Assembly (NCBI GenBank): GCA_963662715.1
Contig: OY759724.1
Coordinates: 2,310,001-2,342,000 of the forward strand
DNA: 32,000 bases
Direction of reading: 5' to 3'
Origin: Candidatus Omnitrophota bacterium
GTDB lineage: Bacteria > Omnitrophota > Gorgyraeia > Zapsychrales > JANLHA01
A program made the position numbers and the translations under genes. Positions within the stretch are counted from its first letter, which is position 1, and each line of letters starts with the position of its first letter. Under the pieces are notes generated by a model that made no database searches, was not told the DNA's origin, and saw only the letters and a list, made by a program, of their open reading frames with translations. This document shows, piece by piece, positions 1 through 32,000 of this stretch.

Positions 1-755
1 AGAAAGGGTTGAAGGAAATTCCTGTCTCCCTGCACCTTGATCACGGCGATACGTTTGAATTATGTAAATCCTGTATCGAATCGGGATTCTCGTCCGTCAT
101 GATCGACGGTTCGCATCACCCTTACGATAAAAATGTTGAACTGACAAAACAGGTGGTGGATTATGCTCATCAGTTTGATGTGACGGTGGAGGGAGAACTG
201 GGTGTGCTGGCGGGCATCGAAGATGATGTCGTGGCTGAAAAATCGACATATACCCAGCCGGAGGAAGTTGAAGATTTTGTTAAAAAGACCGGGGTGGATT
301 CCTTGGCTATTTCTATCGGCACGTCGCACGGGGCCAATAAATTTAAGCCGGAGCAATGTACAAGAAACGCGGACGGCGTTCTGATTCCCCCTGAACTGCG
401 TTTTGATATCCTCGAAGAGATCGAAAAACGTATCCCGGGCTTTTCCATCGTTCTTCACGGATCTTCTTCAGTGCCGGTCGAGGCTGTGAAAATTATTAAT
501 GAAAACGGAGGGGCTTTGAAAGACTCCATCGGCATCCCGGAGGACCAGCTGCGCAAAGCCACAAAATCGGCGGTTTGCAAGGTGAACATTGATTCCGACG
601 GGAGACTTTGGATGACGGCGGCTGTTCGCAAGCATTTTAATGAGCATCCGGCTGATTTTGACCCGAGGAAATATTTAGGGCCGGCTCGTCAGGCTTTAAT
701 CGAAATGTATAAACATAAGAATGAGAATGTTCTCGGATCGGCCGGAAAGGCTTGA
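1..755 (+). CDS. fba: Class II fructose-1,6-bisphosphate aldolase, 5'-truncated by the window edge (frame begins at base 3)
   Basis: The translation carries class II ketose-bisphosphate aldolase signatures LHLDHG, VEGELG, GTSHG and IVLHGSS. The frame is open back to base 3, so the TTG at 9 in the ORF track is not the true start. Stop TGA is at 753-755. Confidence 0.9.
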   Translation, partial: KGLKEIPVSLHLDHGDTFELCKSCIESGFSSVMIDGSHHPYDKNVELTKQVVDYAHQFDVTVEGELGVLAGIEDDVVAEKSTYTQPEEVEDFVKKTGVDSLAISIGTSHGANKFKPEQCTRNADGVLIPPELRFDILEEIEKRIPGFSIVLHGSSSVPVEAVKIINENGGALKDSIGIPEDQLRKATKSAVCKVNIDSDGRLWMTAAVRKHFNEHPADFDPRKYLGPARQALIEMYKHKNENVLGSAGKA

Positions 756-836
756 TCCCGGAACGGTTTCGTTCGGAGTCATAAAAAGGACTTCTGCGGT
801 CAGGAATGACGGTGAGTCCATATGAGGAGACATATC

Positions 837-1787
837 ATGTACCGGGAACAGATTAAAGTATTGGATTGCACGATTCGTGACGGAGGGTTGATTAATAATC
901 ATCAGTTTGATGAACGGTTTGTCCGTGCGGTTTTTCAGGCCGTATCATCCGCAGGCGTCGATTACATGGAGATCGGCTACAAAAATTCTCCGGAATTGTT
1001 TTCTCCTCAGGAATATGGCCTATGGAAATTCTGTGATGACGATGCGATCCGCCGCATCGTCGAGGGGACAGAAACTCAGACAAAACTTTCCGTCATGGTC
1101 GATGTCGGACGGGTGAACCTCGATGACGTGAAACCTAAGGACGAGAGCCCGTTAGACATGATCCGGGTCGCCTCTTATGTCAAGGATATTGATAAAGCCA
1201 TCTTGATGGTGAATCATTTCCATGATAAAGGTTATGAAACGACAATCAATATCATGGCGATTTCCCGTGACCAGGGCACGGAACTGGAGGAGGCGCTTCA
1301 CCAAATCGAAAGCGAGAGTAAGGCGGCCGTCGTCTATATCGTTGACAGTTACGGCAACCTTTATCAGGAAACCGTGGAATATCTCGTGAAATTGTTTAGA
1401 GGGATCCTGAAAACGAAAGAAGTCGGGTATCACGGGCATAATCATCAGCAGCTGGCTTTCGGCAACACGATTGAGGCTATTATTCATGATGCGAATTATC
1501 TTGACGCCACGGTTTACGGTATCGGACGGGCGGCGGGCAACTGTCCTCTGGAGCTTTTGATCGGTTTCCTGAAAAATCCTAAATTTGATCTGCGCCCTGT
1601 TCTTGATTTGATCTCCCGGGAATTTATCCCTCTCCGGGAAAAAATCGAATGGGGATACATCATCCCTTATGCCATCGCCGGAATGTTAAATGAACATCCC
1701 CGGGCAGCCATGGCCCTTCGTAAGAGCGAGAAAAAAGAAGACTATCGCGAATTTTACGAAAGTCTCGTCAACACAGAACTCGAATAA
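837..1787 (+). CDS. DRE-TIM metallolyase / HMGL-like (pyruvate carboxyltransferase domain) aldolase family protein, specific substrate unknown
   Basis: The N-terminal motif VLDCTIRDGG, followed by MEIGY and a later HGHNH, is typical of the HMGL-like TIM-barrel family (4-hydroxy-2-oxovalerate aldolase, isopropylmalate or homocitrate synthase catalytic domain). The ATG at 837 is preceded by GAGGAGA (824-830) with 6-7 nt spacing. The ATG at 822 is an alternative start. Confidence 0.75.
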   Translation: MYREQIKVLDCTIRDGGLINNHQFDERFVRAVFQAVSSAGVDYMEIGYKNSPELFSPQEYGLWKFCDDDAIRRIVEGTETQTKLSVMVDVGRVNLDDVKPKDESPLDMIRVASYVKDIDKAILMVNHFHDKGYETTINIMAISRDQGTELEEALHQIESESKAAVVYIVDSYGNLYQETVEYLVKLFRGILKTKEVGYHGHNHQQLAFGNTIEAIIHDANYLDATVYGIGRAAGNCPLELLIGFLKNPKFDLRPVLDLISREFIPLREKIEWGYIIPYAIAGMLNEHPRAAMALRKSEKKEDYREFYESLVNTELE

Positions 1788-1791
1788 ATTT

Positions 1792-2448
1792 ATGGATATT
1801 CAGCAATTTCAGCGACTCCCGGTCATGGGGATTTTGCGGGGCGTACGGAAGGACATCCTTTCGTCATTAACCGAGACCGTGATCAGGGCGGGATTGAAGA
1901 CCGTTGAAATCACGATGAATACCCCGTCTGCCGGGGATTTGATCCGGAGCATGACCGATATCTCCGGGGGACGACTTGCGGTCGGAGCCGGAACGGTTTT
2001 GAGCGTGGACAGCCTTGAAGCCGCCTGTGACGCGGGCGCGACTTTTATTGTCTGTCCGACGATGATTGAGGATGTTGTCGCCTGTTGTGTGTCCCGCCGG
2101 ATCCCTGTTTTTCCGGGAGCTCTGACTCCGCAGGAAATCTACCGGGCTTGGCAGGCCGGGGCCACGATGGTTAAGGTCTTCCCGGCAAAGTTTTTCGGCC
2201 CGGCCTATTTCAAGGAAATCCGGGGGCCTTTCTCGGATATTAAGCTTTTAGCTTGCGGCGGTGTCACCCCGGACAATATTCAGACCTATTTTAAAAACGG
2301 GGCTGCGGCCGTGGCTTTCGGCGGCAGTATTTTCCGCCAGGAATGGCTTACGGAATCAGGACTGTCATCCATTGAGCAGGAAATACGCCGTCTTGTTCAG
2401 GCGGGTTCCTTGCCCTCCGAAGGGCAGAAGGCGAAAGCTGACGAGTAA
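1792..2448 (+). CDS. eda: 2-dehydro-3-deoxyphosphogluconate (KDPG) / 4-hydroxy-2-oxoglutarate aldolase
   Basis: Eda-family pattern: PVMGILRGV, VEITMNTP, GAGTVL, FIVCP, PGALTPQE, and VKVFPA (Schiff-base Lys context). The ATG at 1792 lies 4 nt after the upstream stop. The 1690 start in the ORF track would overlap the previous gene by about 100 nt and adds non-homologous residues. Confidence 0.85.
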   Translation: MDIQQFQRLPVMGILRGVRKDILSSLTETVIRAGLKTVEITMNTPSAGDLIRSMTDISGGRLAVGAGTVLSVDSLEAACDAGATFIVCPTMIEDVVACCVSRRIPVFPGALTPQEIYRAWQAGATMVKVFPAKFFGPAYFKEIRGPFSDIKLLACGGVTPDNIQTYFKNGAAAVAFGGSIFRQEWLTESGLSSIEQEIRRLVQAGSLPSEGQKAKADE

Positions 2449-2600
2449 AATGCCGCGGTTTGTTAGAGAATGTTTTGCAGCACATCCGGGCAAGTCCCCG
2501 GGACGGGTTCAGGTGGGGCGTTAGAGGAGGATTTGGGATGCAAGAGGATTATTAATATTTGCGGGAGATAAAGTTAGGTAAGAAAAATTGAATAATTGTA

Positions 2601-2630
2601 TTGACAAACCGTCTTTCCCAAAGCTACAAT
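2601..2630 (+). promoter_or_regulatory. Sigma-70-like promoter for the small ORF
   Basis: TTGACA (2601-2606), an 18-nt spacer, then TACAAT (2625-2630), about 27 nt upstream of the ATG at 2657. Confidence 0.5.
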
Positions 2631-2656
2631 AATTTAACCAATGTGAGGAGGTTAAC

Positions 2657-2938
2657 ATGTCAAACATCAACAACGTAGATGTGGAAAGATTATTAAGTGA
2701 TAAACGTGTTATAGCGGAAATAGAGCGTCACCTATGGTTAGAAAGCGAGAAGGTCGGTTATGATATCGGGTATGAACGAGCGCAGGAAGAATGGCTGAAG
2801 AATTTCTCGAGTGCCTGGATGAAATATCACGGTGATGATTTTATTAACGCTCAGAAGGCTGCCAGGCGGGCATCGTCACCTTCCAAAACCTCCAAAAAGA
2901 ATTCCGTCAAGAGACGTCGCGCCAAGTCGTACATTTAA
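2657..2938 (+). CDS. Small (93 aa) hypothetical protein with a basic Ser/Lys/Arg-rich C-terminal tail
   Basis: A strong SD (GAGGAGG at 2646-2652) precedes the ATG, with its own promoter upstream and a terminator downstream. It has the motif HLWLESEKVGYDIGYERAQEEW and the tail SSPSKTSKKNSVKRRRAKSYI. I cannot name a family with confidence. Confidence 0.7.
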   Translation: MSNINNVDVERLLSDKRVIAEIERHLWLESEKVGYDIGYERAQEEWLKNFSSAWMKYHGDDFINAQKAARRASSPSKTSKKNSVKRRRAKSYI

Positions 2939-2965
2939 TTGCAAAAAATTTGAAAATCTTTCCGG

Positions 2966-2998
2966 CCGCCCCTGATATCCCGGGGGCGGTTTTGTTTT
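2966..2998 (+). terminator. Rho-independent terminator
   Basis: Stem CCGCCCC (2966-2972) pairs with GGGGCGG (2983-2989) and is followed by TTTTGTTTT. Confidence 0.7.
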
Positions 2999-3225
2999 AG
3001 ATCCCAGCATTACAAAAAAATATTTTTAAATGCTGGTTTTTTGTGTACAATGAACACCTGCTGTTTGGAATCCCCAAAGACCTCCTTGTGGGGGCAGGAA
3101 TTTGTGCGTAAGAAAAAGAGCACCGGCAGGACTAACTGGTGCGGAGAGGCGGTAAAATTTAGGGAAGAAGGATCAATATCGAAGGGTTTGTTTTTAGAGA
3201 CTATTTTTTGCAGAAAGGGAAGATC

Positions 3226-4854
3226 ATGGCTTATCAGTTAAAAAAATTAGAGGGGTTCTCCGGACGCCCGGGGCCCTTGTTGCTCATTATTATGGACGGG
3301 GTCGGGCTTGGGAAACAGGATGAAAGCGATGGCGTCTTCATGGCTAAAACGCCGCATTTAGACAAACTTTTTAAGAGCGAACTTTATACGACGCTGCAGG
3401 CCCATGGGACGGCTGTCGGTATGCCGTCTGACGAAGATATGGGGAACAGTGAAGTGGGGCACAATGCCCTGGGGGCGGGACGGATTTTTGCCCAGGGAGC
3501 CGCTCTTGTTAACCAATCTATCTCATCCGGAAATATTTTCAAGACGGACACGTGGGCCGCTTTGGTCAGCCGGGCCAAGAAGGGGCAGCAGAGTTTTCAT
3601 TTGATCGGCTTGCTTTCGGACGGTAATGTCCATTCGCATATTCAGCACGTGTTGGCTTTGTTGACTCGTCTTGCGGAAGAAGGGGTCAAGACTGTCCGGC
3701 TGCATGCGCTTTTGGACGGGCGGGATGTGTATGAAAAATCAGCCCTGACATACATCGACAAGACGGAAGAGCATTTAAAACAGTTAAATGAGAGGTATGG
3801 GGCCGATTACCGAATCGCCTCTGGCGGCGGACGCATGGTGACGACCATGGACCGCTACAATGCGGACTGGACGGTTGTTAAGCGTGGCTGGGATGCTCAT
3901 GTCCTCGGGAAGGCCCGGTTATTCTCCTCCGCTCGGGAGGCTGTTTCAACGTACTATGAAGAAGACCCCGGCAGCACCGATCAATATCTCGATGCCTTCG
4001 TCATCGCCGAGGAAGGCCGGCCGGTCGGAACCATTCAAGACGGGGATTCTGTGGTGTTTTATAATTTCCGGGGAGACAGGGCCATTGAGTTGTCCCGCGC
4101 TTTTGATGAAAAGGATTTTAAAGAGTTTGATCGGGAAAGATGTCCGGATGTCCTTTATGCCGGGATGATGGAATACGACGGGGATCTTCATATCCCTAAG
4201 CATTATTTGGTGAACCCCCCGGAGATTGACCGGCCGATCAGCGTGTATCTCTGTGACAGCGGCGTGACCTCGTTTGCGATTTCGGAAACTCAAAAGTTCG
4301 GACACGTGACGTACTTTTGGAACGGCAACAACTCCGGTTACATTAATGAGAACATGGAAAAGTACGATGAAGTCCCGTCCGATAAGGTCCGTTTTGACAC
4401 AGCCCCGAAGATGAAAGCCTGCGAAATAACGGATTTGACGATTCAGTACCTGCGTAGCGGTCGGTATAAATTCGGCCGTATTAATTTTGCCAACGGAGAT
4501 ATGGTCGGGCATACCGGTATCCCTTCAGCTATTATCACGGCGGTGGAAACGGTTGATGAATGTGTGGGGAGGCTGATCGATGTTGTTGCGGAGCTGTCCG
4601 GGATTGTTGTCATAACCGCTGATCATGGGAACGCCGATGAAATGTTTACGGTAAAGAAGGGACAAAAAAGCGTCAGCACAGCGCATTCTCTTAATCGGGT
4701 CCCTTTTGTAATTGTTGACAAAAACTTTAAAAATGAATATAATATAGCTGAACCATCTAAGTTCGGCTTGTCTAACGTGGCGGCAACTTTGCTGAATTTG
4801 CTTGGCTACGAGAAACCGGAAGATTATAATTCTTCACTTATTACATTTAAGTAA
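3226..4854 (+). CDS. gpmI: 2,3-bisphosphoglycerate-independent phosphoglycerate mutase
   Basis: iPGM signatures: IIMDGVGLG, the catalytic-Ser motif MGNSEVGHNALGAGR, DGNVHSH, DGRD and ITADHGNADEM. The ATG at 3226 is preceded by AAGGGA. The TTG at 3208 in the ORF track is less likely. Confidence 0.93.
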   Translation: MAYQLKKLEGFSGRPGPLLLIIMDGVGLGKQDESDGVFMAKTPHLDKLFKSELYTTLQAHGTAVGMPSDEDMGNSEVGHNALGAGRIFAQGAALVNQSISSGNIFKTDTWAALVSRAKKGQQSFHLIGLLSDGNVHSHIQHVLALLTRLAEEGVKTVRLHALLDGRDVYEKSALTYIDKTEEHLKQLNERYGADYRIASGGGRMVTTMDRYNADWTVVKRGWDAHVLGKARLFSSAREAVSTYYEEDPGSTDQYLDAFVIAEEGRPVGTIQDGDSVVFYNFRGDRAIELSRAFDEKDFKEFDRERCPDVLYAGMMEYDGDLHIPKHYLVNPPEIDRPISVYLCDSGVTSFAISETQKFGHVTYFWNGNNSGYINENMEKYDEVPSDKVRFDTAPKMKACEITDLTIQYLRSGRYKFGRINFANGDMVGHTGIPSAIITAVETVDECVGRLIDVVAELSGIVVITADHGNADEMFTVKKGQKSVSTAHSLNRVPFVIVDKNFKNEYNIAEPSKFGLSNVAATLLNLLGYEKPEDYNSSLITFK

Positions 4855-4936
4855 CGTTATGAGATACGAGTTAATTGAGAGATGGTTGGGCGGCTTATGA
4901 AATCCATTTTCCCCTATTTTCTTCTGAATTTTCTAA

Positions 4937-4970
4937 TCCCATACCAAAAATGAGAGGTATGGGATTTTTT
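4937..4970 (+). terminator. Rho-independent terminator after gpmI
   Basis: Stem TCCCATACC (4937-4945) pairs with GGTATGGGA (4956-4964), with a 10-nt loop and a T6 run at 4965-4970. Confidence 0.75.
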
Positions 4971-5240
4971 ATTATATATGATTTTGGGGGGGAGAAGAGG
5001 TCTTAGAGTGTTTTTTGCTGTTAAAGTTGCTAAAATGTATCTCTTTTTCTCTGCTGTGTTTTTCTTTTGTAGTGCAATCACAATGAAAAATTTGCGGCAA
5101 ACCATTATGTCCGCTATAGCTTATATTGATTGAACCTGAGTAATGGTTTGTAAAACTTTGTGCGCTAAAAATACTTTTGTCCCACACAATGAGTTTTTTA
5201 GTGGTGAATTTTTGCGTGCGCTTTCAGTCAATAGAAGGGG

Positions 5241-5269
5241 TTGATATTGATTGACGTATATGATATTAT
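5241..5269 (+). promoter_or_regulatory. Candidate extended -10 promoter of the giant repeat gene
   Basis: TTGATA (5241-5246), a 17-nt spacer, then TATTAT (5264-5269) with TGA immediately upstream (a TGn extended -10). The region is very AT-rich, so alternative hexamers exist. Confidence 0.3.
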
Positions 5270-5348
5270 TTATAAGTCTAAAAATATATAATAAAGATTA
5301 GGTCTTTTGTATATAGATATCCTCAGTAATCCAAAAAGGAGTGGTCAA

Positions 5349-5447
5349 ATGTTCCAAATAATTCCTAAAACGGCTCAAAAAATGTTTTCACTAGTTCTTG
5401 TAGGGATTTTCTGTGTTTATCTTGTTTTCCCTCCAATCCTAAGCGCA
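5349..5447 (+). other. Sec-type signal peptide of the giant protein
   Basis: MFQIIPKTAQK (basic n-region), MFSLVLVGIFCVYLVF (hydrophobic core), then PPILSA followed by E (an AXA-like cleavage context). Judged by eye, not run through a predictor. Confidence 0.6.
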
Positions 5448-8400
5448 GAGCTATTGAAATTGCCCGATCCGGGAACAACAATTTCTTTTAGCCCGGGATA
5501 TCAGCCCGCTGTCATTGCCGGGGTGGTCGTGAATTCGGAAGATCCCCTTATGTTTGATTTCATCATTGACAGGGGGGATTCCGGTCTTCTGGGCGCGGAA
5601 TTGGAAGCAGAAACGAACAAGCTTGTAAAATATTTTCTTGCTGCTTTGACAATCCCTGAGGAAGAAGTCTGGGTGAACCTTTCTCCCTATGAAAGAGAGT
5701 TGATGATTCCGTTTGCTTTGGGTATTACGGAAATGGGAAAGGATATGTTGGCCCAGGATTATTTGCTAAAACAGATGACCGCATCCTTGACACACCCGGA
5801 ATCAGAAGTGGGGAAGAAATTCTGGGAAAAAGTTTATGAGAAAGCCTATAAACTTTACGGAACCACGGAGATCCCGATTAATACCTTCAGTAAAGTCTGG
5901 ATTGTCCCGAACAATGCTGTGGTTTTGGAAAAAGACGGAACGGCTTACGTGGTTGAGAATACCTTGAAAGTCATGTTGGAAGAGGATTATTTGGCTATTG
6001 AAAAGAACTTGGATAATACAGAAATTGGAACAGACCAGCTTACTAAGGAACGTGTGGAATATATAAATAATTTGTCGGCAGAGATTGTTAACGAAATTAT
6101 TTTGCCCGAGTTATCCACAGAAGTGAATGAGGGCAAAAATTTTGGATTAGTCCGGCAGGTATATAATTCCGTCATCCTTGCGACATGGTATAAAGACCGG
6201 CTAAAAGAAACACTGTTAGGCCGGATTTATGTAGATCGAAACAAGGTGGCGGGGGTTGATGTCTCAGACAAGACGATAAAAGAAAAGATTTATACCCAGT
6301 ACATGGATGCGCTTCGTCAAGGTGTTTACAACTTTATTAAGGAAGATGTGGCTCCGGGAACGAACGAAACCCTTCAGCGAAGATATTTTTCCGGAGGGAT
6401 CGAGTTTGCTATTAATGTTAATAAGACCAGCAGTCCGATTCTTTTGGGGCAGAAAGCTCAAAAGAATTGGAAATCCATGAGTTCTGGAATTGCTACACGG
6501 GAAAAATCTTTTGATAATGTGGAGCGATATGTCAGAGCCAGGGTTGGCCTGAATACGACATTGCCTATTTTAACCAATACTCAGCATGTCGCTAAAACTG
6601 TTTTGCCGAATTTGAGTTATTCAGCTGTTAATGCGGCTATAGATAACTCAACCAACATCCCGGATGACAGAAAATTAGAGTTAAAGAAAGAATTTATGGC
6701 GGCTTCTCAGGAATCCAAGAGAACCGGACGCCCGATTCAGTTAAGCCAGGTGCCGGAAATGGTGAAGGAAATTGAGTTGGGAGGAGCGAGCGGCCTGACC
6801 GAAAATTTGACCGGGGTGTTGCCTACGGTAAGTCAGGATGTCGCGGTCAGTCAAGTTGACTTTGCAAAGAATGTCGTCCCTAACCTTTCGGTTCCTATGG
6901 TCAATCAAATGATTGATCAGTCCAATCTTTCAGATAATGAAAGAGTTGTTTTAAAGGCCGAATTTAAACAAGCCAGTGATATTGCTTTGGCGGAAAAGAA
7001 ACCGATACGTCTCAGTTCTCTTCCTCAATTAGTTGGGGCTTTGGACAATATAGAAAGCGGTCTGGCTGTAGAAATAAGCCGGTCCCTGCCATCTCAGAGG
7101 CCCGATGTTGTTCAGACTCAGGTGAATGTGGCCAAACAGATCATTCCGAGCGTGAGTTCCCCGCTTATTACGCAAGCGATCGAAGGATCGAATATATCGC
7201 CGGAGAGAAAAGACACGTTAAGAAAAGAGGTGCAGGCCGAGATCAGCAAAGCCACCAGCGAGAACCGGCCGATCTCATTAGCGAACATTCCGAACCTGGC
7301 GATGGACTTAGAGAAGCCGGAGACGGGGATCGCCGCCGGCATCAGCCGTGTCCTGCCGACGTCCAGTCCGCTCGTGGAAACGGAACAGGTCTCGATGGCC
7401 AAACAGATGATCCCGAGCGTGACTCCGCAGGTTATCACGCAGGCGATCACAGGCTCGAACGTAGCACCGGAGAGGAAGGATACGTTAAGAAGAGAAGTAC
7501 AGGCCGAGGTGAGCAGAGCGACCAGCGAGAACCGGCCGATCTCATTAGCGAATATTCCGAATCTGGCGATGGATTTGGAGAAACCGGAAACAGGGATCGC
7601 TGCCGGCATCAGCCGTGTAGCGCCGAAAGCAGGCCCTGAGATGAAGGCCGGTGAAGTGAATATAGCGAAACAGATCCTGCCTAGCCTGACGGAAGCGGTT
7701 ATCACGCAGGCGATCACAGGCTCGAACGTAGCACCGGAGAGGAAGGACACGTTAAGGAGAGAAGTCGCGGCCGAGGTGAGCAGAGCGACCAGCGAGAACC
7801 GGCCGGTCTCATTAGCGAATATTCCGAACCTGGCGATGGATTTAGAGAAACCGGAAACGGGAATCGCCGCTGGAATCAGCCGTGTTTTACCTGCCTCCAG
7901 CCCTCTCGTAGAAACGGAACAGGTCACGATGGCCAAGCAGATCATTCCGAGCGTGACTCCGCAGGTTATCACGCAGGCGATCGAAGGCTCGAACGTAGCG
8001 CCAGAGAGAAAAGACACGTTAAGGAGAGAAGTGCAGGCCGAGGTGAGCAGAGCGACCAGCGAGAACCGGCCGATCTCATTAGCGAACATCCCGAATCTGG
8101 CGATGGATTTGGAGAAACCGGAAACAGGGATCGCCGCCGGCATCAGCCAGGTAGCGCCGTCCGCAAGACCTGATACAGCAGCTGCTGAAGTGAATATAGC
8201 GAAACAGATCCTGCCGAGCGTGACTCCGCAGATTATCACACAGGCGATTGAAGGCTCGAATGTCGCACCGGAGAGAAAGGATACGTTAAGAAGAGAAGTG
8301 GCGGCCGAGGTGAGCAAAGCAACCAGCGAGAACCGGCCGGTCTCATTAACGAACATCCCGAATCTGGCGATGGATTTGGAGAAACCGGAAACAGGTATCG

Positions 8401-11400
8401 CCGCCGGTATCAGCCGTGTTTTACCCGCGTCCAGTCCGCTCGTAGAGACGGAACAGGTCACGATGGCCAAACAGATTATTCCAAGTGTGACTCCGCAGGT
8501 TATCACGCAGGCGATCGAAGGCTCGAACGTAGCGCCAGAGAGAAAAGACACGTTAAGGAGAGAAGTACAGGCCGAGGTGAGCAGAGCAACCAGCGAGAAC
8601 CGGCCAATCTCATTAGCGAACATTCCGAATTTGGCGATGGATTTGGAGAAACCGGAGACGGGGATAGCCGCCGGCATCAGCCGGGTGGCTCCGAAAGCAG
8701 GCCCTGAAATGAAGGCCGGTGAAGTGAATATAGCGAAACAGATCCTGCCCAGCCTGACGGAAGCGGTTATCACGCAGGCGATCACAGGCTCAAACGTAGC
8801 GCCGGAGAGAAAAGACACGTTAAGGAGAGAAGTAGCGGCCGAGGTGAGCAAAGCGACCAGCGAGAACCGGCCGATTTCATTAGCGAATATTCCGAATCTG
8901 ACGATGGATTTGGAGAAACCGGAGACAGGTATCGCCGCCGGTATCAGCCGTGTTCTGCCGACGTCCAGTCCGCTCGTAGAGACGGAACAGGTCACGATGG
9001 CCAAGAATATCATCCCGAGCGTGAGTCCGCAGGTTATCACACAGGCGATTGAAACCGCGAATGTGACACCGCAAAGAAAAGACACGTTAAGGAGAGAAGT
9101 GGCGGCCGAGGTGAGCAAAGCAACCAGCGAGAACCGGCCGGTCTCATTAGCGAACATCCCGAATCTGACCATGGATTTGGAGAAACCGGAAACAGGGATC
9201 GCCGCCGGCATCAGCCGTGTTTTACCCGCGTCCAGTCCGCTCGTAGAGACGGAACAGGTAGCGATGGCCAAACAGATCATTCCGAGCGTGACTCCGCAGG
9301 TTATCACGCAGGCGATCGAAGGCTCGAACGTAGCGCCGGAGAGAAAGGACACGTTAAGGAGAGAAGTGGCGGCTGAGGTGAGCAGAGCGACCAGCGAAAA
9401 CCGGCCGGTCTCATTAGCGAACATCCCGAACCTGGCGATGGATTTAGAGAAACCGGAGACGGGGATCGCCGCCGGAATCAGCCGGGTAGCGCCGAAAGCA
9501 GGCCCGGTGACAGCAGCCGGTGAAGTGAATATAGCAAAACAGATCCTGCCCAGCCTGACGGAAGCGGTAATTACTCAGGCGATCTCAGGATCGAACGTAG
9601 CGCCGCAGAGAAAAGACACGTTAAGGAGAGAAGTGGCGGCCGAGGTGAGCAAAGCGACCAGCGAGAACCGGCCGATCTCATTAGCGAATATTCCGAATTT
9701 GACGATGGATTTAGAGAAACCGGAAACGGGGATAGCCGCCGGCATCAGCCGTGTTATGCCGACGTCCAGTCCGCTCGTAGAGACGGAACAGATCACGATG
9801 GCCAAACAGATCATTCCAAGCGTGACTCCGCAGGTTATCACGCAGGCGATCGAAGGCTCGAACGTAGCACCACAGAGAAAGGACACGTTAAGGAGAGAAG
9901 TAGCGGCCGAGGTGAGCAGAGCAACCAGCGAGAACCGGCCGGTCTCATTAGCGAATATTCCGAATTTGGCGATGGATTTAGAGAAGCCGGAAACGGGAAT
10001 AGCCGCCGGAATCAGCCGTGTTCTGCCAACGTCCAGTCCGCTCGTAGAGACGGAACAGGTCACGATGGCCAAGCAGATCATTCCGAGCGTGACTCCGCAG
10101 GTTATCACGCAGGCGATCGAAGGCTCGAACGTAGCGCCGGAAAGAAAAGACACGTTAAGGAGAGAAGTAGCGGCCGAGGTGAGCAGAGCGACCAGCGAGA
10201 ACCGGCCGGTCTCATTAGCGAACATCCCGAATCTGGCGATGGATCTGGAGAAACCGGAGACGGGGATTGCCGCCGGGATCAGCCGGGTAGCGCCGTCCGC
10301 CAGACCTGACACGGCAGCCGGTGAAGTGAATATAGCAAAACAAATCCTGCCCAGCCTGACGGAAGCGGTAATCACGCAGGCGATTTCAGGCTCGAATGTT
10401 GCGCCGGAGAGAAAAGACACGTTAAGAAGAGAAGTCGCGGCCGAGGTGAGCAAAGCGACCAGCGAGAACCGGCCGGTCTCATTAGCGAATATTCCGAACC
10501 TGGCGATGGATTTAGAGAAACCGGAGACGGGGATAGCCGCCGGCATCAGCCGGGTTTTACCTGCGTCCAGTCCGCTCGTAGCGACGGAACAGATCACGAT
10601 GGCCAAACAGATCATTCCGAGCGTGAGTCCGCAGGTTATCACGCAGGCGATCGAAGGCTCGAACATAGCGCCGGAGAGAAAGGACACGTTAAGGAGAGAA
10701 GTCGCGGCCGAGGTGAGCAAAGCGACCAGCGAGAACCGGCCGGTCTCATTAGCGAACATCCCGAATCTGGCGATGGATCTGGAGAAACCGGAGACGGGGA
10801 TAGCCGCCGGCATCAGCCGTGTTATGCCGACGTCCAGTCCGCTCGTAGAGACGGAACAGATCACGATGGCCAAACAGATCATTCCAAGCGTGACTCCGCA
10901 GGTTATCACGCAGGCGATCGAAGGCTCGAACGTAGCACCACAGAGAAAGGACACGTTAAGGAGAGAAGTAGCGGCCGAGGTGAGCAGAGCGACCAGCGAG
11001 AACCGGCCGATCTCATTAGCGAACGTCCCGAATCTGGCGATGGATTTAGAGAAACCGGAGACGGGGATCGCCGCCGGAATCAGCCGGGTAGCTCCGAAAG
11101 CAGGCCCGGTGACAGCAGCCGGTGAAGTGAATATAGCAAAACAGATCCTGCCCAGCCTGACGGAAGCGGTAATTACGCAGACGATTTCAGGCTCGAACGT
11201 AGCACCGGAGAGAAAAGACACGTTAAGGAGAGAAGTGGCGGCCGAGGTGAGCAAAGCGACCAGCGAGAACCGGCCGATCTCATTAGCGAACATCCCGAAT
11301 CTGGTGATGGATTTGGAGAAACCGGAGACGGGGATCGCCGCCGGAATCAGCCGTGTTCTGCCGACGTCCAGTCCGCTCGTAGAGACGGAACAGGTCACGA

Positions 11401-14400
11401 TGGCCAAGCAGATCATTCCGAGCGTGAGTCCGCAGATTATCACGCAGGCGATCTCGGGCTCGAATGTTGCACCACAGAGAAAAGACACGTTAAGGAGAGA
11501 AGTGGCGGCCGAGGTGAGCAGAGCGACCAGCGAGAACCGGCCGATCTCACTAGCGAACATCCCGAATCTGGCGATGGATCTGGAGAAACCGGAGACGGGG
11601 ATAGCCGCCGGAATCAGCCGTGTTATGCCGACATCCAGTCCGCTCGTAGAGACGGAACAGGTAGCGATGGCCAAACAGATCATTCCGAGCGTGACTCCGC
11701 AGATTATCACTCAGGCGATCGAAGGCTCGAACGTAGCACCACAGAGAAAGGACACGTTAAGGAGAGAAGTACAGGCCGAGGTGAGCAGAGCAACCAGCGA
11801 GAACCGGCCGATTTCATTAGCGAACATCCCGAATCTGGCGATGGATTTAGAGAAACCGGAAACGGGGATAGCTGCCGGGATCAGCCGGATAGCTCCGAAA
11901 GCAGGCCCTGAGACGAAAGCCGGGGAAGTGAATATAGCAAAACAAATCCTGCCCAGCCTGACGGAAGCGGTTATCACGCAGGCGATTTCAGGCTCGAACG
12001 TAGCGCCGGAAAGAAAGGACACGTTAAGGAGAGAAGTACAGGCCGAGGTGAGCAGAGCGACCAGCGAGAACCGGCCGATCTCATTAGCGAACATCCCGAA
12101 TCTGGCGATGGATTTGGAGAAACCGGAAACAGGGATCGCCGCCGGAATCAGCCGTGTTATGCCGACGTCCAGTCCGCTCGTAGAGACGGAACAGGTCACG
12201 ATGGCCAAACAGATCATTCCGAGCGTGACTCCGCAGGTTATCACGCAGGCGATCGAAGGCTCGAACGTAGCGCCGGAAAGAAAGGATACGTTAAGGAGAG
12301 AGGTGCAGGCCGAGGTGAGCAGAGCGACCAGCGAGAACCGGCCGGTCTCATTAGCGAACATCCCGAATCTGGCGATGGATTTGGAGAAACCGGAGACGGG
12401 GATCGCCGCCGGCATCAGCCGGGTGGCGCCGTCCGCAAGACCAGATACAGCAGCTGCTGAAGTGAATATAGCAAAACAGATTCTGCCCAGCCTGACGGAA
12501 GCCGTGATTACGCAGGCGATCTCAGGCTCGAACGTTGCACCACAGAGAAAAGACACGTTAAGGAGAGAAGTACAGGCCGAGGTGAGTAAAGCGACCAGCG
12601 AGAACCGGCCGATCTCATTAGCGAACATCCCGAATCTGGCGATGGATTTAGAGAAACCGGAAACGGGGATCGCCGCCGGCATCAGCCGTGTTATGCCGAC
12701 GTCCAGTCCGCTCGTAGAGACGGAACAGGTCACGATGGCCAAACAGATCATTCCAAGCGTGACTCCGCAGATTATCACGCAGGCGATCGAAGGCTCGAAC
12801 GTAGCGCCGGAAAGAAAAGACACGTTAAGGAGAGAAGTGGCGGCCGAGGTGAGCAAAGCGACCAGCGAGAACCGGCCGGTCTCATTAGCGAACATCCCGA
12901 ACCTGGCGATGGATCTGGAGAAACCAGAAACAGGGATCGCTGCCGGCATCAGCCGGGTAGCGCCGAAAGCAGGCCCTGAGATGAAAGCCGGTGAAGTGAA
13001 TATAGCAAAACAGATCCTGCCCAGCCTGACGGAAGCGGTAATTACGCAGGCGATTTCAGGCTCGAATGTTGCGCCGGAGAGAAAAGACACGTTAAGAAGA
13101 GAAGTACAGGCCGAGGTGAGCAAAGCGACCAGCGAGAACCGGCCGATCTCATTAGCGAACATCCCGAACCTGGCGATGGATTTAGAGAAACCGGAGACAG
13201 GGATCGCCGCCGGCATCAGCCGTGTTCTGCCGACGTCCAGTCCGCTCGTAGAGACGGAGCAGGTCACGGTGGCCAAACAGATCATTCCGAGCGTGAGTCC
13301 GCAGATTATCACGCAGGCGATCGAAGGCTCGAACGTAGCACCACAGAGAAAAGACACGTTAAGGAGAGAAGTGGCGGCCGAGGTGAGCAAAGCGACCAGC
13401 GAGAACCGGCCGATCTCATTAGCGAACGTCCCGAATCTGGCGATGGATTTAGAGAAACCGGAGACGGGGATCGCCGCCGGCATCAGCCGGGTCGTCCCTG
13501 CATTAACTTCTCAAGTTTCTTCAGAACGTATTTCAACTGCACAGGATATGGTTCCTAACCTCAGCCCGGCTATTATTGCAGACGCAATCAATACTGCCTC
13601 GTTGCCGGAAGCTGCTCGTCGGGAATTGCAGCAGGAATTTGAGCCTGTGAGCCGGAAAGCTTTATCAGAAGGCAAAACGGTTGAGATGAAGAATTTGCCT
13701 AAATTGGCAGCTGCTATTAATAATCCCACAACGAGGATAGCTGAAAATTTATTGAGAAATGTTCCTGCAACACCTTCGGTGGAAACTCAGGCGATGCAAA
13801 TTGAATCAGTTAAAGCGATCCTGCCTCAACTTTCATCACCGATAGTCGCTCAGGCGATCAGTGAATCCAATCTTTCGGAACAAGAGCAGGTCGATTTGAT
13901 CGGTAAATTTACGGTCGCAAGTAATTTGGCCGAGAAAACCGGACGTTTCGTTGACATTAATGCGATCCCCGGGCTTGTTCAGGCCATTGAAAAACCGGAT
14001 ACCGGATTAGCTCTTCAATTAGCCAAAGCCGTTCCTACCAAATTGGAATCCGCCGTGAATAAGCAGAATTTAAAAGTGAATACGCTTTCTTCTTTAGCCA
14101 ATCAGACGAGAGAGCTTGATGCTTTATTCAGAAAAGCGCCTGATATTGGAGCCAGGGAAAGAGAGCAGCTTATTCAGGAGATTCAGCAGCTCAAGAGAAC
14201 AGGCGGTCTGTCGGATATTAAGAAATTCCGTTCACAAGCATCACCGGAACTTTTAGCCCGGGTAACCAAACCTCCGATCGGCCCAGAGCTGGAAAGAGTC
14301 GGTGGTATTAATTTGAACGCCAAGCTCTTTGATTTTCAAATTAATAAGGAGGGGAAGGGCATTGATATCCCTATCGCTCTAAAAGATGGTCAGGAAATCA

Positions 14401-14525
14401 ATTTTGGCGGTCTGGAGCCGTTTGTCATCGAAGTTGTTCCGGCGACGCCAGAATCTATTCCATTCAATGAATCCAGTACTGATACAGCTGTGAAAGATGA
14501 TCCTTTGAGAATTTCGAAATACTAG
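5349..14525 (+). CDS. Giant secreted tandem-repeat protein (about 3058 aa): N-terminal conserved-looking domain, 28 x ~89-aa modules, C-terminal domain; function unknown (putative surface fibre or adhesin)
   Basis: A single uninterrupted 9.2-kb frame. AAGGAG (5336-5341) lies 7 nt upstream of the ATG at 5349. There is an N-terminal signal peptide. Degenerate flanking repeat units are conserved at protein level only in this frame. A strong terminator follows directly downstream. Confidence 0.9.
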   Translation: MFQIIPKTAQKMFSLVLVGIFCVYLVFPPILSAELLKLPDPGTTISFSPGYQPAVIAGVVVNSEDPLMFDFIIDRGDSGLLGAELEAETNKLVKYFLAALTIPEEEVWVNLSPYERELMIPFALGITEMGKDMLAQDYLLKQMTASLTHPESEVGKKFWEKVYEKAYKLYGTTEIPINTFSKVWIVPNNAVVLEKDGTAYVVENTLKVMLEEDYLAIEKNLDNTEIGTDQLTKERVEYINNLSAEIVNEIILPELSTEVNEGKNFGLVRQVYNSVILATWYKDRLKETLLGRIYVDRNKVAGVDVSDKTIKEKIYTQYMDALRQGVYNFIKEDVAPGTNETLQRRYFSGGIEFAINVNKTSSPILLGQKAQKNWKSMSSGIATREKSFDNVERYVRARVGLNTTLPILTNTQHVAKTVLPNLSYSAVNAAIDNSTNIPDDRKLELKKEFMAASQESKRTGRPIQLSQVPEMVKEIELGGASGLTENLTGVLPTVSQDVAVSQVDFAKNVVPNLSVPMVNQMIDQSNLSDNERVVLKAEFKQASDIALAEKKPIRLSSLPQLVGALDNIESGLAVEISRSLPSQRPDVVQTQVNVAKQIIPSVSSPLITQAIEGSNISPERKDTLRKEVQAEISKATSENRPISLANIPNLAMDLEKPETGIAAGISRVLPTSSPLVETEQVSMAKQMIPSVTPQVITQAITGSNVAPERKDTLRREVQAEVSRATSENRPISLANIPNLAMDLEKPETGIAAGISRVAPKAGPEMKAGEVNIAKQILPSLTEAVITQAITGSNVAPERKDTLRREVAAEVSRATSENRPVSLANIPNLAMDLEKPETGIAAGISRVLPASSPLVETEQVTMAKQIIPSVTPQVITQAIEGSNVAPERKDTLRREVQAEVSRATSENRPISLANIPNLAMDLEKPETGIAAGISQVAPSARPDTAAAEVNIAKQILPSVTPQIITQAIEGSNVAPERKDTLRREVAAEVSKATSENRPVSLTNIPNLAMDLEKPETGIAAGISRVLPASSPLVETEQVTMAKQIIPSVTPQVITQAIEGSNVAPERKDTLRREVQAEVSRATSENRPISLANIPNLAMDLEKPETGIAAGISRVAPKAGPEMKAGEVNIAKQILPSLTEAVITQAITGSNVAPERKDTLRREVAAEVSKATSENRPISLANIPNLTMDLEKPETGIAAGISRVLPTSSPLVETEQVTMAKNIIPSVSPQVITQAIETANVTPQRKDTLRREVAAEVSKATSENRPVSLANIPNLTMDLEKPETGIAAGISRVLPASSPLVETEQVAMAKQIIPSVTPQVITQAIEGSNVAPERKDTLRREVAAEVSRATSENRPVSLANIPNLAMDLEKPETGIAAGISRVAPKAGPVTAAGEVNIAKQILPSLTEAVITQAISGSNVAPQRKDTLRREVAAEVSKATSENRPISLANIPNLTMDLEKPETGIAAGISRVMPTSSPLVETEQITMAKQIIPSVTPQVITQAIEGSNVAPQRKDTLRREVAAEVSRATSENRPVSLANIPNLAMDLEKPETGIAAGISRVLPTSSPLVETEQVTMAKQIIPSVTPQVITQAIEGSNVAPERKDTLRREVAAEVSRATSENRPVSLANIPNLAMDLEKPETGIAAGISRVAPSARPDTAAGEVNIAKQILPSLTEAVITQAISGSNVAPERKDTLRREVAAEVSKATSENRPVSLANIPNLAMDLEKPETGIAAGISRVLPASSPLVATEQITMAKQIIPSVSPQVITQAIEGSNIAPERKDTLRREVAAEVSKATSENRPVSLANIPNLAMDLEKPETGIAAGISRVMPTSSPLVETEQITMAKQIIPSVTPQVITQAIEGSNVAPQRKDTLRREVAAEVSRATSENRPISLANVPNLAMDLEKPETGIAAGISRVAPKAGPVTAAGEVNIAKQILPSLTEAVITQTISGSNVAPERKDTLRREVAAEVSKATSENRPISLANIPNLVMDLEKPETGIAAGISRVLPTSSPLVETEQVTMAKQIIPSVSPQIITQAISGSNVAPQRKDTLRREVAAEVSRATSENRPISLANIPNLAMDLEKPETGIAAGISRVMPTSSPLVETEQVAMAKQIIPSVTPQIITQAIEGSNVAPQRKDTLRREVQAEVSRATSENRPISLANIPNLAMDLEKPETGIAAGISRIAPKAGPETKAGEVNIAKQILPSLTEAVITQAISGSNVAPERKDTLRREVQAEVSRATSENRPISLANIPNLAMDLEKPETGIAAGISRVMPTSSPLVETEQVTMAKQIIPSVTPQVITQAIEGSNVAPERKDTLRREVQAEVSRATSENRPVSLANIPNLAMDLEKPETGIAAGISRVAPSARPDTAAAEVNIAKQILPSLTEAVITQAISGSNVAPQRKDTLRREVQAEVSKATSENRPISLANIPNLAMDLEKPETGIAAGISRVMPTSSPLVETEQVTMAKQIIPSVTPQIITQAIEGSNVAPERKDTLRREVAAEVSKATSENRPVSLANIPNLAMDLEKPETGIAAGISRVAPKAGPEMKAGEVNIAKQILPSLTEAVITQAISGSNVAPERKDTLRREVQAEVSKATSENRPISLANIPNLAMDLEKPETGIAAGISRVLPTSSPLVETEQVTVAKQIIPSVSPQIITQAIEGSNVAPQRKDTLRREVAAEVSKATSENRPISLANVPNLAMDLEKPETGIAAGISRVVPALTSQVSSERISTAQDMVPNLSPAIIADAINTASLPEAARRELQQEFEPVSRKALSEGKTVEMKNLPKLAAAINNPTTRIAENLLRNVPATPSVETQAMQIESVKAILPQLSSPIVAQAISESNLSEQEQVDLIGKFTVASNLAEKTGRFVDINAIPGLVQAIEKPDTGLALQLAKAVPTKLESAVNKQNLKVNTLSSLANQTRELDALFRKAPDIGAREREQLIQEIQQLKRTGGLSDIKKFRSQASPELLARVTKPPIGPELERVGGINLNAKLFDFQINKEGKGIDIPIALKDGQEINFGGLEPFVIEVVPATPESIPFNESSTDTAVKDDPLRISKY
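6546..7085 (+). repeat. Two degenerate N-terminal copies (91 and 89 aa) of the 89-aa module
   Basis: They align to the core unit through shared landmarks: AK-x-[VI]-[VIL]-P-[NS]-L-S, Q/A-I-[DE]-x-S-N, a charged helix-like stretch, [RK]-P-I-x-L-S, and P-x-[LM]-V/A ... G-[LI]-A/T. Nucleotide similarity to the core units is low. Confidence 0.7.
7086..13493 (+). repeat. 24 near-identical in-frame tandem units of exactly 267 bp (89 aa)
   Basis: The motif GIAAGIS occurs 24 times in the translation at a constant 89-aa spacing. The 267-bp period was checked at nucleotide level (for example 7316 vs 7583). The unit boundaries used here give 7086 + 24 x 267 - 1 = 13493. Confidence 0.95.
13494..14030 (+). 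repeat. Two degenerate C-terminal copies (89 and 90 aa) of the module
   Basis: VPALTSQVSSERISTAQDMVPNLSPAIIADAINTASLPEAARREL... and VPATPSVETQAMQIESVKAILPQLSSPIVAQAISESNLSEQEQ... keep the same landmark spacing as the core unit, including EKPDTGLA in the last copy. Confidence 0.7.
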
Positions 14526-14549
14526 TATTCATTGACACGGTATTGAAAA

Positions 14550-14582
14550 GGCGGGAATCATGATTGATTCCCGCCTTTTTGT
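14550..14582 (+). terminator. Rho-independent terminator of the giant gene
   Basis: A perfect 10-bp stem, GGCGGGAATC (14550-14559) with GATTCCCGCC (14566-14575), a 6-nt loop, then TTTTTGTT. Confidence 0.85.
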
Positions 14583-14590
14583 TATCGCGA

Positions 14591-15145
14591 AAAAACCACG
14601 GCCATGAGGCCGTGGATGAAGCGTTTCCGAGGTCTTGGTTGCGTATGATACAATGGGTGCATGAGATATTTGAAGCAAGGACACACAGTTTACTATGCCA
14701 GATACCATATTGTCATTTGTACAAGATATAGGCGAAAGATATTGCGATGGGGTTCGGCGGAGTATGTCAAAAGATGCGTTTTGGGAGTGATGAGACGGTA
14801 TCCTGAGATCATCATTGAAAAAGTAAATACAGATTTAGATCATATGCATCTTTTGGCATCAATTCCGCCGAAGATGGCTGTAAGTCATGCAGTAAATCTG
14901 ATTAAGAGTAACACAGCAAAGCTGATGAGGCGGCGATATAAGTTTTTAGACAAGATGTATGTGAAAAAGGCAGGGATATGGTCAGCAGGGTATTTTGTGT
15001 CAACGGTTGGAGCCGACGAAGAATCGATAAAGCGATACATCGAATATCAAGGCCGGGAAGACCGAGGACAAACGCAGATAGAATTTTAGCTGCGTTTGCA
15101 CAGTCAAAATAGTTAAGAAACCACGGCCGTGAGGCCGTGGAGTTT
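14591..15145 (+). mobile_element. IS200/IS605-family insertion sequence (TnpA only), approximate ends
   Basis: A Y1 transposase ORF is bracketed by two same-orientation 20-nt hairpins: CCACGGCC-ATGA-GGCCGTGG (14596-14615) and CCACGGCC-GTGA-GGCCGTGG (15121-15140). Both are preceded by GAAA(A). This matches the subterminal LE/RE hairpin architecture of the family. Exact cleavage sites were not determined. Confidence 0.8.
14661..15089 (+). CDS. tnpA: IS200/IS605 family Y1 (HUH) transposase TnpA
   Basis: YHIVICTRYRRKIL, the HUH motif in LDHMHLL, SAGYFVSTVG, and the C-terminal IKRYIEYQ (catalytic Tyr context). At 142 aa the size is typical. Confidence 0.92.
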   Translation: MRYLKQGHTVYYARYHIVICTRYRRKILRWGSAEYVKRCVLGVMRRYPEIIIEKVNTDLDHMHLLASIPPKMAVSHAVNLIKSNTAKLMRRRYKFLDKMYVKKAGIWSAGYFVSTVGADEESIKRYIEYQGREDRGQTQIEF

Positions 15146-15409
15146 CATTGTGCCAATCATAAATGGCCAGAAAATGATTTAAAGCATTGATTTCCCCTTC
15201 AAATATCTATATAGTTTAGAAGTAAGTTTTGTTCCTGTTTGGGCCCGTTGCGAGGTTGAACATTCCCCTCTTTGCGCTATGAGTGTCCTCCTCTTGATTG
15301 AGGCGTGCCTGGTTGGGTTTTTAATAAATTCATATTTTATATGATCTCGTCGTTTTTTATCCTTTTCAATATCACGCAAAACTGTTGCGGGCTTATCATA
15401 AGAAAAGAC

Positions 15410-16180
15410 ATGACGTCTTGTTTGCATATCCCTACGGTGGCTTCCGGGATTGTCAGTGGCTTGATTCTTCTGTTCATCGTTGTTCTCCTGTTCATCATCA
15501 TATTGTTTTGTTTTTGTGTTTTTTTTGACCAGGCTGTCTTCATCCGAAAAGGGACTTTTTTCTGCGCTCCTAATCATGGAAAAAGGGTTGCTTTAACTTT
15601 TGATGACGGCCCTTCTCCGCGCTGGACTCCCCAAATATTGGATGAGTTGTCCAAAGCAGGCATCAAGGCGACTTTTTTTATGATCGGTTATCATGTGAGC
15701 AAATATCCCGAGATCGCCCGACGAGTCGCCGAAGAGGGCCATTTAATAGGGAACCACGGCTATGCGCATAGTGTGCTGTTTTATTATAAGCCTGCCGAAA
15801 TAGAAGAGGAAATCAAATACACGGAAGAAGTGATTAGACAGGTGACAGGTCAGGTGACACGATACTTCCGCCCGCCGAAAGCGTGGCTGAGACATTCCAT
15901 TAAGGATATTATCCATTCTATGGGCTACAAGGTCGTTCTGTGGTCCTTGAATTCTAAGGATTGGGTCACGTTTAACCACCGGTCTATCGTCCGTTTTATC
16001 GTAAGACGAATTAAGAATGGAGATGTTTTGTTGTTTCATGACAGCGGGAGCATTTTCGGGATAGAAGGAGGAGACCGTACTCAGACCGTGGCTACAATAC
16101 CATTATTGGTTCAAAAGTTAAAAGAAAAGGGGTATCAATTTGTTACCATTGACGAACTATTTTCTGATGAAGAATGCTAG
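15410..16180 (+). CDS. Membrane-anchored polysaccharide deacetylase (NodB homology / CE4 domain)
   Basis: NodB motifs VALTFDDGP, HLIGNHGYAH and YFRPP. A single N-terminal TM helix (VASGIVSGLILLFIVVLLFIIILFCFCVFF) is present. The start is uncertain: ATG 15410 is chosen, with GTG 15305 and ATG 15341 as alternatives. Confidence 0.82.
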   Translation: MTSCLHIPTVASGIVSGLILLFIVVLLFIIILFCFCVFFDQAVFIRKGTFFCAPNHGKRVALTFDDGPSPRWTPQILDELSKAGIKATFFMIGYHVSKYPEIARRVAEEGHLIGNHGYAHSVLFYYKPAEIEEEIKYTEEVIRQVTGQVTRYFRPPKAWLRHSIKDIIHSMGYKVVLWSLNSKDWVTFNHRSIVRFIVRRIKNGDVLLFHDSGSIFGIEGGDRTQTVATIPLLVQKLKEKGYQFVTIDELFSDEEC

Positions 16181-17861
16181 TCATTTCAAATTAAATGTTT
16201 TCTTGCTCGTCATTGGATATGTCTTTCTCATGATGGGGAACGGCCTGGTGCCGTTGACACATCCGGACGAGGTTTTTTACGCCCAGACAGCCAAAGAAAT
16301 GATAGCCCATGACAGTTGGTTAACTCCGAGGCTTTTTGACCAGCCGCAATTTGAAAAGCCGATCCTCTTTTACTGGATGACGGCTGTCTTGATGAAAGGG
16401 GCCGGTTTAAATGCTTTTACAGCACGTTTTTGGCCGGCATTTTTTGGTGTCCTGGGAATGCTTGTCGTCTATTGGATGGCGTGGATGTTCTTTGAAAGAA
16501 AAGACGTCGCTTTTTTATCCGGTCTGATCCTGGGGACATCTACTCTCCATATCTCTTTGTCCAGGGCCGTATTAACAGATATGATGTTTTCGATGTGGGT
16601 CATCTTGTCTTTGCTGTCTTTTTATTTTGCTTATCGCTATCAAAAATATAAATTTTGGGGGATCCTGAGTTGCTTTTCCTTTATGGGCTTAGCTGTCCTG
16701 ACGAAAGGTTTGTTGGGGATGTGTTTCCCGGCCGGAACTATTGGCATTTTCCTTTTATTGAAAAAAGACCTGCGGTTTTTAGCTCATAAGTCTGTGGTCA
16801 TTGGGTTCCTTATTTTTTGGGGGATTGCCCTCCCGTGGCATATCTTCATGACGGCCCGGTACGGAGATTCGTTTTATCAGGAGTACATTCATAATGTGCA
16901 TGTCCGGCGTTTGTTTGTCTCGGAACATGACAAATGCAATACCTGGTACTTTTATCTTTTAACGGTTGTGGTCGGACTTTTTCCTTGGACCTTTATTTTC
17001 GTGCCGACGGCGCGTTTCCTTTCAAAAATTCGGAAAAAGACGGAAAAAGAGAAACAGTCATTTTTATTTATTTTGTCTTGGGTGTGCGGCGTGCTTTTGT
17101 TTATTCAACCGGCTCAGTCAAAATTGGCAAGTTATGTTTTTCCGGCTTTTCCGGCCTTTGCGATATTGGCTGCCTTTTGTTTGACACTCTTTCTGGAACA
17201 AACAGGAGAGGGAGAGAGCCGGGGCGTCAAAGCTGTCCAACTGAGTATGTGCGTGTTCGGTGCGGTCCTGGCTGTGGTGAGTGTGGGGGCTATTTTTGCC
17301 AGAGCCTTTTACCGCTCTTTTGTCCCGCATCCCTTACCGGTCTACGTTATGGCTTTGCTTTTTTTATCTTTAGCTGCGGGCCTTTTCCTCTCGGCTTATC
17401 GAAAACAATTCCAAAGGATTCCGGTTCTTTTGCCCCTGTTCCCTTTATTTCTTATCTTGTCATTCCTGATGTTTCGGCCTTTAGCCGAACCCTGGATTTC
17501 GTGCCGGAAGATTGCGGATATTTTTAACAGTATCGATCAGTCCGACACAACTGTTGTCGCCAGTAAATTCTATGTCCGCGGGATAAGATTCTTCACCGAC
17601 CGGGATGTCGCGACGATTGATGTTTGGGGCAAAGGGTTTTTCAGCCCCCATCCCATTCCTTTTCTTGACACGGATAAGAAAGCCATGGATTTCTTTAAGC
17701 AGCAACCCGAGACCTACGCTATTGTTAAAGAAAATGATGTCTCAGATATCAAAAGAATCTGCCAATTAAGCGGATGTTCTGTCCGTTATATGGGGGGGCT
17801 GGGTGGCAAATATATCTTGAAGGTTCAGTCTGGAATTCCCAAGAAAGAAGTTGTAGACTAA
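16167..17861 (+). CDS. ArnT/PMT_2-like glycosyltransferase family 39 membrane protein (lipid-carrier-dependent GT-C fold)
   Basis: The N-terminal loop THPDEVFYAQTAKEMIAHDSWLTPRLFDQPQFEKPILFYWM is the classic ArnT/PMT family signature, and the rest is polytopic. The ATG at 16167 overlaps the deacetylase stop (16178-16180) by 14 nt. Confidence 0.85.
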   Translation: MKNASHFKLNVFLLVIGYVFLMMGNGLVPLTHPDEVFYAQTAKEMIAHDSWLTPRLFDQPQFEKPILFYWMTAVLMKGAGLNAFTARFWPAFFGVLGMLVVYWMAWMFFERKDVAFLSGLILGTSTLHISLSRAVLTDMMFSMWVILSLLSFYFAYRYQKYKFWGILSCFSFMGLAVLTKGLLGMCFPAGTIGIFLLLKKDLRFLAHKSVVIGFLIFWGIALPWHIFMTARYGDSFYQEYIHNVHVRRLFVSEHDKCNTWYFYLLTVVVGLFPWTFIFVPTARFLSKIRKKTEKEKQSFLFILSWVCGVLLFIQPAQSKLASYVFPAFPAFAILAAFCLTLFLEQTGEGESRGVKAVQLSMCVFGAVLAVVSVGAIFARAFYRSFVPHPLPVYVMALLFLSLAAGLFLSAYRKQFQRIPVLLPLFPLFLILSFLMFRPLAEPWISCRKIADIFNSIDQSDTTVVASKFYVRGIRFFTDRDVATIDVWGKGFFSPHPIPFLDTDKKAMDFFKQQPETYAIVKENDVSDIKRICQLSGCSVRYMGGLGGKYILKVQSGIPKKEVVD

Positions 17862-17915
17862 TTTCGGCTTTTGTATAATCTTATTAAGTTTTAATAACAG
17901 ATCATAAGGGAGATT

Positions 17916-18905
17916 ATGACCCAGTCTAAATACCAGGAATATAAATATTTATTTGATTGTTGCCCTACGGCCATTTTAGAAGTCGATTATTTTCCGCTGA
18001 TTAAATTACGTAAACAGCTGCAGGCGCAAACGGTCACGCAGATCAAACAATATTTAACCGAACATCAAAGCCTTGTTAGAAAAGCCTTTCATAATATCAA
18101 GATTGCGGAAGCCAATGCGGCTGCACTGACGCTGTTTCATGCCAAAAGTAAGAAGGATTTAACGCAACAGTTTATCAGGGTCTTTACGGTATATGCTTTA
18201 GATTTGCTGATTGATGAATTCGATGCTTTGTTGAAGGGAGAATTGACATTTAGAGGAGAATTTAAATGTCAGATTGTGAAAAGGCATTATGTCGATTTAT
18301 TCATGAGCCTGACGGTCCCGTTAAAGAGCCGGCGTGATTTGACGGCAGTTATTGTTTCTCTAAACGATATTTCACATTTTAAAAAAATAGAACGGCAATT
18401 GAGAAAACGGGCGCAGTTAGACGGTCTTACCAGCTTGCTTAACCACATCACTATTATGCAGAGGCTGGATCAGGAACTGATGAGGGCTAAGCGCTACGGA
18501 CTCAGTTTGAGTTGTCTTATGATTGATCTTGACCATTTTAAAGTGATCAATGACCGTCTTGGGCATCCTCGCGGGGATGCCTTGTTGAAGAAAGTGGCGC
18601 ATATGATCAAAAATTGTATCCGTAAATCCGACATTATCGGACGTTACGGCGGTGATGAGTTTTTAATTATTCTTCCGGAAACAACAGCCCAGAATGCCAT
18701 TCATGTGGCTTCCAGAATACAGAAACTGTCTTTGTCCAGGATCATCCGGGATAAGAAAATCAGGCAATTTTATCTGTCGCTTAGTATAGGCATAGCCGGC
18801 TACCCTTCTAAAAGAATTAAGGACTGCAAGGACTTTATCGCTTTGGCTGATAAAGCCATGTATGATGCTAAAAAGGCGGGGAGAAACCGTGTCTCTGTAG
18901 CTTAG
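17916..18905 (+). CDS. Diguanylate cyclase (PAS-like N-terminal region + GGDEF domain with I-site)
   Basis: DGLTSLLNH, DLDHFKVINDRLGH, an RKSD I-site five residues before the intact RYGGDEFLII, and ADKAMYDAKKAGRNR. SD AAGGGAG lies upstream of the ATG. Confidence 0.9.
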   Translation: MTQSKYQEYKYLFDCCPTAILEVDYFPLIKLRKQLQAQTVTQIKQYLTEHQSLVRKAFHNIKIAEANAAALTLFHAKSKKDLTQQFIRVFTVYALDLLIDEFDALLKGELTFRGEFKCQIVKRHYVDLFMSLTVPLKSRRDLTAVIVSLNDISHFKKIERQLRKRAQLDGLTSLLNHITIMQRLDQELMRAKRYGLSLSCLMIDLDHFKVINDRLGHPRGDALLKKVAHMIKNCIRKSDIIGRYGGDEFLIILPETTAQNAIHVASRIQKLSLSRIIRDKKIRQFYLSLSIGIAGYPSKRIKDCKDFIALADKAMYDAKKAGRNRVSVA

Positions 18906-18935
18906 AGGTTCTTCTGGATTGGAATATAATATTAT

Positions 18936-18959
18936 GCCTGTCAGGTGACAGGCTTTTTT
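18936..18959 (+). terminator. Rho-independent terminator after the GGDEF gene
   Basis: Palindrome GCCTGTCA-GG-TGACAGGC (18936-18953) followed by T6 (18954-18959). Confidence 0.7.
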
Positions 18960-18960
18960 A

Positions 18961-19214
18961 AATGAGTCCCAAACTTGCGGAGCGCCAGCGAGGCAAGTTT
19001 GCTGGAGGAATTAATCCCGCTGTCCGAGGTTGGGCGGGGAATGAGTCCCAAACTTGCGGAGCGCCAGCGAGGCAAGTTTGCTGGAGGAATTAATCCCGCT
19101 GTCTGAAGTTGGGCGGGAAATGAGTCCCAAACTTGCGGAGCGCCAGCGAGGCAAGTTTGTTGGAGGAATTAATCCCGCTGTCCGAGGTTGGGCGGGAAAT
19201 GAGTCCCAAACTTA
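18961..19214. repeat. 79-bp tandem direct repeat, 3.2 copies, non-coding
   Basis: Units start at 18961, 19040, 19119 and 19198 (the last is only about 16 nt). Copies differ at 1-3 positions. Each unit holds a 9-bp perfect hairpin, CAAACTTGC-14 nt-GCAAGTTTG, and a second CCCGC-13 nt-GCGGG hairpin. A 79-bp period is not a multiple of 3. Confidence 0.9.
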
Positions 19215-19252
19215 GCTGTAAAATAGCCTGATTTTTCGCCGGAGGTTTTTTT

Positions 19253-20128
19253 GTGGGAAATAATACGTCCCGGACATATGTTGAGGTGTGTTTAGGTCCT
19301 TTCCCGGTGTCATCCGGTGAAGCTGAAATCATGTCGACCGTTTTGGCCCGGTACGGCATTCCTCGGGAGCAGGTTGTTGAACTTGTTACGGGGGGGCTTA
19401 TGTCTTTGCTGTTTTATGTCGAAGATATGCGGGAGGCTCAGCAAATTAAATCCCGGATCATTTCATTGAGCCTTCCCGGAGTGGACATCCGGTTGAATAT
19501 TTTAGTCCCTGAAGCGTGGCAGGAGACCTGGAAGGACCAGATAAGGCCGTTTCAGCTAACGGAGCGTTTTGATGTTGTGCCTCTATGGCAGAAATCCCAT
19601 TATAAGAAAGGGCGACGAATCCCTATTTATATTGATACCACACTGTCTTTCGGCACAGGCCTGCATGAAACCACGCAACTTATGGCGCTTTTGATTGAGA
19701 AATGTGAAGGGCGGTTCCGTTCTTTCCTGGATGTCGGGACCGGAACGGGAATTCTGTCCGTTATCGCTCATTACTGCGGTGCCGGAGGAATTGATTTTAT
19801 TGATATCAATGAAGACTGTATTATGACGGCAAAAAATAACATGAAGCATAATCATATCGTTCATTATCAGGCCTCCGTTTGTCCGGTGGAGATGTTCTCC
19901 CCCCGTCAACAGTATGATCTTCTTGCGGCTAATTTGACGTCTAAGGATCTGGTCCGTTGCTCGTCGAAAATTGTCGGCCTGGCCCGGCAGGGAGGGTATA
20001 TGGCTTTATCGGGTATAGCTTTGGAAAACCTTGCTGAAGTTAAGGGGTCTTTCAAGAGATTCTCTGTCCGGTGCGTTAGGATATTGAAGGCTGAATCCTG
20101 GGGCGCCCTGTTGTTTAGGAAAATATAG
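19253..20128 (+). CDS. prmA: Ribosomal protein L11 methyltransferase
   Basis: FGTGLHETTQLMALLIE and the SAM-binding motif FLDVGTGTGILS. The GTG at 19253 lies 7 nt after GGAGG (19241-19245). Confidence 0.88.
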   Translation: MGNNTSRTYVEVCLGPFPVSSGEAEIMSTVLARYGIPREQVVELVTGGLMSLLFYVEDMREAQQIKSRIISLSLPGVDIRLNILVPEAWQETWKDQIRPFQLTERFDVVPLWQKSHYKKGRRIPIYIDTTLSFGTGLHETTQLMALLIEKCEGRFRSFLDVGTGTGILSVIAHYCGAGGIDFIDINEDCIMTAKNNMKHNHIVHYQASVCPVEMFSPRQQYDLLAANLTSKDLVRCSSKIVGLARQGGYMALSGIALENLAEVKGSFKRFSVRCVRILKAESWGALLFRKI

Positions 20129-20138
20129 GATTTCTTAT

Positions 20139-20570
20139 ATGCCGTTAAAATTTAATTTAAAAGAACAGCGAAAGGCCTTAAAGGCAAGAATGCGTTCTTT
20201 AGCTATTTTTGAAAAGGATCTGGACGAGCAATTTGTGAGATCTTCGGGGAAAGGAGGCCAGAACGTTAATAAGGTTTCAACGTGTGTTGTCCTTTATCAC
20301 CGGTTGACCAGGATAAGGGTGAAATGTCAGAAGGAGAGAACCCAGGCCCTGAACCGTCTGCTTGCCCGGGAATTGTTGTGCTGTAAGGTTGAAAGGCAGA
20401 TAAAGGAAAAGCGTGAGCAAGAGACGAGAGAAAAAGAGAAAGCCCTTCGGCAGAAGCGGAAGAAGCCTGCCCGGATAAAAGAAGCCATCCTGGAAGATAA
20501 ACGGCGGCAGTCCCTCAAAAAACAGAACCGCCAGCGGATCAGTACGCGCAAATTTTTTCAAGAGGCATAA
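20139..20570 (+). CDS. RF-1 domain GGQ protein, ArfB-like peptidyl-tRNA hydrolase / ribosome rescue factor
   Basis: SSGKGGQNVNKVSTCVVL (GGQ motif), QKERTQALNR, and a long Lys/Arg-rich C-terminal tail as in ArfB/YaeJ-type proteins. Length 143 aa. Confidence 0.75.
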   Translation: MPLKFNLKEQRKALKARMRSLAIFEKDLDEQFVRSSGKGGQNVNKVSTCVVLYHRLTRIRVKCQKERTQALNRLLARELLCCKVERQIKEKREQETREKEKALRQKRKKPARIKEAILEDKRRQSLKKQNRQRISTRKFFQEA

Positions 20571-20739
20571 GAATGGATCTTATGAGAAGGGGGGAGCCGT
20601 AAGTCATATCCTTTCCCCGGAAGAAGGTTTTACGTGAGGGGCCCTGGCTTGCCAAGAATAAAAATTGCTTTTAAATAGTTTCAAAAGAGATTATGATAAC
20701 GGAGAATTCAACGTCTCCCATGGCCAGAGAAGGAGGATC

Positions 20740-22356
20740 ATGACAGATTTATTCCAGCACAAACGCAGCAGGCTGATTTTGTCGATGCTGGTTGGCGTGT
20801 TTGTTTTTTTCGGCATTATCTTTCGATTCTATCACATCAGCCGCAACGATTTTGTCTTTTACGATGAGGGGTACTATTTGAATTATAACCGTCTGGTGAT
20901 GTACCTCGTTTCCCGTCACACCCCGCAGGGATTTGATGACTTTTATCGTTCTTTTGGCGCATTCTTGCGGACATCATTGGCCAGTGCAAAAGCCCTGTGG
21001 TTTCTTGTCGTTAATGCGCGTGTTTATTTTCTGGGTTTCGATGCCTGGTTCTTCCCCAGAATTGTCTCGGCCTTGTCCGGAACGGCAACTTTGTTTTTAC
21101 TGTTCCTTTTTTCAAGACGGTTTTATGAAAAACCGGCTGTGGCCTGTCTGTCCGTTGTTATCCTTGCCCTGCTTCCCAGCCATGTCTTTTATTCGCGTTT
21201 GGGCCTGCAGGAAGCCTTGAGCACCCTGCTTGTTCTTTTAGGGTTTTATTTTTACGTCTTCCCGGCCCATTTCAGCCCCAGAGCATTTCTGGCTGCCGGG
21301 TGTTTCGCCGCAGCCTTTTTTACAAATTATCGGCTTATTATCCTCCCGGTCCTTTTTCTGTTCGCGGAAATCTGGCTCTCTTTTTCCCGGAAGGAACCCC
21401 CGCATATCCGCAAATTCATCTGGACGACTCTCACGTTTTTTTGCTGTGTTTTTATGATCGGGAACCTGGATGGAGGCAAGAATACTTATATTACCTTTGG
21501 CTGGATGTTTCATCAGGCCAATTTGGCCAAGCAGCAGTTTTCTTTCCTGAATTTGTTTTCTTTCCCCTATTATCTTTTTCGGCTTGATAATTGGATCCTC
21601 GGCTTTCTTTTTTTCGGAAATATTCTTTTTATTGTTCAAAAAAAGTGGCGATTATGTTTTCCTTTCCTTTGTGTTTGCCTGCAGATGTTGATTTTCTCCT
21701 TCGCCAGTGAGAAAGGCGCAAGATATTTATGCGTTATGACGCCTTTCATCGCCATGTCTGTCGCAGCGCTTCTATATTTTCTTTTCATGGAACAGCCTGC
21801 GAATAGATACGTTTGGGCTGCGTGCGGGTTGACGATGATTTGTTTGATGTATTTAAAGTCATGGGCCCTGACGAAAAGCGTGTCGGATTATCGGACAGCG
21901 ACGGAGTTTATCCTTTCAACAGGAAAACAGGTCAAGTTTGTTTCAACGCAGAATTATATCCAGAATTTATACGTATCTGATCCCGACAGGATCCGGGAAT
22001 GTCCTTCTCATTTCCAGGGATTGTTTTCCCTTTATTCTCAAGGCTGCCGTTTCCTCGTATTGTGTCCGCAGGCTTATGTTTCCCTGGCCGAAAACCAGGA
22101 ACGGTTCAGCCCGCGCTTAGTGAGTTTTCTGGATTTTATCCGCAGTTCAATGACCCCGGTTAAGGTGTTTCCTCATTTTAATGATGTTCTTCTGGAAAGG
22201 TTTGTTTTCGATCATAATGAGCAACTTTTGCGTTCGGTCCGGTTCCTGAGCGAAGCCCGCGCGAAGGGATACGGAGAGCTCCGCGTTTATGACCTGTCGC
22301 AGATTATGAATAAAGCGTTGGCGATATTATCCCGACAATCAAAGTCCGGGCCATGA
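20740..22356 (+). CDS. Polytopic membrane protein, GT-C fold glycosyltransferase-like (PMT_2/GT39-like)
   Basis: About 12 hydrophobic segments. The acidic motif FYDEGYY sits in the first loop after TM1. SALSGTATLFLLFLFSRRFYEKPAVACLSVVILALLPSHVFYSR resembles the PMT_2 core. The ATG at 20740 follows AGGAGG (20731-20736). Confidence 0.6.
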   Translation: MTDLFQHKRSRLILSMLVGVFVFFGIIFRFYHISRNDFVFYDEGYYLNYNRLVMYLVSRHTPQGFDDFYRSFGAFLRTSLASAKALWFLVVNARVYFLGFDAWFFPRIVSALSGTATLFLLFLFSRRFYEKPAVACLSVVILALLPSHVFYSRLGLQEALSTLLVLLGFYFYVFPAHFSPRAFLAAGCFAAAFFTNYRLIILPVLFLFAEIWLSFSRKEPPHIRKFIWTTLTFFCCVFMIGNLDGGKNTYITFGWMFHQANLAKQQFSFLNLFSFPYYLFRLDNWILGFLFFGNILFIVQKKWRLCFPFLCVCLQMLIFSFASEKGARYLCVMTPFIAMSVAALLYFLFMEQPANRYVWAACGLTMICLMYLKSWALTKSVSDYRTATEFILSTGKQVKFVSTQNYIQNLYVSDPDRIRECPSHFQGLFSLYSQGCRFLVLCPQAYVSLAENQERFSPRLVSFLDFIRSSMTPVKVFPHFNDVLLERFVFDHNEQLLRSVRFLSEARAKGYGELRVYDLSQIMNKALAILSRQSKSGP

Positions 22357-22406
22357 TGAAGATCTTCTTCAAAGGGGCGGGGATCGTGTCAAGACGGCAA
22401 AATATC

Positions 22407-23429
22407 ATGAAGTGTTTTTTGCTCATCCTGCTTTGTCTCTGGGGAGGCTGTTCGCCCGAGGCTCCGGACAAAGGGTCCAAACACTCCCAGACCCGGGTCG
22501 TCCTGGGAACATATGTGACTGTCGATGTCTGTTCCAGCAAAACGGAGGAACAGCGCCTGTCGGAGACATATCCTGCCGTTTGGACGCGGTTGGAACAGGT
22601 TGAATCCATGATGAATTACTTCGATCCGGAAAGTGAACTTTCCAGGATTAATGTTTCTTACCCGGATACGATATCGGTCCACCCGGAAATTTATCGCCTT
22701 CTTAAGTTGTCCCTGAAGTTTTCCGAATTAACCCACGGCAGTTTTGATATTACGGTGGTTCCGCTGATTCAACTATGGAAAGATGCGGCTCAAAAAGGAG
22801 ATGTCCCGGGCCCTGGAGATATCGAACAGGCCCGGAGGCATGTCGGGACACACTACATTAGCCTGTCGGATGATCAGCAGGTGCGTCTTCTCAGCCCGGA
22901 CGTTAAATTGGACCTTGCGGGGATTGCCAAAGGTTATGCGGTGGATGAAATCGCCCGTATTCTCAGGGCGGGTGGTTTTCGGAATTTTTTTGTTGATGCG
23001 GGGGGGGATATTTATGTGGGGGGACAGAGTTGTCCCGGAAGACCCTGGCGGATAGGGATTAGAGACCCGCAGAAGAAGGACGGCATCGTTGATATTGTTG
23101 AACTGACAAACCGGGCCGTGACAACGTCCGGCGGCTATGAACAGTATGTCGAGATTAAAGGCAGGCCGTATTCTCATATCATAGACCCCAGAACAGGATA
23201 TCCTCAAAACAAAATTATCAGTGCTACGGTCATCGCTCCGACAGCCCAGGAGGCGGACGCTTTATCCACCGCTCTTTGCATTTTGCCGAAAGAGGAAGGC
23301 CTTGAATTGATCGATTCTTTGGGAGATGGGTTTGCCGGTCTGCTGATTCTTCCCCGGCAGGAAGGGGGGCGTATGACATTGGTCCCCAGCCGCCGTTATG
23401 GGCCGTATCGTCTTGCCCCCGGGTCTTGA
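22407..23429 (+). CDS. apbE: FAD:protein FMN transferase (ApbE family) lipoprotein
   Basis: Lipobox LLCLWGGC, DLAGIAKGYAVD, VDAGGDIYVGG, TTSGGYEQY and SHIIDPRTGYP. The ATG at 22407 is chosen so that the signal peptide is N-terminal. Confidence 0.88.
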   Translation: MKCFLLILLCLWGGCSPEAPDKGSKHSQTRVVLGTYVTVDVCSSKTEEQRLSETYPAVWTRLEQVESMMNYFDPESELSRINVSYPDTISVHPEIYRLLKLSLKFSELTHGSFDITVVPLIQLWKDAAQKGDVPGPGDIEQARRHVGTHYISLSDDQQVRLLSPDVKLDLAGIAKGYAVDEIARILRAGGFRNFFVDAGGDIYVGGQSCPGRPWRIGIRDPQKKDGIVDIVELTNRAVTTSGGYEQYVEIKGRPYSHIIDPRTGYPQNKIISATVIAPTAQEADALSTALCILPKEEGLELIDSLGDGFAGLLILPRQEGGRMTLVPSRRYGPYRLAPGS

Positions 23430-23546
23430 GGTGGTTGTGCGGGACGGAATGTGTTTTTTATGGCATGATACATGATACCGTTATGTACGCGGGATAATGT
23501 TCGGGCAGGATAATTTCAGTAAAAGGATGTCCAAGATACGAAAATT

Positions 23547-23555
23547 TGCTATAAT
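23547..23555 (+). promoter_or_regulatory. Candidate extended -10 element upstream of glgP
   Basis: TGcTATAAT at 23547-23555, about 50 nt upstream of the start. No good -35 hexamer is present. Confidence 0.35.
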
Positions 23556-23607
23556 ATTACCCTTCGAGGATAATGTTGTATCAATATTTTAAAACTTAAA
23601 GGAGGTT

Positions 23608-25629
23608 GTGTTGTCTGGTCCTGAACAAAATTATTCTTTTGATCAACTCATTTCTTCTATCGAAAATTATGAGGAGAATTATAAGGCAGACGTTAATCCG
23701 GACAGATTCTTCGGATTCCCGACAAAAGCCGTTGTTGATATTGAAAGCAGGCTCCTGTCTCCGGCAGAGAAGTCCGTGGCCTATTTTTCTATGGAGTATG
23801 GCATTGCCCCGAGTATTTACAATACATTTGAGTTAAGCCGTCCGATGAATATTCAGAACCAGTATTTTATCCACGAGGTTTTTTCCAACTACTGGCTCTG
23901 CGACTATCTGTTTAAAATTCATATCGATAAAATGCTGGATATCCCCATTTACGGGGGAGGCTTGGGGGTTTTAGCCGGGGACACCATTAAGAGCGCTGCG
24001 GATATGGGATATGGCATCGTTGCGATAGGCGTCCTTTGGAATAAAGGGTATTTTAAGCAAAATTTTTGGTATAAACACGGTCAGGTTCCGGAGGAGTTAA
24101 GTTGGGATCCCTTTACTTACCCCGGGCTGATTCCGCTGAAGAACATTGTTACTATCGATACCAAAGAAGGGCCTTTGTATCTCCGGTTATGGAAATATTA
24201 TGTGTATAGTTATGACCGGGTTCACGCCTGTCCTATTGTGCTTCTGGATTCTAATCTTGAACAGAATTCCCCGCATTTTAGACAACTGACCGATCAGCTT
24301 TACCGGAGTGATGATGTTTGGTGGAAAATTTTTCAACGTACAGTCTTGGGCATAGGCGGCATGAAAGCCTTGCGAAGCCTGGGGTATCATATTGATCAAT
24401 TCCATTTAAATGAGGGGCATGCGGCTTTTGCTCTGCTAGAACAGTATGTGTCTCTCCAGGACAAAAGCCAGATGGAGGCCCTAAAAGACACCATTTATTT
24501 TACCTGTCATACCCCGGTCGCCGCAGGCCATGATCGTTTCATGATCAAAGACGTTGCCAAAGTGCTGACGGATGAATATGTGCAGGCGGCGCAAATTTTT
24601 GGCAAGGAAAGCCGGGAGAGTGAGCAGATAAATCTTACCTATCTTTCGCTGAACAATAGCCGTAAGGTCAATGCTGTCGCAGAAAAGCACGGAGAAGTGA
24701 TGCGTTGGCAATTCCCGTCGTTTGCAGAAAAGATCGCTTCTATTACGAACGGAATTCATACACATACCTGGGTTTCTGACAGCTTTCAGCAGTTGTTTGA
24801 TAAGTACCAGGATGCGTTTGGCGATTGGCGGAAATGCCCGGAGAATTTAGCTGAAATACGGGCTTTGAAAAATAATGAAAGTTTCCGTCGGGATATATTT
24901 GAAGCCCATCAGATAAACAAACAAAACCTCATGAACATCATCCGGCACTGGAGATGCAAGGAAGACGTGTTCACGCTGGGGTGGGCCCGCCGTATTGCCG
25001 GCTATAAGCGACCGGCTCTTATTTTTTATTCGATGGATAAAATTGTCGACTTGGCTTATAAGATCGGCCCGATCCAGATTATTCTTGCGGGGAAGGCTCA
25101 TCCTAACGATGATATCGGGGGCGCACATATTGACGAAATCTTAGATCATATTGATCAGCTGAACAACCATAAGAATGTCATCAGGGTCATGATCCTGGAG
25201 AATTATGATACCTTTTTTGGGAAACTGCTGACAAATTCCGTGGATGTGTGGCTGAATAATCCCCTGCCTCCGTTTGAGGCTTCCGGGACGAGTGGCATGA
25301 AGGCGATCCTCAACGGAGTTTTGCAGATGTCCACACTGGACGGCTGGGTTGTTGAAGCGGAAAAAGATGATATCGGATGGATTTTTGGTTACCGGCATCA
25401 GGAGGGGGATATCGGAAAAGAAACGAATTTGCGGATGGAGGAAGACAGTCTGGCGCTGGGAGAGACTTTGAAAGACGCCATGAGTCTTTATTACAAGACC
25501 TTTCAGAAGGGGCGGATCAATATTCAAAGCGCCTGGATTGATAAGATGATCCATTGCGTCGAAAAGAGTGCTTATTTTAATACGCAGCGGATGATTCAGC
25601 AATACAATGAAATGATGTGGCACATGTGA
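23608..25629 (+). CDS. glgP: Alpha-glucan (glycogen/maltodextrin) phosphorylase, GT35, short bacterial/archaeal-type subfamily
   Basis: IYGGGLGVLAGD, HLNEGHAAF, and the PLP-lysine motif FEASGTSGMK. GGAGG lies at 23601-23605. The start is GTG 23608 or, with better spacing, TTG 23611. Confidence 0.9.
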   Translation: MLSGPEQNYSFDQLISSIENYEENYKADVNPDRFFGFPTKAVVDIESRLLSPAEKSVAYFSMEYGIAPSIYNTFELSRPMNIQNQYFIHEVFSNYWLCDYLFKIHIDKMLDIPIYGGGLGVLAGDTIKSAADMGYGIVAIGVLWNKGYFKQNFWYKHGQVPEELSWDPFTYPGLIPLKNIVTIDTKEGPLYLRLWKYYVYSYDRVHACPIVLLDSNLEQNSPHFRQLTDQLYRSDDVWWKIFQRTVLGIGGMKALRSLGYHIDQFHLNEGHAAFALLEQYVSLQDKSQMEALKDTIYFTCHTPVAAGHDRFMIKDVAKVLTDEYVQAAQIFGKESRESEQINLTYLSLNNSRKVNAVAEKHGEVMRWQFPSFAEKIASITNGIHTHTWVSDSFQQLFDKYQDAFGDWRKCPENLAEIRALKNNESFRRDIFEAHQINKQNLMNIIRHWRCKEDVFTLGWARRIAGYKRPALIFYSMDKIVDLAYKIGPIQIILAGKAHPNDDIGGAHIDEILDHIDQLNNHKNVIRVMILENYDTFFGKLLTNSVDVWLNNPLPPFEASGTSGMKAILNGVLQMSTLDGWVVEAEKDDIGWIFGYRHQEGDIGKETNLRMEEDSLALGETLKDAMSLYYKTFQKGRINIQSAWIDKMIHCVEKSAYFNTQRMIQQYNEMMWHM

Positions 25630-25671
25630 GCGAAGGGGCTTTTTCAGCCGGGAGGACGGCTTGACCGGGAT

Positions 25672-26487
25672 ATGAGACAATATTTAGCATTAGTCGAAGA
25701 GATTTTGGAGCACGGGGAACGGAAAGAGGACAGAACAGGGACCGGAACGATTTCGATATTCGGATATCAAATGAAATATGACCTGCGGGACGGGTTCCCT
25801 ATCGTTACAACGAAGAAAGTCCTGTTTTCTGCGGTTGTCCGTGAGCTTTTGTGGTTTCTCAAAGGATCAACGAATATTCATGACGGACTTAAGGAACACA
25901 CTCCTATCTGGAATGCCTGGGCCGATGAGCGCGGGGAACTGGGTCCGATTTACGGGTATCAATGGAGAAAATGGGAGCGTTTTTCCTGGGATGAAATCCG
26001 TCAGGGATTCCGGAAAGAACATGTTGACCAGATTCAAGAGGCCATAGACATGATAAAACATGCCCCCAATTCCCGCAGAATTATCGTCAGCGCCTGGAAT
26101 GTCGGAGATCTCGAACGTATGGCCTTGCCGCCCTGCCATGCTTTTTTTCAGTTTTATGTGGTTAACGGCCGGCTGGACTGTCAGTTGTATCAGCGCTCTG
26201 CGGACGTGGCTTTGGGCGTCCCGTTTAATATATCCAGCTATGCCTTATTATTGAGTATGATGGCCCAGGAATGCCAATTGACCCCGGGTATTTTCGTTCA
26301 TACTCTGGGAGATGCCCATATTTATTTAAATCATGTGGAGGGCCTTCGCGAGCAATTGAAGAGAGAATGCCGACCTTTGCCCCGATTGAAGCTTGCCCCG
26401 CGCAATGTTTTGGACATGACTTTTGAAGACATCCAGTTGCTTGGTTATACTCATGATGGCTTCATCAAATTTCCTATCGCCGTGTAG
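25672..26487 (+). CDS. thyA: Thymidylate synthase
   Basis: [60 protein letters not shown] canonical ThyA. Confidence 0.97.
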
Positions 26488-26538
26488 ATAATAAGTGATA
26501 ATCTTTTTCGTTTTTTAATCCGTTCGAAGTGATTCTGT

Positions 26539-27084
26539 ATGAGTCCTTTTAGTGTTATAATCGCTGCTGATAGCAAGATGGGAATTGGGAAGGGGGGGCA
26601 GTTGCCTTGGCATATTCCCAGTGACCTGAAGCGTTTTAAGCAGATCACCACCCAGACCCGTTCCCCGGATAAAATGAATATGGTTATTATGGGACGGAAG
26701 ACCTGGGAGTCTCTCCCGGAGCGGGTTAGCCCTTTGCCTGGACGTTTGAATTGTGTCATAACGAGAAAAACGGAACTTATTTTTCCCGAGAAGGTCATCA
26801 GCGCCTCCAGTCTCGATGAAGCCCTCATGGCGGCCCGGCAGTCCCGGAACCAGTCTGTTGAAAACATTTTTGTGATCGGGGGAGCCCAGGTTTATAATCT
26901 CGCTATAAATCACCGTTATTGTCAGAAAATTCTTTGGACCCATGTTCATGGCGATTTCGACTGCGACACCCGTATCGATGTGGATATTACGAATTTCTCC
27001 AAGCTGTCGGAAAGTCCCACCTTTAACGAAAATAATATCCGCTTTCATTATATCGAATATCAACGCCTTTCCGACATTCCTTAA
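26539..27084 (+). CDS. folA: Dihydrofolate reductase
   Basis: IIAADSKMGIGKGGQLPW, MGRKTWESLP and FVIGGAQVY. It lies immediately downstream of thyA. Confidence 0.92.
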   Translation: MSPFSVIIAADSKMGIGKGGQLPWHIPSDLKRFKQITTQTRSPDKMNMVIMGRKTWESLPERVSPLPGRLNCVITRKTELIFPEKVISASSLDEALMAARQSRNQSVENIFVIGGAQVYNLAINHRYCQKILWTHVHGDFDCDTRIDVDITNFSKLSESPTFNENNIRFHYIEYQRLSDIP

Positions 27085-27314
27085 ATCTCCGATCTTATTT
27101 TATCCCCTGATATCGAACCCGCGGCGATAGATGGGAGTTCCCGCTGTTGGCCGGGCCGTCCTTTTAATATTGCTAAAAACAGGCGTTTTAAGTATGAATT
27201 CTCTTTGAAACATGGTAAATTTGATTTGTTTTGTGTAAGTTTATGTAAAACAATGCTTTATGAATATATGCTTCGTTCCCGGATTGTTGCTCCGGATAAG
27301 AATTATCGGTTATA

Positions 27315-27355
27315 CTTTAATTAAGGGGGGAGTTCCTATACATATCTTTAATTAA
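27315..27355 (+). promoter_or_regulatory. 10-bp direct repeat CTTTAATTAA x2 (centres 31 bp apart), a possible operator
   Basis: CTTTAATTAA occurs at 27315-27324 and again at 27346-27355. Each copy contains the palindrome TTAATTAA. The second copy ends 14 nt upstream of the REC-EAL start. Confidence 0.2.
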
Positions 27356-27368
27356 CCCAAAAAGCTCT

Positions 27369-28538
27369 ATGATAAATACAGCGCTTCCTAAGAAAAATAT
27401 TCTTCTTGTTGATGATGAAAAAAATCTTACCCGTACCCTGAGTATGCTTCTTGAAACCAGAGGATATGTGGTGGAAGTCGCTAATACTGCAGCTGAAGCT
27501 TTTGAAAAAGTATCTTCGCAGGTCGACCTTATTATCCTGGATTTAAGACTACCTGATTGCCACGGTTTTGAAGTCTGCCGGCGATTGCGGCAGAATGAAA
27601 AGACGAGTCATATCCCGATTATCATGTTAAGCGCTTATACGCTTAATGAAGACAAAGTGCAGGGGCTCTATCTCGGGGCCGATGATTTCCTCCCGAAACC
27701 TTGTGAACATGAAGAATTATTTGCCAGAATAGATGTGGTGATGAGACGCAGTCAGGGGGGGACCAGGAAGGGATTGTGTCAGAAGAATCACGATAAGATC
27801 GTTTGTGAGTTGCGGCTGATATTGGATCAGGGGCTGGTCTTGCCTCATTATCAGCCTATTTACAGGCTGGAGCCATTTTCTCTATACGGGATGGAAGTGC
27901 TGACCCGCCCGACGATCAGTGGGCCCCTGGCCAACCCGGAAAACTTTTTCAAAGCGGCATTGCAGTATGGCATGTATCCGGATCTGGAAATGCTTTCCTG
28001 GTCAAAAGCCCTGGGGCAATTATCCACGGAAATTTCCGAAGAAAAGATATTCCTTAACTGCAGTCCGTATTTTATTGAATCCTCCCAGTTTTTGCGCGTC
28101 AAGGCGCTTGTCGAGAAGAATCAGTTAACGCCCCATAATGTTGTCCTGGAGATTACCGAGAGATCGGCCGTAACAAACTACAAATTGTTTTATGAACATC
28201 TATCCCGATTCCGCGATTACGGTTTCCGGATTGCCGTGGATGATGTCGGTGGCGGGTACGCGAGTCTGCAGTCCATCGTGGAGACTAGACCCGATGTCGT
28301 GAAAATTGACCGTCACTTTATTACCTCGCTTCGCCAAGATCCTTTTAAGCGCAGTGTCGTGAAATTCGTGGTGAACTTATGTAAAGAAAATAATATCCTT
28401 TGCATCGCCGAAGGCGTTGAGACCCAGGAAGACCTGGAGATTGTCCGGGATTTGGATGTCGATGCCGGTCAGGGATATTACTTCTGCCGCCCGACCCCCG
28501 AAATTGATCTGCCTCATTTTTCAACAATCGTTTTTTAG
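27369..28538 (+). CDS. Response regulator with receiver domain and EAL (EVL variant) c-di-GMP phosphodiesterase domain
   Basis: REC: ILLVDDE, the phospho-acceptor context LIILDLRLPD, and DDFLPKP. EAL: YQPIY, YGMEVLTRP, LEITE, AVDDVGGGYASL, VKIDRHF, AEGVET and GQGYYF. There is no obvious SD. Confidence 0.88.
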   Translation: MINTALPKKNILLVDDEKNLTRTLSMLLETRGYVVEVANTAAEAFEKVSSQVDLIILDLRLPDCHGFEVCRRLRQNEKTSHIPIIMLSAYTLNEDKVQGLYLGADDFLPKPCEHEELFARIDVVMRRSQGGTRKGLCQKNHDKIVCELRLILDQGLVLPHYQPIYRLEPFSLYGMEVLTRPTISGPLANPENFFKAALQYGMYPDLEMLSWSKALGQLSTEISEEKIFLNCSPYFIESSQFLRVKALVEKNQLTPHNVVLEITERSAVTNYKLFYEHLSRFRDYGFRIAVDDVGGGYASLQSIVETRPDVVKIDRHFITSLRQDPFKRSVVKFVVNLCKENNILCIAEGVETQEDLEIVRDLDVDAGQGYYFCRPTPEIDLPHFSTIVF

Positions 28539-28650
28539 CCAGTGTTTTAAAATCCATATTCGGTCCCGATCAAAGAGTTTTCTTCTGTCCCGGCGCTTTG
28601 CCCCTTTTTTCGCTGCTGCCCCGCTTTGTTAAAGCCTGCCTTTCTTGATA

Positions 28651-28678
28651 TTGCAAATAAGGCAAAAATGTATATAAT
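28651..28678 (+). promoter_or_regulatory. Candidate sigma-70-like promoter of the CNNM gene
   Basis: TTGCAA (28651-28656), a 16-nt spacer, then TATAAT (28673-28678), about 58 nt upstream of the ATG at 28737. Confidence 0.4.
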
Positions 28679-28736
28679 AAAATAACTTAATAGAACTCAT
28701 ATTGCTTATTAACCCTGTTTAGATGATAATATTTTT

Positions 28737-29720
28737 ATGTTTTTGTTAGCCGTTTTATTTTTCAGTGTTGTTTTCCTCTCCGCCCTTTGTTCTATGTCTG
28801 AGGCGGCTATCTTGAGTTTGTCTGTCGTCCGGGCCCGGATCCTTGTCGAACAAAAACATAAGATGGCCGAAGACGTCCTTTATCTCAAGGAAAATATTTC
28901 TTCCATTATCGCTACGATTGTAGTCCTCAATAATGCCATTAATATTGTCGGGTCCATTTTCGTCGGTCAACAGGTGACGGTTATTTTCGGTAACCGATGG
29001 CTGGGGTTGGCCTCAACGGTCATTACCCTTTCTATTATTATTATTTCAGAGATTATTCCCAAGACGATCGGAGAACGCTACAAGGTCAAAATTTCCCTGC
29101 TTTTTGCCAAGCCGTTGCGGTGGCTCATGTGGATTTTTCATCCGGTTGTCGAAGTCCTCGCTCGTATTTCCAAGCCGTTTGTCGGGCAGCACTCTTCCCC
29201 CAAAGTGACGGAGGAAGAGATTAGAATGATGTTGAAATTAGGGCGTGTGGCCGGCACCGTGGAAATGGATGAGGAAGTCCTGTGCAACCGGGTCTTTAAG
29301 CTCAACGACGTCAGGGCTTTTCAGATTATGCGTCCGATTGAAGATATCTTTGCTCTCTCGGCGGGGAAAACCCTCGGGGAATTGCGGGAGGATATTATCA
29401 ATGCCCCGTATAGCCGTATCGCTGTCTATGATAAAGATCCTCTGGACATCGTCGGCATGGTACAACATCGGGTCCTTTTGCGCGAGATAGCCAAAGATAA
29501 CTATCGGGCGACGGTGAGAGATTTTATGACGAAACCCATCATGGTGAACTGGTTTACGAAAGCGGACGAGTTGCTGGAAAAGTTCCAAATTTACCACCAG
29601 CATCTTTTTATTGTCCAGGACACGCATGGGAAAGATGTGGGTATCGTGACGATGGAAGATGTCCTGGAAGAGCTTTTTGGCGAGATATACGACGAGAAAG
29701 ATATTAAGCTGAAAAAATAA
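28737..29720 (+). CDS. CNNM/DUF21 transmembrane domain + tandem CBS domain protein (CorB/TlyC-like putative Mg2+/Co2+ transporter), lacking a CorC_HlyC C-terminal domain
   Basis: DUF21 hallmarks: SMSEAAILSL and SEIIPKTIGERY. Two CBS-like modules follow (IMRPIEDIFAL...SRIAVYD...IVGMV and FMTKPIMV...HLFIVQDTHGKDVGIVTMEDVLEELFGEI). Confidence 0.85.
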   Translation: MFLLAVLFFSVVFLSALCSMSEAAILSLSVVRARILVEQKHKMAEDVLYLKENISSIIATIVVLNNAINIVGSIFVGQQVTVIFGNRWLGLASTVITLSIIIISEIIPKTIGERYKVKISLLFAKPLRWLMWIFHPVVEVLARISKPFVGQHSSPKVTEEEIRMMLKLGRVAGTVEMDEEVLCNRVFKLNDVRAFQIMRPIEDIFALSAGKTLGELREDIINAPYSRIAVYDKDPLDIVGMVQHRVLLREIAKDNYRATVRDFMTKPIMVNWFTKADELLEKFQIYHQHLFIVQDTHGKDVGIVTMEDVLEELFGEIYDEKDIKLKK

Positions 29721-29819
29721 ATATTATTGGCAAGATAGTTTTAATTTTTTATAGTACTGTTAATAATTTATTGTATAATAAATCCGCAAATATCCTTTAA
29801 CTATTACAAAGGTGGAAAA

Positions 29820-31787
29820 ATGACGAGAGTAACTCAAAAAAACCCATCAACAAAATCAGAGGCGCTTCCACAAGCCGTTTATTACGATGTAAGCCTTTTC
29901 TCTGATGAGGATATTTATTTATTTAAAGAGGGGAATCATTTTGAGCTGTACAAAAAACTGGGAGCTCATCTCATGGTGCGGGATAATGTGCCGGGAGTGT
30001 TTTTTGCTGTCTGGGCCCCTAATGCAAAATGTGTTTCTGTGGTCGGGGATTTTAATCAATGGGATCAGTCGGCCCATCCCTTATCCTCCCGCTGGGATAG
30101 CTCAGGGATCTGGGAAGGTTTTATCCCCGGAATCGGGACAGGGAATATTTATAAATATTTTGTCATGTCCCAGGATGGGCAATATCAGATGGAAAAACAG
30201 GACCCTTATGGCTATTTCTCCGAGATCCCCCCGAAGACAGCTTCTGTCGTTTGGGATATTGATTATCAGTGGAACGATCATGAATGGATGAAAACGCGCG
30301 GTCAAAAAAATAACCTGAAGGCTCCGGTCTCTATTTACGAGGTTCATCTCGGCTCCTGGCGGAGAGTCGTCGAGGAGGATAGCCGTTTCCTGACGTATCG
30401 TGAGCTGGCGAATTATCTCGTTGATTATGTTAAAAGATTAGGGTTTACTCATATTGAGCTTATGCCTGTTATGGAACATCCGTTTTACGGGTCATGGGGG
30501 TATCAATCTCTGGGATATTTTTCCCCGACAAGCCGTTTCGGTTCCCCGCAGGATCTTATGTATATGATCGACTGTTTTCACCAGAACGGGATCGGGGTGA
30601 TTCTTGATTGGGTTCCGTCCCATTTCCCTACGGATGGCCATGGCTTGGCGGATTTTGACGGAACGCACCTTTTTGAACACAATGACCCTCACAAGGGGTT
30701 TCATCCTGACTGGAAAAGTTATATTTTCAACTCAGGCCGCAACGAAGTCAAAGAATTCCTTATCTCCTCGGCATTGTTCTGGCTGGATAAATATCATGTT
30801 GACGGACTGCGTGTCGATGCCGTGGCCTCCATGCTCTACCTGGATTATTCCCGGAATGAGGGGGAGTGGGTCCCCAATATTTACGGTGGACGGGATAATA
30901 TTGAAAATATCCATTTTATTAAGCAGATGAATGAAACGATATACAAGAATTATCCGGATGTCCAGATGATCGCCGAAGAATCGACGGCCTGGGCCGGGGT
31001 TTCCCGCCCGACGTATTCCGGGGGGTTAGGTTTTGGAATGAAATGGAATATGGGCTGGATGCACGACACTTTGGAATATTTTCGGAAAGACAGCGTTTAT
31101 CGTAAACACCACCACAATGAGTTAACATTCAGCATGCTTTATGCTTTTACGGAAAATTTTATTCTTTCTTTATCTCATGATGAAGTGGTTCATGGAAAAG
31201 GTTCTCTCCTGGGGCGAATGCCGGGAGATGACTGGCAGAAATTTGCTAATCTGAGATTGTTGTTTACCTATATGTATGGACACCCGGGTAAGAAACTGCT
31301 GTTTATGGGGGCGGAATTCGGCCAGTGGGATGAGTGGTATCATGAGAAAAGTCTGGATTGGCATCTTTTAAAATATGACTCGCACAAAGGCGTTCAGTTG
31401 TTAGTCAGAGATCTCAATTGCGTTTATCGTCATGAAGCGGCGTTGCATCGACATGATTGTGCCGGCGCCGGTTTTGAGTGGATCGATGGATCTGACTGGG
31501 CCAGCAGCCTTATCTTTTTCCTGCGGAAATGTCCTGAAACGAATGACAATATCTTAATTGCCTGTAATTTTACTCCCGTCCCGAGGCTGGACTGCCGGGT
31601 GGGCGTGCCCCGTCATGGATATTGGAAAGAACTCATCAATAGCGATGCCAAGGAGTATGGGGGAAGCGGACTAGGAAACAACGGAGGACTTTGGGCAGAA
31701 GAGGTGCCTCGCCATAACCAGCCGTTCTCCCTGAATCTTGACTTGCCGCCGCTATCTGTGTTGTATTTAAAGGTTGAAAATTTTTAG
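29820..31787 (+). CDS. glgB: 1,4-alpha-glucan branching enzyme
   Basis: GH13 branching-enzyme motifs: [42 protein letters not shown] and [12 protein letters not shown]. An N-terminal CBM48-like region (FAVWAPNA...[11 protein letters not shown]) is present. Confidence 0.96.
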
Positions 31788-31843
31788 GCGCCGGAATTTC
31801 CCGGTGTTAATTCATTAAACATTTCTGGGGAAGGGAGGATCTT

Positions 31844-32000
31844 ATGAAAGAGAAAGTTATAGAAATCGCCGGCAAGGCATGGTGGGCTTTAGGAGAAATG
31901 GGCGAAACCAATGCCGGAGGTCTTGCCAGAAAGATTAAAGAGAAAGAAGATTTGGTTAACCTTGCGCTTGGCTGGTTAGCACGGGAGGATAAGGTCAGTT
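31844..32000 (+). CDS. Small winged-helix-like protein (resembles the DUF2582-type wHTH family), 3'-truncated by the window edge
   Basis: The ATG at 31844 is preceded by GGGAGG (31833-31838). Translation: MKEKVIEIAGKAWWALGEMGETNAGGLARKIKEKEDLVNLALGWLAREDKVS. The pattern AG-x-[IA]W...L...LALGWLAREDK matches my recollection of that family. This ORF is not in the supplied ORF track. Confidence 0.5.
   Translation, partial: MKEKVIEIAGKAWWALGEMGETNAGGLARKIKEKEDLVNLALGWLAREDKVS

What the first reader, a model, noticed from the sequence alone, without database searches (positions are those of the whole stretch)
5349..14525. 9.2-kb gene for a secreted ~3058-aa protein made of 28 tandem 89-aa modules that I cannot assign to any named family
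Direct observations:
- One uninterrupted + frame, with a good SD and ATG, a Sec-type signal peptide and a strong terminator.
- The core is 24 units of exactly 267 bp, each ending ...MDLEKPETGIAAGISRV, flanked by 2+2 highly diverged units with the same landmark spacing. The module is therefore old and the central array is a homogenised or expanded version of it.
- Unit consensus: LPTSSPLVETEQVTMAKQIIPSVTPQVITQAIEGSNVAPERKDTLRREVAAEVS[KR]ATSENRP[IV]SLANIPNLAMDLEKPETGIAAGISRV.

Interpretation:
- Composition is Ala/Glu/Lys/Arg-rich blocks punctuated by Pro. That looks like helical-bundle beads on a string rather than Ig, cadherin or beta-roll adhesin repeats. This is an inference by eye.
- It has no RTX, LPXTG, PEP-CTERM or autotransporter end that I can recognise.
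- Near-identical nucleotide-level repeats in surface proteins (for example Rib/alpha-C and Ebh-type proteins) are classically linked to length variation and to host, phage or immune interplay.

This is the most likely candidate for an undescribed surface structure in the window.
Basis: partly seen in the sequence, partly recalled or inferred. Interest (0 to 1): 0.85.

Follow-up and report, generated by a model that had tools for sequence, protein, structure and literature searches.

The report
Omnitrophota secreted 28-module helical repeat protein
This is a real 9.2-kb gene from an uncultured Omnitrophota bacterium that encodes an exported, cysteine-free protein built from 28 small helical modules. 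It belongs to a large, undescribed Omnitrophota family in which the same start and end domains bracket very different middles, so it is a moderately interesting new variant of a long repetitive surface-type protein.

Summary
One + strand ORF (5349-14525, 3058 aa) contains 24 units of exactly 267 bp plus 2+2 diverged units.

- The units are not near-identical in DNA. Mean identity is 84% and no two are the same.
- There are two interleaved head types, A and B.
- The protein does have a recognisable C-terminal end.

What it is:
- It is one paralogue of a family of at least 575 members, seen almost only in Omnitrophota. The layout is signal peptide, conserved ~320-aa N domain, hypervariable middle, then a conserved ~55-aa C-terminal motif.
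- The family has no Pfam or NCBIfam model and about 11-fold less cysteine than neighbouring genes.
- The 89-aa unit is predicted all-alpha, five helices, with low-confidence linkers.
- A profile search of 1.84 billion proteins found only 12 hits. The only link to a named family is a 30-residue stretch resembling DUF1542.

Evolution:
- A syntenic orthologue on a 584-kb contig has 26 units.
- Its core consensus is 45% identical to ours, against 81-85% for the N domain and tail.
- This indicates homogenisation within each array and fast divergence between lineages.

Most likely function (inferred): an extracellular or cell-surface segmented fibril or tether. New variant of a known kind; interest about 0.55.

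The parts
5241..5269 (+). Candidate sigma-70-type promoter (TTGATA-17-TATTAT with an upstream TG)
   Evidence: Consensus scan. The block is conserved in the orthologous loci L082 and L001. Function not tested.
5336..5341 (+). Shine-Dalgarno sequence AAGGAG, 7 nt before the ATG
   Evidence: Read directly. Conserved together with the ATG in three orthologues.
5349..14525 (+). Coding sequence, 3058 aa plus stop. The mature protein is about 324 kDa, pI 5.3, with no cysteine.
5349..5447 (+). Sec-type signal peptide (aa 1-33, MFQIIPKTAQKMFSLVLVGIFCVYLVFPPILSA|E)
   Evidence: Hydropathy shows it is the only TM-like segment. Family members carry AxA|Q-type sites at the same place. Not run through SignalP.
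5454..6398 (+). Conserved N-terminal domain of the Omnitrophota 'conserved-ends' family (aa 36-350; LPxPG ... WVNLSPYE ... AQDYLLKQ ... KVWIVP ... YFSGG)
   Evidence: More than 1293 homologues at 45-81% identity. At least 575 relatives in GTDB genomes. Conserved columns. AF2 pLDDT 70.7 with no PDB or BFVD fold match. No Pfam or NCBIfam model.
6399..6551 (+). Low-confidence linker after the N domain (aa 351-401); contains the first SSPI motif at aa 361
   Evidence: pLDDT below 50 for residues 342-401. Motif position.
6552..7085 (+). Two diverged N-side 89-aa modules (N1, N2)
   Evidence: 26-33% identical to a core unit. 78% and 81% identical to the same modules in orthologue P0241.
7086..13493 (+). 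Core array: 24 modules of exactly 267 bp (15 A heads, 9 B heads)
   Evidence: Within-array dN/dS 0.21 and GC3 0.67. Predicted all-alpha, five helices per unit.
13494..14027 (+). Two diverged C-side 89-aa modules (C1, C2)
   Evidence: 54% and 78% identical to the orthologue's modules.
14028..14288 (+). Non-repeat tail segment (aa 2894-2980) between the array and the C-terminal motif
   Evidence: Sequence. The tail as a whole is 81% identical to the orthologue.
14289..14450 (+). Family C-terminal motif (aa 2981-3034; vGGINLN..FDFQINKEGKGIDIPIAL....GLEPFVIEVVPA)
   Evidence: A profile built from 66 other family members, without this protein, scores 42.9 bits, E 1.6e-15 in a search of this one protein (Z=1). 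66 of 69 3'-complete family ORFs end with it. No Pfam hit.
14544..14582 (+). Intrinsic terminator (GC-rich hairpin plus U-run)
   Evidence: dG -32.9 kcal/mol, z -6.9.

Best explanation
The gene encodes a Sec-exported, cysteine-free fibrous protein of about 324 kDa from an uncultured Omnitrophota bacterium.

It is one paralogue of a family seen almost only in that phylum, with several copies per genome. The family layout is a cleavable signal peptide, a conserved ~320-aa N-terminal domain, a highly variable middle, and a conserved ~55-aa motif at the extreme C-terminus. Here the middle is 28 tandem 89-aa all-alpha modules, five helices each, joined by short Pro/Ser-rich linkers. That would make a long segmented rod or tether, roughly 100 nm if extended (my estimate).

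The 24 central modules are kept alike by recombination within the array (gene conversion or unequal crossing-over). They are under purifying selection within a genome. Between lineages they diverge several times faster than the rest of the protein, mostly on the longest helix, while the unit number stays similar.

Inferred function: the two conserved ends handle export and/or anchoring. The repeat array acts as an extracellular or cell-surface spacer or adhesive fibril whose fast-changing helix surface contacts a partner cell or escapes recognition.

Shown: the anatomy, family membership, predicted helical nature, evolutionary pattern and cysteine avoidance. Inferred: location outside the outer membrane, the role of the ends, and the adhesive or tether function.
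For: - Real gene: intact 9.2-kb frame with SD, ATG and terminator. Codon-position pattern and dN/dS 0.21 support coding in the + frame.
- Family: N domain has >1293 homologues, nearly all named as Omnitrophota. There are at least 575 relatives in GTDB genomes, with several per MAG.
- Family ends: 66 of 69 3'-complete members end in the C motif. An independent profile matches our aa 2981-3034.
- Variable middles: ankyrin, methyltransferase, Zeta toxin and metallophosphatase by Pfam; receiver-like, HEAT-like and TM segments by my reading of the sequences. Only 2 of 95 members are markedly repetitive, against 69% of residues in ours.
- Export: N-terminal signal peptide and no other TM segment; 0 Cys in 3025 mature residues. 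Family Cys is 0.098% against 1.10% in 376 neighbouring ORFs.
- Structure: AF2 of three units gives pLDDT 79, all helix, with low confidence at unit starts.
- Evolution: the syntenic orthologue L082/P0241 has 26 units. Identity is 84.5% for the N domain, 81% for the tail, 78-81% for N1, N2 and C2, but 45% for the core consensus. Twelve neighbouring proteins are 52-95% identical. Between-orthologue dN is 0.50 for the core against 0.12-0.18 for N1, N2, C2 and the tail, and 0.33 for C1. Helix 3 is 25% conserved against 57% for helix 1 and 80% for the linker.
- Context: Omnitrophota are ultra-small, probably host-dependent cells whose long ORFs have been proposed as adhesins (PMC10066038).
Against: - No experiment or localisation predictor places the protein outside the outer membrane.
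- No known outer-membrane translocation or anchoring domain is present: no RTX, autotransporter, YadA anchor, LPXTG or PEP-CTERM hit in Pfam.
- The roles of the N domain and C motif are unknown. Neither has a fold or sequence match in PDB or BFVD.
- No conserved neighbouring secretion gene was found across 81 family loci.
- The AF2 alignment is shallow (33 rows, mostly paralogous units) and pTM is 0.49. Module packing and rod length are therefore uncertain.
- Many family members carry domains normally active in the cytoplasm. That fits delivered effectors better than structural surface proteins.
Confidence: 0.5

Rival explanations
1. Delivered effector. The family is a cargo-delivery platform: the conserved N domain and C motif mediate secretion or translocation into a host or prey cell, and the variable middle is the payload. 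Here the payload would be a repeat array that binds a periodic target in or on the partner cell, such as a sheath, S-layer, cell wall or filament.
For: - Family middles include ankyrin repeats, Zeta toxin, SMODS-associated NUDIX, metallophosphatase and methyltransferases by Pfam, and receiver-like segments by my reading. These are typical of proteins acting inside cells or in conflict systems.
- The whole family avoids cysteine, as substrates translocated unfolded often do.
- Omnitrophota are proposed predators or parasites (PMC10066038; 10.1101/2023.11.21.568195).
Against: - A 324-kDa rod of 28 folded bundles is an unlikely translocation substrate.
- No immunity-like or chaperone gene is adjacent.
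- No recurrent neighbour gene exists across 81 family loci.
- No known translocation domain was detected.
Confidence: 0.15
2. Envelope-internal scaffold. The protein crosses only the inner membrane and stays in the periplasm or envelope as a structural element. It is not exposed on the surface.
For: - Only a Sec signal is demonstrable.
- No outer-membrane export or anchor domain of a known type is present.
Against: - Extended length would be far larger than a periplasm (my estimate).
- Near-total cysteine avoidance and core modules evolving faster than all 12 neighbouring proteins are more typical of exposed proteins than of internal scaffolds.
Confidence: 0.15
3. Polyprotein. The SSP[VIL] motif at module heads is a processing site. 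The precursor is cut into many copies of 89-aa (A) or 178-aa (A+B) helical modules, which are the functional products.
For: - [SA]SP[ILVM] occurs 69 times in 161,076 family residues against 13.6 expected. Control ORFs show 9 against 10.5.
- In several members it sits where I read domain boundaries: just before receiver-like segments, just before the C motif and just after the N domain.
- In our protein it heads the 15 A-type core units, and it also occurs after the N domain and inside units 1 and C2.
- The linker is the best-conserved part of the unit between orthologues, 80%.
- Cleavage of Omnitrophota giant proteins by their own C39 or S8 peptidase domains has been suggested (10.1101/2023.11.21.568195).
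Against: - B-type heads lack the motif.
- No protease is encoded nearby.
- About 30 of the 69 motifs come from three proteins.
- The motif could equally be a helix cap, a glycosylation site or a plain linker.
- There is no direct evidence of cleavage.
Confidence: 0.1
4. Assembly artefact or decaying pseudogene. The array is a mis-assembled collapse or expansion of fewer repeats and is not a functional gene.
For: - Relatives break short-read assemblies inside the array: P0001/L001, L002, P0242, L083 and L004.
- The window's sequencing technology is unknown.
Against: - No two units are identical, and the frame is intact over 9.2 kb with dN/dS 0.21.
- A syntenic orthologue on a 584-kb contig carries an equally long array of 26 units, with dN/dS 0.165.
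Confidence: 0.02

Closest known systems
DUF1542 (PF07564) helical repeats of Gram-positive LPXTG surface proteins (Ebh, FmtB/Mrp and Lactobacillus-type proteins; protein examples from my own knowledge)
   Same: - Long tandem arrays of ~76-89-aa alpha-helical modules in secreted surface proteins.
- 4 of the 12 hits of the unit profile are DUF1542 proteins.
- hhalign of the unit against DUF1542 repeats gives 93% probability, E 3e-7, over a shared AIxxSNLxxxxKxxLxxxVxxxVxxA stretch. Reversed-sequence controls give 0.3-0.4%.
   Different: - Only 30 of 89 columns align.
- The Pfam DUF1542 model does not hit the units even at E<=1.
- Unit length differs (89 against 76-77 aa), with five predicted helices.
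- The host is an Omnitrophota bacterium, presumably diderm: LpxD is encoded next to a relative.
- There is no LPXTG anchor, and the end domains are different.
Omnitrophota long or giant 'tandem-repeat scaffold' proteins (10.64898/2026.06.07.730766; 10.1101/2023.11.21.568195; PMC10066038)
   Same: - Same phylum.
- Long exported proteins with few or no annotated domains and internal repeats.
- Copies have accumulated synonymous and tolerated substitutions rather than being fresh expansions. This matches dS of about 0.5 within our array.
- A role in adhesion to host or prey cells has been proposed.
   Different: - Those studies concern ORFs longer than 20 kb or proteins of 10,000 aa or more, with repeats of named Pfam families (TSP3, WD40, HEAT, TPR). 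Ours is 3058 aa with an unnamed module.
- In term searches of these three papers I found no description of the conserved N domain, C motif, cysteine depletion or SSP motif.
LapA/BAP-type RTX giant adhesins (type I secretion; from my own knowledge)
   Same: Three-part logic: an N-terminal retention or anchor module, a long array of near-identical repeats acting as a stalk, and a C-terminal ~50-60-aa secretion signal. These proteins are also cysteine-poor. c-di-GMP genes lie nearby, as in Lap systems: GGDEF at 17916-18905 and REC-EAL at 27369-28538.
   Different: - Ours has an N-terminal Sec-type signal peptide, which T1SS substrates lack.
- There are no RTX nonapeptide repeats.
- The repeats are helical, not Ig-like.
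- No T1SS genes lie in the window.
Rib / alpha-C family repeats of streptococci
   Same: Tandem repeats in a secreted protein, with copy-number differences between strains or lineages and homogenisation within the array.
   Different: - Rib repeats are beta-rich Ig-like domains and are identical at DNA level.
- Ours are helical, average 84% DNA identity and show within-array dS of about 0.5.
- No Pfam Rib hit.

Membership tests
Omnitrophota 'conserved-ends' family (unnamed; defined here) | N-terminal signal peptide followed by the conserved ~320-aa N domain | tested here: met
   Homologues at E 1e-110 to 1e-233 and 45-81% identity. Conserved columns. AxA-type cleavage sites are visible in members.
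Omnitrophota 'conserved-ends' family (unnamed; defined here) | Conserved ~55-aa motif vGGI[DN]LN...GF.PVIINI.P within about 55 aa of the C-terminus | tested here: met
   An independent 66-member profile scores 42.9 bits at aa 2981-3034, E 1.6e-15 in a search of this one protein (Z=1). 66 of 69 complete members have the motif.
Omnitrophota 'conserved-ends' family (unnamed; defined here) | Near absence of cysteine | tested here: met
   0 Cys in 3025 mature residues. Family 0.098% against neighbours 1.10%.
DUF1542 (PF07564) | Match to the Pfam model at or above the gathering score (24.3 bits) | tested here: not met
   No DUF1542 hit on three consecutive units, or on the flanking units, at E<=1.
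DUF1542 (PF07564) | Homology over the whole ~76-aa domain in profile-profile comparison | tested here: inconclusive
   hhalign 93% probability, E 3e-7, but only 30 columns align. Reversed controls give 0.3-0.4%. This is a local match, either remote homology or convergence.
Gram-positive LPXTG surface proteins | C-terminal LPXTG motif, TM helix and charged tail (PF00746) | tested here: not met
   No Pfam hit. No C-terminal TM-like segment.
RTX / type I secretion adhesins | GGxGxDxUx nonapeptide repeats (PF00353) and no N-terminal Sec signal | tested here: not met
   No RTX hit. An N-terminal signal-peptide-like segment is present.
Autotransporters (type Va / Vc) | C-terminal beta-barrel (PF03797) or YadA anchor (PF03895) | tested here: not met
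   No Pfam hit on the last 374 aa or on seven family C-termini, even at E<=1. The C motif is only ~55 aa.
Rib / alpha-C, FIVAR and GA-module repeats | Match to the respective Pfam models | tested here: not met
   None listed among hits at E<=1.
Omnitrophota giant genes (as in West-Roberts 2023 and Seymour 2023) | ORF longer than 20 kb, or protein of 10,000 aa or more | tested here: not met
   9.2 kb and 3058 aa. Thresholds as quoted.
Sec/SPase I secreted proteins | Cleavable N-terminal signal peptide called by a dedicated predictor | not testable with these tools
   Manual reading and hydropathy only. SignalP or DeepTMHMM were not available.

The most novel reading that the evidence does not exclude
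The conserved N domain and C-terminal motif, together with family-wide cysteine avoidance and the SSP[VIL] motif that I read at domain boundaries, mark a previously undescribed export, sorting or processing pathway in Omnitrophota. Through it these ultra-small, probably host-dependent bacteria would display or deliver hundreds of different payloads. The 28-module helical array would be one payload that has become a fast-evolving contact fibril. If so, the family gives a defined sequence handle on what Omnitrophota long proteins do and how they leave the cell.
Probability: 0.25. Interest if true: 0.8.

Novelty: new variant of a known kind. Interest (0 to 1): 0.55.

Why it matters
- Omnitrophota are widespread, uncultured, ultra-small bacteria thought to live on other cells. 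Their long proteins are repeatedly proposed as adhesins or attack devices, but they are almost unannotated.
- This gene shows that a whole class of their exported proteins shares the same two end modules, avoids cysteine, and carries interchangeable middles.
- In one lineage the middle has become a helical repeat rod. It is homogenised within a genome yet diverges faster between lineages than all 12 neighbouring proteins compared.
- That yields concrete, testable objects: two end domains to test for export or anchoring, a small helical module for structural work, and an array whose length and surface can be followed in long-read metagenomes.
- By itself, a long repetitive secreted protein in this phylum is not surprising.

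Tried and rejected
- Exact look-up of the window protein in public assemblies: not on record.
- Word-indexed homologue search with the unit alignment: 1066 candidates, none significant. The exhaustive search had already found the orthologue, so this is a limit of the index.
- Foldseek of the N-domain model against PDB and BFVD, and of the 3-unit model against PDB: best E 1.0, 0.17 and 0.045, all with TM-scores of 0.22 or less. No usable match.
- PDB sequence searches with the unit profile, C-motif profile and N domain: nothing below E 0.018.
- Weak Pfam PrkA hit on the units (37 bits summed over three repeats): judged to be repeat amplification of a weak local match.
- Unit-profile hits P0243 and P0244. 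P0243 has no domain above 10 bits and matches mainly the ~30-residue helix-pair segment. P0244's best stretch covers only unit positions 63-84. Judged not homologous.
- Self-BLAST for internal repeats returned nothing even for our own protein, a method failure. Replaced by repeated 5-mer counting.
- Search for a conserved neighbouring gene, such as a secretion partner, across 81 family loci: the most frequent neighbours are single REC proteins (10 loci), ABC ATPases (7) and GGDEF proteins (7). Nothing specific. A PMT-like glycosyltransferase follows the gene in both orthologous loci but is not a recurrent family neighbour.
- No other paralogue in the window.
- Rfam on the window and on the 5' leader: nothing.
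- JGI metagenome scan for orthologues to compare copy number: one 2.3-kb contig only.
- Literature search for the C-motif strings: no paper.
- Lipoprotein reading rejected. The only Cys is inside the hydrophobic core with Phe at -1, and the orthologue has no Cys there.


Full report
**1. The observation**

A single + strand ORF runs from 5307 (TTG) or 5349 (ATG) to 14525. ATG 5349 is preceded by AAGGAG at 5336-5341. The SD-ATG block and a promoter-like TTGATA-17-TATTAT (5241-5269) are conserved in three orthologous loci, so 5349 is the likely start. The gene ends in a strong hairpin plus U-run (14544-14582; dG -32.9 kcal/mol, z -6.9).

Tandem Repeats Finder reports period 267, 23.8 copies, 82% matches. 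Parsing by the GISR[VI]/GISQV motif gives 24 units of exactly 89 aa at 7086-13493. Two further 89-aa units on each side (6552-7085 and 13494-14027) are 26-33% identical to a core unit.

**2. Corrections to the observation**

- The units are not near-identical in DNA. Pairwise identity averages 84% (73-96%), no two are the same, and the longest exact repeated word is 197 nt.
- Differences concentrate at codon position 3 of the + frame. NG86 gives dN 0.107 and dS 0.509, a ratio of 0.21. The array is translated in this frame and is under purifying selection. The long minus-strand ORFs within it are by-products of the repeat.
- Units come in two head types: A (LPTSSPLVETEQ..., 15 units) and B (APKAGPE... 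or APSARPD..., 9 units), in the order AABABABAABAABAABAABABABA. The first 84 nt are 53% identical between A and B. The remaining 183 nt are about 90% identical whatever the type.
- No two B units are adjacent. By my count this has a chance probability of about 0.009: C(16,9)/C(24,9). The array was probably built or maintained in AB/AAB blocks, and homogenisation acts on the unit body.
- GC3 is 0.67 in the array. It is 0.40-0.45 in the rest of the same gene and 0.45-0.57 in five other genes of the window.

**3. What the protein is made of**

Neither Pfam nor NCBIfam recognises the N-terminal 434 aa, the units or the last 374 aa.

The N terminus (MFQIIPKTAQKMFSLVLVGIFCVYLVFPPILSA|ELL) has two lysines, a 20-residue hydrophobic core and an LSA|E site. 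It is the only TM-like segment in the protein. SignalP was not available. Relatives show AxA|Q-type sites at the same place.

The mature protein is about 324 kDa, pI 5.3, with no cysteine in 3025 residues.

**4. A large family with conserved ends**

- The N-terminal 434 aa has more than 1293 significant homologues at 45-81% identity. Almost all that carry a name are Candidatus Omnitrophota MAG proteins, and most are 'partial'.
- Full-length relatives of 600-750 aa share the signal peptide and a ~320-aa N domain (LPxPG, WVNLSPYE, AQDYLLKQ, KVWIVP, YFSGG). Their middles are unrelated to one another. They end in a common motif, vGGI[DN]LNP..L.LQIKRDG.GvPLP......I.GF.PVIINI.P.
- In GTDB species representatives at least 575 stretches encode a relative. 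All 78 listed loci are MAGs: most are titled Omnitrophota, about 25 'uncultured Planctomycetales' (which I take to be mislabelled) and one simply 'bacterium'. Several loci come from the same MAG, for example at least 6 in OFTM38 and 5 in SMAG_U7936.
- I extracted 95 family ORFs from these loci. Of the 69 that are complete at the 3' end, 66 end with the C motif within 1-55 aa of the terminus. Lengths run from about 750 aa to more than 3700 aa, the limit of the fetched flank.
- A profile built only from those 66 C-termini matches our protein at aa 2981-3034 (42.9 bits, E 1.6e-15 in a search of this one protein, Z=1). The protein therefore does have a recognisable end, though not one of the named kinds.
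- The family has no Pfam or NCBIfam model for either end.
- The AF2 model of the N domain (pLDDT 70.7, confident mainly over residues 40-110, 190-210 and 250-290) has no structural neighbour in PDB or BFVD.
- Term searches of three Omnitrophota papers found no description of these ends.

**5. Family-wide properties that bear on location**

- Middles are heterogeneous. Pfam finds ankyrin repeats, methyltransferases, metallophosphatase, Zeta toxin and a SMODS-associated NUDIX domain. By reading the sequences I also see receiver-like segments, HEAT-like repeats and an occasional TM helix.
- The family as a whole nevertheless avoids cysteine: 0.098% over 161,076 residues, against 1.10% in 376 neighbouring ORFs of the same loci. 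68 of 95 members have none beyond the N-terminal region. From general knowledge, such avoidance is typical of proteins that work outside the cytoplasm or are translocated unfolded.
- The tetrapeptide [SA]SP[ILVM] is five-fold enriched (69 against 13.6 expected; controls 9 against 10.5). In several members it sits where I read domain boundaries: immediately before receiver-like segments, immediately before the C motif, or just after the N domain.
- In our protein the motif follows the N domain (NKTSSPIL, aa 361) and heads the 15 A-type core units. It also occurs inside units 1 and C2.
- No gene is a recurrent neighbour across 81 family loci.

**6. The 89-aa module**

AF2 on three consecutive units used a 33-row alignment of unit triplets from this protein and its orthologue. 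It gives pLDDT 79, all-alpha, five helices per unit (about 6-19, 25-33, 39-58, 69-75 and 82-87). Confidence is low at the unit starts and pTM is 0.49, so the modules are well defined but their mutual arrangement is not. Foldseek finds nothing specific (best E 0.045, TM 0.17).

An exhaustive profile search of 1.84 billion representative proteins found only 12 hits.
- True relatives are P0241, P0242, P0245 and P0003. By name, synteny or N-domain homology these are Omnitrophota, except P0245, a fragment whose source I did not check.
- Four hits are DUF1542 repeat proteins; the one complete sequence (P0246) has an LPXTG anchor hit.
- Of the other four, I examined only P0243 and P0244, which match only short stretches.
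- hhalign of the unit against DUF1542 repeats gives 93% probability and E 3e-7, but over 30 columns only (unit 29-58, AIxxSNLxxxxKxxLxxxVxxxVxxA). Reversed-sequence controls give 0.3-0.4%.
- The Pfam DUF1542 model itself does not hit the units at E<=1.

I therefore treat DUF1542 as the closest named relative in form, not as the unit's family.

**7. Orthologue comparison**

P0241 (2888 aa) lies on a 584-kb contig (L082) in the same gene order: aldolases, iPGM, the gene, PMT-like glycosyltransferase, GGDEF, PrmA, RF-1 domain protein, membrane protein, ApbE, phosphorylase. It has 26 units against our 28.

| Region | Identity between the two orthologues |
|---|---|
| N domain | 84.5% |
| Tail | 81% |
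| N1 / N2 / C2 | 78% / 81% / 78% |
| C1 | 54% |
| Core consensus | 45% (mean core-to-core 40%) |
| 12 neighbouring proteins | 52-95% |

- Units within each array are about 80-87% identical in protein, depending on how the core is delimited.
- Between-orthologue dN is 0.50 for core units, 0.12-0.18 for N1, N2, C2 and the tail, and 0.33 for C1. Synonymous sites are saturated, so dN/dS between species cannot be interpreted.
- Within-array dS is about 0.5 and dN/dS about 0.17-0.21 in both genomes. Both arrays share the raised GC3, 0.67 and 0.69.
- Divergence between the two consensus units is greatest in helix 3 and its flanks (17-25% identity). It is least in the PTSSP linker (80%), helix 1 (57%) and the C-terminal third (56%).

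The pattern is concerted evolution in each lineage, with rapid change of one face of the module and roughly conserved unit number. Other relatives (P0001/L001, L002, P0242, L083, L004) all end at a contig edge, most of them visibly inside the array. This shows that the array defeats short-read assembly.

**8. Most likely mechanism**

Shown: an exported, cysteine-free protein whose conserved ends are shared with hundreds of paralogues, and whose middle is a segmented helical array under concerted evolution.

Inferred: the ends serve export and/or anchoring. The array forms a rod or tether of the order of 100 nm. My estimate assumes 28 modules of 3-4 nm each, with the longest helix 20 residues. 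The array would act outside the cell as a spacer or adhesive fibril, with helix 3 as the fast-evolving contact or recognition surface.

This fits what is proposed for long Omnitrophota proteins in ultra-small, probably host-dependent cells (PMC10066038; 10.1101/2023.11.21.568195; 10.64898/2026.06.07.730766). I give it 0.5.

Rivals:
- A delivered effector whose payload binds a periodic target (0.15). This is favoured by the enzyme-like and toxin-like middles of other members.
- A periplasmic or envelope scaffold (0.15). Only Sec export is demonstrable.
- A polyprotein cut at SSP[VIL] sites (0.1).
- An assembly artefact (0.02).

**9. Comparison with known systems and novelty**

The protein works most like the long helical repeat surface proteins of Gram-positive bacteria (DUF1542/Ebh type). 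In three-part logic it resembles LapA-type adhesins: an N-terminal module, a repeat stalk and a C-terminal signal. It fails the defining tests of each: Pfam models, LPXTG, RTX repeats, absence of a Sec signal, and a barrel or YadA anchor.

It resembles the 'tandem-repeat scaffold' class of Omnitrophota long proteins but is far below the size studied there, and it uses an unnamed module.

I rate it a new variant of a known kind. The gene by itself is moderately interesting. The more novel lead is the conserved-ends family, with its cysteine avoidance and SSP motif.

**10. Limits**

- There is no localisation predictor, no coordinates for the models, no reads for the window, and only one complete orthologue.
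- The structure alignment for the units is shallow.
- The taxonomic assignment rests on homologue names and on synteny with Omnitrophota MAG contigs.

Noticed in passing
window 7086-13493; L082 array (within 10001-18667): Third-position GC is 0.67 in the window array and 0.69 in the orthologue's array. It is 0.40-0.51 in the N-domain and tail parts of the same two genes. This could reflect GC-biased gene conversion in the homogenised repeats, or codon selection. Unexplained.
   Followed up: partly
family ORFs in L004-L081; window aa 361 and heads of A-type units: The short motif SSP[VIL] is five-fold enriched in the conserved-ends family and not in neighbouring genes. In several members it sits where I read domain boundaries: before receiver-like segments, before the C motif and after the N domain. 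It could be a processing, glycosylation or capping signal.
   Followed up: partly
window 14596-15140: An IS200-like (Y1) transposase gene (14661-15089) is flanked by two near-identical GC-rich hairpins (14596-14615 and 15121-15140), right after the gene's terminator. This element and the polysaccharide deacetylase gene (15305-16180) are absent from the orthologous locus L082, where the PMT-like gene follows directly.
   Followed up: partly
window 16140-17861 (and L082 19078-20736): A PMT/ArnT-type GT-C glycosyltransferase is the next conserved gene downstream in both orthologous loci. Given the conserved PTSSP linkers, O-glycosylation of the repeat protein is conceivable. However, PMT is not a recurrent neighbour of other family members.
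   Followed up: partly
window 18960-19213: A 79-bp unit is repeated 3.2 times at 96% identity between the GGDEF gene and prmA. Its inner part (32 nt) has no exact match in any of the 83 fetched loci, including the orthologous locus. Its fold is not better than shuffled sequence (z -1.06).
   Followed up: partly
window about 4985-5110 and 5235-5348: The ~490-bp leader upstream of the gene contains blocks conserved in three orthologous loci (GGGGGGGAGAAGAGGT..., TCTCTTTTTTCTCTGCGGT..., CACAATGAAAA.T.TGCGG.AA), besides the promoter-SD block. There is no Rfam match. Possibly regulatory.
   Followed up: partly
window 17916-18905 and 27369-28538: A GGDEF diguanylate cyclase and a REC-EAL phosphodiesterase lie near the gene. 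GGDEF proteins occur near family genes in 7 of 81 loci and single REC proteins in 10 of 81. Those families are common, so no link is claimed.
   Followed up: partly
L058 (JAGOSC010000092.1), family ORF 3839-6496: Another family member carries an unrelated tandem repeat with an 88-aa period (...VFTLDQERFE.LVRLK...). It is cut by the contig end. This suggests that repeat arrays of about this period have arisen more than once in the family.
   Followed up: no
window 20665-22356: A 563-aa multi-pass membrane protein has no Pfam hit at E<=0.001. It is conserved in the orthologous locus (72% identity) and overlaps the start of the ApbE gene by 4 nt.
   Followed up: no

Follow-up and report, generated by a model that had tools for sequence, protein, structure and literature searches.

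The window, a 32,000-nucleotide stretch of a Candidatus Omnitrophota genome, contains a gene for a long repeat protein whose tandem 89-aa modules come in types that follow a clearly non-random order. We lean towards the view that this order arose by repeat duplication and exchange, that is, by concerted evolution with purifying selection, and not as a conserved design. The patterned array would then be an ordinary, though tidy, case of concerted evolution.

Architecture of the repeat protein and its family

The start was placed at the ATG at 5349, since orthologues share its MFQI... beginning. The product consists, in order, of an N-terminal hydrophobic signal or anchor (about residues 1-34, judged by eye to end in ...PPILSA before an E), a conserved N-terminal domain, 28 tandem helical modules of 89 aa and a conserved C-terminal region (Table 1). 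In the coding frame of the array, variant tail codons were synonymous or non-synonymous at 46:16, and the corresponding ratios in the antisense frames were 10:52, 35:23 and 4:55. AF2 modelling of four units gave a mean pLDDT of 80 and placed five helices in each unit. In units 2-4 the opening 5-10 residues scored lower (block means of 44-66, with values under 50 confined to the start of unit 3), which is consistent with these starts being linkers. The 28-module array would be the central rod of a predicted secreted or envelope-anchored protein, presumably at the cell surface. The repeat units had no PDB fold match and no sequence or profile similarity to any Pfam or NCBIfam repeat, and no LPXTG-type motif was visible in the C-terminal sequence.

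Table 1. Features of the repeat-protein locus, in window positions
Feature	Position	Strand	Basis or remark
Repeat-protein gene, 3,058 codons + stop	5349..14525	+	ORF and translation
Signal-peptide-like segment and conserved N-terminal domain (~350 aa)	5349..6551	+	
Degenerate single-copy modules, units -1 and 0	6552..7085	+	Upstream of homogenised array; align to unit consensus
Unit 1 (type X)	7086..7352	+	
Units 2-24, homogenised core: 14 A, 6 K, 3 S	7353..13493	+	
K unit 3, APKAGPEMKAGE	7620..7886	+	
S unit 5, APSARPDTAAAE	8154..8420	+	Recombinant
K unit 7	8688-8954	+	
K unit 10	9489-9755	+	VTA variant
S unit 13	10290-10556	+	
K unit 16	11091-11357	+	VTA variant
K unit 19	11892-12158	+	ETK variant
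S unit 21	12426-12692	+	
K unit 23	12960-13226	+	
Degenerate single-copy modules, units 25 and 26	13494..14027	+	Downstream of array
C-terminal region	14028..14522	+	
~52-aa C-terminal motif, GGINLNAKLFDF...FGGLEPFVIEV	14292-14447	+	Within C-terminal region
PMT/ArnT-like membrane glycosyltransferase gene	16140..17861	+	Pfam PMT/PMT_2; NCBIfam ArnT-like match below cut-off

The N-terminal domain had 1,452 homologues at about 50% identity, mostly in Candidatus Omnitrophota MAGs, and at least 575 tblastn-confirmed copies were found in GTDB representative genomes. Several contigs of one MAG match, and paralogues often adjoin. None of the Pfam and NCBIfam models matched this domain, and a PDB fold comparison of its AF2 model (mean pLDDT 66) gave nothing significant. 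At the other end of the protein, blastp matched the C-terminal motif to the C-terminal ends of 48 family proteins at other loci, and a Pfam/NCBIfam search with the C-terminal region returned no match. Family members combine a conserved N-terminal domain with a highly variable middle and end in a short C-terminal motif that is conserved; a syntenic orthologue at greater distance (L002) was 61% identical in the N-terminal domain and unrelated in the middle region, and the 89-aa module was limited to close orthologues. The repeat protein is a member of a large, uncharacterised, multi-copy, Omnitrophota-specific family. The PMT/ArnT-like gene was the downstream neighbour in 4/4 syntenic orthologues (L079, L080 and L081 among them) and was not found beside paralogous family members at 78 other loci; a functional tie between this glycosyltransferase and the repeat protein is speculative. 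Dedicated diversification machinery was absent from the window: neither a reverse transcriptase nor a site-specific recombinase was found there, and apart from one IS200 transposase the genes were housekeeping ones.

Unit order, head cassettes and selection on the units

When 7086-13493 was cut into 24 units of 267 bp, as an earlier note on this DNA had proposed, the units were perfectly phased, with no indels and no stops (TRF: period 267, 23.8 copies, 82% matches). The count of 24 stood for the array proper, but two degenerate units upstream and two downstream raise it to 28 modules. Units 1-24 read exactly X A K A S A K A A K A A S A A K A A K A S A K A, with non-A units at 3, 5, 7, 10, 13, 16, 19, 21 and 23 (spacings 2,2,3,3,3,3,2,2) whose translated identities run KSK KSK KSK; unit 5 was indeed a hybrid, with an S head and an A-type SVTPQI. 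The near-palindromic order described earlier was borne out, since units 2-24 form an exact palindrome by type, centred on unit 13. Palindromes make up 1,320 of 68.6 million arrangements (p = 1.9e-5 under random order; p = 1e-3 conditional on A at both ends and non-A units never adjacent), and the probability of no AAA together with no two adjacent non-A units is 6e-4, all of these palindrome and adjacency statistics being post hoc. Subtypes followed the same layout: in the outer blocks the K units are of the EMK or ETK kind and the S units of the AAAE kind, whereas in the centre the K units are VTA and the S unit is AAGE. K10 and K16 have 'TAAGE' in common with their neighbour S13, which counts in favour of exchange between units.

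Amino-acid entropy per column was concentrated in residues 1-27, in line with the claim that variation is confined to a short cassette, and amino-acid variation as a whole comprised residues 1-33 plus a few dimorphic sites. Those reported earlier, at 40 (E/Q), 50 (A/Q), 55 (R/K) and 63 (I/V), were recovered, but sites 33 (E/S/T) and 72 (A/T/V) had been missed. Units clustered by head type as expected (A heads at most 13/81 nt apart, A versus K/S heads at least 29/81 nt); clustering by type was not found in the tails (p = 0.10). The type-specific cassette spans about 105 bp of DNA and already begins within the preceding unit, in its last two codons, which read CGT GTT before A heads and CGG GTA/GTG before K/S heads. 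Because these silent codons covary with the next head, the cassette appears to be inherited as DNA. Type-specific differences covered nt 1-98, placing the cassette end near nt 98 (residue 33). From nt 22 on, S heads differed by 0-2 nt per compared segment from the nearest K head (in unit 5 only to nt 63), which argues that S is a K derivative. The head of unit 1 stood 26-43/81 nt from those of other units and its tail 19-33/186 nt, close to the consensus of the window's array; the tails of units 2-24 were 5-28/186 nt from each other.

Heads were reciprocal best matches between lineages as A-A, X-X and K-K: the unit 1 head is orthologous to unit 1 of related arrays (LP[ST]QRPD...), and the K head pairs with the lone K-like unit of L079 and of L080. 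These two syntenic orthologues have 22 and 17 central units, respectively, with one K-like unit each and no S unit. The K-like unit lies at 10+1+10 in one complete orthologue array and at 11+1+4 in the other; it is central in L079 (p~0.05), and this centrality was not repeated in L080. In L080, moreover, the dimorphic cassette sits in the tail instead of the head. The K/S order pattern is carried by one genome only, and the mirror-symmetric order is lineage-specific and unconserved in orthologues. Identity between orthologues was 86% in the N-terminal domain, 35% in A-unit tails and 58% in A heads; to L079 it was 80% at the C-terminus and 78-81% for units -1 and 0 with their positional orthologues, and for units 25 and 26 the figures were 54% and 78%. 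Tails that are ~95% identical in protein inside the array but only 35% identical across orthologues, next to well-conserved flanks, mark the 24 central modules as evolving in concert. The suggestion that the head is the functionally diversified part fared less well: the A head is the part of the unit best conserved between orthologues, selection on the heads of any one type is purifying (dN/dS 0.16-0.23), and the A/K/S pattern is missing in the syntenic orthologues. The head is thus not obviously the diversified part.

Tails of units 2-24 gave pS 0.283, pN 0.035 and dN/dS 0.10, and 39 of their 61 polymorphic sites lie at third codon positions. The earlier description of the tail as almost invariant holds for the protein (~95% identical within the window's array) but not in the sense of fresh homogenisation; as about 28% of synonymous sites differ at a dN/dS of ~0.1, the constancy is due to protein-level selection. 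Recombination among units was detected, as had been predicted, by PHI (p = 0.003 for tails, p = 0.0005 for whole units). Furthermore, 75% of the informative pairs of tail sites failed the four-gamete test, all four combinations occurred in nearly every pair of dimorphic sites, and the state of residues 40, 50 and 63 was independent of head type, as expected from mosaic shuffling. Unit 5 is cleanly recombinant: it resembles K/S units over nt 22-63 and matches an A unit exactly over nt 64-99. Units 11 and 15 do not differ at all over nt 1-164 and then differ at 12 sites (p = 0.003 for the identity within the tail, nt 100-164). In a GENECONV-like test on the tails, long shared tracts were no more frequent than expected (12 pairs at p<0.05 versus 12.7 expected). 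Exchange among units is nonetheless real, the case for it resting on site compatibility, on a small number of clear recombinants and on GC3; for tracts the evidence is thin.

GC3 in the window was 0.67 in the homogenised array versus 0.36-0.49 (about 0.4) outside, with 0.49 and 0.37 in units -1 and 0 and 0.36 and 0.42 in units 25 and 26. The corresponding values were 0.54-0.73 versus 0.45-0.51 in L079 and 0.65-0.78 versus 0.40-0.47 in L080, so that the step falls at the edges of the homogenised array in three lineages. Unit 1 had a GC3 of 0.685 in the window versus 0.45 (L079) and 0.40 (L080), and the sole central unit of L081 had 0.67. Exchange probably raises GC3 through GC-biased conversion; a GC3-rich progenitor unit or codon selection could also account for it.

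Origin of the unit order

The earlier note had proposed duplication of two and three units (534/801 bp). Tail distances in the window's array did not support this: their mean, ~15.3 overall, stayed flat over lags 1-22, with 14.8 at lag 2 and 14.0 at lag 3 (Mantel r=0.05, p=0.26), and tests of mirror pairs (p=0.34), of blocks at lag 16 (p=0.72) and of outer versus centre blocks (p=0.67) were null as well. The same distance-matrix approach detects 4-unit duplications in both orthologues, where units 15-18 and 19-22 of L079 are 1, 7, 4 and 9 nt apart and units 4-7 and 8-11 of L080 are 6, 0, 0 and 0 nt apart. Since the lag, mirror and block tests are null in the window, the multi-unit duplication step is drawn by analogy with these orthologues.

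We propose the following history. Unequal exchange of one or several units would make the array grow and shrink, as the 22 and 17 central units and the fresh 4-unit duplications of the relatives show. Short-tract exchange would shuffle polymorphisms through the tails and within head types, while purifying selection on the protein holds the tail near invariant and lets silent sites drift. The X, A and K heads would be old, predating the split from the related lineages, and in the window's lineage the K cassette would have been copied repeatedly, yielding S. The A and K/S cassettes, both apparently tolerated, may stay discrete because their ~45% nucleotide difference would make them poor substrates for homologous exchange. 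The mirror order, A K A S A K A / A K A A S A A K A / A K A S A K A, then most likely preserves, in frozen form, multi-unit duplications of long ago, whose mark on the tails silent divergence and exchange would later have wiped out. A purely historical origin must account for a type order that is perfectly palindromic (p=1e-3 to 2e-5) and for a symmetry reaching the subtypes, and these do not obviously follow from unguided duplication.

Alternatively, the K/S spacing may be functional and kept by selection, placing periodic marks on the rod of helical modules at every second or third module; we regard this as possible but unlikely. K and S units may offer a Gly/Lys/Ala linker in place of a Thr/Ser/Pro linker and a different helix-1 surface, and the marks could serve as hinges, as sites for cross-linking or docking, or as gaps without glycosylation between linkers that are O-glycosylated by the neighbouring PMT-family transferase. 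Such a role would fit a strongly non-random order in which non-A units are never side by side and which has outlasted much exchange, with mixed tails and ~28% silent divergence; the within-type selection on heads, the linker-like scores of the unit starts and the conserved PMT-like neighbour also agree with it. However, both complete orthologue arrays have a single K-like unit, at differing relative positions, and no S unit, so the periodic spacing is not needed for the protein to be retained. The tail-borne cassette of L080 and the paralogous loci lacking a PMT neighbour count against it too.

That the order is wholly or partly an assembly artefact, with near-identical repeats mis-ordered or units miscounted, seems improbable to us. 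Exact repeats within the array reach 197 bp and 2.3% of 127-mers are non-unique; many database relatives stop at the array and are labelled 'partial', L081 with its one high-GC3 central unit may be a collapsed version, and the identical 4-unit duplicate of L080 could itself be artefactual. Nevertheless, the frame is perfect over 6.4 kb without an indel, and with 97.7% of 127-mers unique and units 12-69 nt apart this array poses far less difficulty for assembly than most. A contig of 584 kb, with a name that hints at long-read assembly without proving it, carries a comparable array of 22 units, and misassembly would not be expected to give a palindromic type order. Least credible of all is coincidence, with real unit types in an effectively random order: although the symmetry was spotted afterwards among many possible kinds of pattern, has no nucleotide-level correlate and has in L079 a central K-like unit that did not recur in L080, the palindrome is too rare even conditional on non-adjacency, and the K and S subtypes obey one outer-versus-centre arrangement.

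Comparison with known repeat systems

Concerted tandem-repeat surface proteins are familiar from Gram-positives, among them group B streptococcal alpha C/Rib, the B-repeats of staphylococcal SasG/Aap and the giant S. aureus protein Ebh with its helical repeats. The Omnitrophota array resembles these in its long in-frame run of modules (~80-130 aa in that class) behind a signal peptide, in units far closer within the gene than between orthologues and in a copy number that varies among relatives; as in Ebh, helical-bundle modules, here predicted, are strung into a rod. It differs in having no visible LPXTG-type motif and in belonging to a phylum with a different envelope. Gram-positive arrays are also usually near-identical in DNA, whereas here there are ~28% silent divergence, two discrete head cassettes and a regular order.

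In polyubiquitin, identical units with abundant silent differences were reportedly taken by Nei, Rogozin and Piontkivska in 2000 as a sign of strong purifying selection over pure homogenisation. The tail described here is similar: 56-62 aa are near invariant over 23 units, with 28% silent-site difference and dN/dS ~0.1. Unlike ubiquitin, which is conserved across eukaryotes, the array has a consensus that is 65% different in close orthologues, and its polymorphisms have been shuffled from unit to unit, so concerted change and turnover also act here. Higher-order repeat arrays, such as primate alpha-satellite and the ice-nucleation protein with its nested 16- and 48-residue periodicities, share the regular recurrence of subtypes, which suggests a multi-unit period, and true 4-unit duplicates do occur in L079 and L080. 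In the window's array, by contrast, units one period apart are not closer than neighbours at any lag.

Within the phylum, two preprints describe very long Omnitrophota proteins of at least 10,000 aa and up to 147,155 aa, with known domains such as dockerin, C39 and S8 peptidase and discoidin (bioRxiv 10.1101/2023.11.21.568195; 10.64898/2026.06.07.730766). The repeat protein resembles them in being long, probably secreted or membrane-associated and often fragmented by short-read assemblies, and differs in its 3,058 aa, its lack of known domains and its membership of a separate family with multiple copies per genome.

Anatomy of the repeat gene and its surroundings

ORF calling and translation gave the repeat gene as a single plus-strand ORF of ~3,058 residues, and the ATG at 5349 was taken as its start because the orthologues open with an identical MFQI... 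sequence. The translated array has 24 occurrences of an 'AAGIS' anchor, spaced at 89 codons without any indel; TRF reported a 267-bp period with 23.8 copies, and cutting from 7086 reproduced the units of the earlier note exactly. With two degenerate modules upstream and two downstream of the 24 exact 267-bp units, the protein therefore has 28 modules, all in frame within one ORF of 3,058 codons. An N-terminal hydrophobic segment with a ...LSA|E site is visible by eye and represents a putative export signal, and neither an LPXTG motif nor a known anchor domain was found in the repeat protein by sequence inspection and Pfam/NCBIfam searches. The AF2 model of four units (mean pLDDT 80) contains five helices per unit, and its confidence dips where units 2-4 begin (over 5-10 residues); the variable head therefore takes in helix 1, the inter-module linker before it and the turn leading to helix 2. 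Placed end to end, 28 modules would form a rod very roughly 100 nm long.

Coordinates of the repeat gene, its modules and nearby features in the window and at syntenic orthologue loci
Feature	Locus	Position	Strand	Details
Repeat gene	window	5307/5349-14525	+	
Conserved N-terminal part	window	5349-6551		
N-terminal domain, AF2 model	window	5349-6569		
Degenerate modules, two upstream	window	6552-7085	+	alignment to unit consensus
Array	window	7086-13493		24 central units
Degenerate modules, two downstream	window	13494-14027	+	alignment to unit consensus
Conserved C-terminal motif	window	14292-14447		
Antisense ORFs	window	7118-9424, 9575-11710, 11711-13483	-	590-768 aa
IS200/IS605-family Y1 transposase gene	window	14661-15089		
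79-bp tandem repeat	window	18960-19213		intergenic
Array	L079/P0122 (584-kb contig)	12023-17635		22 central units: X, 10 A-like, one K-like (91 aa), 10 A-like
Units 15-18 and 19-22	L079	15500-17635		
Array	L080/P0132			17 central units: X, 11 A-like, one K-like, 4 A-like
Units 4-7 and 8-11	L080	about 5560-7690		
Repeat-gene orthologue	L081/P0133 (GCA_017995055.1, JAGOJP010000012.1)	4502-7555		1,017 aa, one central unit

Three long minus-strand ORFs cross the array. They were rejected as genes, as the plus frame has the better synonymous:non-synonymous ratio, its variant codons (46 synonymous versus 16 non-synonymous) placing it ahead of every antisense frame. These ORFs are artefacts: the repeated unit lacks stops in the frame whose wobble positions coincide with those of the real gene, and the ORFs are interrupted only by stops arising in it; the boundary at 9575 is at the TCA Ser-33 codon of unit 10.

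A diversity-generating retroelement or recombinase-driven cassette switching was considered and rejected, as the window holds no such genes. A profile scan of 20 other window ORFs among those of at least 100 aa detected no reverse transcriptase and no recombinase besides an IS200 transposase; apart from one IS200 Y1 transposase, these ORFs either matched housekeeping families or had no match. The transposase gene lies directly downstream of the repeat gene and is missing at the corresponding position in three syntenic orthologue loci, L079, L080 and L081. Between the GGDEF gene and prmA, a tandem repeat comprises 3.2 copies of a 79-bp unit at 96% identity, each unit holding a hairpin with a 9-bp stem (CAAACTTGC...GCAAGTTTG). 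No further copies were present in the window and the repeat had no Rfam match, nor did Rfam at the gathering threshold detect any RNA family in the window; a REP- or MITE-like element is one possibility for this repeat.

More than 1,400 proteins are homologous to the N-terminal 350-aa domain; almost all of them come from MAGs of Candidatus Omnitrophota, and many are truncated. At least 575 copies of the family occur in GTDB representative genomes. Copies are found on several contigs of a single MAG, paralogues are often adjacent, and the proteins range from about 750 to >3,700 aa. A C-terminal motif of ~52 aa is common to 48 family proteins. The middle regions show no relationship to one another, are often very long, and in a few proteins contain separate repeats. 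Neither conserved part of the family (the window gene and loci L001-L078) is covered by a Pfam or NCBIfam model. The family is specific to Omnitrophota, numbers hundreds of copies across reference genomes (several per genome), and carries no annotation. Its length of 3,058 aa and lack of Pfam domains set the repeat protein apart from the giant Omnitrophota proteins of at least 10,000 aa, and membership of that group was rejected. Because members of the phylum are regarded as host-dependent nanobacteria, such envelope proteins are candidates for a role in cell-cell contact.

Searches with known models and structures gave little. No known repeat domain (FIVAR, GA, Rib, G5, Big, HEAT and others) had an accepted Pfam/NCBIfam match to the repeat protein; the only hit, PrkA_C, summed to 37 bits but no individual stretch of it passed, and other profile matches were below cut-off and unrelated. 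Pfam searches of nine shorter family members returned nothing except HEAT repeats in one. When the unit profile was run exhaustively against 1.84 billion proteins, strong matches (E up to 1e-10) were obtained only to two orthologues, P0122 (the L079 protein) and P0001, the remaining eight matches being weak (E 3e-8 to 6e-4). The unit HMM had no match in 78 family loci, a metagenome contig scan with three units gave none, and a homologue search with units returned orthologue fragments only. Foldseek against the PDB gave no match at E up to 0.001 for the four-unit model or the N-terminal domain, and a profile search against PDB sequences gave low-complexity matches only. The AF2 model of the N-terminal domain (mean pLDDT 66) has long helices and a long beta-hairpin (residues 182-211). 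ClyA-type alpha-pore-forming toxins (NheA, HblL1, MakA) were its top Foldseek matches and were rejected as the fold, since their E values of 0.13-2 (0.13-0.6 for the best) are not significant; with probabilities of at most 0.13 and a TM of about 0.12, these ClyA-family matches are a lead only.

Unit order and the head cassette

Translation of the units confirmed the order of types described in the earlier note, X A K A S A K A A K A A S A A K A A K A S A K A, and its account of where the non-A units lie and how they are spaced, of the SLTEAV switch and of unit 5 as a hybrid was likewise correct. By type, units 2-24 form an exact palindrome (post hoc p = 1.9e-5 under random ordering and p = 1e-3 given non-adjacent non-A units); the unit order is not random. 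Per-column entropy placed the protein variation in residues 1-27, within the short head as had been claimed, and recovered the dimorphic sites at residues 40, 50, 55 and 63 together with two that had not been listed, residues 33 and 72.

The expected clustering of units by type was found in the heads but not in the tails. In nucleotides, the heads split sharply into two groups (A-A distances at most 13/81 nt; A versus K/S at least 29/81 nt), whereas the tails do not group by type. The type-specific cassette is a DNA block of ~105 bp, with type differences extending to nt 98, and the last two codons of the preceding unit vary silently with the head that follows (CGT GTT for A, CGG GTA/GTG for K/S). 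Residue 33 is linked to head type (p = 7e-4) and residue 55 weakly so (p = 0.036); residues 40, 50 and 63 are independent of it. From nt 22 onward, the S head is a close derivative of K. An origin of S as an X+K chimera was also considered, its amino-acid motif PSxRPD being X-like, but its nucleotides are no nearer X (nt 1-21 differ at 9-10 positions from X versus 6-7 from K). The best-supported reading is that the head cassettes are two old, mutually diverged versions that do not convert into each other.

Exchange, homogenization and selection among units

The earlier note had suggested duplication of two and three units plus gene conversion; its observation was confirmed, and of this interpretation the exchange held up but no footprint of the duplication was seen in the window. 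Exchange between units was indicated by PHI (p = 0.003 for tails, p = 0.0005 for whole units), by failure of the four-gamete test at 75% of informative tail site pairs, and by the recombinant unit 5, whose nt 22-63 are K/S-like and whose nt 64-99 match an A unit exactly. In addition, units 11 and 15 show no difference over nt 1-164 and then 12 differing sites, and TAAGE is common to K10, K16 and S13. However, a tail-only GENECONV-like run test found no excess of long shared tracts between units; the whole-unit version was discarded because type-specific head sites confound it. Site incompatibility without an excess of long tracts points to exchange that is old or of short tracts.

The 534- and 801-bp periods were tested with lag-specific distances (the longest TRF period being 500), and tail distance was flat over lags 1-22. 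No kinship by lag, mirror position or block was detected in the tails (Mantel p = 0.26, mirror-pair p = 0.34, lag-16 block p = 0.72), and the comparison of outer and central blocks was null, three single sites at p = 0.007 not being significant over the 74 sites tested. Isolation by distance was weak, with p = 0.04 for the heads of A units and p = 0.01 for the tails of K units. Units one period apart are no more similar than neighbours in the window array, whereas they are at a 4-unit period in L079 and L080, which served as a positive control for the distance method. There, units 15-18 versus 19-22 of L079 differ by 1, 7, 4 and 9 nt and units 4-7 versus 8-11 of L080 by 6, 0, 0 and 0 nt; these 4-unit (1,068-bp) duplications are very recent. 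The dimorphic cassette of L080 is located in the tail (EVEKAEISREFTTAVRQ versus QAQKNEISQEFSSAVQQ) rather than the head.

The tail had also been called almost invariant, which is true of the protein but not of the DNA, where 28% of silent sites differ between units. Silent and replacement differences per site (pS and pN) between tails are 0.283 and 0.035 (3.5% of replacement sites), giving a dN/dS of 0.10, and third codon positions account for 39 of the 61 polymorphic tail sites. Inside each head type, dN/dS is 0.16-0.23.

Gene order is common to the four syntenic loci (iPGM, repeat gene, (deacetylase), PMT-like transferase, PrmA, RF-1 domain protein); PMT adjacency was rejected as a family-wide trait, being found only in syntenic orthologues. 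The number of central units varies among these loci (24, 22, 17 and 1, the last possibly collapsed). The length of L081 is matched by a second assembly (P0137), and its single unit could be an array collapsed in short-read assembly or a genuine contraction; the 89-aa module is absent from L002, a more distant syntenic orthologue. Heads A, X and K each pair with their counterparts in the other lineages as reciprocal best matches; S is confined to the window. Silent sites are saturated in the comparison of the window with L079, and protein identity there is 86% in the N-terminal domain, 80% at the C-terminus, 78-81% in flanking modules -1, 0 and 26, and 54% in module 25. The A units share 58% identity in their heads and only 35% in their tails. 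Units are more alike within a genome than between orthologues (tail pN 0.035 versus 35% identity), and the part most uniform within the array is the most different between lineages, which is a signature of concerted evolution.

Units 1-24 have a third-codon-position GC (GC3) of 0.67; the flanking modules have 0.36-0.49, and the gene's N-terminal and C-terminal parts about 0.42-0.45. The corresponding values inside versus outside the array are 0.54-0.73 versus 0.45-0.51 in L079 and 0.65-0.78 versus 0.40-0.47 in L080, so that a GC3 step of about 0.2-0.3 marks the edges of the homogenized units in three independent arrays. Unit 1 of the window has a tail near the array consensus and high GC3, whereas unit 1 of L079 and of L080 is not homogenized and its GC3 is not high. 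The lowest GC3 in the L079 array belongs to its two most diverged units, 10 (0.54) and 11 (0.55). This pattern is what GC-biased gene conversion predicts and is consistent with it rather than proof of it, and the lone central unit of L081 also has an array-like 0.67; the step at array edges in three lineages could be a compact natural test of GC-biased conversion in bacteria.

Origin of the unit order and comparison with known systems

We lean slightly towards reading the region as an array of modules, in a secreted protein of this family, on which unequal exchange, conversion over short tracts and purifying selection would all have acted, with the regular K/S order being a historical trace specific to the window's lineage. 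Selection maintaining periodic K/S marks is an unlikely explanation, weakened because the orthologues manage with one K-like unit whose position varies. A symmetry rule had been considered from the central K-like unit in L079 (10+1+10) and was ruled out by L080 (11+1+4). It is improbable that the mirror-symmetric, evenly spaced K/S modules are a selected structural code of periodic hinges or docking sites for episymbiotic host contact. Under such a code, the conserved neighbouring PMT-family transferase would O-glycosylate the Thr/Ser-Pro linkers, Gly/Lys-rich unmodified linkers would break up the glycosylated runs, and the resulting hinges or docking sites would serve contact of Omnitrophota cells with hosts. 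Misassembly of the unit order is hard to credit, and coincidence, set beside the palindrome statistics, is very improbable.

The subtype order is a clean, fully resolved case of homogenization, selective constraint and non-exchanging cassettes together in one bacterial array; it alters no long-standing question, the pattern being lineage-specific. The repeat protein is a concertedly evolving tandem-repeat protein, a type already known, and its tails in the window resemble polyubiquitin in combining near-identical protein units with high silent divergence (dN/dS 0.10).
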